Below, in pieces: positions 1 through 64,000 of a stretch of 64,000 nucleotides of DNA. The notes under the pieces are model-generated. The model saw nothing but the letters and a program-made list of their open reading frames with translations. It searched no databases and was not told the origin of the DNA. Position 1 is the stretch's first letter, and every line of letters starts with the position of its first letter. The translations under genes were made by a program, and so were the position numbers. The stretch lies in the IMG/VR virus record IMGVR_UViG_3300038441_001119, positions 148,353 through 212,352 of that record. One strand, 5' to 3'.

Positions 1-50
1 GTCTGGCATTGCGTTCTTTCTTTTGCTGATCCTTGTTATACTTGAACCAC

Positions 51-371
51 TTAGCGTCGTCTCGGTGACTTGCCATTGCGTTTCACTTTCATCTTGGGGC
101 GCAGCTTCGACTTCAGACGTATGGTCGAGGCGAGGAACTTGCGTGCCTCTCGATCAATGGTCCGTGATTTCCTTTCGTCGTACTGCAGGGTTGCCTCCTT
201 GATGACCAGTCCATCAATGGAGGTGATGGTCCAAGCATTGTAGAGGTATTTCAGTTCAGGGTCGTTGTCAGGTGTCTCGAAAACAAGAATGGCGCCAAGT
301 TCCGGCTTGTTACCATGCTCGTCCTTGATGTCACTAGTCAGTTCAATCTTTTTTGTCAGGGGTTCCGTCAT
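51..371 (-). CDS. hypothetical protein (106 aa, basic C-terminus)
   Basis: ORF in a run of overlapping minus-strand genes; no recognisable motif. Confidence 0.6.
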   Translation of the reverse strand: MTEPLTKKIELTSDIKDEHGNKPELGAILVFETPDNDPELKYLYNAWTITSIDGLVIKEATLQYDERKSRTIDREARKFLASTIRLKSKLRPKMKVKRNGKSPRRR

Positions 372-900
372 CTTTTACTTTCAGTAGGAGGATGTCAGTC
401 AAACCGGGATGGATAAACACATCGAACATTGCTGTTTCCTGTGGTTTCATCTGTACGATCCCGGTATTGACTACGTGTCGTACAGTATAGATTCTGTGTT
501 CGTTGCCAAGATAAACCCACGCAATGCTGTCACGTCTTTCTTTGAGGGTTACCTTAAGTCGCTTCGGCTTAATGTTGTTCGCACGGAAGATTTTATCAAT
601 CTTTTGCTCCATGGTTGCATTAGCCTCCACTCCCCGTGCACCTTGCCCAAGCACTTCACATGCACGGAAGTACATGCGGTCAATGCCTACGGTGTCCCAG
701 CGTTCAATGAACTCTACGAGGGCTTCAGCTTTCTTGTAAGCCGTCTCCCTTCCTTTGAGTTCATTGTGATAAATCATGTGAGAGTGCATCCGAGCAAGGA
801 TGTCTGTAGTTGTGACATCGAGGGTAGCTTCCGGGTCTACCGTAACACCCAACTGTTCAGCCATTCTCTTGACGAACTCTTCAAACTGATTCTCCGACAT
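343..900 (-). CDS. hypothetical protein (about 185 aa)
   Basis: Track ORF 343..1125; start moved to MSENQFEEF (ATG at 900) because the upstream part overlaps the 881..1159 gene and is low complexity. Confidence 0.6.
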   Translation of the reverse strand: MSENQFEEFVKRMAEQLGVTVDPEATLDVTTTDILARMHSHMIYHNELKGRETAYKKAEALVEFIERWDTVGIDRMYFRACEVLGQGARGVEANATMEQKIDKIFRANNIKPKRLKVTLKERRDSIAWVYLGNEHRIYTVRHVVNTGIVQMKPQETAMFDVFIHPGLTDILLLKVKDDGTPDKKD

Positions 901-1159
901 TTCCTTGTTCCTCTGAAGCTGGGTGAAGGCATTTGTACATTCCCTCCGCATCTTCTTTGGTAAGAACGTGTAGATAGAGATTTTCCCTTTCGTCGAGGCG
1001 AAGGGCAACGAAACAGGGGAACTGCCTCGGAACCTCGACTTGCTTTTGTCGGAAGAAGGGGAGTCCGCTACGGTGTTTGACCCACCTTGCAAACGCGGCG
1101 GCGTCTTGCTGGAAACAGAAATCATTTGAGTAGTGATTGTTTATTTTTGTCAGATCCAT
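881..1159 (-). CDS. small hypothetical protein, P-x2-[FY]PCFV motif
   Basis: 92 aa ORF; VPRQFPCFV matches YPESYPCFV of the adjacent gene. Confidence 0.6.
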   Translation of the reverse strand: MDLTKINNHYSNDFCFQQDAAAFARWVKHRSGLPFFRQKQVEVPRQFPCFVALRLDERENLYLHVLTKEDAEGMYKCLHPASEEQGNVGESV

Positions 1160-1427
1160 CGAACTTCATGGGAGAGTATGTGATCCCGATGACGGCCTCG
1201 TTCATCTTCTTCAGGTAGGGAATCTCTAGAAAGGTGAACCGGTAGTCCATCAGATCGTCGTCTATACTGTAATCAACAAAGCAGGGGTAGCTTTCCGGAT
1301 AATGCACAGGAGGGGCAGAGAAGCCAGTCTCTCGCAGATACGACTCATAGTGTTCCTTGTTTCGTATCAGGCGGAAGTCTGGGCGTCGTGCTGTCTGTAG
1401 TGGGAATTGATCGTCAAACTGGCTCAT
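1122..1427 (-). CDS. small hypothetical protein, P-x2-[FY]PCFV motif
   Basis: 101 aa ORF; YPESYPCFV motif shared with 881..1159. Confidence 0.6.
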   Translation of the reverse strand: MSQFDDQFPLQTARRPDFRLIRNKEHYESYLRETGFSAPPVHYPESYPCFVDYSIDDDLMDYRFTFLEIPYLKKMNEAVIGITYSPMKFDGSDKNKQSLLK

Positions 1428-1896
1428 CGGGGTGATTTTCTTTGAATAGTGTGTGGTATTTAGCGAACAGGTATCGTTGTCTCTTGGGTACTCTGAGTTT
1501 GACCCGCCATTTATACAGCTCTACCATGTAGGCCAGTTGTTTCGCAGGAATGTACCTATCGAGAATAGATAGGACACTCCTGCGCTCGTCCTCCGTAACA
1601 AAGGGAAGCATCGTAATAATCCACAAGGCGTAGTCCACCCTGTCGTACGCGAGGTTCGGATTTTCGTCGTACGGAAAGCACGACTTCATGTCCATACGCC
1701 TCTCGATGACTTCCATGGTTACGCCCATGGAGCCAAACATATGGGTGAATAACTGCACCCCTTTGGGACATGCACCGAAGTAGAGCAGTACGTCTGGAGA
1801 AATCTTTGTGCTACCCTGAGGTTTGAGAATTTCCTTCTCAAACAGACTCCACTTGATTCGCGTCAGTAGGCTTGGTTTCTTCATGGTTGTTGACAA
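1414..1896 (-). CDS. hypothetical protein with L-x3-GAC-x2-G-x3-F motif
   Basis: 160 aa ORF containing LLYFGACPKGVQLF. Confidence 0.6.
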   Translation of the reverse strand: MSTTMKKPSLLTRIKWSLFEKEILKPQGSTKISPDVLLYFGACPKGVQLFTHMFGSMGVTMEVIERRMDMKSCFPYDENPNLAYDRVDYALWIITMLPFVTEDERRSVLSILDRYIPAKQLAYMVELYKWRVKLRVPKRQRYLFAKYHTLFKENHPDEPV

Positions 1897-2098
1897 CAGT
1901 TACGGTGATGGATGGAGATTGAGCGGAGTATTTCATACGCTCTCCTTCTTTTTTGATCTCTGCTCTGAGGGCGTCGAGAAAAGTATCAACGCCCTTTGAA
2001 AAACCGTCACGGTAACCTGCATCGCGGTCATCCATAACGATTTGTGAGTCTGCGAATGTCTCCCAGACCTGCATAGCTATTTTGTCGAAGTTGATCAT
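1838..2098 (-). CDS. hypothetical protein (86 aa)
   Basis: ORF coupled by ATGA overlap to the 2095..2550 gene. Confidence 0.5.
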   Translation of the reverse strand: MINFDKIAMQVWETFADSQIVMDDRDAGYRDGFSKGVDTFLDALRAEIKKEGERMKYSAQSPSITVTVVNNHEETKPTDANQVESV

Positions 2099-2550
2099 TG
2101 TTCGGTGGCTTTGTCCCAGAGTTCGTAAACAAGGGCGAATTTAAGTGGGAGGATGTGGACGGTCTGTTTGTCTGAAGTGACGACCTCGAAACCTCCGCGT
2201 TTGAAGTCCGCCTTGTGGTGTGCATCGCCCTTGTGGCGGACGAGCTTCACTTTCTCACAGTCTTCTTCATTGATCCTGATGGGAGCGCGGTCCCCAATGA
2301 AGTTGAATGCGATGGTCTCCAGATCGATCATTTCAATTTCAGCAAGGGCGCCGTCAATGAAGACACCTTGGGTGCTGAAAAGTGCATTGCACATATCACG
2401 CCAGTTGGAGAAGGCGACGATGTCGTGATTCTTTGGAGAAGCAACGGCTTCGATATCCTTCTTGGGTTTCGCTGGAGGAGCCGGGACCTTCGGGGTTTGA
2501 TTCGACTTGTCAACGATGGTGATAGTGGGCTTGGTGGTAGTGGTGGACAT
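2095..2550 (-). CDS. hypothetical protein (151 aa)
   Basis: ORF with Pro/Lys-rich N-terminus; starts 15 nt after a terminator-like hairpin. Confidence 0.65.
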   Translation of the reverse strand: MSTTTTKPTITIVDKSNQTPKVPAPPAKPKKDIEAVASPKNHDIVAFSNWRDMCNALFSTQGVFIDGALAEIEMIDLETIAFNFIGDRAPIRINEEDCEKVKLVRHKGDAHHKADFKRGGFEVVTSDKQTVHILPLKFALVYELWDKATEQ

Positions 2551-2565
2551 TATGGGTGTATAAAT

Positions 2566-2594
2566 AAAAACCCCGGCTCTTTGCAGAGACGGGG
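2566..2594 (-). terminator. intrinsic terminator-like hairpin
   Basis: Minus strand CCCCGTCTCT-GCAA-AGAGCCGGGG followed by TTTTT. Confidence 0.7.
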
Positions 2595-2616
2595 TTGGGT
2601 GTCGAGAAATCTGACT

Positions 2617-3105
2617 TTATTTAGTTAGGAACGGATCGTCAGTCAGTACGTTCCTGTCGTCGCTATCCGGGGCGTGACCGATTCGTGGGATCGACTTGTC
2701 ATCAGAGTCAATGGACTTGGACAAGTGAGCTTGGAATGCGGTAAGGAGAGGACGAATAATGACCGTTTGCAGTAGCTGATCGAAACCTTCATGCGCATAC
2801 CCGATCATGCCGGGGTCCAGCGCATTGGGCATAGCGTTTTCACCGAAGATGCGAGCGATTTCACCTTCCTTGGAGACAAGCCGGATGTCACTGATTAGCA
2901 CAACGTCGGAGAGTTTCCTCTGCGCGAGTTTTGCTACGATGACATCCGTTGCGTCTCCGTAACCGGAAGCGGAAATGATTTTCTCAAACGTGGCTTGATT
3001 GGCTGCCAAAAGCAGTGCAGCTTTAGCCAAAAGCTCCGGTACATCCGCCTCAGTCGGTGTTTGGTTTGTACCTGTCTTTTCGTTCTTGTCTTTCGATACG
3101 CTCAT
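2617..3105 (-). CDS. hypothetical protein (up to 162 aa)
   Basis: ORF ending just before the terminator; start uncertain because it overlaps 3050..3268. Confidence 0.65.
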   Translation of the reverse strand: MSVSKDKNEKTGTNQTPTEADVPELLAKAALLLAANQATFEKIISASGYGDATDVIVAKLAQRKLSDVVLISDIRLVSKEGEIARIFGENAMPNALDPGMIGYAHEGFDQLLQTVIIRPLLTAFQAHLSKSIDSDDKSIPRIGHAPDSDDRNVLTDDPFLTK

Positions 3106-3268
3106 CTTCAGTTCGATCCTGCTCTATTTCCTCCTTGACTGCAAGATCTTTATCGGCTTTTATTTTATCTGTACACGCTTTAATAGCAGCCTCGTACGCA
3201 GAATTGCGTGGGCGACGGGTGTTCCAGTTGTTCCGATTGAGGAACAAAGCAGCAGTACGAGCAATCAT
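3050..3268 (-). CDS. putative charged helical small protein (72 aa)
   Basis: Highly charged C-terminal half; ATG directly abuts the terminase ATG (CATATG). Confidence 0.4.
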   Translation of the reverse strand: MIARTAALFLNRNNWNTRRPRNSAYEAAIKACTDKIKADKDLAVKEEIEQDRTEDERIERQERKDRYKPNTD

Positions 3269-5149
3269 ATGTATAAGTCTAACAAAGACCTTTATTCGCG
3301 AATTAGTAACGATACTAACTTCCGACTCAATATTAACAAACTATTTGGGAGATTTCAAATAGAAGCAGCGGAAGCAGCAAAAGGTCGTCCCGGCGCTGAG
3401 GAGAAGCGGGACAAGACGATGATGGAACTATTCCAGTATTGTGGTTGGAACGTTGGCATTTTCTTTCCCCTGTTCTTCCCCAAGATGATTGAAGGGGGTC
3501 CTCTGAATGTGATGCGTCGTCCGTTCGGATTCATGATGACCGAGCTGAACGTCTCTGGTTACACCTGTATCAGGGGTAGTCGTCAGATCGCAAAGTCCAC
3601 CAATCTTGTTGGCAGGCAGCTTGTTAAGGGATTCCTGTTTCCTCGGTTCAAGTCGATGTACATCTGTCCTCACAACAACCACAAGAAAACCTATCAGAAC
3701 AGGTTTGCTGAAATGGAGGCGGCATGTCCGTTCATGGACTTCGTGTACAAGAACCCTCGTCTCCGCACCAACCTTTCGTACAAGCAGTATCCTCTGGAAG
3801 GTGAAGTAAACATTGTGAACTGTCTGACCGACTCTTCGCAGGCGCGTTCGAAAACCACTGATGAGCTTCTGTACGACGAGTACCAGCTCTTTGACTGGAC
3901 TCTTGAAGGTGATATTCGTCCCTGCCAATCGGTCTCTAAGATTCCGATGACTGTGTATGCAGGAACCTCCACCACTGTCGACTCCCCTCTGGAGTTCCGG
4001 TACCAAGAGGGAAGCCAACATACGTGGAAGGTCAGAAGTCCGAACGGTAAGGATTGGATTGATTTCGGTGACGAGGAGTTGATGATCAAATGCATACGTC
4101 CTCGCGGTTTGGTGTGTCCTTACACTGAACGTCCCCTGAATGTCGCACAAGGCGAGTACACTCCTACTTACAAGGATAGACATGAATATGGTTACACCAG
4201 TATCCATGTTCCTCAGCTTATTATCAAAGACAAGGTGGAGCACCGTATCGACTGGGCTAAGATCTACGAAGCTTTTGAGGAGTTCGATAGACCGAAGTTC
4301 ATGGAAGAGTTCCTTGGTATCCCCTCGGAACTGGGTGCTCGGGAAATTACTGAGGCAGACCTTAAGGCGATCTGCACTCTTGGGAGCAAAGACGAGGTCT
4401 TTGAAAGGGTCAAACGCGGTGACTACAGTATTATTGTCTCTGGCTTTGACTGGGGTGGTTCTGACCACATTCCACACATCAAAGCTTCCCGCGTTAGTTT
4501 CACTGCCAATGCTGTTCTTGGTCTATCTGCTGATGGATACGTTGATATCCTTCATATGAGGCAGCACCATGGTATGAACTATGACTTCATTACCGGGCAG
4601 ATTGCTGAGGACTACAGGAAGTACCAGTGTAACGCACTAGCTTGTGACGCTGCTGGTGGTCAAGTCTACCTCAACAATCTTGATAAGCTTCTGAATCATA
4701 AGACTAACTTCCGGTTCGGTTACCACGCGCATGTCTTCCAACTGATGGGAGTTCCTTCGCATGGAGCGCCGAACCATTACACGTTGAACAAGCACGAGTC
4801 TATCGCCCAGCTGTTCCAAGCCATCAAGCACAAGAAGATTCGCTGCTACAAGTGGGAGGAGTCCGGGCCGCGTCTTAGCGAGATCCTGAATGTACAACGT
4901 GTTCTTATCGAACCGCAGTCGGGACCTCCGAAGTATCACTATCACATGACACCTCGGAATCCCGACGATACGGTTCATGCTTTGAACTACTCATATATTC
5001 TGATGCGCTTGCTTGCTGGTGAAAACGTTGTTCACGACGAACGCTTGATGCGTACTATTCAACAGGCTGTGCGGGGCGAGAATACTTTCTCCCCATTCCA
5101 GACATTCGGTGGTGTACCGAATCTGTTCGGGGAAATCGTTTCCGGTTAA
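3269..5149 (+). CDS. terL: terminase large subunit (about 626 aa)
   Basis: Walker A-like IRGSRQIAKST, Walker B LLYDEYQ, RNase H-type nuclease motif SGFDWGG and late DDTVHALNY. Start moved from 2999 to MYKSNK (3269) because the upstream extension is antisense to other genes. Confidence 0.88.
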   Translation: MYKSNKDLYSRISNDTNFRLNINKLFGRFQIEAAEAAKGRPGAEEKRDKTMMELFQYCGWNVGIFFPLFFPKMIEGGPLNVMRRPFGFMMTELNVSGYTCIRGSRQIAKSTNLVGRQLVKGFLFPRFKSMYICPHNNHKKTYQNRFAEMEAACPFMDFVYKNPRLRTNLSYKQYPLEGEVNIVNCLTDSSQARSKTTDELLYDEYQLFDWTLEGDIRPCQSVSKIPMTVYAGTSTTVDSPLEFRYQEGSQHTWKVRSPNGKDWIDFGDEELMIKCIRPRGLVCPYTERPLNVAQGEYTPTYKDRHEYGYTSIHVPQLIIKDKVEHRIDWAKIYEAFEEFDRPKFMEEFLGIPSELGAREITEADLKAICTLGSKDEVFERVKRGDYSIIVSGFDWGGSDHIPHIKASRVSFTANAVLGLSADGYVDILHMRQHHGMNYDFITGQIAEDYRKYQCNALACDAAGGQVYLNNLDKLLNHKTNFRFGYHAHVFQLMGVPSHGAPNHYTLNKHESIAQLFQAIKHKKIRCYKWEESGPRLSEILNVQRVLIEPQSGPPKYHYHMTPRNPDDTVHALNYSYILMRLLAGENVVHDERLMRTIQQAVRGENTFSPFQTFGGVPNLFGEIVSG

Positions 5150-5946
5150 ACCCAGACAAATTCCTCGGTCACCTCATCGCGGGTCTCAGCGAACTTGTGT
5201 TCGAGGTACTTGGGTGCGAGTTCGTTCCACTTAGCTTCGGCTAACAGTTTCACCTCCGTACTGTCGGGGTTATGTAGGGCGTACTTTGCCATATTGACCG
5301 CGTGTACGGTTACACCTTGCATCACACGGGGGAATATGTGCAAGTTTTTGGTGAATACGTCTACGTGCCTCGTGGTCTCGCTTCCATAGTTGAATAAGTT
5401 CAACGTACCGATCACCACCTTCTCCGGTGACACTTCATACATCGAATGGACATCGAGCTGAGAGTGCCCAAATAGAGCCGACCTTGTTTGTAGCGATTTA
5501 CCAATCAATACTTCTCCACTAACGAACTGCACTTCTGCTCCAGAAGAAACGTGACCCCTCACGTTGACGCTTTCTCTGAACTCTATCTTGGTACCAGAAG
5601 GACGAGCGTGGATACTATCGAGGGATTCCACGCTTGATCGGAACACAAGATCCCCGTCCGATTCGATACGACCATGCGCGTGAACACTTTCTAGGAAAAT
5701 TGTCGTTCCAGTTCTCCGACGAGTAAAGTCCATGTTCTTGAACATTACTACCGTACCAACTCCCACAGTCAATCCTTCATAAGTATGGCCTGCTGGTAGA
5801 TGTACGATACCAAGTCCGGATTCTAGGACAAGTCTCGACTCTCTTGAAAGAGTGAGCAGCGTTGACTGTAGAGCTGGAAGAAGGATCTTCTCTTTGGAGA
5901 ACCTATGCGCAGTCGTCAGGTCTTCTTTAGATATATGAAAGTCCAT
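5146..5946 (-). CDS. beta-solenoid (bactofilin-like) protein 1 with C-terminal VTEEFVWV
   Basis: 266 aa; beta-rich G-D/N-L/V repeats (ESDGDLVF, VRGHVSS); shared C-terminal octapeptide. Confidence 0.7.
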   Translation of the reverse strand: MDFHISKEDLTTAHRFSKEKILLPALQSTLLTLSRESRLVLESGLGIVHLPAGHTYEGLTVGVGTVVMFKNMDFTRRRTGTTIFLESVHAHGRIESDGDLVFRSSVESLDSIHARPSGTKIEFRESVNVRGHVSSGAEVQFVSGEVLIGKSLQTRSALFGHSQLDVHSMYEVSPEKVVIGTLNLFNYGSETTRHVDVFTKNLHIFPRVMQGVTVHAVNMAKYALHNPDSTEVKLLAEAKWNELAPKYLEHKFAETRDEVTEEFVWV

Positions 5947-6746
5947 TATATGAATACGTACTCTTCTTCGAGGACAGAGGTTGGCAGCTGAGGTCCATTG
6001 ATGATGACTTTGGACTCCAGCTGTTTGGCGTAGGTCGGATGTCCCTTGAACAGGAACTCGTCACACCTGACAGGGTACTGCACATCGTTGGAATCGACGT
6101 TGTGGTGCCACAGTCCTTCCACGGTAACTGTGGGTAACGTTTTTTGTGCTGGGATGTCGGCGGGCCAGAGCTGGATCATACCTGTAGTCTCCAGTTTGGG
6201 GCATTTGACATTGCACTGTGCCATATGTATCTTGACAACCTTCACGGGACTATCGAAGACGATATTGGCGAACTTCTCAGAATCGTTCTCAGCCATCGTG
6301 ACAGGAACGACAATGATATAGTCGGCCTCGGCAGGACCCTTGATGTGAATGAACATGTCACTCAATGCTACACCAGATGGACGTAACGACAGATTCAGTA
6401 CAAGATCAGCTCCGGATGACCCTTTGTAGCTACCAGCAACAACAAGTTTATGCTTAACGATAATCTGCCGATTGTGCTCAAGGTTACCTCCTAAGTTTCC
6501 TGTAGTTAAAGTAAATTGGCAGGAATTAATCCTGATATTCGTTCCGCTACCTACTTCGAGATGCCCTACGACACAGGTGGAACTAATATCGTATGCACCG
6601 AGGTCAGGAGCGATGGCAACATTGGGTAGACGGGATGGTTGTCCTTGCCTGCCTTGCTCTCGTCCCCATGCTGTAATAGCTGCGCTAAGGTTCGTAGTAC
6701 GGGAGGTGATATTGATGTCGATTGTTGGTATTTCAGGTGGTTTCAT
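5946..6746 (-). CDS. beta-solenoid protein 2 with C-terminal LEEEYVFI
   Basis: 266 aa; VVGHLEV, LGGNLE, VAGSY repeats; TAATG coupling to the next gene. Confidence 0.7.
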   Translation of the reverse strand: MKPPEIPTIDINITSRTTNLSAAITAWGREQGRQGQPSRLPNVAIAPDLGAYDISSTCVVGHLEVGSGTNIRINSCQFTLTTGNLGGNLEHNRQIIVKHKLVVAGSYKGSSGADLVLNLSLRPSGVALSDMFIHIKGPAEADYIIVVPVTMAENDSEKFANIVFDSPVKVVKIHMAQCNVKCPKLETTGMIQLWPADIPAQKTLPTVTVEGLWHHNVDSNDVQYPVRCDEFLFKGHPTYAKQLESKVIINGPQLPTSVLEEEYVFI

Positions 6747-6749
6747 AAT

Positions 6750-7508
6750 TTAGATCCACACGAATTCTTCTGTGATGGGTTCTGTAATGATGGCGACCTT
6801 TTTGAAGGCTATATTGGTGAACTTAAGTGACCCATGGTTAACCTTAGGTCCAAGTTCCTCCGTGCGCACCGCTACTGACAGGGTGGAATTGGTTGGCGGT
6901 ACGTTGAACTCCGTACAATCTACAACAATATGCTCGGTTGAGCGTCTACTGTTGGTAGCCGCAATACTCAACGCTGTAAGGGTACCATCTACACTCAGAT
7001 GAGAGTACATACCGCGAGCCACTACCATGTGGCTGAGGGTGACATCTCCTTCTACAGTCAGGCTACCTGTTATTAGCAGCTTGTTGGTACCTGATACTTC
7101 TTTGCTGATAGGACCGCATATGGTACCTGACGACTTGGTCATACAATACAAAGTACCGAAAGCGTGGTTGGCGAACGAGGCATTACCTGCTGGTCGACTT
7201 ATCCCATTTTCAAACAGGAACTTTCCGTACAAGTCCATGGAGTACTGGTACCCCATTTTCCCCTGTACATGCACAGTACCATGTATGGAAATTCCAGATT
7301 CGAAATACAGTTCCGTACCTGCGCCGATCCGAAGGTGACGTACCACTGCCCAGAAAGCGATATAGACCACACCTAGTCCTCCGGGAACATCCCAGTCAAT
7401 CGTGCGTCCCCGGTTGTTCATCGTGGACATACTGACCACTCTGTGAGTCATGCGAGGACGAAGCTCACAGTGATCCCACCCGTTTTGTGTTATGGTTGGA
7501 AATTTCAT
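6750..7508 (-). CDS. beta-solenoid protein 3 with C-terminal ITEEFVWI
   Basis: Start moved to MKFPTIT (7508, ATGA overlap with the upstream stop), giving 252 aa; ITGSLTVEGDVTL and VDGTLTA repeats. Confidence 0.7.
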   Translation of the reverse strand: MKFPTITQNGWDHCELRPRMTHRVVSMSTMNNRGRTIDWDVPGGLGVVYIAFWAVVRHLRIGAGTELYFESGISIHGTVHVQGKMGYQYSMDLYGKFLFENGISRPAGNASFANHAFGTLYCMTKSSGTICGPISKEVSGTNKLLITGSLTVEGDVTLSHMVVARGMYSHLSVDGTLTALSIAATNSRRSTEHIVVDCTEFNVPPTNSTLSVAVRTEELGPKVNHGSLKFTNIAFKKVAIITEPITEEFVWI

Positions 7509-8269
7509 ACAAATACGTACTCCTCTTCTATTGGACTGGTGACTGGTGCATATCCTTGCTTTGGTACATGCATAGGTTTTTCGCGAACATGGACGCTCTT
7601 GAAGTGTTCCTTGGTAGTACCATCTCCGAGACGGTCGCATATTACGTGGGTAGGCAAGGGACCACCGGCTCTGTCAGAGGACCATCCTGCCTCAAACGTA
7701 CCGGCGTCAATATATGGAGGTGTGTTTCCGACAGGGAAGTCATAATGTTGTACCCAGTCGGCTAAGCTAAATGTACCACTGACAGTTACCTCCGAGCTTC
7801 CAGCAGAACCATCAGTATATTTTCCAGTGCAGGTGAGGTCTCCTTTGACGATAAGCTGGGTTTGCTGCCCGTCCATTCTGATGGAGGTTGTTTCGCAGTT
7901 TCCGTCTACTGTAACAACGTCTTTTACAATGATGCGAACACCATACGACGATTTGACGATAAGATCGCCTTTGACATGGCACGTTTCGTAGAACCCTAGG
8001 TCACCCTTAAGGACAGTGAGGTCGCCTCCGAAAACCGAATCGCGGTAACAGAACGTAATCCCGTCCTGCATGGTTAGGTTAGTTCCATCGCCTACAATCG
8101 CGGTTCCGATAACAAGCGATCCATCATGGTAAATATCTCCCAAGTCTGGATCAATATGCAAGTCCATGTCACCTTTGCTGATGACTCTGTTGCTGTGTAC
8201 CGGGAATGGCCAGACGATCTGACCGTCATGTGAAATGTTGTCTTTTGTGATTACTATTTTTTCTCTCAT
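7505..8269 (-). CDS. beta-solenoid protein 4 with C-terminal IEEEYVFV
   Basis: 254 aa; repeats FGGDLTV, VKGDLIV, VDGNCET, VKGDLTC, VSGTFSL typical of bactofilin-like beta-helices. Confidence 0.75.
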   Translation of the reverse strand: MREKIVITKDNISHDGQIVWPFPVHSNRVISKGDMDLHIDPDLGDIYHDGSLVIGTAIVGDGTNLTMQDGITFCYRDSVFGGDLTVLKGDLGFYETCHVKGDLIVKSSYGVRIIVKDVVTVDGNCETTSIRMDGQQTQLIVKGDLTCTGKYTDGSAGSSEVTVSGTFSLADWVQHYDFPVGNTPPYIDAGTFEAGWSSDRAGGPLPTHVICDRLGDGTTKEHFKSVHVREKPMHVPKQGYAPVTSPIEEEYVFV

Positions 8270-8281
8270 TTTGGTTACACG

Positions 8282-8314
8282 AAAAAGCCCCGGAAGATTG
8301 CTCCTCCGGGGCTT
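8282..8314 (-). terminator. intrinsic terminator-like hairpin
   Basis: AAGCCCCGGA...TCCGGGGCTT inverted repeat, GCAA loop on the minus strand, followed by TTTTT. Confidence 0.75.
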
Positions 8315-8347
8315 CGGTTTAGTTGAGTTTAGGAATTGTCTTCCATC

Positions 8348-8500
8348 TTATTGGCAGGATTCGCATGTACCATCAAGGTTGCATGCTGGTACGCCTAGTT
8401 CTGGCCAATCTTCATCTTCAACTTGGGACGGACCTTTCTGACCGATAAGTTCGTCTTCCTGTTCCTTACTCAACCGTTGCGTTTCGTTCTCCTTGCTCAT
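8348..8500 (-). CDS. 50-aa acidic micro-protein ending ACNLDGTCESCQ (RNR alpha C-tail-like)
   Basis: Hand-translated: MSKENETQRLSKEQEDELIGQKGPSQVEDEDWPELGVPACNLDGTCESCQ; fills the gap between the AAA gene and the terminator; below the ORF-track length cut-off. Confidence 0.65.
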   Translation of the reverse strand: MSKENETQRLSKEQEDELIGQKGPSQVEDEDWPELGVPACNLDGTCESCQ

Positions 8501-9851
8501 CTTCTTTTACAGAATCTTTAAGGTGGTGCTGCCAGTACCACTTGAAAGCCGCCTGAATACATTCGTTCTCCCAATTGGCGGCAGGCTGATCCTTCGAACT
8601 TTCGACCATAGCATCAATCTCGGCTTGAGGCAAACCATTCATGATACGATTGGCGAGGGAGGTGCGTCCTTCCTTGCTCAAATAGGGAACTTCCACCTTA
8701 CGATCCACGCGTCCCGGTCTGAGCAGCGCCGGGTCCAGTTTCTCGATGTGATTGGTTGTCATGATGACCATACCCAACAGTGGGTCGACACCTGACAGCA
8801 TGTTCAGCAGCGTTTCGAACGACAGCTTGGGACCATCGTGTTTCACTTGGTTTTCACGTCCAACAAAGATGGCATCAATGTCTTCCAGAAGGATGATCTT
8901 CGGTTCCCCCGCAGTCACCTTCTTATATAGTTTCTCCACGTCCGCATCACAGAAGGTAGCCAAGTGAACCTTCAGGATCGGAATACCGTACTCTTCGGCG
9001 AGCACGCGTACAAGGGCGCTCTTACCGGTACCGGGGGCACCATAGAGCATCAAACCACGTTTGCAGGGGATACCTCGTTCACGCATCCATGTCTTTGCTT
9101 TGATGAAGGTTTCAAATTCATCACGAAGGACCTGCATGCTTGGGTCCAGATAGTACCGGGAGAATGGCTTGATCTTCTTGGAAGTACCGAACTCATCAAC
9201 CACACGGTTATACATTGGGTATACGTCCACAGCCCGTTTACCGGCTCCACGAACAATTCTGAGAACCGAGTCCATGGAACCTGCTCCGGGAGAGTCGTGG
9301 GCCATTTTAGCTCCGCCTCCACCATGGGGAGCTGGGTCGGCATTACCGAACATACTGTCCACCGCATTCTTGTTGTTGGTAGTGATGGAGCCGTAGACGT
9401 TCTCCACGTAGAAGTTATCAGACCTTAGGGAGGCCAGACTCTCATTCTCGTGCCCATACCAGCTTTGTCCTGCCTTTTCGATCAGCTTTTTGCCATTCAC
9501 CCAGCCACGTATGTAAGTGAGCGTACCTTGACTCTCACTTTCCACAGTCCAGATTACCAGCTTGCCTTTCAACCAGAAGATAGCAGGCTTTGTATCCACT
9601 TCGATCATGACCGGGGCTAGGTCATTGATCTCTCGGTGTCGTTCAAAGACGCCTACAAATTGAGTGGGACCAAACTTGATATGCTTCCACTCTTTCCATA
9701 GTTGGCAGTGTAAGTGAGAAGCAGGTCTCCCTGTGATCTTCACCCTTACCACCAGAATTGTACTAAGGCGCAACAAGAAGGACTTGATCTGCCCATACAG
9801 CATGATGATAGGAGCCAGCCATGCCAGTCCTGCGATATTGCTTAAATTCAT
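8466..9851 (-). CDS. BCS1-like AAA+ ATPase with N-terminal hydrophobic anchor
   Basis: Walker A GLMLYGAPGTGKS, Walker B ILLEDID, SRH MTTNHIEKLDPALLRPGRVD; hydrophobic N-terminus LAWLAPIIMLY. Confidence 0.85.
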   Translation of the reverse strand: MNLSNIAGLAWLAPIIMLYGQIKSFLLRLSTILVVRVKITGRPASHLHCQLWKEWKHIKFGPTQFVGVFERHREINDLAPVMIEVDTKPAIFWLKGKLVIWTVESESQGTLTYIRGWVNGKKLIEKAGQSWYGHENESLASLRSDNFYVENVYGSITTNNKNAVDSMFGNADPAPHGGGGAKMAHDSPGAGSMDSVLRIVRGAGKRAVDVYPMYNRVVDEFGTSKKIKPFSRYYLDPSMQVLRDEFETFIKAKTWMRERGIPCKRGLMLYGAPGTGKSALVRVLAEEYGIPILKVHLATFCDADVEKLYKKVTAGEPKIILLEDIDAIFVGRENQVKHDGPKLSFETLLNMLSGVDPLLGMVIMTTNHIEKLDPALLRPGRVDRKVEVPYLSKEGRTSLANRIMNGLPQAEIDAMVESSKDQPAANWENECIQAAFKWYWQHHLKDSVKEDEQGERNATVE

Positions 9852-10666
9852 ACGATAAGGTTAAGGGTCTTTGCGAAAAACTTGATGTCGACATCTGGGT
9901 CGATTCCTTCAAGCCCAGTTTCAAGGGACCATGGTTTGCCATAGTGCGTTAGGAACAGATCGGTCTTCAACTTCTTATTGCGCCAATGTTTGGTCAGCTC
10001 AGAGAAGTGACAGTGGTTACCTCCCACCACTTTACCGTGATTCTTGGCATCATGTATGACGATGTCAGATTGCTCACACAGGTCATGAGGCTCCATACAG
10101 TCGGACGTGAAAAGAACACGGTTACCGTTGTCACTGACGAACCAGAGACCATAGTTGGACTTGAACTGGTCATCGTACATGCTGCCCGCTTGCTGCTTGA
10201 AGAGAGGCATGTGCCGTGAGAACTGATACTGGAACCGAATACCTTGCCAGACGAATGACTTGTAGTTGGGCATAGCATCGCGATCAAAGTAATCGTCAAC
10301 AGTGATACCCCTTCCATCGTAGAACGCTTCCAGACCATGCATCAGTGCGGTGTCCAGTTCGTCCATAACGTCAGGGTGTCCGAACAACTTGGGACGTATC
10401 CTCTTTCCGTTCTCGTCAGTCTTGGGGATGTAGTACCTCGAATGGGCCAGCATCTCCAGACCTCCCATATGGTCACCGTGAATGTGGGAGATATAGACGG
10501 CATCAATATCCGTGAAGGGAATCTTGAACTCGTCCCTAAGGATGTAGGGAGTCGTGGTACCGCAGTCGAAAAGTAGTTTCTTGTTGTTGTGTTCAATAAG
10601 GAAGGAAGAGTTGCCTTCGTCCATAGTCGCGAAGGCTCCACCGTTTCCGAGGGAAGTGATTTTCAT
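9848..10666 (-). CDS. metallo-beta-lactamase-fold hydrolase, Apyc1/RNase Z-like
   Basis: LGNGGAF, LFDCG, HIHGDHMGGLE (HxHxDH), FTSD, IHD, THYG; start set at MKITSLG (10666). Confidence 0.8.
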   Translation of the reverse strand: MKITSLGNGGAFATMDEGNSSFLIEHNNKKLLFDCGTTTPYILRDEFKIPFTDIDAVYISHIHGDHMGGLEMLAHSRYYIPKTDENGKRIRPKLFGHPDVMDELDTALMHGLEAFYDGRGITVDDYFDRDAMPNYKSFVWQGIRFQYQFSRHMPLFKQQAGSMYDDQFKSNYGLWFVSDNGNRVLFTSDCMEPHDLCEQSDIVIHDAKNHGKVVGGNHCHFSELTKHWRNKKLKTDLFLTHYGKPWSLETGLEGIDPDVDIKFFAKTLNLIV

Positions 10667-10709
10667 GTATTGGGTGCTAGTGGTAGGTAAAAAGAGGGAA
10701 CGACGAAAT

Positions 10710-10748
10710 CCTAGCCCACTCGCCTCGTGAAAGGACAGGTGGGCTAGG
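10710..10748. other. intergenic stem-loop
   Basis: Perfect 10-bp inverted repeat CCTAGCCCAC / GTGGGCTAGG with a 19-nt loop. Confidence 0.5.
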
Positions 10749-10752
10749 ACGG

Positions 10753-11268
10753 TCATTTAAAGCTCGGATGGCACGCTATCACACGTACATTCCGAGACTT
10801 AAGGCATTCCGCCAAAGTTTCTATGAAGCTGACCATATGATCAAAGTCCGGTGGTGGGCCTAGAGGGTTAGCTAAGCCCTCTTTCCCTGCGCCTACACCC
10901 GGAATGGGTAAGGCAACCGTGTATTCGTTTTTAGCCAGCTCCCAAGGTGGTAGATGTTTCTGCACCAGCCGTGTCGCGTCGATAATGGCGGTTTCACACC
11001 ATTCAGCACACGTCTGCACTGAGTACAGATCCTTAACTATGAGGTCGCCTATTGCGAGGTTATCGAGGGTAAATACAGCAGGATAAATATAGGCGTTCCC
11101 CGCTTCCGGGTACTCTTTCGCTTCTATCTTCCTACGGTATAACTGGAAGTACAACGGGAACCGCTGCTTGAACTCCAGCGCCAATCCTTTACCCATAGCA
11201 CCAGCCCTGTTGGTGGTATTGAATATCAGATTGGCTCCACAATTGAAGAGGTCAGGAGCTTTTTCCAT
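10753..11268 (-). CDS. macrodomain protein, DarG-like ADP-ribosylhydrolase
   Basis: IFNTTNRAGAMGKGLALEFKQRFP and ALPIPGVGAG macrodomain motifs. Confidence 0.8.
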   Translation of the reverse strand: MEKAPDLFNCGANLIFNTTNRAGAMGKGLALEFKQRFPLYFQLYRRKIEAKEYPEAGNAYIYPAVFTLDNLAIGDLIVKDLYSVQTCAEWCETAIIDATRLVQKHLPPWELAKNEYTVALPIPGVGAGKEGLANPLGPPPDFDHMVSFIETLAECLKSRNVRVIACHPSFK

Positions 11269-11455
11269 CGAAGAATTCTCGTAGTTGTTTGACTACTTTA
11301 AATGCTGCAAATGGTTTGGCGAACCAGAAGGTGAAGGTGTAAGACATCAAGACACAGAACACGAAGTACCTCTGTCTCGCTGCTTCTTCTTTCACTTTTT
11401 CCAGTTCTCCTTTCAGCTGAGTAATCTCGGCTTCAAGTTCCAGCACCGACCTCAA
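11252..11455 (-). CDS. small coiled-coil plus hydrophobic-segment protein (67 aa)
   Basis: N-terminal heptads, then YFVFCVLMSYTFTFWFA; overlaps both neighbours as in an operon. Confidence 0.55.
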   Translation of the reverse strand: MRSVLELEAEITQLKGELEKVKEEAARQRYFVFCVLMSYTFTFWFAKPFAAFKVVKQLREFFDGKSS

Positions 11456-12740
11456 GGGTGTACCCTCCCGTCTTTTTGCTGAGGTCCCAGTTGCGTTCGA
11501 CGAACTTGATGAGTTTGTCAGGGGCGGTAGTGCGCTTGAAGACTATGTTTGGACCATGTTGCTCCAGCATCACCGCTTTGATGTCATCTTCGAAGGTTTC
11601 AAGACCATCACTCGTGTTTTGCCCACACTGGTGGGAACCGCATTCCACGTTGCGCTGTGACCTGACGGGGATCTTGTCCGGAGCGTCTGGTCTCATTGGT
11701 GAGTGGAAGTGCAGGATACAGTCGTAACCGGGATGATCCCTGAATACCATACGCTGACTTTGACCCCCTACGGACGGTTTGGCGCCGTAGGCAAGTACTG
11801 TATCAGGTCCGTCCGTCCTGACATAAACCATCCCGATCTCAGGCAGTTTATTGAAGTCAGACTTTCGGATTGAAGTGACGAATTCCGTATCGGACATCTT
11901 GAACGCGAAATGTCCTACGGTTGCTCCATTGAACGGCTTGTAGGCGTTACCGGCGATACAGTGCTCGACGGCTGCTTTCAGTGGAGCTGGGATACGTTCA
12001 TCCCAAGGGACCAAGTCGCTTGCGATCACTGTCGACTGGGTGAAGGTCAACTGTGATCTGTAGAACGACATGTCCACCAAGTTGGCAAGTACCTCGTCAC
12101 GGTTAGCCGTTTCGTGATACGCCGCTTCCTCTGGTGTTACAATCATGTTCCAATGCCTTGCAGCATCATTGACCAGCACAAGGTTGCAGGATGCTTCCTT
12201 GCACAGTCTCAGGCCAGCCTCGAACATCTCCTGATTGCTCTTGCCCACAGTGGTCTTGAATCCTACAAGGAAGATGTCTTTACGACCATTCCTGATAGAT
12301 TGAATGACTTTGTTGGCAGGAGCGAAACTGAGGTGAATGTGTGGGTTTTCCCGAGTTTCCAGACGACGGGTGTACTTGCCGAACTCCTTGATCATTTCCT
12401 TCTCCCCAGCGAGTTGCAAGGTGTCTGGAATCCAATCAAGAAGTGCACAAGAGAAGAACACGATCTTTGAATCGGCTCTGCTCTTGATCATGTCTACCCT
12501 TGCCTGAATGTCATTATTGGTTGCCAAGGTTTTGTAACCGCCATCGACCTGATACGTGAGGTGCGGTGCAAGTCCCATGTTTGGGAACTTTGCTTTGCAC
12601 AACTTGTACAATGCTTTGGCGGTAGTACCCTTGGCCTCCGCTTCGACTTTGAAGTGGTGCGCTACATCGAAACGTGTTCCTCCTCCAAAGATGTGGATGT
12701 ATTTTCGGTCAGTTTTTGAAGAGTCCTGTTTTTGGCTCAT
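11433..12740 (-). CDS. CoaB/DFP-like domain fused to class II aldolase/adducin-like domain
   Basis: N-half GGGT, KIVFFSCALLDW, FLVGFKTT, NLVLVND (PPC synthetase-like); C-half VGHFAFK, KPSVG, ILHFHSP (HxH Zn motif); start likely MSQKQD at 12740. Confidence 0.65.
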   Translation of the reverse strand: MSQKQDSSKTDRKYIHIFGGGTRFDVAHHFKVEAEAKGTTAKALYKLCKAKFPNMGLAPHLTYQVDGGYKTLATNNDIQARVDMIKSRADSKIVFFSCALLDWIPDTLQLAGEKEMIKEFGKYTRRLETRENPHIHLSFAPANKVIQSIRNGRKDIFLVGFKTTVGKSNQEMFEAGLRLCKEASCNLVLVNDAARHWNMIVTPEEAAYHETANRDEVLANLVDMSFYRSQLTFTQSTVIASDLVPWDERIPAPLKAAVEHCIAGNAYKPFNGATVGHFAFKMSDTEFVTSIRKSDFNKLPEIGMVYVRTDGPDTVLAYGAKPSVGGQSQRMVFRDHPGYDCILHFHSPMRPDAPDKIPVRSQRNVECGSHQCGQNTSDGLETFEDDIKAVMLEQHGPNIVFKRTTAPDKLIKFVERNWDLSKKTGGYTLEVGAGT

Positions 12741-13056
12741 TTCTTTCTGCGCTGAATGGTTGGAAGTATTTGCCTGTGTCGTACTCCCGGGCACGAGTGT
12801 TGAAGCCTCCCGTTGTAGTGATGACTTCCCAGTAGGTGACTGGAAACAACCTTCGACACATCTCCTGCCGAATCCGCGTCACTTCCTCCGTTGAGAGAAG
12901 TTTTTGCTTCTCTCCAAACACAATATCCATTTCCCGCTGCAGCAGCTGTTGGTCAGCTTCCGTAATGGGTACGTTTCTCCGTTCGTACGTGGTGTACGTT
13001 TTCGAACACGCAGACAGTGCTGCTGCGAGTACGAGCATGAATAGACATCTTTTCAT
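12709..13056 (-). CDS. predicted lipoprotein (115 aa)
   Basis: Signal peptide MKRCLFMLVLAAALSA-C with lipobox LSAC. Confidence 0.7.
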   Translation of the reverse strand: MKRCLFMLVLAAALSACSKTYTTYERRNVPITEADQQLLQREMDIVFGEKQKLLSTEEVTRIRQEMCRRLFPVTYWEVITTTGGFNTRAREYDTGKYFQPFSAERNEPKTGLFKN

Positions 13057-13241
13057 CGGTTGGTTGCGAGGGGTTGGTATTGTATTAACGAGGGGGCGGG
13101 GCCTGCAAATGTCGCTTTGACTTTCACAGGCTGTACCGGACTACACGATACGGACAGCCACATCAATACGGTGATCAATATGGCAAGTCCTAACGTGTTA
13201 ATCAGGCATACGGATTCGGGGTCTGGGTCTTTAAACATCAT
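13053..13241 (-). CDS. possible small lipoprotein/membrane protein (62 aa)
   Basis: Hydrophobic stretch LGLAILITVLMWL followed by SVSC. Confidence 0.5.
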   Translation of the reverse strand: MMFKDPDPESVCLINTLGLAILITVLMWLSVSCSPVQPVKVKATFAGPAPSLIQYQPLATNR

Positions 13242-14010
13242 TTCCTACATTGGCATATTCACTATGCCCTGTAGCTGCTTTACGACGCATTTCGTTGAAG
13301 TCGACAATAGCCCGTGCGGCGATAACAGCTTCAGGGATGAATCTGACAATCTTACGATCAGTCGAATTGCTGTCCATGAGGACGTAATCCGCTTTATTCG
13401 TAAGGGTCAGACGGCTAGCTTCGGGGAGGTTCTCCCAGTTGAAGATGATGCGTTGGGTTACGATTTCGAGTGCTCGCTCGTAACGACGATCATACTCGTC
13501 ATGGAAGTGCAGAAGATATGTCAGCAGGTGATAAAAATAAACAGCCTCCTTACCGCCGCAAGCGGTCAGGAATCCAATTGTGGAGAAATCGAGATCACAG
13601 GCACCTTCCCGGATAGTTTCGAGCTTTTCCTGGTCGGGGTATGTGCTCTCGTCGTAACAGATGACAGCTTCAAATACTGCCAGTTCTTCTGCGATTCGCT
13701 CTTCCTCAGACTCTGGCTCATCACGTAATTCCAGCGGTTCACCATCCAGAATCACAGAAGAGCCACCTGTTGCCACAGCGCCATGGACACTTGGAATCCA
13801 ATCATCAGCGCGGACACGTCCAGCTGGAGACTTGGGTTCTTCATGCGATACCGTGATGACAGGTTTTGTTTTGTTAACAAGAGAAACCACCGGCAGCGGA
13901 GCCACCGGTGGTTTACCTGAAACTTGTTCCTGTGACAGCTTTGCAGCTGCAACAGAAGAGGGAGAGGGAGAAGGAATAAATAACGCTTTTTTAGGTAATT
14001 GTTCGGACAT
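13231..14010 (-). CDS. hypothetical protein with Pro/Ser-rich N-terminus (259 aa)
   Basis: Long ORF in the operon; acidic helical C-terminal domain. Confidence 0.65.
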   Translation of the reverse strand: MSEQLPKKALFIPSPSPSSVAAAKLSQEQVSGKPPVAPLPVVSLVNKTKPVITVSHEEPKSPAGRVRADDWIPSVHGAVATGGSSVILDGEPLELRDEPESEEERIAEELAVFEAVICYDESTYPDQEKLETIREGACDLDFSTIGFLTACGGKEAVYFYHLLTYLLHFHDEYDRRYERALEIVTQRIIFNWENLPEASRLTLTNKADYVLMDSNSTDRKIVRFIPEAVIAARAIVDFNEMRRKAATGHSEYANVGNDV

Positions 14011-14932
14011 AGTGTGGCGACTGGTGTTGCAGACAACTGAGGGCGGCCTCGACTGTATCGAAGGTCGCCTGAGTTTTTGATTTGGACAAATGCCTCATAG
14101 ACTTGTGGTGTTTAAGATGAAAACCCTTAATCTGAAGCACGTACTGATCACGCCTGCTTTCCAGTAGAGAAGGTGAAATGACTGCTGACAGCGGCCTGTT
14201 CACCTGCTTTTCCGCCCACATAATGGACGAAATATTTATCACATCCGAAATAAGTATGCTGCCTCCGTGATCGTCTGTCTCGTAGGAAGTATACTTGGAG
14301 TTGCTAATCAGATTACCACGGATGGTTCGTATTGCTACTGACCAGATAGTGGCTCGGAGCGACGTATCGAGGAAGTCTTTGGCTTTCTCGAACGGCACAC
14401 CTACATCGGACATTGAGGCTATCACAGCCGATAGACTACAGTTCCGCCCTATTGGGTATTTACCGTAGTCCCACATGTCGATGGGAATGATGAATTTTTC
14501 ATTCACTTGTTCCGCAATGGATGTCAGGACCTGCCGATCATTAGCACAATCGAGCAAGTCTCGCTCCACACGTTCGTCGGTGAAGTCGAAGGGGATATCT
14601 TTGTTTCTCAGTTGGGTTTTTATTACACGGGAGACAACGGTGTCTCCCATAAAGTCCCACACAAGACCCGCTGAGGCCATGAGTGGACTATCTTCCGAAT
14701 TGTGCATCTTCGAGAACCCTTTTTGGTGGTGATCGAATCTGCGCAAGTTTCTGTTGTACTCTTGACCACAGTCGACCACGTAATCCGCAATACGAATTTG
14801 GTCAAGGTAGTCTGTATCCCTGTAGATTCTGGCACCGGGGTTTTCGATGAGGATGATCGCCACGGCTGTGAGATCATCTGCATGGTACGACCCTGAATGT
14901 GTCACAATCAGTGGACCGAGTTCAGTAGACAT
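13991..14932 (-). CDS. MYG1/UPF0160-like DHH-superfamily exonuclease
   Basis: THSGSYHADD, VVDCGQEYN, RFDHHQKGF, SAGLVW; start set at MSTELG (14932). Confidence 0.8.
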   Translation of the reverse strand: MSTELGPLIVTHSGSYHADDLTAVAIILIENPGARIYRDTDYLDQIRIADYVVDCGQEYNRNLRRFDHHQKGFSKMHNSEDSPLMASAGLVWDFMGDTVVSRVIKTQLRNKDIPFDFTDERVERDLLDCANDRQVLTSIAEQVNEKFIIPIDMWDYGKYPIGRNCSLSAVIASMSDVGVPFEKAKDFLDTSLRATIWSVAIRTIRGNLISNSKYTSYETDDHGGSILISDVINISSIMWAEKQVNRPLSAVISPSLLESRRDQYVLQIKGFHLKHHKSMRHLSKSKTQATFDTVEAALSCLQHQSPHYVRTIT

Positions 14933-15010
14933 GTTATGGCTGGTTGTACACGGATGGTTAGACACCGTGTTGGTTTATGTCAGAACCTCACTAAAAAATG
15001 AAGACTGACT

Positions 15011-15032
15011 GCCTAATGTCAGTGACATAGGC
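15011..15032. promoter_or_regulatory. near-perfect palindrome, possible operator
   Basis: GCCTAATGTCA-G-TGACATAGGC (one-base bulge) in the intergenic region upstream of the accessory operon. Confidence 0.4.
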
Positions 15033-15072
15033 GTTCACATGTATATAGCACTAGGGGGTCCCTTTTTGCCCC

Positions 15073-15663
15073 TTAAGCAAGCAACTGTTCTGCCTGTGCA
15101 ATGAACTCATCTGGTACGCCGACAGCCTTCAACTCAGCGAACAGTTCGGCTTTGATTCTAGCCTCGTCATCGTTGAGTTCAGGGTCTTCCAGAGTGTCAA
15201 TGGACTCCTTGTTCAGGATGTCCTTAATGAATTCCTCCATGGTAGGAGTGAATTCGGTTTCAGCATCATGGTTAAGCTGGACTTCCATGATGCCAAGAAG
15301 CATTTCGGGCACTGTAGGCTCGTCGAAAGCTCCGTTTACAATGTCTCCAAGGTCTCCGGAGGCGATTGCTATACAAATAGACGAGAACGCCATTGGATTC
15401 TCGAAAAATACCTCCGTAGCGGTCGCAAGGAGGATAGCGTTGAGCTTGTTTTCGACTTCCAGAGGGATTTTGACCGAAAAGTCCTCCTCTAGGTTCGCAA
15501 AAAGCTCCAACGGGTCCATTGGCTCATCGTCGTTAAGAGGATCGCCGTAAATAGCCTCTATTCCGTACTGTTTGAGTACGATAGCATGTAAAGTGGAGGC
15601 GAAGGACTCGGTGTTACCCAGTACTTCCCTCGCCGCGTCCTTATTAAGCTCCCAGTTATTCAT
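15073..15663 (-). CDS. acidic hypothetical protein (196 aa)
   Basis: ORF overlapping the end of 15656..16738; very D/E rich. Confidence 0.7.
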   Translation of the reverse strand: MNNWELNKDAAREVLGNTESFASTLHAIVLKQYGIEAIYGDPLNDDEPMDPLELFANLEEDFSVKIPLEVENKLNAILLATATEVFFENPMAFSSICIAIASGDLGDIVNGAFDEPTVPEMLLGIMEVQLNHDAETEFTPTMEEFIKDILNKESIDTLEDPELNDDEARIKAELFAELKAVGVPDEFIAQAEQLLA

Positions 15664-16738
15664 TTGCAGCCAGCGTTACCCGTACAATATCCTTACGAAT
15701 GTCTGCGTCAAGGCCATTTACGAGTGCGGTGGCTTCAAAAGCGTCGTTTTTGGTCGCTTCAAAGAATTCTTGGACTTTCCCAGAGTTAGGACCAGCAAAA
15801 ACATGGTCAATGGTCTTGGAAGCCACTTTTGTGAAGGCTTCTGCAGGGATAAGGACGTTCTCTTCGTGGAAATAGACCTGCGTGGAGGCATATTTCTCAA
15901 TGACTTCGTCTTCAGCACCTGCGTGGAGGCAGTCATAGGCCGATTGCAGTCTGTGTTCGATTGCAAAGGCATCTTTCACAAGGAAAGTCTCGTCCAGTTC
16001 TTCCCACATAGAGGTAAGTTCAAAGAGATACTCTTCATCAGCACCTGCAGCACTCTTAACGATGTCGTTGTAGAGTTCCAGAGTGTCAGCTTCGACGAAG
16101 TTGGAGCGAAGGCGTACCTGACGTTCAGCATTGCCTGCTTCGAAGATACGTGGAGTACCCATGGTAATCACATCTTGATGGATGTAGTTAAGGTTACCAT
16201 ACTCCTTGGCGGACTTGACGATCTCACGAGCGACGGAGATCGCGATGTCTGCTGGCATACTGTCTTTCTGAGAGAGGAATGCCTTGGCGGACTCTTCGAC
16301 TTGGAAATCGTTGTTCAGTGGAAAGTAACCAAGGGTGTTGCCGTTTTCGTCTTCCATTGAGAAGGCGTACTTAACAAGAGGCTTCTCTTGTGCAGCAGCC
16401 TGTTTAACAACTGCTTCGGCAAAGATATCCTCGACCTTCGTGTAGAAGTCAGACATACCGAAGTTGGCACATGCCTTCTTGATGCGCTGACCAACAACGA
16501 CGTCTCCTTCAGCTTTGCCAAGGAAGTCCATCGCGGAGTAAGCGGTCGTAGTCTGGTCGTAAACAGGATACTGACGATTCAGAGGATCAGCGAAACCTGT
16601 ATTCGAAATGGATGCCAGTTTGGTGATATCAGGCAGATTAGCCTCAGCGACATATGCTGGAAGCTCGCCCTTATCGGTCAGCGTGTCAATCACGTGGAAG
16701 ACAGCGGTAGGGTTATTGGAGTGCAAATAATCTGCCAT
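15656..16738 (-). CDS. K-x-A-motif-rich protein, probable prohead/inner-head component (360 aa)
   Basis: Eight hydrophobic-x-K-x-A motifs like those in the scaffold and protease; own sigma70-like promoter. Confidence 0.6.
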   Translation of the reverse strand: MADYLHSNNPTAVFHVIDTLTDKGELPAYVAEANLPDITKLASISNTGFADPLNRQYPVYDQTTTAYSAMDFLGKAEGDVVVGQRIKKACANFGMSDFYTKVEDIFAEAVVKQAAAQEKPLVKYAFSMEDENGNTLGYFPLNNDFQVEESAKAFLSQKDSMPADIAISVAREIVKSAKEYGNLNYIHQDVITMGTPRIFEAGNAERQVRLRSNFVEADTLELYNDIVKSAAGADEEYLFELTSMWEELDETFLVKDAFAIEHRLQSAYDCLHAGAEDEVIEKYASTQVYFHEENVLIPAEAFTKVASKTIDHVFAGPNSGKVQEFFEATKNDAFEATALVNGLDADIRKDIVRVTLAANE

Positions 16739-16749
16739 GACTTTCGCTT

Positions 16750-16778
16750 AGCTTACCATGCAAAGACCGTCAACTCAA
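16750..16778 (-). promoter_or_regulatory. sigma70-like promoter
   Basis: TTGAGT-N17-TAAGCT with TG extension, 11 nt before the ATG at 16738. Confidence 0.5.
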
Positions 16779-16840
16779 TAGTTTCTTTTGTTGTGTAGGA
16801 CAAAGTGTTATTATACATTTCCTTGATAAACAAGTAATTC

Positions 16841-19279
16841 ATGGGTCCCTATAGCAATCAGTTCCTGTCGACTGTCTCCCCCTTCTCGATCATCTCCGAG
16901 ACTGGAGTTGATACCGAGTTCACATCTCGTGGAGAAGTCAAAACGACCTGCCCGTGCTGCGGTTCCGATATGTATGTTCTTAAGAATGACTTCTTGTGTA
17001 CCAACAAGTCATGCTCTTTGAAAGCAGGTAACATTGTAGACTACGTTGCAGCCAGCGAAGGTCACTACAGTTACAAGAAAGCTATTGAGTCCATTAACCT
17101 GATTGTTAATGCGGAGAAACAGATCGGCGACCTCAGACAGGTTGAAGAAGATTTGAAGTTGGGTAGGCAGGTGTTTTCGTTCTTCAGAAACACTGCCCAA
17201 CTCTACGCAAAGAACCGCACACAGCAACGCGTGTTGTCTGAGGCTTGGCTGCGTAAACTAGGACACAACGTTGAGGATGTCGCCAACACAGCTGTTCTGT
17301 GGACGTCTAAGGAGATTGCGGAGTTCAATAAGATCCTGCTTAAGATGCAGATCACCCCTATCACTCCTCCCTCCGCTGGCTACCTGCTCGCCATTCCTTA
17401 TTTCAGTTCGTACAGTATGATTGGAGCGGTTCTGATCGTTAAGCCCAATACGAACAATCCGCAGCTGATACGCTTCAGCGGTGAGAAATTCCTTTGGTCC
17501 GGTCTGATGGATGCTGTCAGACCCGTCTACGATTATCGGGTTACTCAGAATTTTGCATTGAACATGCGCATTCTCGGTCACTCAAAGTTTAACACTCCGG
17601 GATTTCCGGTACTTGGTTTGTTATACAATGGCAAAGGTTCTTCGAGTGGTTTTGTTCCTCCTCATCCTGTTTACCTTCATTATCCTGACTTGGAGCCTAA
17701 CATGGCTGCTGTCTCTGCTCTTGCAGATGCTGCCAAGGAAATGGTGATCCAACCATACTTGAAGCCTATTGCACAGGAGCATCAGAAGACGTGGAGCAGT
17801 TACATTGTCGACTTCTTGGCGGATCGTATAAGTCCCGGGACTTTGAGCGAGCAGATGCTCCATTTCATCGACTCCTGCAGGCTTACTCTGACTCAGCGGC
17901 ACAGCCTTGTACGTAAGATTCAGTACACCGGCAAGTTCGTCACTGGAGAGCAGCTCAAGAAGCACTTCGATACGCACATCATTCTGGTCAATGACAAGCA
18001 TCAGATTAGAAGCTCGCCGGAAGGTTACTTTGCACAGGAAATTAAGAACGGACTGCGCACTGACATCGCCAATTTCACTCTTGAGGTCAAAAGGAACGTA
18101 ATTTTCCCCTCCAAGAAGGAAATTTTGACCGAATGTATCGCTACGTTCGGTTCTACGAGTGCAAAAGTGTCAATTCCGACCAATTCCCTCGATAATAACG
18201 GAAAAGTGGAGGATGCAGTGCGTATGGCGTGGATTTCCACCGCTGGAGAGTCAGAAACGGCCCTTCCTATCATCAAAGACAAGAATTTGTTCAGAAAGTA
18301 CATTTCGCCGCACCTCAAGGAAGAAGCAAGCCGTGTACCGTCTCTGGAGGGTATCTCGATGCTCGGCTGGAGCCATGATAAGTCCAAATTCCAAGGTCCG
18401 GGCTGGATTTTCACTAAAGATGGCTATAAAGCCACAAATTCCACCTTACACAGTGAAATTCCCTTCCTTGAGTGCTTCAGCGTACGAAATATGCTGTCTT
18501 CCATCCTCGTTAAGGAGCTTCCTATCGAGGTACGGGATTGTATTGCCATTTTGGTAGCCAATATGGTCCGTGGCTCTCTTTCTCTGAAGAACCACACTGT
18601 TGCATACGATTCTACGCCTGAGTCTAGGAGCCTTCTCTCTGCCGTTTTCTCTGCTTTGGGACAGGAAACCCCTTTCCAGCTCCCACAGAGCAAGATCGCA
18701 GACATCGAGGGGTGTCGGGACTTCCCCTTCTACGCCGGTGAGTCTCGTTTCAGCACTTCTAGGCTGTTCATGCCTATGTTCTACCTTGATAAGGATGGAC
18801 GTGAGGAAGGTATCTATCTGGATGACAAGGAAGTCGCTGCTATCCGCAATACGGTAAGCTACATCGTTCATCAGGTGCTCGATTGGATCTTCTCTGAAGA
18901 ACACAAGAGCTTTGAGCCTATTCACAGTCTGTATACTGGAAATTCCCTTAAACTAGAGGGAGCCAACATCATTAAGCAGGCTTGTGGCTTTAATTGGGAG
19001 GTTTCCGAGGGCCGGTGGCAGGAAATGGACAAATTCCTCGCTTCAATCGACAAGGATAACCTTGGGAAGGTGTTCGCTCTCGATATTTCCACCCAGAATG
19101 TCGTTATCAACAGAAATGCCGCTAAAATCAGTGATGCAGCTATCACGGAGCTTAGCGGCTTGGTAACTGTTGACGAGGTTAATGACCGATGCTTGAAAGT
19201 AAGCATGGTGGGGATGGCAGACGTACTGCAGACCTACTATCAGGTAGGTACGATCAACTATGGTCGTTGGACCGATTAA
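16841..19279 (+). CDS. Zn-ribbon primase-like replication protein (812 aa)
   Basis: N-terminal CPCCGS-x-CTNKSC Zn ribbon; C-terminal GWSHDKSKF segment reminiscent of DUF927-type primase-helicase regions; no clear Walker A. Confidence 0.5.
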   Translation: MGPYSNQFLSTVSPFSIISETGVDTEFTSRGEVKTTCPCCGSDMYVLKNDFLCTNKSCSLKAGNIVDYVAASEGHYSYKKAIESINLIVNAEKQIGDLRQVEEDLKLGRQVFSFFRNTAQLYAKNRTQQRVLSEAWLRKLGHNVEDVANTAVLWTSKEIAEFNKILLKMQITPITPPSAGYLLAIPYFSSYSMIGAVLIVKPNTNNPQLIRFSGEKFLWSGLMDAVRPVYDYRVTQNFALNMRILGHSKFNTPGFPVLGLLYNGKGSSSGFVPPHPVYLHYPDLEPNMAAVSALADAAKEMVIQPYLKPIAQEHQKTWSSYIVDFLADRISPGTLSEQMLHFIDSCRLTLTQRHSLVRKIQYTGKFVTGEQLKKHFDTHIILVNDKHQIRSSPEGYFAQEIKNGLRTDIANFTLEVKRNVIFPSKKEILTECIATFGSTSAKVSIPTNSLDNNGKVEDAVRMAWISTAGESETALPIIKDKNLFRKYISPHLKEEASRVPSLEGISMLGWSHDKSKFQGPGWIFTKDGYKATNSTLHSEIPFLECFSVRNMLSSILVKELPIEVRDCIAILVANMVRGSLSLKNHTVAYDSTPESRSLLSAVFSALGQETPFQLPQSKIADIEGCRDFPFYAGESRFSTSRLFMPMFYLDKDGREEGIYLDDKEVAAIRNTVSYIVHQVLDWIFSEEHKSFEPIHSLYTGNSLKLEGANIIKQACGFNWEVSEGRWQEMDKFLASIDKDNLGKVFALDISTQNVVINRNAAKISDAAITELSGLVTVDEVNDRCLKVSMVGMADVLQTYYQVGTINYGRWTD

Positions 19280-19977
19280 GGATCGTAATGGTAAGGACCA
19301 ACTTCAGGATCAACCCCCAGAATAACAAGCGGGGTTGACTTGGTCCAAACTACCCACTCCAGACGGTAAGTACCTTCCTCTGGAACAGCCGGGTCAAAGT
19401 CCACATGGAACGAAACGTCCGTGACCTGTTTGACGATAGTGCTGATTGGCTGTGAAAGGCCCTCTTTGGTGACATTGACCAGAACAAGACCGGGCGTAGT
19501 GGAGAACTGCCGTGGGAATTGTACCATCGTTGTCTCTACTCCTGCGTCAAGAGTGACATTACCACGAATAACGAACACGTAGTTGTTCGCCAGTGGAAGC
19601 CTGAAGGACGAGTTTGCTCCCTTATTGAAGGGGTTGTCCTTATGTTGGATGTAAAACGTCTTCAGCACGCCGTTACCGAGCACGTCAAGCCTGCTGGTAC
19701 CTACTGGAAGGAACTCGTCTTCACTATCCAGAACAAAGTAATACGAGGTCTTGCCGTCTTCTCCTTCTTCGGGAAATATATAGGCGCCTCCATTGTCCAT
19801 AAGAAGGACCTTGTTGTCAGGAGTGGTTACCGAAGCTTGGAAAAGGATTTCTTCTTCCGAGTCAGCCTCCCATACCTTCACAACAACAGACCCGTCCGGG
19901 TTTGCGAAGATTTGCGCTTCAGAAAGCGGGGACTTCGTGGGGAAAAGCCCGGGGATGGAGAAGGGAGCAACGTTCAT
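19276..19977 (-). CDS. virion protein with C-terminal beta-sandwich (tail collar/H-lectin-like)
   Basis: VTLDAGVETTMVQFPRQFSTTPGLVLVNV pattern; last gene of the baseplate operon. Confidence 0.45.
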   Translation of the reverse strand: MNVAPFSIPGLFPTKSPLSEAQIFANPDGSVVVKVWEADSEEEILFQASVTTPDNKVLLMDNGGAYIFPEEGEDGKTSYYFVLDSEDEFLPVGTSRLDVLGNGVLKTFYIQHKDNPFNKGANSSFRLPLANNYVFVIRGNVTLDAGVETTMVQFPRQFSTTPGLVLVNVTKEGLSQPISTIVKQVTDVSFHVDFDPAVPEEGTYRLEWVVWTKSTPLVILGVDPEVGPYHYDP

Positions 19978-20384
19978 TACGGATCAATGTTGACGGTTAA
20001 AGAATCTTCCAATTCCGCCGCCAAACGATGAGACCGTACGAGAGCCGTAGTGTCTTGCACAATGATGTTCCAAGCGTCTTCCAATTCTTCAGGATTTGTA
20101 AAGAATGCTTCAAACACCGCTAGGCGGTAGAAGGGGTTTAAATCCTCAGGATCATCAGATGGCTCATCTTCTGGTATATCCTGCATTTGTTTGATCGACG
20201 CGACGCAGGTGAAGATATCTCCCGGATATGAACCGGAGAAATCATCCGAGTATGCGTGATATACAAAGATCTTCGAGGTCAGCCCTTCTTCCGAAGATTC
20301 GGCAGTAACTTTCAGGTACCAGACGTGATCAGGATTGATCTCTTCTGGGTCGAGTGCTTCTCTGGTTAGTGCAATACCTGCCAT
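19977..20384 (-). CDS. baseplate-region hypothetical protein (135 aa)
   Basis: TAATG-coupled within the baseplate operon. Confidence 0.55.
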   Translation of the reverse strand: MAGIALTREALDPEEINPDHVWYLKVTAESSEEGLTSKIFVYHAYSDDFSGSYPGDIFTCVASIKQMQDIPEDEPSDDPEDLNPFYRLAVFEAFFTNPEELEDAWNIIVQDTTALVRSHRLAAELEDSLTVNIDP

Positions 20385-21745
20385 TAGTTAATAATGGTTA
20401 CTACGTTTATCGGGCGGTTGTTCTCTATGAAATTGAGAATGGATGCGTAGCTGTCAGGGTACAACGCATCTTGGTTGATTGTAACAACTAGTCCGTTCCA
20501 TTTAAAGAAGTTTTCCATGAAGAAGTCCAAGCCATTCACATAGATGGAATCGCCGGGAGAAAGTGAGTGCTCGTCGATGAGGGTCTGCGACAAGTTATAG
20601 TCCGCTTGGTTCTCATAATACCATCTGACTTCGTTCCAAGCATCGACCTGCTCCTTCGTACCGGACAGGTAGAAGTATAGCTGGTCAGTTTCATTGGCCT
20701 GCAGTCGAATAGTGGCGTTTGGTACTTCTACTTCAAGGAAGCCGAACATACCTTTCAGGGCTGCTCCGGGCTTCCACTGAACTCCCTGCCACCATCTGTC
20801 CCCATGGGTGGACCAAGATCTACATTCAATTGCCTTACCGGGGATGAAACCTTTGGGATATGTCTTACCCACTTCCAACCGCTGGTGGAACTGGGGAACA
20901 ACCATACGACCAAGATCATCGTTATAGAGGGTGAAGTCCTGATACAGGTCATAACCTGAAATAGGACTGAAGTCTCTGTCGAACACCGTCAGCCCGCCAA
21001 GCTCATTGAGAGCAGCTTCAAAGACAGGGAGAGATTGTTTACCACGGATGTATCTGGAAGTCCACAAGCCTGTACCCGGAGTGGGGTCTACAGACTGAAC
21101 GTAGGAACTAGGATTGAGGTTAACAACGTCAGCCCGAAGAATCCTCATGTATCCCGAGGGGAACAGTATGTTTGGGTCTTCTTTGAAGAAGAGAAGGTTG
21201 CCTGCGTTGTGGAAATCAATACCACTGACAAGAGGTCCATCATCAGAAAGGATCGCTGAAGGGTTTATCTCAGTAGTAACCAGATCAACGTAGAATACCG
21301 GTTCGCGAGGTATAAACTCATACCAAGCAGTGTGTCCAAACCCCTCCGAAATAGGGAAGAGAAGGAACCTGTTGTCTTCATATAGGATGTTAAGTTGTCC
21401 ATCCTCGATATAGGTGACTCTGGAGGTCTGTGAGAGAGGATCAACGATATGCTTCGGAAGGATACCCACCCGTGAACCGTTCTCCAAACCATGCGCGTCC
21501 CAGTCAACTTCAAGCGAACCGATCTGACCTGCTATATCCAAGGTAAAGTTCGTCCTTACCCGCATGAAATCCTTGTTACCGTAGATTGCCTGTGGATAGT
21601 CAGGAAAATTCCAAGCAGGAGTCATGTCCGTCAGCCTTGCGATGCCACGGATTAGATTAAGGTCCTTCTTTTCTCTTAACTGAGACGACCAGAAGGAGCC
21701 AGCCTTTGACAGCTGGTCTACCTTTGTTTCGGTAATAGGGTTCAC
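20384..21745 (-). CDS. baseplate wedge subunit
   Basis: Position immediately downstream of the baseplate J-like gene; 453 aa. Confidence 0.55.
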   Translation of the reverse strand: MNPITETKVDQLSKAGSFWSSQLREKKDLNLIRGIARLTDMTPAWNFPDYPQAIYGNKDFMRVRTNFTLDIAGQIGSLEVDWDAHGLENGSRVGILPKHIVDPLSQTSRVTYIEDGQLNILYEDNRFLLFPISEGFGHTAWYEFIPREPVFYVDLVTTEINPSAILSDDGPLVSGIDFHNAGNLLFFKEDPNILFPSGYMRILRADVVNLNPSSYVQSVDPTPGTGLWTSRYIRGKQSLPVFEAALNELGGLTVFDRDFSPISGYDLYQDFTLYNDDLGRMVVPQFHQRLEVGKTYPKGFIPGKAIECRSWSTHGDRWWQGVQWKPGAALKGMFGFLEVEVPNATIRLQANETDQLYFYLSGTKEQVDAWNEVRWYYENQADYNLSQTLIDEHSLSPGDSIYVNGLDFFMENFFKWNGLVVTINQDALYPDSYASILNFIENNRPINVVTIIN

Positions 21746-23445
21746 TGTTCGCTGAACTTGATGTTAGCAGGGTCGAGGATGAAAGCTGCGTTGCGAGGCC
21801 CGTAGGCGTATCTAAGGTTCTCCTCGAAGTCAGGATTGTTGTCCTTGAATGGGCTGAGGAAGTAGGTTGACGATGCGATGAACGGAGCATCGACCAGAAC
21901 ACTCAGGTCATCCAGATCATCAGGCTCTCCAATGGAACCTTCAAGAACATAATAGTCTGCAGGCGCCACGCAGGCATTGGCACTAGACTGAATGGAAGTC
22001 ACGGTAGTCGCGCCAGAGTAGAACATGGAATCGATCACCTTGGAGTCGCTATAGGACTCTGTAGGAGAGAACCTAGCAAACAATTCACCAATCTCAGTCA
22101 CAGCCTTGGACTTGTTGAAGATAGTTCCTTTCTTACGGGTGTACCCAATCAGGAGCTGGGTGAAAATAAGCGGATCTGGGAGTCTCACATTGATGGAAAC
22201 ACCCATTGGACGGTTATCATCCGACATGATGAAGTCTTTGACGCCTTCATACACAGGATCGCTCATGTAGGACACCTCAAAGTACTGATAGCCTTCCCCG
22301 TCATCGGTGAAAGCAGGTGGGACGAGCGGATTGTTGGTCAGAGCATCCCGTGGCATCGGCACCTTGATCCAGTACTCCATATTGTCACTGAACGCGGCAG
22401 ACAGCATCGGGAACTCCGTGCTGGTGGAGCGGCAGTATGACGAGAAGGTGAGAGGGGAATCAGGGTTACCTGTGTATTCCACCTGAGTGAACTTCAGAGG
22501 AACGTGCGCAGGACTGAACGCAGCCATGTAAACGTCATCAGCTTCGAAGTAAACCAAACGAACAACCTCTTTGAAGACCGACCCGTACAGCGAAGAGCGG
22601 ACGTAGATGTCAGCTGTCGGAGGATTGATACCGAAGATGTTCTCAACCCCGCGCATCATTTCGTAGTCACCTGCGAGAACAGGACTGACATATTCAACAT
22701 CGGGGAACTCACGACTGACAGCCCGAACAACTCCTGCCCGAGTGTTGAGGGAGATGGCATGGAAAGCAGTCGTTGCCTTCTTTGCTTTGTTCACCAAACC
22801 AACCGAAGAAGGCGGCAGATAAAAGTCAGCAATAGCAGTAACGGACACAAGGTTGGGCACATCGTCCGACGTAGCGAACGTAGATCCTTTCGGAACTGCG
22901 ATGACCGCAGAACCGTAAACAGGGATATCCACAAAGTACCGTGTGATGGAGGTCTGTCTGAGAATGAAGCTGTTCGTGTTGGGTTCAGCAACGTTGTTAA
23001 CAGGAAGAATCTTGATCGGACCGGTATTATAGACACGAACAGCGAACTCTTCGTCACTTGGAGAAATAAACGTCATACCCTTGTCGAGTTCGATGTCTAC
23101 CTCAGCATCGAACACCAGTCGGAGGTACCCGGATGCTACGTTTGCTTCGACGTCGTCTGGTACAAAGTTACGGAGGTACTGTGCGACGAACGGGCAGTTG
23201 TATATGGTTCCAGCTGCGACGTTCTCCAGAGCAAAGTCCGACAGTACATTCTCCAGTCCTTGTTCAATGGAAGCCAGCATAGCTGCACTAGGCTGGACCA
23301 TGAGGTCGCCGAAGACAGAGCCGGGACGTGTATCCAGTGTTGGATCTTGTTTGGCAAGCCATGCCGCCACGCGTGCACGCATCGAAACCAGACGGTCAAG
23401 TTGCACGTCCGATGGTTCCGGGAAGTAGGTGTCAATAATATCCAT
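21742..23445 (-). CDS. baseplate J-like wedge protein
   Basis: PTLDTRPGSVFGDLMV, ASGYLRLVF, KGSTFAT, typical baseplate-J N-terminal motifs. Confidence 0.8.
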   Translation of the reverse strand: MDIIDTYFPEPSDVQLDRLVSMRARVAAWLAKQDPTLDTRPGSVFGDLMVQPSAAMLASIEQGLENVLSDFALENVAAGTIYNCPFVAQYLRNFVPDDVEANVASGYLRLVFDAEVDIELDKGMTFISPSDEEFAVRVYNTGPIKILPVNNVAEPNTNSFILRQTSITRYFVDIPVYGSAVIAVPKGSTFATSDDVPNLVSVTAIADFYLPPSSVGLVNKAKKATTAFHAISLNTRAGVVRAVSREFPDVEYVSPVLAGDYEMMRGVENIFGINPPTADIYVRSSLYGSVFKEVVRLVYFEADDVYMAAFSPAHVPLKFTQVEYTGNPDSPLTFSSYCRSTSTEFPMLSAAFSDNMEYWIKVPMPRDALTNNPLVPPAFTDDGEGYQYFEVSYMSDPVYEGVKDFIMSDDNRPMGVSINVRLPDPLIFTQLLIGYTRKKGTIFNKSKAVTEIGELFARFSPTESYSDSKVIDSMFYSGATTVTSIQSSANACVAPADYYVLEGSIGEPDDLDDLSVLVDAPFIASSTYFLSPFKDNNPDFEENLRYAYGPRNAAFILDPANIKFSEQ

Positions 23446-23843
23446 TACACTACAATTTCAGTGAGAATCTCGTCGCTATTACCAAAGCCAAGAGTGACAC
23501 CCATTCTAAGGGAGTCAATACTTACAGGTGTTACCTTAAAAGACACTGTGTTCAAAGCAGTATCTTCCGTTGATTTCACCCTATTATAATGGGTTTTGAT
23601 ATCCAATGCAGCAAAGTTAGCTTTATGTTGAGCCGCATTAACAGAAACAAACCCGGATTGCGCGAAGAACTTGAGCAGGTTAGTACCTCTGATAGCGTCG
23701 AACTCATCAGTCCCTTGTTGGGTTCCAATGTTAACCCCAATGTTCTGCACAGTACATTTGTCTCCAAGTGTACTTGTATTTGGACTCAGCGTAGGCCCTG
23801 TGTCCTTTGAGAAGTCAATTGCTAGTCCACGCCAGTTACTCAT
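23445..23843 (-). CDS. gp25/GPW-like baseplate protein
   Basis: 132 aa directly upstream of baseplate J; TQQGTDEFDAIRGTNL resembles the gp25-family core. Confidence 0.6.
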   Translation of the reverse strand: MSNWRGLAIDFSKDTGPTLSPNTSTLGDKCTVQNIGVNIGTQQGTDEFDAIRGTNLLKFFAQSGFVSVNAAQHKANFAALDIKTHYNRVKSTEDTALNTVSFKVTPVSIDSLRMGVTLGFGNSDEILTEIVV

Positions 23844-24190
23844 AGTCCAACGTCTGCTGCCAGTTTACCGCCTCCGTAGTTCTCTTGGTACAGATTGTCC
23901 AAGCCGACCTGTTCAACCCATCCACGACCTCTGTAGGCGTACTGGGCATCGCGAAAGAGGGATGCCATGAAGAGCCACTTCTGACGCTTGCGCAAGTCCT
24001 TTGGACTGGCTTTGAATGCCTCAGCTGCCGACTCAAGCTCACCTTTGATCTCCTCGAAGTCTAGGCTCTCGAACAGCTCGCTGAAAGACAGCACAGAAGT
24101 GCCTTTGATGTAGTCATCAATAGCCTTGGCGCCTTCCCCTGTGCGGGTCTTGGTGTCGAAGTGTTGTCTGAATTTAGCTGCGTTAGGCAC
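23840..24190 (-). CDS. hypothetical protein (116 aa)
   Basis: ORF overlapping both the sigma and gp25-like genes. Confidence 0.6.
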   Translation of the reverse strand: MPNAAKFRQHFDTKTRTGEGAKAIDDYIKGTSVLSFSELFESLDFEEIKGELESAAEAFKASPKDLRKRQKWLFMASLFRDAQYAYRGRGWVEQVGLDNLYQENYGGGKLAADVGL

Positions 24191-24959
24191 CGTGAGATTG
24201 GTTTAGAAGTGAGTGAACACGCTCAAGCTGCGTACCGAGACGTTTACTGCGTTTGCTGATAACGTCAGGACGGGTGTTCAGTTTTGCGGCGAGTTCCGAT
24301 GTGGAAAGGATAGGAGAACCGCCGTAACCGGTACGATGTTCTAGGATCTTCTTGTTGATGTAGTCCGAGTCGTCGTAGATGTAGGCGACTGCTTCGTGCA
24401 TGAAATCCACTTCGCTGTTGGAAGTAGCGTCATCTGAAATAGCACCGGAACCGGGAACCTTGAAGAACTGCTCGCGGACCTTAGCGATACGTTTGACAGG
24501 CATCTTCGCTTTGTCAGCCAGTTCGTGTACGTCAGGGTCACGTCCGTACTCCTCAACGAAGTCCTTGGTAACTTTGTCCAGATGATATGCGTCGATCTGG
24601 ATACGCTCCGGAACTTTGATAGGAGAGTTCGAGGTACGGCGGGCACGGCGAAGCTGCATCAGCTGATTGGTCACCCACGTATGAATCTGGGCACCGTGCG
24701 ATGGGTCAAACTTCTTAACTGCCTTAGCTGCATAGAGTCGTGCCTGATTTCTGAGAAGCGGATTATCGGCTTCACCGATGCCAACCAGAGTCTTGTTAAT
24801 GACAGGCTCAAGACTTTTAACCACCATGCCAAGATTGTCAGGCGTGGGGTCATTGCTATATGCATTAAAGTAGTCCAAGGGTCCCATCTTCGGCTTCAAT
24901 GCCGGGGTAGACGGGGCTTGGACTACTTCTTCTTGATGATCTTCAGCAGGCAGCTCCAC
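24183..24959 (-). CDS. sigma-70 family RNA polymerase sigma factor
   Basis: Region 2 AVKKFDPSHGAQIHTWVTNQL, region 3 PIKVPERI...YGRDPDVHELADKAKMPVKRI, region 4 HTH STSELAAKLNTRPDVISKR; GTG start. Confidence 0.85.
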   Translation of the reverse strand: MELPAEDHQEEVVQAPSTPALKPKMGPLDYFNAYSNDPTPDNLGMVVKSLEPVINKTLVGIGEADNPLLRNQARLYAAKAVKKFDPSHGAQIHTWVTNQLMQLRRARRTSNSPIKVPERIQIDAYHLDKVTKDFVEEYGRDPDVHELADKAKMPVKRIAKVREQFFKVPGSGAISDDATSNSEVDFMHEAVAYIYDDSDYINKKILEHRTGYGGSPILSTSELAAKLNTRPDVISKRSKRLGTQLERVHSLLNQSHGA

Positions 24960-24966
24960 GACTTGT

Positions 24967-24994
24967 ATTGTATCGTTTTACTACCCTATTACAA
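24967..24994 (-). promoter_or_regulatory. sigma70-like promoter, probably leaderless
   Basis: TTGTAA-N16-TACAAT, 7 nt before the GTG start. Confidence 0.5.
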
Positions 24995-25171
24995 CTACTT
25001 TGATCTGAAGGATGCGTCTCTCTTACGAGCAATATCCAGATACTTTTCGATGATCGCTCCCTCGTTGCAACTTTTCTTACAAGTACGGGAGTTGGCTGTA
25101 CGTATGATCTCTATCCTCGCTCTCATTACAAGATCGGGATATTTGGCAAGCACTGGAGGGAAATGCGGCAT
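24995..25171 (-). CDS. 58-aa micro-protein with C-x3-C-x3-AI-x2-KY module
   Basis: Hand-translated: MPHFPPVLAKYPDLVMRARIEIIRTANSRTCKKSCNEGAIIEKYLDIARKRDASFRSK; matches the C-terminus of the upstream gene. Confidence 0.6.
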   Translation of the reverse strand: MPHFPPVLAKYPDLVMRARIEIIRTANSRTCKKSCNEGAIIEKYLDIARKRDASFRSK

Positions 25172-25175
25172 GGGG

Positions 25176-26054
25176 TTAAATGTAGAGAGCCTTAACTTGA
25201 TCGTAGTATTTAGTACGAATAGCGTTCAGCTCACACTGTGTACATTGTCGCTTATTCTTACTCTTTGTAGCAGCTAATTCTTCGTTGTACTGTTCTTTTA
25301 CACGCTTTTCCTCTGGGTTAGTGGGAACGTATGTATCGGAGAAGAAGGCGAACACTTTCTTCCTATATTTATCACTTTTCAGAAGTCGCATTGGACGGTG
25401 GTCGGCAACTTCCCAGATACCTCCATTACGCTCCTTGGTACGAAATCCCGGAAGATCGGCGTACTTAGGTTCACTGACCAATTCGTAACCATCGTCATCC
25501 ACAATAGGTTTGAATGGATCCTTGTACTCTCCCACCAAATCAATGTACTCACCATGTGGATCTGGTGATTGGTTTTCCGGAGATATCATCCCTACCACAT
25601 CGTGTATAACCTTCTGATGTGCTCTATTGATACGCTCCAGTTCTTCTTCTGAAACTTTATATTCATCCTCTACAGTTGCTTCTATAGCGACAGGTGGTGC
25701 GGCTTGTTTGTATCTGATCAGCTCCGTGATCCCCAAGGCGGAAAACCATATAGGGAAGAGCAAGGAAAAGTTACCTGTAGTAGTACTGAGAGCAACACTG
25801 GAGATTGCACCTGTCCAAAAAGACACGCAGAGAGGACATTGGAACAGCTTGTATAGCATGTACGGAAAGTTATCCGATGCGTAGAAGTCCCAGTCTTCTT
25901 TGGTGTATAGTTTGTTTGTCCCTTTCAGCTTCTTGAAAAAGGTTGTCCAAGTGGCCAGAGCAGGAGTGTTAAACAGTACGTTCTCCATGTAATGAATAAA
26001 CATCACAGAAGAGAAAGTACAAACAACGTAGGCGAGTAGGTGGTGTAGTGTCAT
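25176..26054 (-). CDS. membrane protein (DUF1360-like) with C-terminal CxxC module
   Basis: Hydrophobic helices around LFQCPLCVSFW; C-terminal CTQCELNAIRTKY. Confidence 0.6.
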   Translation of the reverse strand: MTLHHLLAYVVCTFSSVMFIHYMENVLFNTPALATWTTFFKKLKGTNKLYTKEDWDFYASDNFPYMLYKLFQCPLCVSFWTGAISSVALSTTTGNFSLLFPIWFSALGITELIRYKQAAPPVAIEATVEDEYKVSEEELERINRAHQKVIHDVVGMISPENQSPDPHGEYIDLVGEYKDPFKPIVDDDGYELVSEPKYADLPGFRTKERNGGIWEVADHRPMRLLKSDKYRKKVFAFFSDTYVPTNPEEKRVKEQYNEELAATKSKNKRQCTQCELNAIRTKYYDQVKALYI

Positions 26055-26059
26055 AATTA

Positions 26060-27829
26060 TTAGTCCTCCGTGGAAACACAGTAAAACTGCGTGCCCCCTC
26101 CGCCGCCTTCATATGTGGTGAAAGCGCCATCCTCAAATCCGATTGAAACGGTCGAGGTGGAAAGCGTACAGTTATCAGATCCCCAGATATTGATCATCAA
26201 CTCCGGCGATCTGTAATTTGGAATAGGTTTTTGTACTTCGTAGTACCCTTCCGGGTAAATTTCACAACGAAGATTGATATCGACTCCGTTGCCTCCTTCA
26301 CCGGGTTGATCTGGGTTCAAGCCATCAGGAATTGCTTCCAGCGAAAATGCAACTGGTTGCGACACGATACCAATGACGCCAGCTCTTACTTCTTCGAATC
26401 CGTGGATGTGCGCCGCGCATGTTCCCCCTGCTCCGACATCTGGTGGTGGAGGTTCTGGTGGATCAGGATCTCCATCTCCCCCATCTCCGATATCACCGCA
26501 TCGCGTACGGTCCATCGCCATTTCCATAGCGATCTGGTTGGCATCGGCTTTACTGTCACAACTGATGACTTCGCGTGCAGCAGCTACGCCGGGTTCAGCT
26601 ACATAGCCGCTCGGGCAAGTGCCGTCAACCTGTCTGTCATTGAAGAAACAGCATTTAAGATTCTCTTGGCAAAGCTCGTTGGCTTGTTGCTGCGCGTCTT
26701 CCTGAGACTCTCCCGTCACACTTCCTGATGGGATGGTGACACTCCAAGAATCCGATGCGTCGGGATGCGACCCTGCTACGTCTTGGCAATCGCACACGAC
26801 CTCAATGTTAGGCCAGATACAAAGTGGCTCCAGATTGATAAGTTCGTCTAGGAATGCTCTGATGGACTCGTAGTCAGGGAAACACCGAGACAGCGGAGGG
26901 ATAACAATAGGATTACCCACCGCACCGGGAGGACACTCAATACGGATCTCGTTCTCGTTGCAGAAGCTACAAGGAGGAGAAAAGCTCTTATAAAGCTCTA
27001 TAGCGTCAGCGAGTTCTTCCGGGGTACTACGGCAGAGGAATCCTGCCGGATAAGTCTTACCGCCAGTTACGACGATACCCGTCATGTCAGCTCCCTCTGG
27101 AATTACGCAGGGAACAGAAAATGGCTCATTACAGTAAACGCATCGGATCTCCCGGTCTGCGTCACGCTGGGCTTTGCGGTCTGCGTCCTCCTGTGAAACG
27201 TAGGAAATCGCATAACCTTCTTCCTTGGTTACTGAGTCTCCAAGTGCTCCTTCAGGACAGGAAACAGTATATGGTGCGCTTTTCCAGTAACAGGTTAGGA
27301 GACTAAGCGCATACTGATTGGCAGACTCGTCCAGAATGGCTTGCGTACTGGATATTGCTTCTGCTAGCTGTGCTGCTTGGTTCAGAGTAAGCAGAAGGGC
27401 ACCGGCGATCTCACTGATCGTCATAGTACCGGACGCAAGCAGTGCGCGAAGATCGTCCGTCAGAACCCGTCCAATGTACATCTCCTGAGATGTAGTCAGG
27501 TTATTGATGTTATAAAAGGAGATTTCCGCCGTCTCATAACCTGCTGTCACGGTAACGCTGTCTCCATGAGGAGCCGGGTGGTCAGTACCGCAAACCTTTG
27601 TAATCTCTGCGCTAAGCAAGCGCAGTGGGTTAATATTGGGGATCTCAGGTGGGGGAGAAGGATTACCTTCCTCCGGGACATACGTCCGCTTCGGTACAGT
27701 ACCTTCCTGAGGATCACATGGCGGAGTTGGCTTCTTCTTAAGAGGCAGCCAACTGAATATAGACGGGGCAGAAACGTTCTCGCAAGAAGGTTGATCCCGC
27801 CTGCGATTTCTTTCTTCGTCGCTAGGCAT
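26060..27829 (-). CDS. Cys-rich repeat protein (DUF5977-like repeats), probable tail appendage
   Basis: Repeated SQEDADRKA / SQEDAQQQA / SKADANQIA units flanked by C-x-[YWF]-x-N...C; start set at MPSDEE (TAATG overlap at 27829). Confidence 0.55.
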   Translation of the reverse strand: MPSDEERNRRRDQPSCENVSAPSIFSWLPLKKKPTPPCDPQEGTVPKRTYVPEEGNPSPPPEIPNINPLRLLSAEITKVCGTDHPAPHGDSVTVTAGYETAEISFYNINNLTTSQEMYIGRVLTDDLRALLASGTMTISEIAGALLLTLNQAAQLAEAISSTQAILDESANQYALSLLTCYWKSAPYTVSCPEGALGDSVTKEEGYAISYVSQEDADRKAQRDADREIRCVYCNEPFSVPCVIPEGADMTGIVVTGGKTYPAGFLCRSTPEELADAIELYKSFSPPCSFCNENEIRIECPPGAVGNPIVIPPLSRCFPDYESIRAFLDELINLEPLCIWPNIEVVCDCQDVAGSHPDASDSWSVTIPSGSVTGESQEDAQQQANELCQENLKCCFFNDRQVDGTCPSGYVAEPGVAAAREVISCDSKADANQIAMEMAMDRTRCGDIGDGGDGDPDPPEPPPPDVGAGGTCAAHIHGFEEVRAGVIGIVSQPVAFSLEAIPDGLNPDQPGEGGNGVDINLRCEIYPEGYYEVQKPIPNYRSPELMINIWGSDNCTLSTSTVSIGFEDGAFTTYEGGGGGTQFYCVSTED

Positions 27830-29352
27830 TATGTTAATCTGACGTGAGTAAACGAAAGCATGGTACTGCATTCCCCTGCTTGCTTGTCGACTTTAACAGT
27901 GTGCACCACTCTGTCAAGGAAACCTTTGAAAGTAGTAGCTTCTGTGTCCTCACGCTCGATCTTGATCTCGTACTGATACCCAGCCTTCCAAGAAAAGTCC
28001 AAAAGGGTCTTGGCGACCATAGAGTACGGCGAGTACTGCGCGTCAGCCAGTACGTTCTCGGAATATTCCTCAAGGATCTTGTGGAAGTTATCCGTATAGG
28101 TTCTGGTGACCTTGCTGACGATCTCGCTTTTCTTGGCTTTGTACTGGCTGATATCCACCACGTTCTCACTGGTATCCTCTTCTCCCGTGATCACATGAAT
28201 CAGGCTGCTGAAAGGAATCCATTGGGGAAGAGGAATGTTGACCATGTTGCCTGCGTCGACTCCATTGGTAACAGCGAAATACGTAGGATAATTGATGAGA
28301 GGAAGAATGGTAGCCTCTGCCTTGTTATCAAGATCGCTCACCTCTGGAGTCACAGGAGCACCGGAGATGACCACACCGGTCGTTACATCCAGTTTCATCT
28401 CCGAGCAGGACATACCAACATAGGATGGAGACAGAGTGGCTTGTTCCGACTCTGCTTCATCCGATGCCATTTGCTTGAATGGACGCATGAACCCAGCTGT
28501 TGACCCATCGTCGTTCCTATTGGAAACAGAAGGAGGAACATAGAACATCTGCGAACCATTGGCAAACGTCATAATATTCGAGAAGAAGTCATCTTTCGAA
28601 CCAGACACGAACTCCCCGATGTAGGCGTTGATACGTCGATTGAAGGCTGTGGCGATAGCTTGTTCACCCAGAGCACCTGAAAGGGATTCATAGGTGTCTT
28701 CAGTGGAGTCATCACACAGAGCTTCAAGTAACGCAAAGTGGTTCTTGTTCCTAGTGTGCACTGTAGCGATCTGTGACAACGTAGAGCCGTCGATCCACTG
28801 GTTGGTACGCTCACTATCAAAATTATCCATCCGTGCCTTCACGACAGCCTTGAGGCGTTCCATGAAGTTACCAGTGGAAGGAATGTCAGCATTGTCTGCT
28901 TGAACCTGCTCTTGATAAGGATCATCGAGGTCCGCATTGGGAACACCCGGAACGACTGCATAGATGTAAGGCTGAAAGGTATTCAGAGTTGCACAGGGGT
29001 GCAGCAACCTAATTGAGTTGGCATAGTAAGAAGTACTGCACTGTATCTCCGGACCGAGAGGATATCCTTGGAAAACAGCAGTCTGTGCGTCGTCACCTTC
29101 CAAATTGATTGTAACAGTGATCTTGTTTCCCTGCTGTCCGCTTACACGTGTCTGCTGTAGCAGACCATAGGCATCCATGGTCTTCTGATCCATAGGAGGC
29201 TTCACTGAAATATCCTCAGCCTCGTGCAAGCTGATAGTTGCCGTGGGAATCTGATTAATCTGCTCCGTAATAGTAACCGAGTCAACTGAATTACCCAGTC
29301 CGCCCAGACCCTCTACAGTTACCTTCGGAAAAATGACTTTCGTCTTACTCAT
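27829..29352 (-). CDS. baseplate hub protein (gp27/late control D-like)
   Basis: 507 aa; SVTITEQINQIPTATISL at the N-terminus and FKGFLDRVVHTV...STMLSFTHVR at the C-terminus; position after tape measure. Confidence 0.65.
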   Translation of the reverse strand: MSKTKVIFPKVTVEGLGGLGNSVDSVTITEQINQIPTATISLHEAEDISVKPPMDQKTMDAYGLLQQTRVSGQQGNKITVTINLEGDDAQTAVFQGYPLGPEIQCSTSYYANSIRLLHPCATLNTFQPYIYAVVPGVPNADLDDPYQEQVQADNADIPSTGNFMERLKAVVKARMDNFDSERTNQWIDGSTLSQIATVHTRNKNHFALLEALCDDSTEDTYESLSGALGEQAIATAFNRRINAYIGEFVSGSKDDFFSNIMTFANGSQMFYVPPSVSNRNDDGSTAGFMRPFKQMASDEAESEQATLSPSYVGMSCSEMKLDVTTGVVISGAPVTPEVSDLDNKAEATILPLINYPTYFAVTNGVDAGNMVNIPLPQWIPFSSLIHVITGEEDTSENVVDISQYKAKKSEIVSKVTRTYTDNFHKILEEYSENVLADAQYSPYSMVAKTLLDFSWKAGYQYEIKIEREDTEATTFKGFLDRVVHTVKVDKQAGECSTMLSFTHVRLT

Positions 29353-30080
29353 TTACGCAGTTTTATATCAGAAAGAACAATAGCACAAGCAACGACTGCC
29401 ACTTTGTAGAATGGATCAGGGGAAGCATGGAAAGAGTCCAGAAGCCCATGGGAGTTGATCAAGGACATCGTGGGAGCATGCGACAGCAGACGGTCCGCTA
29501 CAGCCTTGTATGGGTATCTAGATGGGTGTATATTCAGCCGTATGATCGTACCTTCTTCCCACATGGTAGGAATGATACCGAAGTTGCAACCTGCCAGCAC
29601 ATCTTGGAAACCCTTACCGAAGAACATAGCCCTGTCATCGAACCATTGGATAGGGACGATCTTACTGGTAAACGAGGTTGATATGGCGGCTGCGTTGTCT
29701 GCTACATACTGGAAAGTCACCTGAATGCTATCCGGTAGATCCTGCGGTTTCCAGCAGAGGGAAAGCTTGTCGTTTGTAGTCGTAAAGACCCCGCCTTCCA
29801 GTGTTGCGCTGTTCATCTTCACCATGGAAGGGTAGAACCAATCCACACCTTGGTCTGGGATCATATTTACTAGCTCAGGGTATGAGTATAGTGCTTGGAG
29901 GGGTCCAACAGTGTAAAAATCGCTGTCTTTACTATTTAGTCGAAGAGCTTCCCGGGTTTTAACCAAGGCGTCATCCCTTGTACGGTACGAGGGAAGGTTT
30001 ACGCTATTGTTCCATGGCGCAAAGGAAAAGCCTCCACGCTCTGGAGACAGATGGTGAACAATGGCGTTATTAATTTTCAT
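29349..30080 (-). CDS. baseplate-region hypothetical protein (243 aa)
   Basis: Coupled between the tube-like and hub genes. Confidence 0.55.
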   Translation of the reverse strand: MKINNAIVHHLSPERGGFSFAPWNNSVNLPSYRTRDDALVKTREALRLNSKDSDFYTVGPLQALYSYPELVNMIPDQGVDWFYPSMVKMNSATLEGGVFTTTNDKLSLCWKPQDLPDSIQVTFQYVADNAAAISTSFTSKIVPIQWFDDRAMFFGKGFQDVLAGCNFGIIPTMWEEGTIIRLNIHPSRYPYKAVADRLLSHAPTMSLINSHGLLDSFHASPDPFYKVAVVACAIVLSDIKLRK

Positions 30081-30553
30081 TAGGCAGCAGTAGAGTCAGC
30101 AATGATAGCACCGAATGCAAAGTCGTGCATATTAAGTTCAGCGTCAGCTTGGGAAATGACGATGGACTTAAGGTAAATACTGTAAGAAACATTACCGGGA
30201 ATTGAGAACTTCACAGGTGCGGTCGACTCTCCTCGTGCTACAGCCTTCTTATTGAAGTAACTAACGACAGGTCCTAGTCCCGAAGTACTCTCTCCTGCTG
30301 GACCAAGGAACACTGACCCTGAAATCTGGATGGAACCAAAGTCCTCGCCGAATACGTAGAGCACCTTCTTCTTGTCCAAAGTAGATACAGGAAGAACAAT
30401 ATCTTCATCGTTAAGTGAAATGTTACGCAGTATGATGGGATGCTCTTTATCAGAGAAATCGAAACCCTCCAGCTCAAATCCTGCGTTGTTTCCTCCGCCT
30501 TTGGAGTGCTTGACCACACACCCACGCGGGCTATTGTAAAAGTCCGTTGCCAT
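30080..30553 (-). CDS. tail tube-like baseplate protein (tube initiator)
   Basis: LYVFGEDFGSIQISG resembles VYWGFGNAEGTLNIG of the tube protein; follows the tape measure; start set at MATDF. Confidence 0.55.
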   Translation of the reverse strand: MATDFYNSPRGCVVKHSKGGGNNAGFELEGFDFSDKEHPIILRNISLNDEDIVLPVSTLDKKKVLYVFGEDFGSIQISGSVFLGPAGESTSGLGPVVSYFNKKAVARGESTAPVKFSIPGNVSYSIYLKSIVISQADAELNMHDFAFGAIIADSTAA

Positions 30554-30554
30554 A

Positions 30555-33416
30555 TTATTTACGTGCGTCGTGAACCACTTCCAGACGATCAACTTTCATG
30601 GTCCCCACAGAGGTGATACCTCCTGCTTTTTCTTTCGCTTCTTCTTCTTTGGTTTTCTTATCCAGCCACTGACGAATCGCATCAATACCTCCTTTATCGG
30701 CTCCCTTGATCATGTCGTCAGTAATCTTGATGCCAGTTTCTTTCTCCAGCATCGTCTTGTTGTCCTTCATGAAGTTCTGCTCCCAATGCCATCTGGCGTC
30801 CGAGTTCATCTGGACACCTTCTTCACCTCGGTAAGCACGACGGAGGGCGAGCTTGGCAGACTCGTCACCACGTACGGCAAGTCTACCGAGCTTGGACATC
30901 ATTCTGTCGCCGCCTTCTTCGTTGTAGCCGAACGTAGTTTTACCGCCGAACTTCCACATCTGTTTGGTACGCACCAGCATCTCCTCACGCAGCTTAGCCG
31001 ACTTCTCCGGGTCACCGAAAGCTAGGGTGTTACGTTCGGAGTCCGTAAGGTTCTTGCCAGTGATGTAGGAATAGTAGTCACCAAGAGATTGTTTACGGAG
31101 ATCCCCCTCGTACTGCTCGTACTGTGACTCTGACATTAGTGTCATACGGTTGGTGTCGCCTTCCAGCATTTTAGTCCTGAAGCCCGCAGCTCCAAGTGCC
31201 TTCATGATCTCGGTAGCATTACCGGTTCCATTAAGGATACCATTCAGACCTTTCATGTCCCCTACAGAGAGACCGAGAGCGCCCATGAATTTAGCATCTT
31301 TGCCGAACAGATCTCTTTGGTTGTCGGAGAATCTCAGGCTACCTACTTTCTCATCAAGAGCAATACCACCCATAGCCGCACCTTTGGCTGCCGCATACCG
31401 GAAGACTTCGTTCTCCGACAGAGAAGCCGTGCCTCCCGATACGAGGTTATCGAAGATTGTCTGCTGAATACTGGCTTTGCCTGCGGCTGCATCGCCGCCG
31501 ATCTTAGCTCTCTGAATGGAATTGAAGGCGGCATCCTTCTGTCCCTGCAGTAGTGCCTCTTGCGTAATAAAATTCTCTCCATTACCATGCGCAGCCCATT
31601 GGGCTTCACCCATGGTAAGAGCAGAAGACAGTTTACCCAGACCTCCCATATCACCGGCGACAAGGGCAATCTGACCCATCACGTCGTCAATGGATGAACC
31701 ACTTCGGGCAAGAACTTCAGCGCCGTCACCTGTAGCTAGGATCTCACGGACACGAGCCATATCACCTGCAGCAATGGCACCACGGATGGTATCCATCTTC
31801 TCTCCGCCGAAAGAGCCGAGGAGTGTTTCCAATAACCTGCCACCGTTTTTCTGGAAGCCTGCGAGAGTCTTGTCGCCTGCTACGTTTTTGGCAAGATGCT
31901 GGAAGCTGAGACCTTTCTGGAAGCGCGTCTGCTTGATGATACCTTTGGCGTAGGCTTCTCCGTGGACACTGTTGGAGATACCTGCGATAAGTTTCTCCGA
32001 TGAAATGTCCAAGCGACCATGTGGTGCCATTAGACGTGAGGCATTGGCAAACGCCTGCGCACGCTCACGTGGATTCTTGGCGTTCTCCATAGCTTCCACA
32101 GCTTGCCTCATTTCAGGCGTATCGAAGCGACCGGGATCCTCAGTCATTCTCCATCGCATTTCCAGACCAAGTCGAGTCTCCTTCTGCATAGCGATTTGAC
32201 CACCTTCCTCAGCCGACCGTTGAGTGAAAGTTTCTGGAGTTACGGTAGGGCGATATAGACCCTGCCTTGTAGCATTACCCGCCCAGCCTAAAGTAGACTT
32301 GTTCTGAATAGTCGCCAAGATGGCAGTCTGCATCGCAAAATGACTGCTACCGACACCAAACCCTGCTTGCTGATAAGCTACCTGCGCTCCAGCAGCTCTT
32401 TCGAACATTACCTGAGAGTCAACCCCAGACGCAGCAGCGTGGTCCTTCAGCGCCTGTACTTTGGCGGTCATAGCTCGAATACTGCCTGCAGAGCTGCCTC
32501 CAGTGATACGACGGCTGATATCCAGAGTCTCGAACTCGGAGATCTTGCCATACACATCAGCCAGTGCATCTGTGAGTTTGAAGAAGTCAGTGATCTTCTC
32601 GCCTGTCTTCTCAATATTGTCCTTGATGGCTGTGAACCCCATGTTGGTGTTCTTAACGTTGTCCAAGGACTTCACAAGACCACTAAGACCAGCTTTACCA
32701 GCTCGGTTACTCAGCGAGTCAATACCAGCTGATAGTTCCGCGTCAGACCCACCTCTGCGAAGGAGGTCGTTGACCATGTTGGACTCAGAGATACGGTTAT
32801 TGTGTCTGAGATCCGAAGATGCATCCGAAAGGCGGTCTCTGAGCGACTTGGAACCAAAGGTGAACATTCGCTCACCGGCAAAGGCTCCATCAGCCGAGAG
32901 AGCCTGCATTGCGCGGGAAATCTGTGTAGGGTCGCGACCTTGGGTTCGAGTCGAAATACCGAAGCCATTCTGGTTGTAGAAATGGTCCGTCATCCGGTCG
33001 TAGAACATCTTAGCCATGGCGTCATTGGCGGCACCACCTCCGGAGATCATCCGAGTAGTGTTACCCATGCCCATGTACATACCTGCATTCGGCAAGGATT
33101 GCTGAACGCCATATGCAAGGTCCACAAATGAACCTGATCCCATCATGCCCTGCAAAAGGGAGGAACCAAACCTGACATTAGCTCCACCAGAGGAGTAATG
33201 CAAATAGTCATACATCCGGTTGGCATTTTTAGCGCCAATACGGGCTAGTGCGGCCTGTCTCTCCATAGCTCGTACACGCGGATTGTTCATCTGCGCGTAC
33301 TCCATCAGGTTCATCGACGAGTTCTTGCGAACATCCGCTTCCCATTGCCCGAAGGGATCGGGATTGAACCCACCCCCGGCATACCCACCTGAGCCACTGG
33401 CGTTATATTCGAACAC
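30555..33416 (-). CDS. tail tape measure protein (953 aa)
   Basis: Long A/G/M/K-rich helical protein downstream of the chaperone pair and upstream of the baseplate hub. Confidence 0.8.
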   Translation of the reverse strand: MFEYNASGSGGYAGGGFNPDPFGQWEADVRKNSSMNLMEYAQMNNPRVRAMERQAALARIGAKNANRMYDYLHYSSGGANVRFGSSLLQGMMGSGSFVDLAYGVQQSLPNAGMYMGMGNTTRMISGGGAANDAMAKMFYDRMTDHFYNQNGFGISTRTQGRDPTQISRAMQALSADGAFAGERMFTFGSKSLRDRLSDASSDLRHNNRISESNMVNDLLRRGGSDAELSAGIDSLSNRAGKAGLSGLVKSLDNVKNTNMGFTAIKDNIEKTGEKITDFFKLTDALADVYGKISEFETLDISRRITGGSSAGSIRAMTAKVQALKDHAAASGVDSQVMFERAAGAQVAYQQAGFGVGSSHFAMQTAILATIQNKSTLGWAGNATRQGLYRPTVTPETFTQRSAEEGGQIAMQKETRLGLEMRWRMTEDPGRFDTPEMRQAVEAMENAKNPRERAQAFANASRLMAPHGRLDISSEKLIAGISNSVHGEAYAKGIIKQTRFQKGLSFQHLAKNVAGDKTLAGFQKNGGRLLETLLGSFGGEKMDTIRGAIAAGDMARVREILATGDGAEVLARSGSSIDDVMGQIALVAGDMGGLGKLSSALTMGEAQWAAHGNGENFITQEALLQGQKDAAFNSIQRAKIGGDAAAGKASIQQTIFDNLVSGGTASLSENEVFRYAAAKGAAMGGIALDEKVGSLRFSDNQRDLFGKDAKFMGALGLSVGDMKGLNGILNGTGNATEIMKALGAAGFRTKMLEGDTNRMTLMSESQYEQYEGDLRKQSLGDYYSYITGKNLTDSERNTLAFGDPEKSAKLREEMLVRTKQMWKFGGKTTFGYNEEGGDRMMSKLGRLAVRGDESAKLALRRAYRGEEGVQMNSDARWHWEQNFMKDNKTMLEKETGIKITDDMIKGADKGGIDAIRQWLDKKTKEEEAKEKAGGITSVGTMKVDRLEVVHDARK

Positions 33417-33422
33417 GGTCTA

Positions 33423-33881
33423 TTAACTGGTCACGGATTTCTTGGCATCCTCTTTGGCTTTGGCTTCCTCGGCTTTAGCTTCTTTGAGATCTTGCATGAT
33501 ACTACGAATATCGTCTTCAGTAAAGGATTCGGAGTCGTCGCCCACAATGTTGTGTTTCGAGAGAACCTTGTGCAGGTTAATCATCTTACCACTACGAGAC
33601 ATTGGGTTGAGGGCCTCCAGACCTTTGAAGTTAAATGCCTTGGCTGCAGAGATGTAGGAAGCCGCCTCCACAACTTGATGCATCAATTCAGCGCGACCCT
33701 GCGCATCATTGGAAGCAGAGACTAGACGCGACGTTAGGTCGAACCGTAACTGATGGGTCCGTGCAACATCTTCAGCAGCCATTACGCCAAGAACTAGTTC
33801 CTGACGTACGATGGACCGAAAACCTTGAGGGTAGTCTGGAGGTATTAGTGAGTTATCCCGCAGATAGGCTGCCAGCATCAA
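33423..33881 (-). CDS. tail assembly chaperone, C-terminal (T-like) part
   Basis: Lies in the -1 frame of the upstream gene and is reachable through the slippery site at 33902-33908. Confidence 0.65.
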   Translation of the reverse strand: MMLAAYLRDNSLIPPDYPQGFRSIVRQELVLGVMAAEDVARTHQLRFDLTSRLVSASNDAQGRAELMHQVVEAASYISAAKAFNFKGLEALNPMSRSGKMINLHKVLSKHNIVGDDSESFTEDDIRSIMQDLKEAKAEEAKAKEDAKKSVTS

Positions 33882-34603
33882 CTGATACCTGCGGTCGGCC
33901 AGAAATTTTGCTTTCGCAGGTTGTCGTTACAGATCTTCTCTTTGGCATCAAACATACGGACAGCCATGGTGATAGCATTCCACTTAACACGGTGAACGTT
34001 ACCGTAGGTGTCATCCACATGCTTCTTGAGTGCCTTGTGCTGTGCCGTGAAGTTACCTGTTGGACGTTGGAACAGCATTGAGGTATTGCCGAACTTCTCG
34101 ACTTGGAAAGAGGCGATGTAGTATTGCAGGCGGGTGTAGTACCCCTCGATACCTATGATCTCTCCTTTCTCACGCTCTGTTTTCAAACATTGATAGATGA
34201 AGTCCTCTTCTCCCATGGTACGAGAGCGAACTGTAATCTTCACCGTGTCAAAAGGTTCAACCGTGAGCCGGAAGGTCGTGTCATTCAGGAGCGCCTTGAT
34301 ATACAAATCCTTCTCCAGATCCGTAACGTCAATAGTTCCCAGATCAGGGAGCTTCTCCTCGAAAGTGATATGGTTACTTACCGTGGGAACATCCTTATCA
34401 AAATCATGATGTGTAGGGGACTCGATAAACTCGGCTTCTTTGGCTGCCTCTGGGGACGAGGTGATTGCCTCCAAGTCCTCTTTATCCAGTTGACTGTTAT
34501 CGATAAGAACCTCGTTATCCGAAAAGAAGCCTCCTTTTTTAGCTGAACCGCGCACGAAATTAACAACGTCGTCGCTGGTTACGTCTTGTAATTCTTCACT
34601 CAT
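33878..34603 (-). CDS. tail assembly chaperone (G-like, 241 aa)
   Basis: Acidic protein two genes upstream of the tape measure, with a slippery heptamer near its 3' end. Confidence 0.65.
   Translation of the reverse strand: MSEELQDVTSDDVVNFVRGSAKKGGFFSDNEVLIDNSQLDKEDLEAITSSPEAAKEAEFIESPTHHDFDKDVPTVSNHITFEEKLPDLGTIDVTDLEKDLYIKALLNDTTFRLTVEPFDTVKITVRSRTMGEEDFIYQCLKTEREKGEIIGIEGYYTRLQYYIASFQVEKFGNTSMLFQRPTGNFTAQHKALKKHVDDTYGNVHRVKWNAITMAVRMFDAKEKICNDNLRKQNFWPTAGIS
33902..33908 (-). other. -1 programmed frameshift slippery heptamer A_AAT_TTC
   Basis: In-frame X_XXY_YYZ (CAA AAT TTC); the -1 frame is open and runs into 33423..33881. Confidence 0.7.
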
Positions 34604-36978
34604 TAAGGTCTCACTTTCCGCTTTGTAGGTCTAGATGTCAAGTCAGTTTGATTCCAAGTATCTTCTGTCGATGGTTTATCCAGAACCTCACCTGCGTCGA
34701 ACGGATGTATCTTCTCTTCGGTGTTGTTCTTACCGGGCCACGGAAGGGAGCTGGCATCAGTTCTGATCTGATTCTGAAGGTGGTCGTCCGAGAATTCCCA
34801 TTCTTCATACTCACTATAGTCACTATCCTCATCCGAGTGCGTCTCGATATAGTCTTGGGCGTGTGGAAGATGCAAGGCATCCTCGGAGTCCTGCTCATAC
34901 TGATGGTGGGCATCATCGTTGTACTTCCACTCGTAACCAGCCGCAACCTCCTGAACTGTCTGCTTGAGACGTTCATTGATGTCATTCTGGATGTTCTCAG
35001 AGTTGCCGTCTCCGTTGATGGAGATGTTACCCGGTCCCCCGACACGGATGTGGTTAGTGTGAGCCGGGTCACCTTTCGAGATAGCAGGTCCGAAGATGTT
35101 ACCGCCAACACGCAGGGTGTCTGCGACAGCCACCTTCTTAGCAAATGAAGCGTTACCGGAACTATTGATCTTGAACTTGTCACTTACGATGAAGTCACCT
35201 GATGGACGGAAGAAGGCGTCATTACCGTTGAACTGGAAGTCTCTGGTGGCGACACAGGTAATGTTACGCTTACTGTCCAATTTGATCAGTTTCTTACCAT
35301 CCAAGATGATCTTCTCTCTGGTAGCCGTCAGACCAATGTCACCCTTCTCGGATTCCGCCAAGATGTCCTTGTTAGCGAGTATGGTGAGGCTGTGTTTAGG
35401 GACGTCAATGAAGACACCTGTCTTGACACTGTTCTCGCCTCCTTCTCCAGACTCACTGGTAGACTCAGTGTCTTCCTCAGCGTCGGACTTGATATACACA
35501 GTTCCCTCTTCCGAGAGTATGTTCATACCTTTCCGGGCTTTCAGGAACATATCCTCTTCTACAGAGGTGATCTCAACGGTCTTACGGGCTTTCTGGAAGA
35601 TGTTATTGGCTACAACCACGAAGTCGCCGCCACAGTCAACGTGGACATCCCTAGGAGCCGAAATCTGCACGAACCCGCGTCCCATGTAGACGGAAGAGCC
35701 GTATCCATCCATCAGAACAATAGAACCGTCACGGAAGATACGGATAGTGCTGTAGGTCTCAATGTACACCAGACCTGAATTGGTCTTGCGTTTGTCCTCT
35801 TCCCAGTTGTTTGGATCTGGTGCCGGGGTATCCTCTTCTGTAGCAATCTCGAAGTCTTTCTTGAGCTGACGGAAACGCTCCAGTGATTTGAAGTTCGACA
35901 GGTAACGTGCATACTCCCTCATCTGGTAAGCCATGTCCTGCGGAGTATCTCCTTCTTTCCAAGTGCGGATAGGTTCAGTGTCCAAATCTTCAAAGTCTTC
36001 CGCCTTGTCACCCTCTGGGTCGTAGTGGCGCTTGAGTCGTTTGGGTACGAGCTGACGACAGACGCGTTCGAGGACGATCTCCCCGGTAGTGCGCTGCAGG
36101 AAGGAGCCGTCGGCATTTACGTGGTGACTACCTTTGCCCGTCAATATAGCTGATGCCGAGCGTGCTGGCTCTTTGATGAACTCATGGATGAAGTCGCCAA
36201 GCCATCCTTCATACTGCCTGTAACGATCTTGGAAGTTATCCACGATGTCTTTCTCGTGGTTGTACTTCACCTGATTCTTTTTGGTAGCAGCTTTTGGCGT
36301 CTTTGCGGACAAACGGTTACCGGTCTCGTGTTCGTAGCTATTAAGTGAACGCTCCACATTAACCCTACCGTCATTATAGATGTCCTCTGAACCAGCAGAG
36401 TGGAAGTGCTCAAAGTTCTCGCTGATGACGCGCACCATGTCGCGCAGCAGATGCGTCTCAATCTTGGCCTTGTCGCCAGATTTCATCATCATTAGGTTAT
36501 TCAGGAATAGAAGACCCACGCCGAATGCGTTGGATAGGTCGAACTCACCTTCCAAAATGTCACCAGTAGTCAGAGCATGGAAAGTACCTGCGGTTTTACC
36601 ATAAACTTTACTCTCTTTACGGGTGTAAGAGCCGGTAGAGGTCTTAGCACCCCCTGCGACCATATCGCCGGGTTCAGTGGGGAGAGCCTGAATGACAAAC
36701 GACGTATTACCATATAGCACAGCCACACGCCCGCCCACTGGTGGAACTGTTTTAATCTTGAAGCCGAGTAGGGGCGCCATGATAGCTCCTGCGGCCCAGT
36801 AAACGTTCTCCAGCGTTGCAGCAGGGTTGTCTGTACGAATAACGCAGTGACCTGACGCAGCATTAACGCTAACAACGGTTCCTGTGTATATTTTACCCAC
36901 ATCAAAGAGGGCATTGCCGGAAGCATTCATTACTCCAGCCTGTTTGACCGCTGCTACACCTACAAAGTCGTCTGACAT
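34603..36978 (-). CDS. baseplate central spike (gp5/VgrG-like, 791 aa)
   Basis: N-terminal OB-fold-like IYTGTVVSVN...HCVIRT; C-terminal short beta repeats (VEITSVEEDMFLKARKGMNILSEEGTVYIKS). Confidence 0.7.
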   Translation of the reverse strand: MSDDFVGVAAVKQAGVMNASGNALFDVGKIYTGTVVSVNAASGHCVIRTDNPAATLENVYWAAGAIMAPLLGFKIKTVPPVGGRVAVLYGNTSFVIQALPTEPGDMVAGGAKTSTGSYTRKESKVYGKTAGTFHALTTGDILEGEFDLSNAFGVGLLFLNNLMMMKSGDKAKIETHLLRDMVRVISENFEHFHSAGSEDIYNDGRVNVERSLNSYEHETGNRLSAKTPKAATKKNQVKYNHEKDIVDNFQDRYRQYEGWLGDFIHEFIKEPARSASAILTGKGSHHVNADGSFLQRTTGEIVLERVCRQLVPKRLKRHYDPEGDKAEDFEDLDTEPIRTWKEGDTPQDMAYQMREYARYLSNFKSLERFRQLKKDFEIATEEDTPAPDPNNWEEDKRKTNSGLVYIETYSTIRIFRDGSIVLMDGYGSSVYMGRGFVQISAPRDVHVDCGGDFVVVANNIFQKARKTVEITSVEEDMFLKARKGMNILSEEGTVYIKSDAEEDTESTSESGEGGENSVKTGVFIDVPKHSLTILANKDILAESEKGDIGLTATREKIILDGKKLIKLDSKRNITCVATRDFQFNGNDAFFRPSGDFIVSDKFKINSSGNASFAKKVAVADTLRVGGNIFGPAISKGDPAHTNHIRVGGPGNISINGDGNSENIQNDINERLKQTVQEVAAGYEWKYNDDAHHQYEQDSEDALHLPHAQDYIETHSDEDSDYSEYEEWEFSDDHLQNQIRTDASSLPWPGKNNTEEKIHPFDAGEVLDKPSTEDTWNQTDLTSRPTKRKVRP

Positions 36979-36984
36979 ACAGCG

Positions 36985-37012
36985 ACAATACAGAAAATAC
37001 CCCTAAAGTCAA
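36985..37012 (-). promoter_or_regulatory. sigma70-like promoter, probably leaderless
   Basis: TTGACT-N16-TATTGT, 6 nt before the ATG at 36978. Confidence 0.55.
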
Positions 37013-37047
37013 TAAATAGCAAACCCCATCCCTTGTGGGGATGGGGT
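37013..37047 (-). terminator. intrinsic terminator after the tail tube gene
   Basis: Perfect 10-bp stem ACCCCATCCC / GGGATGGGGT with 5-nt loop, followed by TTGCTATTTA. Confidence 0.75.
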
Positions 37048-37072
37048 CGCACTCCTGTTATGGAGGGGTTAA

Positions 37073-37510
37073 TTATTTGGCTGCCATATCGGCAACCTTA
37101 AGATTGATTGTTTCTTGGATGGTGGTTTCACCAGCGGCGATATTGAAACCGACCGAAGTGATAGCAGCACCAGTAAAGACCAGACCACCGCTACCGCAGA
37201 CGCACTCATTTCCCTCTTTGAGGTCGATGGAGATCGTCTTGATGATTCCACACTTGGAGCCTTTCCAACCCGAGAAGAAACCATTACATCCGACATAACG
37301 TCCGATGTTTAGCGTTCCTTCCGCGTTACCGAAGCCCCAATACACACTGGCATCGCCAACCACCGCAATCGAGTCGATCCGACGACCGTACTCACCACGG
37401 ATGGATTGTACAAGTTTACCGCCATCACCTTGGGTGGTGAGGATCGCATACTCGGGAGCGGCGAATTGGGCGTCCGCCTTAACTTCCCTGTTGATACCGA
37501 AGAATCCCAT
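37073..37510 (-). CDS. tail tube protein (145 aa)
   Basis: Small beta-rich protein immediately downstream of the sheath and followed by a terminator. Confidence 0.75.
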   Translation of the reverse strand: MGFFGINREVKADAQFAAPEYAILTTQGDGGKLVQSIRGEYGRRIDSIAVVGDASVYWGFGNAEGTLNIGRYVGCNGFFSGWKGSKCGIIKTISIDLKEGNECVCGSGGLVFTGAAITSVGFNIAAGETTIQETINLKVADMAAK

Positions 37511-37526
37511 ATACGTGAATTATAGA

Positions 37527-40382
37527 TTAGAGAGTGAGACCTGTCACGGCTTCAAGTTCCACAGCCGTCACATTGTTCGGCACAGGGACTTCAAGTTTTG
37601 CTTTAACGAGAATCCGATCTTTGAACTTCGGATGAACTTTGACGGTGACCGCTTCAAGTTCGCTGTTCTCGTCTGCGAAGGCGATCAGCTGAGGACCAAC
37701 TTCCGAGGTAGCGTCTGCCATCGTTGCGCTCTTAAGGATTTCGAATGCCTTATTGCGAACCCATGCCAGCGTAGTTGCATTGACGTTCCGGCGTCCGATA
37801 ACGGGGTCGATTTCGTCTTTGAACTGGAAGGAGATACTGTCGACGTTGGTTCCAACCGAATCTTCGTAGTAGAGGATACCGTCGGAAACATCCGTGGTCA
37901 GCTGGTGACGGATGAACACTTCACCACCTTCGAGTTCTTGGGTGATGATGAACACACCGTTTGCAGCAGCGCGGTCAAGGTCAGCAGTCTCGTACTTGGA
38001 GTACATGAGAGGTGCTTCGACCACCGAGGTGATTTCCGTCTTCGAGAGACCGATCCAAGGCACTTGAGCGCAACGGAGGCCAGCCACTTCACAAGCAAGG
38101 TACTTGTTTGGAATAGTGACGTATTCACCGTAGACATCGTAACCTAGACCGTTGTCGCACCAGACGTTAACTGCGCGGCGGTTGTTGACGAACTTCGAGC
38201 GATTGATGATGTAGTCGATTTCGTTGTCGACGTTATCTTCTTTCGTGATCACGACTGCGACTGGTTCAGCGATAGCAACCGCTGGACCGGTCGTCAGAAT
38301 GATTTCCGTGTTCGAAACCACCGAACTGACTTTGTAAGTTCCACCGTCGATTGTGAGGCTGTCCCCATTAGCAACCAGAGTCGAGAGATTCTGAATTGCA
38401 GCGGTGAAGGTCACGAGGCGGTTACTACCTGCGTAGTCGGTAACGGTTGCGAGGTATGGGTTACCAGCGGAATCTTCGTCGATGATGTTGTAGGCTCCCG
38501 GATTGTCAGTACCGAAGTAGCAACGGCGGAAGTTCTTATGAGTCTCATCGGACATCACCGAGCAGTGGTCGGCAACCGCTTTGATTGCACCAATGTCAGA
38601 GGTGAGGATTGCCAGAGCGTAGACGAGGTCATTGCGCTCAATCTTCTTGAGGGCTGCGACGTAGTCTGCGCGAGAGTAACCGTTCGTGCGAAGAGCGTAG
38701 ACTCGGGTGTTCTGGGAACCTTTACGAGCACTGTAGACACCGTAGGCGAGGTCGTTCTGGATGTCGATACGTCCAAGCTTATCTTCGAAATCGCTTTCGT
38801 CGATGATGACTGCTTTGTCGCTCACCGAAACCGGAACCACTGCACGCCAGCTGGCTTTCAGTTCACCAATTCCATCAAGGAGGGTGATGTACTTGTATCC
38901 AGTGCTGCGGGCGGCTTGGTAGAGAGTGAGACCAGCTGCGTATTCCAGAGTGGAGGTTTCAGAGTCAAAGGTGAACGGGTTACCGTAGGCGAGGTTCGTT
39001 GCGAGATACTCACCAGTGAAGACCCGACGGATCTGAACTTCAAACTCAGCGTCTGTTTCACCAACCGCGAACTTGACTGGACCATCGAGGATCAGACCGT
39101 TGAATTCCGTCGCGGACTTGGCAGCTGCCTTGACTTTGATATAGAACACATCGTTACCGCGAAGACCGGAGGCTGCGAGGGTGTTGAGGCTGTCGAACCT
39201 AACCGAGATACCCGAGGAACCGAGCGGGATGACTGTAACACCCGTGGAGGCGACGTTGTGGTCAGCAGCAGGAACCGCACCGAGTTGGTCGTAGATGGTG
39301 ACCACCGCAGGACTTGCAGTGCCTTTACCAGTCTTGACCTTGATGTAGAGAGTATTGTCAACTTCACCGACGTAAGCCGAACCACTGTTTGCAGTGATCT
39401 GGGTCGAGAAGTTAGCTGCGCCGTAGACAAGGTTCACTTTGACTACGAACTGTTCACCAACCGTAGGATCAACCGCACCGTTGGTCATGTCATAGACGAG
39501 GACTGCAACGTCTGGGAGAGTGATCGTGATGATATAAGCGCCGCCACCAGAATCGGTGATTGCGTAAGTACCAGAGCCAGTCACTTGACCGTTCGAGGAA
39601 GTGAAAGTAACCGTACCAGTGTCAGAGCCGGAATCAACCGTTGCCACCGTCACAGTAAACTTCTCACCGAAGTGGGCTTCACCTGCTTCGGTATATTGGT
39701 CACCGCGAACCAGAGCGAGGTCGGCGTAGTCTGCATCAATCGTCGCACTATCGTACGTGTAGTTGGCGGGGTCAGAGACTGCAGCCACCGTAGCAGAACC
39801 TGCAACTGCTGGGTTTGCGCTAGAAGCTCCAAAGAGACCGTTAGCACCATCAGTACCAAAGTCAGAGTCAGTCGTAACTGGTTCGAAGCCAACCACAGTA
39901 CGGGAGATCACATTGGAAGCCCCATCAGTGATAACCACTTTGTCACCAACTTGGACATTGCGGCCGCGAAGACCAGTGAGAGAGGGAGAACCTGCCAGAT
40001 TACGAACCGTGGCGGTTGGGTGAATCAAAAGATGAGGAGCAGCACGAGTACCGTCGAACGCTTCGCCTGCAGCATCCGACCAAGTGCTTTCGTCAAGCAG
40101 ATGGGCTTCCACGCTGTCAGCATAGAGTTTGATGGAGTCTTCGTCTACGATGAGACTTTGCTCAGTGACATTATAGGCGACACCATCAGGTTGTTCAAAT
40201 GCCAGAGGAAGCTCACCACCGGCATCCGAAAAAGAAACAGTTTCGATTGTGTCAGTGGATGGATCTGCTACGGCATACTGTGGTCCGATTACCAAGGCAT
40301 TCATCCGCTCCACGGAGGCTCCAGCAACCGTTTGGAGAGTTTGCTTGATAAGAAGCTGCGGCGTGATGTAATCCGAAATCAT
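37527..40382 (-). CDS. contractile tail sheath protein (951 aa)
   Basis: N-terminal YITPQLLIKQ...ALVIGPQY; C-terminal sheath core DLDRAAANGVFII, IRHQLTTD, NVDSISF. Confidence 0.88.
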   Translation of the reverse strand: MISDYITPQLLIKQTLQTVAGASVERMNALVIGPQYAVADPSTDTIETVSFSDAGGELPLAFEQPDGVAYNVTEQSLIVDEDSIKLYADSVEAHLLDESTWSDAAGEAFDGTRAAPHLLIHPTATVRNLAGSPSLTGLRGRNVQVGDKVVITDGASNVISRTVVGFEPVTTDSDFGTDGANGLFGASSANPAVAGSATVAAVSDPANYTYDSATIDADYADLALVRGDQYTEAGEAHFGEKFTVTVATVDSGSDTGTVTFTSSNGQVTGSGTYAITDSGGGAYIITITLPDVAVLVYDMTNGAVDPTVGEQFVVKVNLVYGAANFSTQITANSGSAYVGEVDNTLYIKVKTGKGTASPAVVTIYDQLGAVPAADHNVASTGVTVIPLGSSGISVRFDSLNTLAASGLRGNDVFYIKVKAAAKSATEFNGLILDGPVKFAVGETDAEFEVQIRRVFTGEYLATNLAYGNPFTFDSETSTLEYAAGLTLYQAARSTGYKYITLLDGIGELKASWRAVVPVSVSDKAVIIDESDFEDKLGRIDIQNDLAYGVYSARKGSQNTRVYALRTNGYSRADYVAALKKIERNDLVYALAILTSDIGAIKAVADHCSVMSDETHKNFRRCYFGTDNPGAYNIIDEDSAGNPYLATVTDYAGSNRLVTFTAAIQNLSTLVANGDSLTIDGGTYKVSSVVSNTEIILTTGPAVAIAEPVAVVITKEDNVDNEIDYIINRSKFVNNRRAVNVWCDNGLGYDVYGEYVTIPNKYLACEVAGLRCAQVPWIGLSKTEITSVVEAPLMYSKYETADLDRAAANGVFIITQELEGGEVFIRHQLTTDVSDGILYYEDSVGTNVDSISFQFKDEIDPVIGRRNVNATTLAWVRNKAFEILKSATMADATSEVGPQLIAFADENSELEAVTVKVHPKFKDRILVKAKLEVPVPNNVTAVELEAVTGLTL

Positions 40383-40390
40383 CTTTTGTA

Positions 40391-41062
40391 TTATTCTGCA
40401 GTTAGATCAGAGGCAAACGTCTTCACTATATGTGATTCTGACGCGACTGACATAGTGAAGTTATACTGTAAATCAAGCCCAACGTCAACTTGATAATATC
40501 CCGTAACCCCTTGTTCAGGCTTCTTGGGAGTGGACATACCTTTTGGTTCACACAGTGACAGTCCCATAGTTTTCATGATGTCATCTTGGAATCCGGCAAG
40601 GAATTCTAGGGTAGATTGGGCTGCAATAAGGGCGTCTTCTCCGTTATCCCAACGATGTGAGAAGATCATGGGACACGAAGCCATCCATCCTTTGATCTGA
40701 GTCTTACTGGGAAGTTTGTTGTCAGTCTTAGGGTCTGCCCTGAAGTCCGCCAAGTTACCAATGACTTGTTTCTGAATAGACGTGTTACCTGCCACGATAA
40801 TGATCGATGGAACCGGGTTGGGGTTCTGCGGATCATCCTCATAGTTCATCTTAATCGTAAGGTCGCCTTTTGGATTCTCTTTGGTACGAATCTTATAACA
40901 ACCAAGCTGCCCTTGATAACGACCATGGTTAGCGCCGTTCTCCCAATGCATCTCGATAAGGTTCTTGAAGAAACCCCGCAATAGATACGCATCGGTAGGA
41001 AGGTTCTTGCACTCCTGAACCCTACAGTGAAACTCCCTGATCTTCTCTTGTAACTCAGTCAT
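40391..41062 (-). CDS. tail terminator/completion protein
   Basis: 223 aa directly upstream of the sheath; positional inference. Confidence 0.55.
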   Translation of the reverse strand: MTELQEKIREFHCRVQECKNLPTDAYLLRGFFKNLIEMHWENGANHGRYQGQLGCYKIRTKENPKGDLTIKMNYEDDPQNPNPVPSIIIVAGNTSIQKQVIGNLADFRADPKTDNKLPSKTQIKGWMASCPMIFSHRWDNGEDALIAAQSTLEFLAGFQDDIMKTMGLSLCEPKGMSTPKKPEQGVTGYYQVDVGLDLQYNFTMSVASESHIVKTFASDLTAE

Positions 41063-41918
41063 CTGACGTATGTACTATAGGATCGCTTGCGTGGAAAGGA
41101 TAATTGTGGTCCCTCTGTGGAGGAGGAAGAGGAATAGCGTACCTGTCGTCGTCTTTGCGTAGTTGTTCTGCTTCCACGTCATAGGCAACAGGAAGGAAGC
41201 CCCTGAACTCATAGGGTTGCACATTACCTGTGATAATCAGACGCAGATCAGAGTATGGTAGAACGATAAGATGTCCTTGCTCTGGCTTGGGGAATCCAAG
41301 GAGACGCAACTTGAAAGATTGCTCTTCCTTGTTGGACATACCCTCTGGATCATCTTTAATGTCCATTGGACCAATCTGAGCCAGTTCAGCTCTGGTTTGG
41401 ACGATGGCTTGGAAACCATTTGCAAACCAAGTACCGAAAGAGTCTGGCGCCAAACAAGACGAGCCTGCCAGCTGACTTGTGGTAGGATTAAGGGCTGCAG
41501 ATGGTTCTCCACTGGTGGAAGGAATACAGTGAAACACTGGTACACCATTATGACGCATTCTGAGGAACTCCATACGTCGCATCTTATAGAGTACGCCGTA
41601 CTGTGACCTAGTCAGGAGTTCCGAGTAGGTCCCAACAATAGGAGAATCATAATCCCCGCTAGAGTGCTCCAGCAGGAGTCTATAATAATAACTGCGGAAC
41701 TTACTGCGATCAGTAAGAGTATCGTCCTCATAGAAGTCTACACCTACAACAGGATTATCGGGATTGAGCAGTTCCCAGTCTCCAGACTTATCTATACCTG
41801 TAGGGGACCTATAGACATAGATCGCCCCAGTCTCATACCCCGGAGTAAGTTTCCATGTAAGGATACAGGAACTCGTTCCATATGAGGGTTGGGTGTAGAA
41901 AGATTGAAAAGGGTTCAT
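41055..41918 (-). CDS. neck/head-closure protein with Fn3-like N-terminus
   Basis: LTWKL...IYVYRS...WELLN...YYYRL Fn3-like pattern; position between adaptor and terminator genes. Confidence 0.5.
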   Translation of the reverse strand: MNPFQSFYTQPSYGTSSCILTWKLTPGYETGAIYVYRSPTGIDKSGDWELLNPDNPVVGVDFYEDDTLTDRSKFRSYYYRLLLEHSSGDYDSPIVGTYSELLTRSQYGVLYKMRRMEFLRMRHNGVPVFHCIPSTSGEPSAALNPTTSQLAGSSCLAPDSFGTWFANGFQAIVQTRAELAQIGPMDIKDDPEGMSNKEEQSFKLRLLGFPKPEQGHLIVLPYSDLRLIITGNVQPYEFRGFLPVAYDVEAEQLRKDDDRYAIPLPPPQRDHNYPFHASDPIVHTSDD

Positions 41919-42682
41919 TACAGTGTGCCTGCTTTCATCTGCTTATTGAGATTCTTCATCTCCAGATCTTGACCAGCTGCAAAGTTATCGGTCGTACCAG
42001 ACCAGCCTTGGCTAATACCATCAGCAGGGTTTCTGTTCAATAGAGCATAGACATGAGAGGCGGGGTCATTTTCAAAGCCCCTCCCGGTCGACATATCAAT
42101 GCCTTCTTCCTCCATACCCCTGTTATATCCGCTGAACTTGTCTTGCAAGTATTCGATACCACGGTCAGCGTACTCAACGCCGGTTCCAATAGCTCCACCG
42201 ATAGCGGCACCCGGAATAGCTCCTACGCCACCTGCAAAGGCTCCAATACCTGCTCCAATACCTGCTCCGACCAGACCGTAGGAGTTACGTGCGGTTTCAC
42301 GGAGATCCCGTCGGCCTGCACGCGTGCTGAGATGGTTTTTCATACCGCCAACAGTCTTGCTGTTCTGATACATGTTGTATCCAGCTAGACCAGTTGTTCC
42401 TACGCCTACAGCTGCACCAATGAGAGGCATAGCCTTACCGCCAAGCTTCCCTGCGCTTACTGCAGCTGTTCTAGCAGCACTATTACCTGCTGTAGCAACA
42501 TTGTAGCCCTTACGGAGGGTGTTACCGGTATGAGCTAGATCAAGTCCTGTCATACCGCCTTGTAGAGCACCAGTCATAGCACTACCACCCGGTTTAGCAT
42601 AGCTGCCCGGAGGAGGTGTCTGCATGAATGACTTTTTGATCATCCCAAGCAGTTCTGTCTGCTTTCTATTGAGTGAATCCAT
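41918..42682 (-). CDS. glycine-zipper protein, probable internal-head/ejection protein
   Basis: GLVGAGIGAGIGAFAGGVGAIPGAAIGGAIG; start set at MDSLNR (TAATG overlap at 42682). Confidence 0.55.
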   Translation of the reverse strand: MDSLNRKQTELLGMIKKSFMQTPPPGSYAKPGGSAMTGALQGGMTGLDLAHTGNTLRKGYNVATAGNSAARTAAVSAGKLGGKAMPLIGAAVGVGTTGLAGYNMYQNSKTVGGMKNHLSTRAGRRDLRETARNSYGLVGAGIGAGIGAFAGGVGAIPGAAIGGAIGTGVEYADRGIEYLQDKFSGYNRGMEEEGIDMSTGRGFENDPASHVYALLNRNPADGISQGWSGTTDNFAAGQDLEMKNLNKQMKAGTL

Positions 42683-43110
42683 TATCCAAGTTGTCCCCAA
42701 GCGTTCATCGTATTGATGGTACACTTGATAGCTTTAGCAGCAGTGATGAACTCGGCTTTGTGGTATTTAGCCATTTCACCGAGATGTTTGATCTGTTTCT
42801 CGACAATGTTGACACCTACGTTACCAGCAGTGTAATCCACGTCATTACGCATGAGTTTGGACATACGGCTGATGTAAAGCTGAGCAACAACACCGTCTAG
42901 GAACACGTTGGTATCAGATGACAGACAATCTGCATCTACAAAGGACACCATCGGAGTAATGGAGTTGTAGCTACGCGCACAACGTCTCATGGCATCCGCA
43001 ATTTCCTCGGAACTGAACGTAAGGTCCATTTCGAGTTCATTGTCTTCGATGGTACGGTCTAGTACATAGTTCCGCACATCTTCCTCAGTGATCTTGTGGT
43101 TATTGCTCAT
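42682..43110 (-). CDS. head-tail adaptor (neck) protein (142 aa)
   Basis: Small helical protein between the capsid and tail genes; ITEEDVRNYVLD N-terminus. Confidence 0.55.
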   Translation of the reverse strand: MSNNHKITEEDVRNYVLDRTIEDNELEMDLTFSSEEIADAMRRCARSYNSITPMVSFVDADCLSSDTNVFLDGVVAQLYISRMSKLMRNDVDYTAGNVGVNIVEKQIKHLGEMAKYHKAEFITAAKAIKCTINTMNAWGQLG

Positions 43111-44312
43111 TAGTTAGGGTCACCGAAGGCGTGATAGTAGTTAGGGTTTGAGCGATGCTGTTGGCTCTGAAGATCACGTGCATGTTCCGTCAGACGACCA
43201 GCGGCTTGGACACGCTCAGGGTTATATCCTTGAACACGATTAACAAACTTCTGACCAAGTCTGACAGGGGCGTTATACCAAGTACCACTCTGGTCTGCTT
43301 TGCGTTCGTCGAGGAGCCTACGAGAGCCTTCACGGACATACGGCTGGAAGCGGCTCTTGACATCATTGATCTGGCGAGACATAGCAAGATTACGACCGTC
43401 CAGTCCTTCCTGCTTGTCGATATAGCGATCCCTCATAGATTCGAGGTTGCCAGCGAGGGTCGACTTTTCAGCGCGGAGGTTCTGGAGTTGCATGTCCAGA
43501 TCTTGCAGCTGAGTCAGAGCACGAGGGTCTGCCCCAGCGCGGTTTTCTGCCATGGAGATCTGATTACGGAGATTAGCTTCCTTACGGGCGAGACTGTCCA
43601 TTTGAGAACGAACGCCTGCGGACTCCGTGTTGAAAACAGAACCATTCTGGGCGAAGTTCGATCCAGTGGCAGCTCCACCCCCTTGAAGGCTATTAGCCAT
43701 CGAGCTAGAGGCACTGGAGGAATCAGCAGAAGGGCTACCGTAGAAAGAGTCAAATGGACTGTAGTTTGGCACTGCGGTGCTGTTTGCACTCATACCAAAG
43801 CTATTACTACCTCCACCGGAAGAACCGTAGTTATTACCCGTACTACCGGAGTCGCCCCATTCATCGAGAGGAGCGCCCATATTAGGAAGATCGCCGTGCC
43901 GGTCGTTGTACATACCTTTCAGACCTTCATAGCCTTTGTATCCCCCATAGAGAGCGCCTGCACCGAGGACACGCTTGGCAGTTAGGTTGACACCACCGAT
44001 GTTACCGAAAGGTTTGTTCAGCGCCTTGCCAGCGAACTGACGAAAGGCCGAAGGTGGTTTAGGTACGTGTGGAACCTTTGGAAGAGGAGGTGCACCATGC
44101 GGCATACCCTTCGAAGGCATCTGGAAAGGGAATTTAGCACCACCCCGGAACATTTTCATAGGATTCCAGCTGATGGCCGACTTGACGTGACCTTCCTCCA
44201 TCATCGAAGCAGCTTTAACCAAAAGGCTTGCTGTCTGTTCTTCAGTCAAACCCGATTTGGCACATTCGGCTACGAATCCTGCCGCAAAATCCTTGAATTC
44301 AGTTTTATCCAT
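43110..44312 (-). CDS. probable internal-head protein with N-terminal propeptide (400 aa)
   Basis: LVKAAS and HVKSAI motifs close a 46-aa leader; Gly/Ser-rich middle and coiled-coil C-terminus. Confidence 0.55.
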   Translation of the reverse strand: MDKTEFKDFAAGFVAECAKSGLTEEQTASLLVKAASMMEEGHVKSAISWNPMKMFRGGAKFPFQMPSKGMPHGAPPLPKVPHVPKPPSAFRQFAGKALNKPFGNIGGVNLTAKRVLGAGALYGGYKGYEGLKGMYNDRHGDLPNMGAPLDEWGDSGSTGNNYGSSGGGSNSFGMSANSTAVPNYSPFDSFYGSPSADSSSASSSMANSLQGGGAATGSNFAQNGSVFNTESAGVRSQMDSLARKEANLRNQISMAENRAGADPRALTQLQDLDMQLQNLRAEKSTLAGNLESMRDRYIDKQEGLDGRNLAMSRQINDVKSRFQPYVREGSRRLLDERKADQSGTWYNAPVRLGQKFVNRVQGYNPERVQAAGRLTEHARDLQSQQHRSNPNYYHAFGDPN

Positions 44313-44332
44313 ACTGCTTCGAAATAATGATC

Positions 44333-44361
44333 ACTATATCAAACTCAACAAACGACTGCAA
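44333..44361 (-). promoter_or_regulatory. sigma70-like promoter
   Basis: TTGCAG-N17-TATAGT with TG extension, 20 nt before the ATG. Confidence 0.6.
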
Positions 44362-44362
44362 A

Positions 44363-44392
44363 TAGAAACGGGCTAGGTTTTACCCTAGCCCG
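44363..44392 (-). terminator. intrinsic terminator after the major capsid gene
   Basis: 9-bp stem CGGGCTAGG / CCTAGCCCG with 6-nt loop, followed by TTTCTATTT. Confidence 0.75.
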
Positions 44393-44427
44393 CTCTTTAT
44401 GCTTTTATACGCTACCCAACAGAGGGA

Positions 44428-45420
44428 TTAGACTTCGAAGGCAACTTTGTTGACGCCTGCGACGTTCGCGATGGTCAGACCGATGATCTCTTCAGCAGAG
44501 ATGCGGAGAAGGTCCTTCTTACGCTCAACGTACATGGTGACGTCTTTCAGCGAGTACGCCTTACCGAGGAAGTCTGGCTCAACGAACTGGTAGACTTCGC
44601 CGTCAGCGATCAGATCGCGCTTCATCGTCGCGATGTGAGGGATGCCGAAGAATTTCAGTTCTGGGAGAGCCGAGAGACCTTCAAGGAAGAGGTCTTGCGA
44701 CTTGGTACCACCGACTTCGTCGTGATCGAAACCGAGGAATTCCTTAACCGTCTTGCGGTTGACAAGGAAGACGCCGTTGTTCAGTTCACGGTCTTCGAGG
44801 TGGGACAGAGTGTACTTGCGATAGTTGTCACGAGTGATGGTGACGCCGTTCGTTCCAACAGGCTCGTCCGCACCGCCATCGGTGTAGTCGAAGTTTTGTT
44901 GATAGCCAGCCGCGCCGTTTGCACCGCCCGGAGCACCCACGATGGTGTCAACCCAACCGATGAAGCGATTATCTTCATGGGTTTGGATGTCCTTGAGGGA
45001 GTTATCAACAATAACCTTTTGGAGGTCGATCTTCTTGTAAACCTTCAGCTCGTGAATGTTTTTGGTCCATTCAGGAGTTGCGATTTTGAAGAAGGTCGTG
45101 ACGAAACCTTGGCCACGGAAGTAGTGCGTCCGGTGAGTATCATTCAGCGGAAGCGAGACAGCGCCGGGTTGGTCAGGCTCCATTTCGTCGACAACGTAGA
45201 GGTTGTCTTCGAAGTCTGGGTGACGTCCGAGGTCGTTCGGTCCAACTGGTTTCATCGGGAGAATCCGGCGCATGAAACCGTTTTCACGGAGACGGCGACG
45301 AATTGCGCTACCAGCTGCATCAGATGCCGACTTGTTGAATCCTTCTGGAGCGTCCATGAGGGCGTCAAGAAGGTCCTTGTTGAAGGCTTCAGGATCTTGA
45401 ATAACAATTTTAGGGTCCAT
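44428..45420 (-). CDS. major capsid protein (HK97 fold, 330 aa)
   Basis: IRRRLRENGFMRRILP spine-helix region, FFKIATPEWTKNIHEL; order protease-scaffold-decoration-capsid followed by a terminator. Confidence 0.85.
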   Translation of the reverse strand: MDPKIVIQDPEAFNKDLLDALMDAPEGFNKSASDAAGSAIRRRLRENGFMRRILPMKPVGPNDLGRHPDFEDNLYVVDEMEPDQPGAVSLPLNDTHRTHYFRGQGFVTTFFKIATPEWTKNIHELKVYKKIDLQKVIVDNSLKDIQTHEDNRFIGWVDTIVGAPGGANGAAGYQQNFDYTDGGADEPVGTNGVTITRDNYRKYTLSHLEDRELNNGVFLVNRKTVKEFLGFDHDEVGGTKSQDLFLEGLSALPELKFFGIPHIATMKRDLIADGEVYQFVEPDFLGKAYSLKDVTMYVERKKDLLRISAEEIIGLTIANVAGVNKVAFEV

Positions 45421-45429
45421 ATATCTGAA

Positions 45430-45996
45430 TTAGCTAACAGTGACGGTTTGAAGAGCGCCAGTTTGGAAGATGATCACCGCCGAGTTCGCTGCCGAAGTCG
45501 AGGAGTCGTCTTTAACACCATTAGCTGGGTCTTGAAGGAGTTTACCACCAGTGCCACGAATACGGGTGACTTTACCAACGACGGGATAGGTACCTGCTCC
45601 AGCTGGGACTGCACAAAGCTGTCCGTCAGTGGTGGAGATAGTCAGTTGAGTATCCACGTTGTAAGTGTCGCCAGCATCGAACCATGCCGTTTGAACTTCG
45701 TAATCCCCGGTCGTAGAGACGCCACGGATTCCTGAATCACTGATGCCATAGTCGGTCGACTCTTGTTCTGCGACGTAAACGGTTTGTTTACCTGCAAGAA
45801 CAGTAGCACGATCGGCCAGAACCCACTCATAACGGCTGTTGTCAGAAACCCATTCAAGGGTAATGACTTGGCCGGACTTGATGGTGACACCGGATTTCAC
45901 GGGAGCGGTTTGCGAGAGTCCGGTCGGATTCATCGGATCATATCCCCGAAGGAACTGAACCCGTGGTTTCGAGCGGAGCGTAATGCCGTAACCCAT
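45430..45996 (-). CDS. capsid decoration/cement protein (188 aa)
   Basis: Beta-rich; IKSGQVITL and YNVDTQLT...GQL...VVGKVT; immediately upstream of the capsid gene. Confidence 0.65.
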   Translation of the reverse strand: MGYGITLRSKPRVQFLRGYDPMNPTGLSQTAPVKSGVTIKSGQVITLEWVSDNSRYEWVLADRATVLAGKQTVYVAEQESTDYGISDSGIRGVSTTGDYEVQTAWFDAGDTYNVDTQLTISTTDGQLCAVPAGAGTYPVVGKVTRIRGTGGKLLQDPANGVKDDSSTSAANSAVIIFQTGALQTVTVS

Positions 45997-46034
45997 ATTA
46001 TTTATTTATTGTGTGTTTGGTTTGGTAAGACTTA

Positions 46035-46508
46035 TCAGCGTTTACGGATGACTGCAGACCAATTGTCCTCGTCGTATACCGTTTGACCGGGTTTGTCTTG
46101 GTTTATTCCTTCAGACGCGCTTTTGGAAAGCGTACCTTCAGAGAAATTGTCGTCTTCGATGAAAGAAGTAGCAATGCTGTCGAGGAGTCGTACTGCTGCC
46201 ATAGGATCTTTCGCAAGATCGCTGCAAGCTGCGGTGGCTGCTCCAGCTTTCACAAAACCTGCTTCTTCGAGGCGCTTCACGATGGGAGCGAGTACGAGTG
46301 GGCTGATTCCGTGAGATGCTACTTTTTCGAGGTAGACCGTTTCCTTGCTGGTAGCCTGTTTGCGCAACTGTACGTTTTCTGCTTCGATTCGCTCCTTTTC
46401 CGCAGCAACCTTATTGAGTTCCTCAAGGGTATCAATGTTGGTTGCTGCGAGATCAGTAACGATGTCGCGCAGCTGCTCGTAAGTCAGATGCTCGGTATTA
46501 GGTTCCAT
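46035..46508 (-). CDS. small scaffold-like protein (157 aa)
   Basis: Coiled coil plus LNKVAA, LRKQAT, LEKVAS, LSKSAS motifs. Confidence 0.6.
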   Translation of the reverse strand: MEPNTEHLTYEQLRDIVTDLAATNIDTLEELNKVAAEKERIEAENVQLRKQATSKETVYLEKVASHGISPLVLAPIVKRLEEAGFVKAGAATAACSDLAKDPMAAVRLLDSIATSFIEDDNFSEGTLSKSASEGINQDKPGQTVYDEDNWSAVIRKR

Positions 46509-46526
46509 TAAGGAATCAGTCGGAAA

Positions 46527-47633
46527 TTACTTGTTCTTTTTGCTGATCTTTTCGAAGAGGCTCTTCGAACCAGAGATCAGGGTCTGGACAGAAGCCATCT
46601 TCACAGCTTCTTCTGGGGCTGGTGCGCCTTCGCCACCTTCTGGAGCAGGAGCGCCACCAGCGGCTGGATCACCACCTGCGCCACCTTCGGAGGCGAGGAG
46701 TTCCTGAGCGATTTGCGAAGCGGTGGCTTCGTCGAGTTCGCCAGAGGAAACAGCGGCTTCAAGGAGAGCGAGAATTTGCTCAAGGGACGGCTCTTCTGCG
46801 CCTTCGATGGTAGGCTCGCCACCCTCTTCTTCAGCACCCATCATGGCACCAGCGTCAGCAACGCCTTGGTCATATGCGCACTTTTCAAAGTAGGTAAGAC
46901 CATCACAGTTTGCTTCGTGGGCGAGGGCGACCTTAACAAGGTGCTCGCCTTCTGCAGGAGTGTCTGCCGAGTTATAAAGGTTTTCGAAATACTGTTCACG
47001 AGCAGCAGCATACTTGCGCATTTCTTCGTGTTCACGAGCAGCAGCAGCTTGCTTTTCGAGCATCTCGTTGTAGTCAGCCGAGGCTTGTTTGACGAGTTGA
47101 GCGGCCATTTCGCGACCGAGTTGCTTACGAACAAGCGGAAGGACCATGTCGATACCTTCTTCGGTTTCAAAGATAGCGGAAGCTAGCTTCATCATAGCGT
47201 CACCATCGAGGGTAAGCGCAGGCTCAGAAGGAGCAGCGGACTTGGTGGTAACAGGAGCAGCGGCGGGAGCAGGCTCGGTAACAGCAGGGGAAGCAGACTT
47301 GGTGCGAAGGTTCTTCACACGAGCAAGAATGTCACTCGCGGACTTCTTGACATTAGTTTGCTTGTCTTGTGCATCACCGTCAGCAGCCGAAGGAACGTCC
47401 TTACCAGTACGAGCTGGGTTGGTGTCCTTGTCAGTGAGGTCCTTACCTTCGCGGGAAGCGTTGGTAGGATCAGCTGGAAGGTTTTGCTTGTCTTTAGATG
47501 CGTCCGGATCGGTTGGGATACCAGCGGTGCCCTTTTCAGTCGGGTCACTTGCAGTAGCCGCAGCAGCCTTTTTGCTTTGAAGGCGAGCCGAGATACGGTT
47601 CTTGATGTCTGATTGGGTGACGGTATTAGCCAT
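46527..47633 (-). CDS. prohead scaffolding protein (368 aa)
   Basis: Low-complexity A/E/P/K protein between protease and capsid; 11 K-x-A motifs. Confidence 0.7.
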   Translation of the reverse strand: MANTVTQSDIKNRISARLQSKKAAAATASDPTEKGTAGIPTDPDASKDKQNLPADPTNASREGKDLTDKDTNPARTGKDVPSAADGDAQDKQTNVKKSASDILARVKNLRTKSASPAVTEPAPAAAPVTTKSAAPSEPALTLDGDAMMKLASAIFETEEGIDMVLPLVRKQLGREMAAQLVKQASADYNEMLEKQAAAAREHEEMRKYAAAREQYFENLYNSADTPAEGEHLVKVALAHEANCDGLTYFEKCAYDQGVADAGAMMGAEEEGGEPTIEGAEEPSLEQILALLEAAVSSGELDEATASQIAQELLASEGGAGGDPAAGGAPAPEGGEGAPAPEEAVKMASVQTLISGSKSLFEKISKKNK

Positions 47634-47655
47634 GCGCTTTCTATGAATTAGTAAT

Positions 47656-47684
47656 ATATTAGTTTGTTATGAGAGTTAGGTCAA
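47656..47684 (-). promoter_or_regulatory. sigma70-like promoter for the scaffold-capsid operon
   Basis: TTGACC-N17-TAATAT, 22 nt before the ATG. Confidence 0.6.
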
Positions 47685-47691
47685 CACAGTT

Positions 47692-49143
47692 TTAACTGTT
47701 ACGATAAAAGTTCATCGCAACAAAGGTCTTAGCCAAAAGATCTTGGTCTTCAAACCCACGCTTAACCATGTCTTCAAAAGCAGCTACCTGATATGCAGCG
47801 TACGATTGTTCGAAGATGTCCAGAGAACGTGTCTTGTCATACTCAGCAAAGCCAGTATTAGCAGAACCGCTCTTGATTATGATAGTGATGGTCTTTTGTT
47901 GAGTAGGCTCCATCTTGCAGGAGAACTTCTGTGCCATCTCTTCCATGATACCATCGACTTCATCGCTGTCTTCTGGATCACAATCGGAAGCCTTCTTACC
48001 AAAGCCACTGAACAGAGGAGTCAATTCATCAAGCGTAGCATCGCACTGCTCGTCTTTGAGCATAGAGTTGTGGATGTTGGCCAGCTTGACAACTTCACCA
48101 TCGTAACCAGCATACTCGAACAACTCTTTCGCGGGAAGTAGTGCTGCGGTTTCAGCAAGCTTACCGAAGAGTGTACCGGGACGGAGGCTGGCAACTTTCT
48201 TGAAGTCACCATTGAGAGTGTTGTCTTGGCATGCAGTCTTCAACACGGAGAAGAAGTAGTGCCACTCAGGGTCGTTGCGCTTCTGTTTGAGATTATCAGC
48301 AAACCAAGTCTCTGCAGCAGCAAGCTTAACAAGGGTGTCCTTGAAATCAGAAATGGTACGAGTACGCACTCCCTCAAGTTCCGCAGCTAGATAGCCGGGA
48401 ATGATGATAGAACTGGTATCAGCAGAGGCCGCCTTCTTCATTTCCTCGTCCTCGGAGAACTTGTAAGCAATATAGTGCGCAATACGATCAGCAGGGCGTC
48501 CTACACGACTGATATCGAAGAACCGTGGCTCGTCGTTGATCGCAAAGGCGTACTTCTTGAAGGTAGGGATGTATTGTCCCATGTGTTTCTTCAAGTGGTC
48601 ACAATATGCAGCAGCACTCTTAGCCATGTTGCCGCAGCAGGAGCAACGGTCATGCTTGAGACGGGCGGACATACTGTAGGCAAGTTCTTTGCCTTGTTTA
48701 GCAAGTTCGTACTCTTCAGCAGCCTTCTTCTTGTGACCGTGCACCAGAAGTTCAACACGATCCAGCGGCTTGTTATAGGCAGACTTTACAATCGTACCAA
48801 TAGCAAGAGACGGATCTTCGTGGCGATGTTCCCGATAGAAGTGGCCGTGTTTAACAAAGGTGTCGTGGTACTTCTCCAGAGACGCACTGGGGAATGCGTC
48901 TTGGTTACGGTTAGGAGGGTACGTAGGCCACCCACCCAGCGCAATAACGTGCTGCATGAAGTGGTCTTTGTCAGGCTTATGCGCCTCGTAGTCCTCCTCA
49001 GTGAAGATGCTGTGGTAATCCGCAGAGGCGCTCTTCATCATACCCTTATTCTCAATGAGGGTATTGAAATGACCGCCAATCGCAGCAAGAAGGGATTCCT
49101 GCGCGTCCTGATAGATTACCTTAGTGAGTCCGTAATGATCCAT
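47692..49143 (-). CDS. prohead maturation protease (HK97-type Ser-His) with Cys/His Zn motif
   Basis: NRNQDAFP, YREHRHED (His), AYSMSA (Ser), CSCCGN...YCDH; position upstream of scaffold and capsid. Confidence 0.8.
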   Translation of the reverse strand: MDHYGLTKVIYQDAQESLLAAIGGHFNTLIENKGMMKSASADYHSIFTEEDYEAHKPDKDHFMQHVIALGGWPTYPPNRNQDAFPSASLEKYHDTFVKHGHFYREHRHEDPSLAIGTIVKSAYNKPLDRVELLVHGHKKKAAEEYELAKQGKELAYSMSARLKHDRCSCCGNMAKSAAAYCDHLKKHMGQYIPTFKKYAFAINDEPRFFDISRVGRPADRIAHYIAYKFSEDEEMKKAASADTSSIIIPGYLAAELEGVRTRTISDFKDTLVKLAAAETWFADNLKQKRNDPEWHYFFSVLKTACQDNTLNGDFKKVASLRPGTLFGKLAETAALLPAKELFEYAGYDGEVVKLANIHNSMLKDEQCDATLDELTPLFSGFGKKASDCDPEDSDEVDGIMEEMAQKFSCKMEPTQQKTITIIIKSGSANTGFAEYDKTRSLDIFEQSYAAYQVAAFEDMVKRGFEDQDLLAKTFVAMNFYRNS

Positions 49144-49144
49144 A

Positions 49145-50179
49145 TTACTCGTAGTCGGCTGGAGTGCCTTCTTTATTCAGCTTATTGGAGAGGGAGCTTG
49201 CGACGTGTGGGGCAAGTCCGAGTGCAGCAAGTTCAGCCACAGCGCCAAGTTGTTTTGGAACAGTACGTCCGAAAGCACGACCGCCATGTCTGTGAACGGC
49301 ATCACCAATACCACGGAAAGCTTTGTCGGCTTTCTCGGCAGCACCGATCAACTTAGGACGTGTACTAGTTGGTGTACCATGCAGAACAGGGGATGGAGGT
49401 TCCATACCTGCAGGACCTTGTTTCCATTTACCTTGAGGAGTCTCGTAACGCTTCTTGAGCCACTTGGTCATCGTACTGTCCTCATATGGGTCAGGGCGTA
49501 GACCGGAGTTACGCAGATCTGCATCAAGACCTCCCGCACTTGGGGGAGCCGATGGTTTGGAAGGCTTGGCACCCTCTTTACCTTTGACATCGCCTTTTGG
49601 TTCAGCTGGAGCTTTGGTAGAGCGGTCCATCAGATCTTTCTTGTAAGCTTCATCTGGATGCATGCCTTTGAACTTACTCTCTTCAGCACCTGCATTGCCC
49701 ATGTTCTGTTTGAACTTGGCATAGTCGATGTGTCCGGAGTCGGTCTTCATGTTAGGACGAGCACCGGCAACAGTAGCACTGAGGTTCTTGTTGTCCGCTT
49801 TGGCTCCTTGCACGTACCGATGAATCAGACGCGAACCCGGAAGGGCGGCAGACCAGAAATTCTTGTCACCCAGTACATCAGCAGCAGCCTCAGGAGCGGA
49901 AACGTCGCCTTTAGGCAATGCTTCGTTGAAAGACTTTGCAGCATGCCCTAGAGCAGCCGTACCAGCGCCAGCACCCAGACCAAGGAGACCTGCATTACGT
50001 AGAATGCGTCCAAGGCGAGCCATACGGGTTTCACCTTCCTTGCCCTTCTGCATTGCAGTCAGGCCGCCGCCTGCAAGGGCACCGGCACCTGCTGCAAGCA
50101 GATACGAAGGGATCTTACCACCGAGAAGGTCGTCCTTAACGGCAGCAGCAAATTTTTCCATTTCGAGTTTCTCAGACAT
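49145..50179 (-). CDS. Gly/Ala-rich probable internal-head protein (344 aa)
   Basis: MEKFAA leader motif; glycine zippers LLAAGAGALAGGG and LLGLGAGAGTAALG. Confidence 0.55.
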   Translation of the reverse strand: MSEKLEMEKFAAAVKDDLLGGKIPSYLLAAGAGALAGGGLTAMQKGKEGETRMARLGRILRNAGLLGLGAGAGTAALGHAAKSFNEALPKGDVSAPEAAADVLGDKNFWSAALPGSRLIHRYVQGAKADNKNLSATVAGARPNMKTDSGHIDYAKFKQNMGNAGAEESKFKGMHPDEAYKKDLMDRSTKAPAEPKGDVKGKEGAKPSKPSAPPSAGGLDADLRNSGLRPDPYEDSTMTKWLKKRYETPQGKWKQGPAGMEPPSPVLHGTPTSTRPKLIGAAEKADKAFRGIGDAVHRHGGRAFGRTVPKQLGAVAELAALGLAPHVASSLSNKLNKEGTPADYE

Positions 50180-50182
50180 GAA

Positions 50183-51751
50183 TTAACCGATTTTGTATTT
50201 CTTCTCGTCGAGCTTCTGTTGCTCCACTTCCGACTGGGTTTGCTTCTTGTTGATGTCCACCAACTGATCGTAGGTGTGAGGAGCAACGCCGTCATATTGG
50301 ATAGCTTCACGAAGAGTGTAGCTCATGAGGTTAGGATCAGCCATCAGCGCAGGGTTCGCGCTTGCAAGGCTGTTGTAGATACTGACGACCCGGTCAGGAT
50401 CTGCTTCCGAGAGGATTGGGTCAGTGAGGATAGCCTTCTGTAGGAGAAGAGCTTTCTGAAGATCACTGCGGGTACCGTCAATAGCCATACGACGTTTGTC
50501 CATACCGCCAGCTGGGGTAGACATACGACGCTTCAGCCACTCGTAAGCAGGAGTGGTTTTGGAATCAAGCCATTCAACACCTTTGTCGAGCTTCTTGAGA
50601 GCAGGATCGAAGTCAGTCTTAGGAGCAGGAGTAGCCCGTCGCTCATGTTGCGCATCAGTATCCGTAAACCTTACATTGGAAGGTGCCGGACCTACGCCCG
50701 ACTGAGGATTGACTTCATCGGGGATAGGAGGACCTTGACGTGGCTCCGGTGTAGCGCCTAATGCTGACCTCCAGTCTTTTTTCTCCGGAGCAGGTTCACC
50801 CTTAGCTGGCTCTTTGGACTTGGTAATCTTTGGATTGCTCTTAGGAGGTCCATAGTGTACGTAGCCCTTAGGATCGAAATCTTGTGACTCTGCTCCGAGG
50901 GTAGCCCGTGCAATGTCTTCGTCAGTGAATGGCTCACCGTCGTCTTCTTCTTCCTCATCAGCAGCTTCCTTGAGCATGGACTCACACTCAAGATACTCAG
51001 TGATCTTGCTTTCAAGTTCCGTGATCAGATCAAGCTTACCAGTCGTGTCACGGGTGATCTTGACCGATGCCTTCTTCTCCATAGGGAAGCGATCATACTG
51101 AACCATCGAATATTCCTTACCAAGCTGCCATGCAATATGTGCCAGAGCTTGTTCATTGGCGTTCTCACAGGAAAGCGAATCACGCTCCCAAGCAGAATAC
51201 AGGGAAGGATTGAGATACACTTCGTGAGCCAGTTTCTTCATGGACTCTGAGATCTCGTCACGGACATTACCCATGTAGTCTTCCACACCTTGGATGAAGA
51301 GTTTGTCATTTTTCTCTGCTTCAAGACGTGCGGATCTCTCGGCAATCTCACGCAGAGACGTGGTAAACTCATCGCCTACAAAGGCAGAGGCACTCTTAAC
51401 GGAACCGTCCTCGTCATTGAACATGGCCTTAAGATTAGGCACACGGTAGACGTCGTGGTTCACTGAAACGTGCGATGCTTTCTTGACCGTCGCTCCCGGT
51501 GCTTGGTAAGAAGTATACTTTTCGATTACTTCGTCCACTGGGATCAGCGAGAAGGTACCGCCACGAGAAGCCGACTTCTTCATGTACGATACCGTTTTGG
51601 CCGTATTGAAAACCTGACACAGACGCTCCAATTGCGCGGGAGCAAGTTGGTTGTCCTGTGCGTACTTAATAAGAACATCACCGGGATCACCGGATTTGTT
51701 GAAAGTCGACACAAGGGACTCAATGATAGAGGCTGCCTTGGAGTGGGTCAT
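50183..51751 (-). CDS. K-x-A-rich prohead core/inner-body protein (522 aa)
   Basis: Seven K-x-A motifs in the N-terminal half; acidic/Pro-rich linker; own promoter. Confidence 0.6.
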   Translation of the reverse strand: MTHSKAASIIESLVSTFNKSGDPGDVLIKYAQDNQLAPAQLERLCQVFNTAKTVSYMKKSASRGGTFSLIPVDEVIEKYTSYQAPGATVKKASHVSVNHDVYRVPNLKAMFNDEDGSVKSASAFVGDEFTTSLREIAERSARLEAEKNDKLFIQGVEDYMGNVRDEISESMKKLAHEVYLNPSLYSAWERDSLSCENANEQALAHIAWQLGKEYSMVQYDRFPMEKKASVKITRDTTGKLDLITELESKITEYLECESMLKEAADEEEEDDGEPFTDEDIARATLGAESQDFDPKGYVHYGPPKSNPKITKSKEPAKGEPAPEKKDWRSALGATPEPRQGPPIPDEVNPQSGVGPAPSNVRFTDTDAQHERRATPAPKTDFDPALKKLDKGVEWLDSKTTPAYEWLKRRMSTPAGGMDKRRMAIDGTRSDLQKALLLQKAILTDPILSEADPDRVVSIYNSLASANPALMADPNLMSYTLREAIQYDGVAPHTYDQLVDINKKQTQSEVEQQKLDEKKYKIG

Positions 51752-51764
51752 ACTAGTAGCCCTT

Positions 51765-51793
51765 AGTTTACGTTATTAGCCATGTAGAGTCCA
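51765..51793 (-). promoter_or_regulatory. sigma70-like promoter
   Basis: TGGACT-N17-TAAACT, 13 nt before the ATG. Confidence 0.5.
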
Positions 51794-51801
51794 GTCTTCT
51801 C

Positions 51802-52755
51802 TTAGATCTCTACGACAGTCCCGGCTTGTTGGTCCTTATAACGGGTAGCCTGCTTGACATCATCCATGTACTCGGCTTTCGCGATACCTTCGTCACGGAA
51901 AGTGGTGTAAAGGGCTTCTGCAATGGAGGACATAGGGAGAGAGTCTCCAGAAGTGTCCTGACCGCCCTGCTTTGCTGCCGACATAACGGTACGAGCGTGG
52001 TAGATGGCAGTAGTATTGGCAGTCTGGTTGACGAAGCCCAGTTTGGTGAGCATGTAACCTTGGGTCATGAACGAAGCCTCAAGACGTCCTGCAGCACTTG
52101 GACCAGACATGTCGGAAGCGTCGATACCCGGCAGACCTGCCAGATACAGGAGTTCACCGGAAGAGTGATTATATCCGTACCGTTTCATTAGCATGCCGAA
52201 GTCCTCGTTAGCGGCATATCCATCGAACATCTCCACCAGACGGGAATCAGGGTAAACGATATTGCGGATGTACATGAGGTCCTTCTTGCGGTCCAGTACA
52301 TTGAAGAACAGTTTCTCGTAAGCAGAAATGGTTCGTTTGTCGATGCCAGTGGCTTTGGAGATCTTTTCAGGAGAATCGTGATCGGAAGTAAGGAGCAGCG
52401 ACTCAATGACATCCCTGACATTCTTCATTTCAGGGTGTGCGATGATGATAGCCTCCATTACGTTCTTGTCGCTATACCGTTCAGGGTTACGACAATACAG
52501 GTATGCTTTGAACACCCAGTGGTCCTCTCCAGTGAGTGCTACAGGGTAGTCTTTACCTGAGGCTGCGAAGATAGCGGCAGAATGCCAGCCAATGGCTGCA
52601 TTCTTGTATATGTGAATGAAAGATCCTAGCTGCTTGTCTACAGGGAATGAAATACGCTTGTTCCCCGGAAGAACTACGGATGGTGGCGCATAGGAAGAAC
52701 CTCCCAGTTCAGACGGGAGGTTCTCTGCGATTTGCTTAATCTTGTCAGCGGTCAC
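51802..52755 (-). CDS. hypothetical protein with HTH-like segment (317 aa)
   Basis: SPEKISKATGIDKRTISAYEKLFF resembles a helix-turn-helix; a terminase small subunit role is possible but unsupported. Confidence 0.5.
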   Translation of the reverse strand: MTADKIKQIAENLPSELGGSSYAPPSVVLPGNKRISFPVDKQLGSFIHIYKNAAIGWHSAAIFAASGKDYPVALTGEDHWVFKAYLYCRNPERYSDKNVMEAIIIAHPEMKNVRDVIESLLLTSDHDSPEKISKATGIDKRTISAYEKLFFNVLDRKKDLMYIRNIVYPDSRLVEMFDGYAANEDFGMLMKRYGYNHSSGELLYLAGLPGIDASDMSGPSAAGRLEASFMTQGYMLTKLGFVNQTANTTAIYHARTVMSAAKQGGQDTSGDSLPMSSIAEALYTTFRDEGIAKAEYMDDVKQATRYKDQQAGTVVEI

Positions 52756-53012
52756 TTGAAGGGCAAGTATCCTCTAAATACACAATGTCCGCAACAACAA
52801 GTATCCCATTCTGCATCAGGAGGCGGGGTGCGGAATTTGCGCAGCTGTCTGAACTTGTTGTTACCGACTCGTTCGTAGTCTTCCTTACAATGCGGACATA
52901 CGCTTGGGTGACAAAACTGATGTCCAGACTTTGGTCTGATTACAGGTTTGTCTCGGTGATAGTGCGAAATCTCCGCATTGTTGGTAGGTGTGGAAGATTT
53001 ATTACCAGCCAT
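52752..53012 (-). CDS. small Cys/His-rich protein (86 aa)
   Basis: CHPSVCPHC and CCCGHC clusters; start set at MAGNK. Confidence 0.5.
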   Translation of the reverse strand: MAGNKSSTPTNNAEISHYHRDKPVIRPKSGHQFCHPSVCPHCKEDYERVGNNKFRQLRKFRTPPPDAEWDTCCCGHCVFRGYLPFK

Positions 53013-53340
53013 CTTTATTGGCGTCGTAAGGGACCGGCTTGTACTGTTCCACCTTCTTGAATTCCTTGATAGGCATGGCAATCAATGGAGCGACATTATC
53101 GTTGAGCCAAGTAAGACCATGACGGTCAAGCAGCTGCGGCGTTCCTTCTCCTACACACAAGCGGTGACCATTGCGAGTAAGGTAAACGACAATCTTGCTG
53201 GAGTCTTCCATAGAGATCATCGACGAAAGTACAGTGTCTTGTCCTTTCAAACGTACTCCGGTGATTGACGAGTCGCGGGCAGAAATAACGAGGTGCCCTG
53301 CGTTGTACTGTCCGGTTTCGATTTCTTTCTTATTCTTCAT
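53002..53340 (-). CDS. hypothetical protein (112 aa)
   Basis: ORF overlapping its neighbours in a small gene cluster. Confidence 0.6.
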   Translation of the reverse strand: MKNKKEIETGQYNAGHLVISARDSSITGVRLKGQDTVLSSMISMEDSSKIVVYLTRNGHRLCVGEGTPQLLDRHGLTWLNDNVAPLIAMPIKEFKKVEQYKPVPYDANKDGW

Positions 53341-53818
53341 TAACTTTTCCTACAGTAATGTGTGCTTGTTCGTCGAACATTCGGGTGTACTGCGTATGAG
53401 GTAAATCAAACAGCGTCACCACTTCTGATGCCCTACTTTCTGGGAACTCCTCTTCATTAGGAGACAACGGACCCTCGTATCCGGGCGCATTAAGCCAGAA
53501 AGACCCTCTAGTATTGTTCGGGGTAGCGGAGTCTCCGATACAAACAACAATACCTTCCCTATCTGTGCGACCGAAGTATGCCATCGCTGCAGATAGTAGG
53601 GTATCGTAAGTAGGGAGGCGATTAGGCACAAAATCAGACAGGTCTTTGTAGTCGTACTTGCGCTCTACCAGAACTTCGTCAGTGAGACCCATGACAGTGA
53701 GAGTAAAAATGTCGCCATCCTTTTCTCGCTCCAAACGCATTCTTACATCTTTTCTGGAAATACCATGTGTGTCCATGGCTTCCTGAATTGACTCCTTGGT
53801 TATACTTTCTCTTGTCAT
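53330..53818 (-). CDS. hypothetical protein (162 aa)
   Basis: ORF in the small accessory cluster. Confidence 0.6.
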   Translation of the reverse strand: MTRESITKESIQEAMDTHGISRKDVRMRLEREKDGDIFTLTVMGLTDEVLVERKYDYKDLSDFVPNRLPTYDTLLSAAMAYFGRTDREGIVVCIGDSATPNNTRGSFWLNAPGYEGPLSPNEEEFPESRASEVVTLFDLPHTQYTRMFDEQAHITVGKVNEE

Positions 53819-53819
53819 A

Positions 53820-54026
53820 TTAGTCCCACGTCAGTTCGATCATTTCTTCTTTGGAAAGGTGCATCACCAAAGTACTCTCTCCATTCGGTAATGAGGCGTA
53901 AATGTCAAAGACGAAGCCGTCTTTCTTACTGAATGTAGAGGTAAGCTTCACCATATCATGCTGGGAAGTCTGCAGTTTTTCTGCTCCCTTTATAGTGCAG
54001 ATCTTTAATAGTTCCGTTCTGGTCAT
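53820..54026 (-). CDS. hypothetical protein (68 aa)
   Basis: Start moved to MTRTELL because the upstream part of the track ORF runs through a terminator. Confidence 0.55.
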   Translation of the reverse strand: MTRTELLKICTIKGAEKLQTSQHDMVKLTSTFSKKDGFVFDIYASLPNGESTLVMHLSKEEMIELTWD

Positions 54027-54035
54027 TTGATAGGT

Positions 54036-54073
54036 AAAAAAAATAAGTCCCTGCTTCATCAGCAAGGACTTAT
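54036..54073 (-). terminator. intrinsic terminator
   Basis: 12-bp stem ATAAGTCCTTGC / GCAGGGACTTAT (one G-U pair) followed by a T8 tract. Confidence 0.8.
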
Positions 54074-54099
54074 CGCTAAGCTTTTCTTTGAGGTTGCCC

Positions 54100-56367
54100 T
54101 TAAAGTGGTGCTGATCCCTCAATGTCGCTATTCCGCTTGATTAGTTCAAGCAAAATATCACCGAAAGATTTAAATTGTGAAACGAGGTTGTTCTCGATGT
54201 TCGTCATGTCATCCGAACCGTAGAGCTTCTCGAAGTCCGAAGGTTTCCAGTAGAACAAGAAGATAAGCCGCCCGAAATGGTCCAGCCCTTCCTCAAGCTT
54301 TGGAATGTACTTGGCGATCATCGAGGCACTGTCGTACGTCGAAATGAGTAGACCAGTGACACCCGGATCAATCAGATTGGCGACCCCACCTTGTTGTGCC
54401 ATCTGTGCAAGCTCTTCAGGAGACGATCCCAGAAGCATGTCGTCGGTGAATCCAGCCTTCTTACCATCCTTGGACACAAACCGTGACTCAGGTCCTTGAT
54501 CCTTTGGATTTGGATCATAGAAGTCACCAAGACGGCGGTTAGGTGGAACAGGTTGATCAGTTTCCGACTGCAGGGCGAACTGCTGTGGATTCTCCATAGG
54601 AACATTCAGATCCTGATCGTAATCAGTCTGCCATTCAGGAGTATTCACAATACGGATGTTCGTTGCACGCTTGACCAGTTCAACACGATCAACGAGGAAC
54701 TCAACAGAACCTTTCTCGCTGAGAAGGTCCATCATTGCGGTCACTTCTGCACCGGGAATGAGGAAAGAGTGGGCCACTTTGACAGCAGCGGTTTCCACAT
54801 CGTCCACTTCATCCCAATCCTTGTCGTTGAGCTTGATCTTAACGGCTTTGTTACCGGTTTCGTCCTTACCTTTCAGGGATACCTTGTCGATACCCTGATC
54901 GTAGAAGAACTGCCACAGTTGCTCTTGACCGCCCAGCTTATGCGGGCATTCCTTGGCATCATGTCGCTCACTGTCGTACTTACATACTTCAGTAGCCACA
55001 GGAAGGAACTTCACATCACCATTGAATACATTGGACTCACTCTTGCTGAGATAGCGGTCGTAGGAGATCACCGGAGAGTTCTCATTGCGGTAAGCAACGG
55101 CTCCATTGGTAAGATTGATCACAAGAACCCCATCAGAACGCTTCTTGGTGGATGCGACATGGAAGGGAGCTGATACAGAACCATTGCGGGTGTTGACCGC
55201 GACGTTACCACCATTGGAAGGTTTGTCTTTCAGTTCCTCATCGAACGCCCACTGTTGCTTCTTGTCCTCAAGCGGAGAGCCAAGGATACGGGTGACATAG
55301 TCTTTGTAGTAGTTACCATCCTTGAAGATGACAACTTTGGAGAGACCTTGCGAAGACTGGGTGTAGCCAGAACGTGGTGCACAGTCCAGAGAGCAGCAAC
55401 CATCACGTTCCATCTGGAATCCAACAAAGGCTTTTCGTTCCTTACCATCAGAGCAGATCACATTGTAGAAGCCCGGCTCAGACACTTCTGCAGCACAGTC
55501 TTCCACATTGGCGATCACTGGTTTGAGGTCCAGCTCCTTACGTGCATCAACAAGCATCCATCCACGCTTATAACCAAGATGTTTGTCTTCGCTGGAAGCA
55601 TCTTTAATCAGTTCAAACTCACCTGTGTAGAGAGTGAGGTCTGCATCAGGGAGAATGGTTTCGGAAGCCTTCTTGATCGTGTAAGCCTCTTCTGCGGTAG
55701 GAGTAGGTGCCCATACTTCTTCGTCAAGGGACACAACAGCCTCTGCGAATGGGAAACTGATTTCAATGGCATGAGCAAGCTTCTCCATGGCGTCGTCTTC
55801 ATACAGAAGGAAGTCGCGAAGCATTGGTGCTGGAGCAGCTGACTTGGTGCCAGATGCATTCTTCTCCATCTCAGAGAAGACATCTTCCCAAGCAACCTTG
55901 ATGTCCTCCGCCGCACTCTTGTTCATCCAAGGATTGGCAAGTCGCTCAAGGCGCATACCGGGGCGCATCTTGGAGGTCATATCTTCCGATTGACCCTGAC
56001 CTGCAACCTCCGTCGAATAACGGGAAACAAGGTGTTGCGTCCACTCTGCGGTAAGCGGTTTGAAGAGCTTCTTGTTATGCTCGTACAGAAGCTCGGTACC
56101 CTTGACGTCTCCAGTGATGAAGAAGCAGGGAACAGAGAAAAGATTCTTTGCAATACGGAAGGCGAAGATACCTGCCATCTTCGTATTGTCATCATTCGAG
56201 TAAACCACTTCGAATCCCAGACGGTGCGGATCATCCAGAAGAGGACCTGCCTTTTGGGAGATGTAGTTGTAAGCGAGGTCCATGAAAGCACGCTCGACGT
56301 CCTCGGCATATCCGCCTGCGGCCATCTGTGCTGCTGCTTTCTTCCAGTCGTAGTCAAGGATGCTCAT
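54100..56367 (-). CDS. large K-x-A-rich head-associated protein (755 aa)
   Basis: Nine K-x-A motifs (MNKSAA, MEKNAS, MEKLAH, LIKDAS, LVKRAT and others); no portal signature recognised. Confidence 0.55.
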   Translation of the reverse strand: MSILDYDWKKAAAQMAAGGYAEDVERAFMDLAYNYISQKAGPLLDDPHRLGFEVVYSNDDNTKMAGIFAFRIAKNLFSVPCFFITGDVKGTELLYEHNKKLFKPLTAEWTQHLVSRYSTEVAGQGQSEDMTSKMRPGMRLERLANPWMNKSAAEDIKVAWEDVFSEMEKNASGTKSAAPAPMLRDFLLYEDDAMEKLAHAIEISFPFAEAVVSLDEEVWAPTPTAEEAYTIKKASETILPDADLTLYTGEFELIKDASSEDKHLGYKRGWMLVDARKELDLKPVIANVEDCAAEVSEPGFYNVICSDGKERKAFVGFQMERDGCCSLDCAPRSGYTQSSQGLSKVVIFKDGNYYKDYVTRILGSPLEDKKQQWAFDEELKDKPSNGGNVAVNTRNGSVSAPFHVASTKKRSDGVLVINLTNGAVAYRNENSPVISYDRYLSKSESNVFNGDVKFLPVATEVCKYDSERHDAKECPHKLGGQEQLWQFFYDQGIDKVSLKGKDETGNKAVKIKLNDKDWDEVDDVETAAVKVAHSFLIPGAEVTAMMDLLSEKGSVEFLVDRVELVKRATNIRIVNTPEWQTDYDQDLNVPMENPQQFALQSETDQPVPPNRRLGDFYDPNPKDQGPESRFVSKDGKKAGFTDDMLLGSSPEELAQMAQQGGVANLIDPGVTGLLISTYDSASMIAKYIPKLEEGLDHFGRLIFLFYWKPSDFEKLYGSDDMTNIENNLVSQFKSFGDILLELIKRNSDIEGSAPL

Positions 56368-56624
56368 ATACGATAAATAGCCTTAGATAGTGATTGCTCG
56401 ATACATTGTACGACAAGAGCTTCTGTTTTTAAAGAAGAAAGCTTGTCCTTGCTGATACGTACCACAGTTCTACGCTGTGTAGTCTCGTTCCTGACTCCAA
56501 TCTCGTAATCAGTATCATTCTCAACCAGAGTCCAGAACTGGTAGTACATAAACTCATTCCGCAGTAGGGAACGAATGTACTTCTCTAAAATCTCCAGCCT
56601 AGTGTCGTAATTGTTCGCGTCCAT
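56364..56624 (-). CDS. hypothetical protein (86 aa)
   Basis: ATGA-coupled to the 755 aa gene. Confidence 0.55.
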   Translation of the reverse strand: MDANNYDTRLEILEKYIRSLLRNEFMYYQFWTLVENDTDYEIGVRNETTQRRTVVRISKDKLSSLKTEALVVQCIEQSLSKAIYRI

Positions 56625-56639
56625 AATGATGACAACGCA

Positions 56640-57800
56640 TCAGTAGGAAGCAGTCCCGTCAGGTCGGAAATACATGGCTCCAACGCGTTGTTGAGGAGTA
56701 GTAGCTCCAAAACGATATGGTGTCGAGGTGTTATTTGCGCCTTGCCCGAATTGGCTGCGCATTTGCTGATACTGACTCCAACCTTGGTTAGCTGCGTACT
56801 GCGGTGCAATCAACGCACCTGCACGCTCAATGAATCCAAGATTGTTGAACTTGTTCTGCATTCCTTCCAGAGCAAGGTCGTTACCAGCCATTTGACCACC
56901 CATATAAGCAGCATCACGGCTACCGCCATAGCCAGCCATCACACCCATACCTGCAAACGCCGCAGGGACACCCCAACTATTCACATTATGGATCTGCCTG
57001 CGTACTCCAGTGGGGAGAGCTTTGTACTTGTTGCCAACAGCCTTGAAAGCACCAGCAACAGGTTTAAATATCGAACCACTCTTGATCCGACCATAAGCAC
57101 GGTCTCGGAAGAACTCTGGAGAGAACTGCCCATCCATGAACTGTCGGGCAGTTGAAGGGTTGCTTGCCTGCGAACCATAACCATAACGACTCAGACCATT
57201 GATTCCACCATTGTAGAGGAAGTTGTATCGGTCTTTCATCCCAGACTGCGAATAGGCGCCGAGAACATTGCTTACAGCAGTGTCTGCTCCTTGCAAAGCA
57301 CCTCTGCGTACGTCTCCTTCCGCTCTACCTGAAAGACCATAACCAATTTGACCAATACGGCTGTACGGGTCAACATTGACGTCTTCACCAGTAAGACCCT
57401 TAATCGCCAGAGGAAGCCCTGTGTAGGTCGCAACAGCACCTGTGATACCTCCTGCTGCCCTAGGGTCAAACAAGAGGGTTCTAGGGGCATTGTAGAGCGT
57501 TCCAGTGACAGCACCTGCAGCCCTGAGACCACCGCGTGCCAAAGGATTCTGGAAACTGTTTACATAGTTGTTCCAATTCTGATTGTAACCACGGAACTTC
57601 TGTCCTGCAGCTACAGCATCACCTTTGGCTGCATTGAACTTGTTCGCATAGGTGGAACCCGGAACATGTGTAGTTCCCATAGCGGGTTTCCAGCTCTTTG
57701 CATTGGCATGAGCAAACTCTCGCTCACCACGGGCAAGGGTTTGCATACCCCTACCATGGAAAGCATTGATGAATCTGGAGAAACCACCGGGGGCTGGCAT
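56640..57800 (-). CDS. Gly/Ala-rich probable ejection protein (386 aa)
   Basis: G/A/N/Q/Y-rich with hydrophobic GxxxG segments; lies in the cargo-gene run. Confidence 0.55.
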   Translation of the reverse strand: MPAPGGFSRFINAFHGRGMQTLARGEREFAHANAKSWKPAMGTTHVPGSTYANKFNAAKGDAVAAGQKFRGYNQNWNNYVNSFQNPLARGGLRAAGAVTGTLYNAPRTLLFDPRAAGGITGAVATYTGLPLAIKGLTGEDVNVDPYSRIGQIGYGLSGRAEGDVRRGALQGADTAVSNVLGAYSQSGMKDRYNFLYNGGINGLSRYGYGSQASNPSTARQFMDGQFSPEFFRDRAYGRIKSGSIFKPVAGAFKAVGNKYKALPTGVRRQIHNVNSWGVPAAFAGMGVMAGYGGSRDAAYMGGQMAGNDLALEGMQNKFNNLGFIERAGALIAPQYAANQGWSQYQQMRSQFGQGANNTSTPYRFGATTPQQRVGAMYFRPDGTASY

Positions 57801-57803
57801 ATA

Positions 57804-59411
57804 TTAAACGAATGGAAGACCTGCGTAGCGACCAACGATACCGTGGCGACCTTGTTGACGGATGCTAGGGTCTTGGAGACCTTGACCCATTATGCCTCGA
57901 AGCTGCGAAGGATCAAACTCATAGTTACCCATCAGACGTCCAATGAAACCGGTGTTCTGTGCTTGATTCTGCGCAAGACCATAGCCTTGTCCAAGACCTT
58001 GGTCCAGACCAGTCGCATAACCGGCTTGGTTGCCTTTCTCATACCCAGTTCCACGACCAAGTGCCCACAGACCTGCTCCACCTGCTCCAATAGCAGTGTT
58101 CTTCATCCATGGAGTCTGGTTGAAGGTACGTCCAGCTCTGCGAAGACCTGCGTAACCTTTACCAATCATGGAAGTGGGACGAAGACCTCTGGAACCAGCT
58201 CCAAGGAGACCAGCGACATTGGCGGATTTAATGAAAGAGGACTTGGTCATCGGATTGTTCTTTAACTCTGCAACTCTAGCACGGATGTCGTCAGGAGACA
58301 ATTGGCGAATTGCGGAAATGACGGGATCGGTAAGGTTGTTCTTCAGACCAGAGTTTCCAATGGAGTCTTCAGCGAATCTGAGACCACGTGCAGTGTTCTC
58401 TCTAAGCGCAATGTCCTGCAGCTTGGCTTTGTCGCGATTCATATACGGACCGAGGCTCTCGAATGCTGGCATCTTTATATCCTTGAGGAAATCAGCATTC
58501 AGATTACCCTGAGTCCGAAGGCGTTCGCTCAGAGAAGGTCCTTCTGACTTGCGAACAAGCATCTGTGCAATAGGCGACATCTGCGAAACCTTATCGGTCA
58601 TCGCCGTATGTGCGCCTGTTGTAGCCTTGTTCAGCTTATCGGAGATGTCGTTCTTAGCGTCATTGCTTCTGCGATACGCAAAGCCACCACCAAGACCAGC
58701 ACCCAATGCACCTCCTCCAAGAGCACCCATAAGGAGCATCTTGAGACGCTTGCCTTTGTACTTCTCGTCAGTGAGGGAAGTGAGACCACCACCAATAGCT
58801 CCAAGACCTGCACCTGCAATACCACCAGCAAGACCTCCTTTGAAAGCCATGTCAGCTGGGTTGAAAGGATGCACGTTTACGTCAGCTTGTTTTTTCATAG
58901 CGTCATGTTGATTGTTACGATATGCGTTAATGGCGCTGGAACCGATCCCGCCAGCAAACATACCACCAAGACCGGATAGCTCACCGACACTACGGCTCAT
59001 GGCTTTCATCATCAATGCCTGTCTTCGCTTACCTAAACGGCCCCTGCCCATTTGCATCCATCCTTGTGGATTCTTTTGAATAGTTCGGTGCACAACGGAT
59101 GGTCCGAGGTATTTACCAAGGAGTTTACCAATAGCATGACCACCACCTACGCCAAGGCCAGCAATCATCCCGTTACCAACAGGAGACTTGTTCTCATCAG
59201 AGCGTAGCTGGTTGATCCCTTCCATAGCCCCACCTGCTCCAGCGCCCCATAGAGCACTGTTACCAACTTGAATACTAGGATCACCGACAAGATCCTTCAG
59301 ACCCTTGAACGGGTTGCGGAGTGGTGTCTTTGGTTTAGTAGCAGCGCGAGAAGCGAAGTCCTCTATACGAGCCAGTGTACCTGCTGATTTAATCAACTTA
59401 GAAGTTTTCAT
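57804..59411 (-). CDS. modular glycine-zipper internal-head polyprotein (535 aa)
   Basis: Three Gly-zipper modules opened by MKTSKLIKSAG, MKKQAD and MTKSSFIKSAN. Confidence 0.6.
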   Translation of the reverse strand: MKTSKLIKSAGTLARIEDFASRAATKPKTPLRNPFKGLKDLVGDPSIQVGNSALWGAGAGGAMEGINQLRSDENKSPVGNGMIAGLGVGGGHAIGKLLGKYLGPSVVHRTIQKNPQGWMQMGRGRLGKRRQALMMKAMSRSVGELSGLGGMFAGGIGSSAINAYRNNQHDAMKKQADVNVHPFNPADMAFKGGLAGGIAGAGLGAIGGGLTSLTDEKYKGKRLKMLLMGALGGGALGAGLGGGFAYRRSNDAKNDISDKLNKATTGAHTAMTDKVSQMSPIAQMLVRKSEGPSLSERLRTQGNLNADFLKDIKMPAFESLGPYMNRDKAKLQDIALRENTARGLRFAEDSIGNSGLKNNLTDPVISAIRQLSPDDIRARVAELKNNPMTKSSFIKSANVAGLLGAGSRGLRPTSMIGKGYAGLRRAGRTFNQTPWMKNTAIGAGGAGLWALGRGTGYEKGNQAGYATGLDQGLGQGYGLAQNQAQNTGFIGRLMGNYEFDPSQLRGIMGQGLQDPSIRQQGRHGIVGRYAGLPFV

Positions 59412-60163
59412 TGTTTGTCAAAGCCACCCATGCGCTCTTTGATGGAGTGAAGTAGTTGTGGAGCAGCCATACTCAGAGCATAAGTAGGAATACCAACAAA
59501 GGAACGAAGGGAAGAGGTACGATTGTGACCGTGATTGCGCATCATACGGTAACCTCTGCGTGAAGCATCAAGTTCTGAGAGCATGGTAACTCCCAGACCT
59601 GCGGTACCAATATTAGCTCCATTTTGGCTACCTTCATTGGTAGCAGCAAAGCCAGTTATACCTGCACCAAGACCGCCGACATATTTACCAATGGCATTCG
59701 CCCATCCAAGAGCTTTACCTCCATGAGCGTGTCCCATTTCATGCGCAAGGACAGCAGGATCGGCGTGTCTACCAAATGGTTTCTTTGGTCCCATAAACAT
59801 GGACATGAACGGGTCATCGCTACCGTAGTAGCCACTATGGCCTTTGGTGTAAGGCATATTTACAGAGCCGTCACCGGGATTGTAATGAGGCGGCTTACTG
59901 CCAAAGTTAACAGGTGTCCCCTCTTTCTTTGCCCGTCCTACCAGACTATCAAACGTAGACTGCGCCTGCGCCCCTCTATCGACGTCCTTGATGATATGCC
60001 GTCCGTAGATGTGATTGGGTATACTGATCAACTTCTCAGCTATAGGAGTACCCGCAAGTCCCCAACGCCAATCCAATCCTTCATTGTCCCCACGCAGAAG
60101 ATCACCTACAAAACCACCACGTGGGGCTTCATTTGCTCTCTTGATGAACTCAGATTTTGTCAT
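59408..60163 (-). CDS. HEXXH zinc metallopeptidase (YugP/Zn_peptidase_2-like) with CTS-like leader
   Basis: AVLAHEMGHA, hydrophobic segments, ELDASRRG third-ligand motif; N-terminus MTKSEFIKRAN. Confidence 0.7.
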   Translation of the reverse strand: MTKSEFIKRANEAPRGGFVGDLLRGDNEGLDWRWGLAGTPIAEKLISIPNHIYGRHIIKDVDRGAQAQSTFDSLVGRAKKEGTPVNFGSKPPHYNPGDGSVNMPYTKGHSGYYGSDDPFMSMFMGPKKPFGRHADPAVLAHEMGHAHGGKALGWANAIGKYVGGLGAGITGFAATNEGSQNGANIGTAGLGVTMLSELDASRRGYRMMRNHGHNRTSSLRSFVGIPTYALSMAAPQLLHSIKERMGGFDKQ

Positions 60164-60167
60164 AGCT

Positions 60168-60214
60168 AAAAAATAACGCCCCAGTGGTGACCCACCAAAG
60201 TCACACCGGGGCGT
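60168..60214 (-). terminator. intrinsic terminator-like hairpin
   Basis: Long stem ACGCCCCGGTGTGAC...GTCACCACTGGGGCGT followed by TATTTTTT. Confidence 0.7.
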
Positions 60215-60245
60215 CAGTTATACACCACCTACCAACGCCCTGAAA

Positions 60246-60584
60246 TTAGCTCAGGACAAGGAAAGTAACTTTTGTAGCAGCAGTGGCGTTCGCGTTACCG
60301 GTAATGGTAAAGGAGCCATCAGCAGGAACCACGGATTTGAGATACAGGAGAGTACCATCGGTGGAGTTCAGAGTAGCTAGAATACGGGAACTGGAGGTAA
60401 CAAGGCTATTGGTCACGACCACAGAGGCAGCGCCGATAGCGATTTGAACCTGACCAGAGTATTCGTTGATTGTTTGGGCACCAGTCGTATCCGCATTGGT
60501 ACCAGTGTAGAGACGTTCGTTGATCAGATTGGCAAGAGCCGTGATGATCCGAGACTTAGTGCGAGGAAGGACAGGAAATGCCAT
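60246..60584 (-). CDS. small beta-rich virion protein (decoration/fibre-like, 112 aa)
   Basis: SVVVTNSLVTSSSRILAT...GSFTITG beta pattern; bracketed by its own promoter and terminator. Confidence 0.55.
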   Translation of the reverse strand: MAFPVLPRTKSRIITALANLINERLYTGTNADTTGAQTINEYSGQVQIAIGAASVVVTNSLVTSSSRILATLNSTDGTLLYLKSVVPADGSFTITGNANATAATKVTFLVLS

Positions 60585-60592
60585 ATCACAAA

Positions 60593-60621
60593 ATTATACA
60601 GAAGGATCTGCAATTTGTCCA
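60593..60621 (-). promoter_or_regulatory. sigma70-like promoter, near-leaderless
   Basis: TGGACA-N17-TATAAT, 8 nt before the ATG. Confidence 0.7.
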
Positions 60622-61218
60622 TTAAAGTCGCATATCCCTTTCAATGCGGCGGTAATTGGGACCGTAGGCAGGGGCTTTCTCTTTTGGTTTCCCTATGACT
60701 CCACCTCTGCTGTTATGGGAGACAACGCGGAACTCACCGTCTTCCCAGAGAACCCATGGAAGTCCACTATCACCTGCTCGGACTCCTTCACCGCTCTTAT
60801 GGAAATCACTGACATATTCGGAGCTGTTCCTGTTCTCAAGACGAGCGAGAATGAACTCACCATCTTGTGTAGCGATTGCAATAGGTTGTCTGTTCTTAGG
60901 AGAGAGTGCAATGTTCTTGCGAACCTTTACTGGGAAGTCAGGCTCCACAAAACACCAACTGGTATCATTACCGAGATCCTTCACAAGCATGATGGTGTGC
61001 TCAGTGACAGTACCATCGTTCTGCACAGTGTTCACAGTCTGCCCGACACTTGGGTGCAGATGAGTGGCAGTAACCATCTCATTGGAAGAGCGAACCCATC
61101 CCTTGAGGTGCGGGTACGCGTTGGAGCGGACAATGAAGTCCTTCTTGAGGTTCTTCCATTTGACCTTTGGTTCACGCAGGGAGTAGAACCAATTCAGTAG
61201 TTTCTTTTTAAGACTCAC
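60622..61218 (-). CDS. trypsin/chymotrypsin-fold serine protease (198 aa)
   Basis: Catalytic triad motifs MVTATH, GNDTSW, GDSGLP, plus VVSHNSRG. Confidence 0.7.
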   Translation of the reverse strand: MSLKKKLLNWFYSLREPKVKWKNLKKDFIVRSNAYPHLKGWVRSSNEMVTATHLHPSVGQTVNTVQNDGTVTEHTIMLVKDLGNDTSWCFVEPDFPVKVRKNIALSPKNRQPIAIATQDGEFILARLENRNSSEYVSDFHKSGEGVRAGDSGLPWVLWEDGEFRVVSHNSRGGVIGKPKEKAPAYGPNYRRIERDMRL

Positions 61219-63236
61219 AGGGCAGAGAGTGCCAGAGCAGACGGATGAGTCAACATTATAAATGCGCTCTTTGTCTGTTCCTTCTTCTCGATGCTCTTCT
61301 GAATGGCGTACTCCTGTTTGTAGGCATCTTGTGGTTTCTTGTGCTTGCCGAGAATACGTTTACCATCCTTGGTGTACAGAACCCACTGGTTGCTTCCCAC
61401 TTGTTTAACCACAGCGGACTTCACTACATTGTCTTTGTAGAAGTTATCCATCTTGGAGAGATCAATACCGAACTTTGGTGCATAAGCGTATGGCTTGCTG
61501 TTGCTCCACGTCCTTGGATTCCACCATTTCCTTGTAGGATGTGCTGTCACAGGATAACCGGCATTTGGTAAGGCTTTGGTCCACACTTTGGCTGCGTCGT
61601 CACTTGTAGCGCCTCCTCTGTCAGAGTAGAACCACTTCCCTGCATTCCCTGCCTTGTAATCCCTGTATGCGTCCCGAATAGCGGCTCCGTACATCTTCTT
61701 ACCATAGCCCATGCCTCTCAACTTACCACTAAGACGCGACGATGAGATGTAAGTGTTGTTGTCTGCTTTATTGGTGAACGAAGCTAGGTGTCCTTTATGG
61801 ATGTCACCTACTGAAAGCTCATTGGTACGCCAGTTGGTGAGCCTGTTGGGATTAACAGGAGCTTCTGAGACCATTCTACGAATAAGACCAGCTCTTGCAG
61901 CTGCTTTCACCATTGATGCATTCAGATCGTCGTCAGTAGCTCTTACAGCAGGGATCTTCTTCCTGCCTTCGTCATTCGCCCGGTGGTATCTGTGTCTGCC
62001 ATCCACAAGGCTACCGTCTGGTCCAATAATGACAGGCTTTTTCGTATCCACTTTGTCATAACGTTTCTTGGAGTAACCAGTACGTTTGGAACGGTCTGGC
62101 CTTGGAATGTCTGAAAGCTTTGTGTGTACAGACTTCTGTTTCTTGAGCCTGTCATTCAATGCAAGGATGTCAATGTTGCGACCATCCTTCATCACTTTGG
62201 TATGCGTGGTGGTTGTCTTGACGTCAGCTGACTTTAACCGATCATACCCTTCGTAACCGGCGTACCCTGTTCCTGCCAAGCCTGCTGCACCAATAGGAGC
62301 ATCTCTATACCAGAATTTGTTCCTTGCCTTACGCAAAGCATCCATACCACTGATACCAGCTTTGGCAGCAGCTCTATATTCTTCTGAGCCTACTTGTCCT
62401 TTGATACCAGATCTACTGGCAACACGATCCATGATGCGGTCTCGTTCTGCCCTAACTTTTGCCCCATTTGCCGCTCTAGTACTACTGTACATCGCATTCA
62501 TGATTTCCTCACTAGCTCTGTATCGTTCCTCGCCCGGCAGCCATCCATCTAAACGGCGATCATTTGGAGGTTTTTGGAAATATCTAGGGGTGTGTTTTCT
62601 TTTACCGAACCCTTCAAATGGTGCATCAAAAGCGATACTGTCTCGACGACCGCCCGTATGGTGTTTTGATGGTCCATTTAATCGAGTAAAGTTCATCACA
62701 GGAACTCCCCAATCAGACTGTAAAGAACGTTGATCGGTTGTCCAAGAGTTGTCTGCATGAATAGTGGAGGAGTGTCTTGGATCCCCCATCTCAGTGCGCA
62801 TCTTACCTTTACGATCAAACTTGGAAGCCTGATCAAGTTGCTTACTGATGTCCTTAGACTGAGAGCCGAACAACTTAACCTTATCCAACTTCTTGTCCAC
62901 ATTATTGCGCCCAATAATGTCAGCAATAGATGGTTTCAATTTAGAACGAATTCCTTCTGCCTCCTTCAATGCGGGAGACAGTCTGGTAAGCAATTCTCGG
63001 AATCCAGCTTGCTTATTCATCAACACACCAATAGGAATGTCCCTGCGATTGGTATGTATCTTGAACTTGGTAGGAGTATGGGTCAATCCCATGTATTTAC
63101 CTTTAGGATCATCCACAAGCCAGTCCTTCGGAGATGCCTGCATTTGTTTACGCAGGATATCCGCCTTGGCTCCGTACTGCTTCTGATCAGACAACTGTTT
63201 GGCTCTCAGCAGCGCATATAGAACTGCTGGTTCCAT
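61215..63236 (-). CDS. polyvalent protein with ParB-like and GNAT domains (673 aa)
   Basis: KPVIIGPDGSLVDGRHRY (ParB N-terminal), LRGMGYGKKMY (GNAT motif A); domains separated by K-x-A motifs. Confidence 0.7.
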   Translation of the reverse strand: MEPAVLYALLRAKQLSDQKQYGAKADILRKQMQASPKDWLVDDPKGKYMGLTHTPTKFKIHTNRRDIPIGVLMNKQAGFRELLTRLSPALKEAEGIRSKLKPSIADIIGRNNVDKKLDKVKLFGSQSKDISKQLDQASKFDRKGKMRTEMGDPRHSSTIHADNSWTTDQRSLQSDWGVPVMNFTRLNGPSKHHTGGRRDSIAFDAPFEGFGKRKHTPRYFQKPPNDRRLDGWLPGEERYRASEEIMNAMYSSTRAANGAKVRAERDRIMDRVASRSGIKGQVGSEEYRAAAKAGISGMDALRKARNKFWYRDAPIGAAGLAGTGYAGYEGYDRLKSADVKTTTTHTKVMKDGRNIDILALNDRLKKQKSVHTKLSDIPRPDRSKRTGYSKKRYDKVDTKKPVIIGPDGSLVDGRHRYHRANDEGRKKIPAVRATDDDLNASMVKAAARAGLIRRMVSEAPVNPNRLTNWRTNELSVGDIHKGHLASFTNKADNNTYISSSRLSGKLRGMGYGKKMYGAAIRDAYRDYKAGNAGKWFYSDRGGATSDDAAKVWTKALPNAGYPVTAHPTRKWWNPRTWSNSKPYAYAPKFGIDLSKMDNFYKDNVVKSAVVKQVGSNQWVLYTKDGKRILGKHKKPQDAYKQEYAIQKSIEKKEQTKSAFIMLTHPSALALSAL

Positions 63237-64000
63237 TATGACATTCTCTGCATATAGTTCATGACCATATGAGGATTAGCGTTCTTGCCGTAGTTGAACA
63301 TAATGTCATTCACAACCGTAGGACTACTATATGAAGTAGAACCAGCACCTGCGTTCATCAAACCAATGTTCTTACGTGCTATTGCCTGATCCTTGAAATG
63401 ATAAGGACGCTGATGCAGATATGACTGCTTGGCTGCTTGAGAAAATTGTCCCATTTTACGCGTATCCCAAAGATGCTGCACATTGTCATTACGTAATGGT
63501 CCAGTAAGCTTACCCAGACCTTTATGCATTAACGTTCCGCCAAGTTCCGGATTAACATTTCGACCGAAGCTACTCAACACACCCCACCTATTGGCACTCT
63601 TGGTCAACCCAACAGACTGCATGATCTGCTTACCGGGAGAAATAGGTTTCTTCACTGGAGGCACTGTACCAAACGGAGAGTTACCTGTAACGCCTTGGTA
63701 AGCAGCCAAACCAACAGGAGCAGCAACAGCGGTACCCAGTCCAACATGCCCCAAGTTAATGTTTTGATGCCAAGGAGCCTTCGCAGGTGCGGCATTAACG
63801 TACATACTGTCCGGAAGAGTTTTGTTCTGGATAGCCCTCAGCATTGGGCTATTCTGCGGGTACAGTTGCGTCACACCGGGAGTGCTGGCAGGAGGTTGCC
63901 ATGCAGGAGTCCTAGGAAGTGGTGGCCTGTGCAGGACACCTGAGGGAGCCTTTGGAGGACGGACTCTTGAGAGCCACTTGCCGCGATTCACTTTACCAAT
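63236..64000 (-). CDS. Pro/Gly-rich probable internal-head protein, 5' end probably outside the window
   Basis: Frame is open up to the window edge; LTKSAN motif and GLGTAVAAPVGLAAY hydrophobic segment. Confidence 0.5.
   Translation of the reverse strand: MGKVNRGKWLSRVRPPKAPSGVLHRPPLPRTPAWQPPASTPGVTQLYPQNSPMLRAIQNKTLPDSMYVNAAPAKAPWHQNINLGHVGLGTAVAAPVGLAAYQGVTGNSPFGTVPPVKKPISPGKQIMQSVGLTKSANRWGVLSSFGRNVNPELGGTLMHKGLGKLTGPLRNDNVQHLWDTRKMGQFSQAAKQSYLHQRPYHFKDQAIARKNIGLMNAGAGSTSYSSPTVVNDIMFNYGKNANPHMVMNYMQRMS

Follow-up and report, generated by a model that had tools for sequence, protein, structure and literature searches.

The 673-residue protein P0001 of an uncultured phage is modular, contains two recognizable folds, and carries a short Lys-x-Ala (K-x-A) motif that is positioned and conserved at its module borders; the same motif is concentrated in the head-assembly proteins of the phage. 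Since K-x-A resembles the cutting site of the phage's own head protease, P0001 may be a polyprotein that is cut in the capsid. Judged from sequence comparison, P0001 is probably a polyvalent polyprotein that serves as cargo and that the phage's prohead protease cuts at K-x-A, an assignment to which we attach modest confidence.

Gene and modules of P0001

The source phage, of about 212 kb, was found only in soil metagenomes by a search of sequencing runs, and the same search returned no RNA run carrying its sequence. Arash, a Salmonella phage, and D69, a Vibrio phage, are its distant relatives; their lineage carries RNA polymerase subunits in the virion (Arash). Coordinates below refer to the window, the whole stretch of 64,000 nucleotides that was analyzed. 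Translation confirmed the open reading frame given in the initial annotation (61215-63236, minus strand) and located every motif quoted there at its place. The gene is joined to both adjacent reading frames by codon overlaps, its start with the upstream stop and its stop with the start of the frame that follows. Profile searches divide the product into four independently mobile modules (A to D) and one orphan stretch.

61215..63236, minus strand: whole gene P0001 (673 aa), a polyvalent modular protein (reading-frame list and translation)
63012..63236, minus strand: module A (aa 1-75), mobile, without a family name; median end of 91 independent homology stretches at aa 72
62241..63002, minus strand: orphan basic stretch (about aa 79-332), net charge about +16, without homology coverage
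61905..62216, minus strand: module B (aa 341-444), ParB/sulfiredoxin-like fold with invariant D-G-R-H-R
61431..61886, minus strand: module C (aa 451-602), GNAT acetyltransferase fold with the motif R507-G-M-G-Y-G512
61278..61412, minus strand: module D (aa 609-653), small, basic and weakly DUF2188-like (alignment)
61218..61259, minus strand: C-terminal tail (aa 660-673, IMLTHPSALALSAL), from the translation

As a whole, P0001 is nearly silent in standard searches. Pfam, PHROGs and NCBIfam gave no ParB or GNAT match and only two unnamed PHROGs, tblastn against 50,697 phage records gave no match, and a word-index protein search returned only P0001 itself; its ESM Atlas model is poor. Translation and Pfam reveal no metallopeptidase domain, RNA polymerase hub domain or HExxH motif. 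The N-terminus is directly that of module A (MEPAVLY...), with no leader of the kind found in the neighboring proteins.

The modular nature of P0001 emerges from its homologues, in which 536 relatives match four separate stretches of the protein. The modules occur there as A, B, C, AB, DA, AD, BA, AC, CAB and DBA, and their partners include InPase, LigD_N, SNF2, DNA ligase and GNAT domains. This shuffled recurrence bears out the earlier proposal of a polyvalent modular protein. One homologue, P0008, joins the modules to an N-terminal fragment of the RNA polymerase beta subunit, and the fusion point carries K-x-A both in P0008 and in the copy encoded by the present genome. By mass spectrometry, no virion protein of Arash is more abundant than gp206, its counterpart of P0008; the proteome table lists only coverage and spectral counts and is therefore uninformative about cleavage.

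Module A has six residues that are invariant in the alignment (A12, S16, Y21, K24, H53 and H61). It belongs to no Pfam family, has no tblastn match in the 50,697 phage records, and has no usable match in the ESM Atlas. For the orphan stretch, a word-index search restricted to aa 80-333 returned only P0001 itself, and Pfam gave no match. Module D shows weak, sub-threshold matches to DUF2188 (PF09954) in 7 of 29 relatives (best E 3.7e-4) and none in P0001 itself. The K-x-A at the start of this module is kept in stand-alone genes as well (MNKSAV, MLKQAV), and thus it could belong to the fold there.

Folds of modules B and C

Modules B and C were modeled separately by AlphaFold (AF2). According to its model (pLDDT 87.8), module B is a ParB/sulfiredoxin fold with a conserved Arg-containing motif. 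The best 50 Foldseek matches are all of the ParB/Srx type (ParB, Noc, KorB, Srx, SbnI, SerK; best E 1.5e-3), and VIA alignments reach a middling Z of at most 6.8 over about 75 residues. VDGRHRY lies at aa 411-417 of P0001; its D-G-R-H-R is invariant in 31 module B sequences, and the profile aligns it to DGVHR of SbnI. None of these 31 members matches a Pfam ParB family (ParBc or DdrB-like ParB) at E up to 0.1, and module B matches no other Pfam family either. A tblastn search of the 50,697 phage records gave a single weak hit to a "parB-like protein" (E 0.01). The ParB-like assignment of the initial annotation thus holds at the level of the fold.

The GNAT assignment is firm. The model of module C (pLDDT 83.2) returns only GNAT proteins among its best 50 Foldseek matches (GCN5, E 1.7e-4), and it superimposes on AtaT with a VIA Z of 11.5 and an rmsd of 2.8 over 121 residues. 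RGMGYGKKMY, at aa 507-516, contains R-x-x-G-x-G, which is motif A of the GNATs (Q/R-x-x-G-x-G/A), the acetyl-CoA pyrophosphate loop; across 20 sequences its glycines show 90-100% conservation, and in alignments it matches the equivalent loop of 1r57 and 1y9k. In Pfam, Acetyltransf_1 scores P0001 at 13.7 bits, below the gathering cutoff of 20.7, and gives sub-threshold matches in 7 of the 20 members (best E 0.002). Taken segment by segment, the two domain calls are therefore supported by AlphaFold and fold search, whereas Pfam thresholds support neither.

The GNAT toxins AtaT, KacT and TacT share the fold of module C with Elp3, Naa10 and GCN5 (Z 11.5-10.6). Superpositions on AtaT-type and other GNATs give an rmsd of 2.1-4.2 over 103-136 residues at an identity of just 10-16%. 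The top matches all fall within 1 Z of each other and thus give no indication of the substrate. Many GNATs carry a tyrosine in motif B; in the module C family, in contrast, this position is a nearly invariant Trp. A further difference from the GNAT toxins is that no antitoxin partner is evident.

K-x-A sites at the module borders

P0001 contains six K-x-A sites, one of which (ALKEAE) is absent from the list in the initial annotation.

63003..63020, minus strand: site 1, MNKQAG (aa 73-78; K75, A77), at the end of module A; K-x-A at this border in 57 of 79 homologues
62955..62972, minus strand: ALKEAE (aa 89-94; K91), away from module borders, poor match to the consensus
62223..62240, minus strand: site 2, RLKSAD (aa 333-338; K335, A337), in a low-confidence linker just ahead of module B
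61896..61913, minus strand: site 3, MVKAAA (aa 442-447; K444, A446), between the ParB-like and GNAT folds
61410..61427, minus strand: site 4, VVKSAV (aa 604-609; K606, A608), at the GNAT/module D junction, in a low-pLDDT linker
61260..61277, minus strand: site 5, QTKSAF (aa 654-659; K656, A658), after module D

The module borders were defined independently of the motif from 194 homology stretches, which place them at aa 72, 341, 443, 603 and 657. Five of the six sites lie within 5 residues of a border (P about 5.5e-5 for random placement). AlphaFold confidence drops at the same borders, the folded parts being about aa 341-444 and about aa 451/465-602. The initial annotation had placed its domains between K-x-A sites and had named a mismatch with the predicted boundaries as a refutation; motifs and borders do coincide. 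A simple excess of K-x-A in P0001 can be ruled out, as the 6 sites compare with 7.1 expected from its K and A composition, which ranks it 120th among 251 reading frames. Over the whole genome the count is barely above expectation (357 versus 328), and the signal is therefore local.

In the homologues, K-x-A recurs at aligned positions, with offsets clustering at 0, and where homologues are long, the sites fall between Pfam domains. The position of RLKSAD is occupied by (N/V)KSA(E/D). That of VVKSAV has K-x-A in 22 of 23 homologues, and the module D alignment shows at least 90% conservation for both K and A. QTKSAF resembles a "KSAFIK.A" element that relatives carry after module D and at protein N-termini. 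In the flanks of the module cores of 149 shuffled homologues, K.A is the most enriched of all X.Y patterns (60% versus 11.7%, 5.1-fold), followed by K.S at 2.6-fold. As a whole, these flanks are enriched in K (1.35 times background) and A (1.51 times). Within cores B, C and D the motif is depleted to 0.46, 0.13 and 0.29 of expectation, respectively; module A cores show no depletion.

An extended consensus, hydrophobic-x-K-x-A-S/A, was learned from the scaffold-like proteins described below. K444, K656 and K75 fit it well, MVKAAA being the best fit in P0001 (97th percentile). K606 reaches the 72nd percentile, and K335, a poor fit, and K91 the 46th.

The motif in head-assembly proteins

K-x-A marks several other genes of the window as well.

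47692..49143, minus strand: prohead-protease-like protein (483 aa), the candidate enzyme; PHROG 18299 "head maturation protease", E 3.8e-5
46035..47633, minus strand: two scaffold-like proteins (157 and 368 aa) with 4 and 12 sites of hydrophobic-x-K-x-A-S/A
45322..45339, minus strand: FNKSAS, aa 28-33 of the major capsid protein (gene 44428-45420; PHROG major head protein)
57804..60163, minus strand: two neighbor genes, whose products start MKTSKLIKSAG and MTKSEFIKRAN
59408-60163, minus strand: the second of these two, the HEMGH neighbor (251 aa), with a zincin-like motif; weak Zn_peptidase_2 match (E 0.13) lying off the HExxH motif

The protease-like protein has 14 K-x-A sites (enrichment P 4e-4). 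By tblastn it matches annotated prohead proteases, and the ESM Atlas offers a weak lead to Peptidase_S77/S80. Pfam and NCBIfam gave no match for it, and a PDB sequence search only chance-level hits (E 0.19 or worse). Other reading frames of the head module are K-x-A-rich as well. In the capsid protein, the N-terminal motif is conserved among 74 homologues at K (64/74), A (63/74) and the following S/A (72/74), and the middle residue is variable; the same place reads LVKEAG in Arash and LTKEAG in D69. The same concentration of K-x-A is found in Arash gp220, gp223 and gp225 and in D69 0268, 0271 and 0273. In all three phages, the places where the extended motif piles up are the scaffold-like proteins, the protease-like protein and the capsid protein, in the last case about 30 residues from the N-terminus. 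Of the two neighbors of P0001, the one starting MKTSKLIKSAG also has an internal MTKSSFIKSAN, and the one starting MTKSEFIKRAN carries HEMGH.

These distributions bear on a reading in which K-x-A is not cut at all. The motif would be a junction or capping signature of linkers, kept because modules swap as cassettes together with their linker ends, and P0001 would act as one multidomain protein. The unenriched count in P0001, the persistence of the motif at the start of stand-alone module D genes, the poor extended consensus at several sites and the overall K/A richness of the flanks all speak for this. However, composition predicts roughly a two-fold excess, not a five-fold one, and no other X.Y pair comes close. 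The same motif stands beside three unrelated modules and unrelated Pfam domains, and it is depleted within cores B, C and D. It is also repeated in the scaffold-like proteins of phages whose capsid identity is just 27%, and the capsid N-terminus conserves it while leaving the middle residue free. We therefore regard an uncut P0001 as unlikely.

A second possibility, which we consider improbable, is that P0001 is not virion cargo but serves inside the infected cell that makes it, whether cut or not, with replication or host takeover as examples of its task. It would agree with the missing N-terminal leader, and ParB-like and GNAT domains are also found in phage proteins that are not packaged. 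The gene context argues otherwise. P0001 lies in a co-directional block with overlapping start and stop codons, between leader-bearing genes, in a neighborhood where products begin with M..K.A or FIK.A, and directly upstream of the portal-to-capsid block that holds the protease-like and capsid genes. A syntenic relative (L002) has the same layout, with a differently shuffled polyvalent protein at the same locus. The fusion of modules to a virion RNA polymerase fragment also speaks for packaging.

Cutting at K-x-A by another protease, such as the HEMGH neighbor, in the capsid or after injection, seems very improbable: its zincin-like motif, its weak Zn_peptidase_2 match, its own leader ending in K-x-A and the metallopeptidase processing proposed for polyvalent proteins in PMC5512222 would suit such a role, but that Pfam match misses HExxH, tblastn against phages and a PDB sequence search found no relatives or family for the protein, and the motif fills the scaffold-like proteins, the serine-protease-like protein and the capsid N-terminus, which are classical substrates of a prohead protease.

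Proposed processing of P0001

We propose that K-x-A at the module junctions is most likely the recognition site of the prohead maturation protease and that the cut probably falls after Ala, within K-x-A followed by S, A, G or V. P0001 would enter the prohead along with its neighbors, whose leader peptides end in K-x-A, and would be cut there into fragments of about 6-29 kDa, which would stay with the DNA and then be injected as separate early effectors. Nucleotides or DNA may be the target of the ParB/Srx fragment, and a host molecule may be acetylated by the GNAT fragment.

The support for cleavage is comparative, namely the motif shared by the scaffold-like proteins, the protease-like protein and the capsid N-terminus. 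Several observations weigh against cleavage by the prohead protease: the number of sites in P0001 is not above expectation, the leader is absent, K335, K91 and K606 fit the consensus weakly, the module A cores are undepleted, and the SPN3US protease, discussed below, works in a different mode.

The same processing may extend to a large and mostly uncultured clade of soil and marine phages of 120-230 kb, including Arash- and D69-like ones, although we hold this wider reading only tentatively. Such phages would have a prohead protease that recognizes Lys-x-Ala followed by Ser/Ala, and true polyproteins whose modules, shuffled freely with their own K-x-A junctions, are released as injected effectors. 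The modules shuffled across these phages would be ParB-like, GNAT, InPase, ligase, helicase and even RNA polymerase fragments.

If cleavage occurs as proposed, the capsid maturation protease would double as a polyprotein-processing enzyme. Each module would then bear its own release site, which would explain the free exchange of modules. A simple sequence rule would predict the injected proteome of these phages, so that a scan for domains separated by K-x-A could yield a list of injected early effectors of uncultured jumbo phages. The modules (ParB-like, GNAT, A and D) would be defined units, open to expression and to tests against bacterial defenses.

Comparison with known systems

Iyer, Burroughs, Anand, de Souza and Aravind (2017, PMC5512222) defined the class of polyvalent proteins, which occur in phages and conjugative elements and include DdrB of phage P1. 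Such proteins are held to reach the host cell together with the phage DNA. How one polyvalent chain yields effectors with different targets has so far been a matter of conjecture, autoprocessing by a metallopeptidase domain being the proposal made in that paper; a conserved inter-domain motif is not described in the searched portion of it. P0001 resembles the proteins described there in joining unrelated effector-type domains in one chain, in having ParB/Srx and GNAT domains as recurrent parts, in its neighborhood of virion genes and in the InPase, SNF2, LigD_N and ligase partners of its modules. It differs from them in lacking a zincin-like metallopeptidase and an RNA polymerase hub, and its module A is unnamed and its module B outside Pfam.

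In the giant phages phiKZ and SPN3US, head ejection proteins and internal proteins undergo processing by the prohead protease at A/S/G-X-E. The SPN3US enzyme cuts after A-X-E (P3-P2-P1) and prefers Ser at P1'; its products are N-terminal propeptides, most of which are lost from the head, and not a set of retained effectors (PMC10052503). The likeness lies in a three-residue P3-x-P1 motif that recurs in capsid, portal, scaffold-like and ejected proteins as well as in the protease, in the preference for Ser at P1', and in virion RNA polymerase subunits, which are present in Arash, a relative of the present phage. In contrast, the motif is K-x-A (putative P3 Lys and P1 Ala) instead of A-x-E, and it is known here from sequence alone. 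Unlike the SPN3US propeptide cuts, the sites of P0001 separate folded modules, and thus several products would be kept.

To our knowledge, phage prohead proteases cut after Glu, and a literature search for a KXA motif tied to the prohead gave nothing relevant. P1 Ala with P3 Lys would thus be a new specificity among these enzymes. T4 internal proteins carry a capsid targeting leader, MKTYQEFIAE, that ends in a gp21 site. The leaders of the two neighbors of P0001, MTKSEFIKRA-N and MKTSKLIKSA-G, have a similar length and layout; the likeness is a lead only. The T4 cleavage motif is unlike K-x-A, and P0001 itself has no such leader.

A further likeness, at the presumed scissile bond, is that to herpesvirus assemblin, whose maturation and release sites read (V/L/I)-x-A followed by S and whose fold is held to be shared with the T4 gp21-type prohead proteases. 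A small P1 Ala followed by Ser is what we infer for K-x-A, and the weak Peptidase_S77/S80 lead for the phage protease would fit this relationship. The two differ in the residue two positions ahead of the Ala, which is aliphatic in the assemblin sites and Lys in the present phage.

Gene and Module Organization

The open reading frame at 61215..63236 on the minus strand encodes P0001, a modular protein of 673 residues (ORF list and translation). The gene shares bases with both neighbors: its start codon with the stop of ORF 63236..63991, which lies upstream, and its stop with the start of ORF 60622..61218, the next one. It therefore sits in a dense block of genes with a common direction. The window makes up the final 64 kb of one contig of 212,352 bp, whose minus strand carries 219 of the 251 long ORFs. 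ORF 63236-63991 is still open where the contig ends, so circular permutation of the contig is possible, and the cargo cluster may extend across its ends. A search of sequencing runs found this DNA in soil metagenomes only.

The whole protein showed no ParB or GNAT match in Pfam, hit two unnamed families in PHROGs, had no match in cultured phages by tblastn, and retrieved only itself in a word-index protein search. An exhaustive HMMER search detected 536 relatives, matching four separate stretches. Their extents were obtained by re-aligning the best 149 of the 536, which are 50%-identity cluster representatives and thus not fully independent of each other.

Modules of P0001 (149 relatives re-aligned)
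Module A: ~aa 1-75; 91 homology stretches
Module B: ~aa 341-443; 56 homology stretches
Module C: ~aa 491-603; 19 homology stretches
Module D: ~aa 603-657; 28 homology stretches

None of the re-aligned relatives covers ~aa 130-300, and a region-restricted search with this orphan stretch matched only P0001 itself; aa 78-130 and 300-337 are reached by only a few module A or module B stretches. Among the relatives, modules are found singly and in the orders AB, BA, DA, AD, AC, CAB and DBA, and in long relatives the neighbors include InPase, LigD_N, SNF2 helicase, DNA ligase and GNAT domains. Such a shuffled multidomain class has been described as polyvalent proteins (PMC5512222), to which P0001, judged by these homologies, belongs. 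Polyvalent proteins, ParB-like and GNAT modules within them, and prohead-protease processing of head cargo are already known. No second copy of any P0001 module was found in this genome, and all segments of P0001 are basic by computed charge.

Folds of the Modules

The D-G-R-H-R motif is invariant in the module B alignment. No Pfam family matched this module, and the best profile match in the PDB was SbnI, exactly over D-G-R-H-R, at E 0.35. The AlphaFold model (mean pLDDT 87.8) is confident at aa 341-444, and its top 50 Foldseek matches are all of the ParB/sulfiredoxin type (ParB, Noc, KorB, sulfiredoxin, SbnI, serine kinase; best E 1.5e-3). VIA-align gave Z ≤6.8 over ~75 residues, a middling value if taken alone. 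We accept a ParB/Srx-like fold for the modeled module because those matches include no other type and D-G-R-H-R, the signature motif, is aligned.

Module C carries R-G-M-G-Y-G-K-K-M-Y. Acetyltransf_1 was matched weakly by 7 of 20 module C relatives, and the profile matched two GNATs in the PDB on the R-G-M-G-Y-G loop. In the model (pLDDT 83.2), strands begin at aa 451 and the confident core spans aa 465-602. Foldseek returned GNATs only (GCN5 at E 1.7e-4), and VIA-align placed AtaT first (Z 11.5, rmsd 2.8 over 121 residues). The predicted structure thus firmly indicates a GNAT fold. KacT, TacT, Elp3, Naa10 and GCN5 lie within ~1 Z of AtaT, and because of these ties the substrate cannot be read from the comparison. 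The initial annotation had named both a ParB-like and a GNAT domain; the former is borne out at the fold level, with DGRHR aligned to SbnI, and the latter by the exclusive GNAT matches.

Module D resembles DUF2188 weakly in 7 of 29 relatives, P0001 itself giving no match. Module A matched no family, and the ESM Atlas gave no useful lead for it.

K-x-A Motifs at Module Borders

P0001 contains six K-x-A motifs, against 7.1 expected from its own composition; the genome contains 357, against 328 expected. The distance to the homology-defined borders is 0-5 residues for Lys 75, 335, 444, 606 and 656 (random placement P ~5.5e-5), these borders being medians of homology-stretch ends, defined after the data were seen, though from an independent source. 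In the models of modules B and C, the border sites coincide with drops in confidence. The motifs quoted in the initial annotation are all present at their positions, and its proposal that they bound the domains agrees with these distances; its list did not include the sixth K-x-A, ALKEAE at aa 89-94.

The homologues were examined for K-x-A at extrapolated borders.

Homologues with K-x-A ≤14 residues from an extrapolated border (background 0.197)
Before module A: 56/80
After module A: 57/79
Before module B: 30/39
After module B: 16/37
Before module D: 22/23
After module D: 21/27

Within 16 residues outside the conserved cores, K-x-A ranks first of 400 X-x-Y patterns, occurring in 60% of 325 flanks versus 11.7% (5.1-fold). 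The runner-up, K-x-S, is enriched 2.6-fold, and the single residues only 1.35-fold (K) and 1.51-fold (A). The offsets of the homologues' motifs from P0001's own sites are centered on zero, and in four long relatives K-x-A falls mostly between Pfam domains. Within the cores it is depleted to 0.46 (B), 0.13 (C) and 0.29 (D) of expectation; no depletion was found within the module A core. In relatives with an internal module A, Met1 of P0001 is matched by the Ala of K-x-A, so the natural N-terminus corresponds to the putative cut position. A conserved K-x-A junction between modules of polyvalent proteins was not found in the literature searched.

Head-Assembly Proteins and a Candidate Protease

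A fuller form of the motif, hydrophobic-x-K-x-A-S/A, is concentrated in several proteins of this genome.

Proteins rich in the motif
47692-49143: prohead-protease-like protein (483 aa); 14 sites, P 4e-4 versus own composition
46527-47633: scaffold-like protein; 12 sites
46035-46508: scaffold-like protein; 4 sites
50183-51751: protein; 8 sites
54100-56367: protein; 13 sites
15656-16738 (-): 360-aa protein; 9 sites, P 0.002 versus own composition, including IVKSAK, IVKSAA and VVKQAA

The last of these is remote from the head module and may be a further protease substrate or a scaffold-like protein.

The major capsid protein (gene 44428-45420) has FNKSAS at aa 28-33. Of 74 capsid homologues with 36-74% identity, 64 retain K, 63 A and 72 S/A, the middle residue being free. 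In capsid homologues P0188, P0190-P0192, P0203, P0205 and P0209, an additional N-terminal extension preceding the conserved K-x-A-S contains another K-x-A (LTKEAG, QVKSAA, MVKEAA). Among cultured phages, Salmonella phage Arash and Vibrio phages D69, D181 and D148 are closest (capsid identity ~27%), and they share this concentration of the motif. K-x-A occurs 10 times in the 307 residues of Arash gp220, 8 in 255 of gp223 and 7 in 200 of gp225, and in D69 11 times in the 311 residues of 0268 and 10 in 269 of 0271; the capsid proteins of Arash (gp226) and D69 carry LVKEAG and LTKEAG, respectively, both at aa 25-30.

The product of 47692-49143 matches PHROG 18299, by tblastn the annotated prohead proteases of phages E3, Pupper and G, and, as an Atlas lead, Peptidase_S77/S80. 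It had no Pfam or NCBIfam match and no meaningful PDB sequence match. These similarities support, with modest confidence, its assignment as the prohead protease. A prohead-protease motif of the K-x-A kind was not found in the literature searched.

Neighboring Genes and Proposed Processing of P0001

We lean toward P0001 being a cargo polyprotein. It would be taken up into the prohead, where cleavage at K-x-A by the prohead protease, expected after A77, A337, A446, A608 and A658, would yield pieces of ~77, 260, 109, 162 and 50 residues (about 8.7, 29, 12.5, 18 and 6 kDa) and a tail of 15 residues; the module-sized pieces would be injected. Two points count against this proposal: K335 and K91 match the extended consensus poorly, and K-x-A may be part of the module D fold. 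It is unlikely, in our estimate, that P0001 stays uncut and that the linkers at which K-x-A is enriched merely have a common junction signature.

The genes next to P0001, and the first ORF of the contig, carry the motif at their products' N-termini.

Leader-bearing proteins
57804-59411 (-): product starts MKTSKLIKSAG, with an internal MTKSSFIKSAN at ~aa 385-397
59408-60163 (-): product starts MTKSEFIKRAN
189-623 (-) of the contig, outside the window: its first ORF; product starts MTKSAFIKRAN

These leaders are short and near-identical, each ending in K-x-A, and look like capsid-targeting propeptides. The syntenic metagenomic relative L002 has proteins that begin MLKSAFIKAAG and MLKQAVVEKEG. 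The 535-aa product of 57804-59411 looks as though two leader-bearing proteins were joined, and abounds in Gly/Ala hydrophobic runs (GGLAGGIAGAGLGAIGGGL and others like it). Between the cargo-like genes, 60246-60584 (-) encodes a 112-aa protein with a sub-threshold Pfam match to K1-lyase_C (E 5e-5, 24.1 bits versus a cutoff of 27).

P0001 itself has no leader, which also counts against the cargo proposal, and a cytoplasmic, non-virion role has a small share of our confidence, smaller than that of an uncut protein. Circumstantial but consistent observations suggest that the modules travel with virion proteins. At the same locus, L002 encodes P0002, a polyvalent protein with its modules in another order (C-A-B, with an additional Gly-rich part); downstream of it lie homologues of the protease and of the 755-aa, 317-aa and 522-aa proteins. 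P0002 and the 57804-59411 product are homologous in their C-terminal parts, so that in this relative the part is fused to the modules. The homologue P0008 joins modules A and D, together with a short DGRHR segment whose divergence kept it from scoring as module B in the architecture count, to a 309-aa segment 51% identical to this genome's 482-aa protein (contig 116147-117595 (-), outside the window). The first ~309 residues of the latter match the N-terminal part of Arash gp206, the RNA polymerase beta subunit, which mass spectrometry ranks first in abundance among Arash virion proteins (PMC10585845). The homology between the 482-aa protein and P0008 stops at VIKSAS (aa 305-310) in the former and at FEKRAA in the latter. 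With ~170 residues more beyond VIKSAS, the 482-aa protein resembles another arrangement of the polyprotein type, here on a polymerase fragment. Arash gp206 (3210-7787) starts MPKSAS, a K-x-A-S at its very N-terminus.

The 251-aa product of 59408-60163 has a zincin-like HEMGH motif followed by Gly-rich hydrophobic segments; no relatives or family were detected, and this neighbor of the polyvalent protein is a possible metallopeptidase. That another enzyme, such as this HEMGH protein, cuts at K-x-A seems improbable to us beside the candidate prohead protease.

The proposed cargo polyprotein can be compared with the SPN3US system. There, released propeptides mostly exit the head (PMC10052503), a point that we count against the cargo proposal. 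The SPN3US prohead protease recognizes a P3-x-P1 motif, A-X-E, with Ser at P1' (PMC10052503). The motif described here similarly has three residues, K-x-A in place of A-X-E, with S/A next in its fuller form, and by this analogy we infer that the cut would fall after the Ala of K-x-A.
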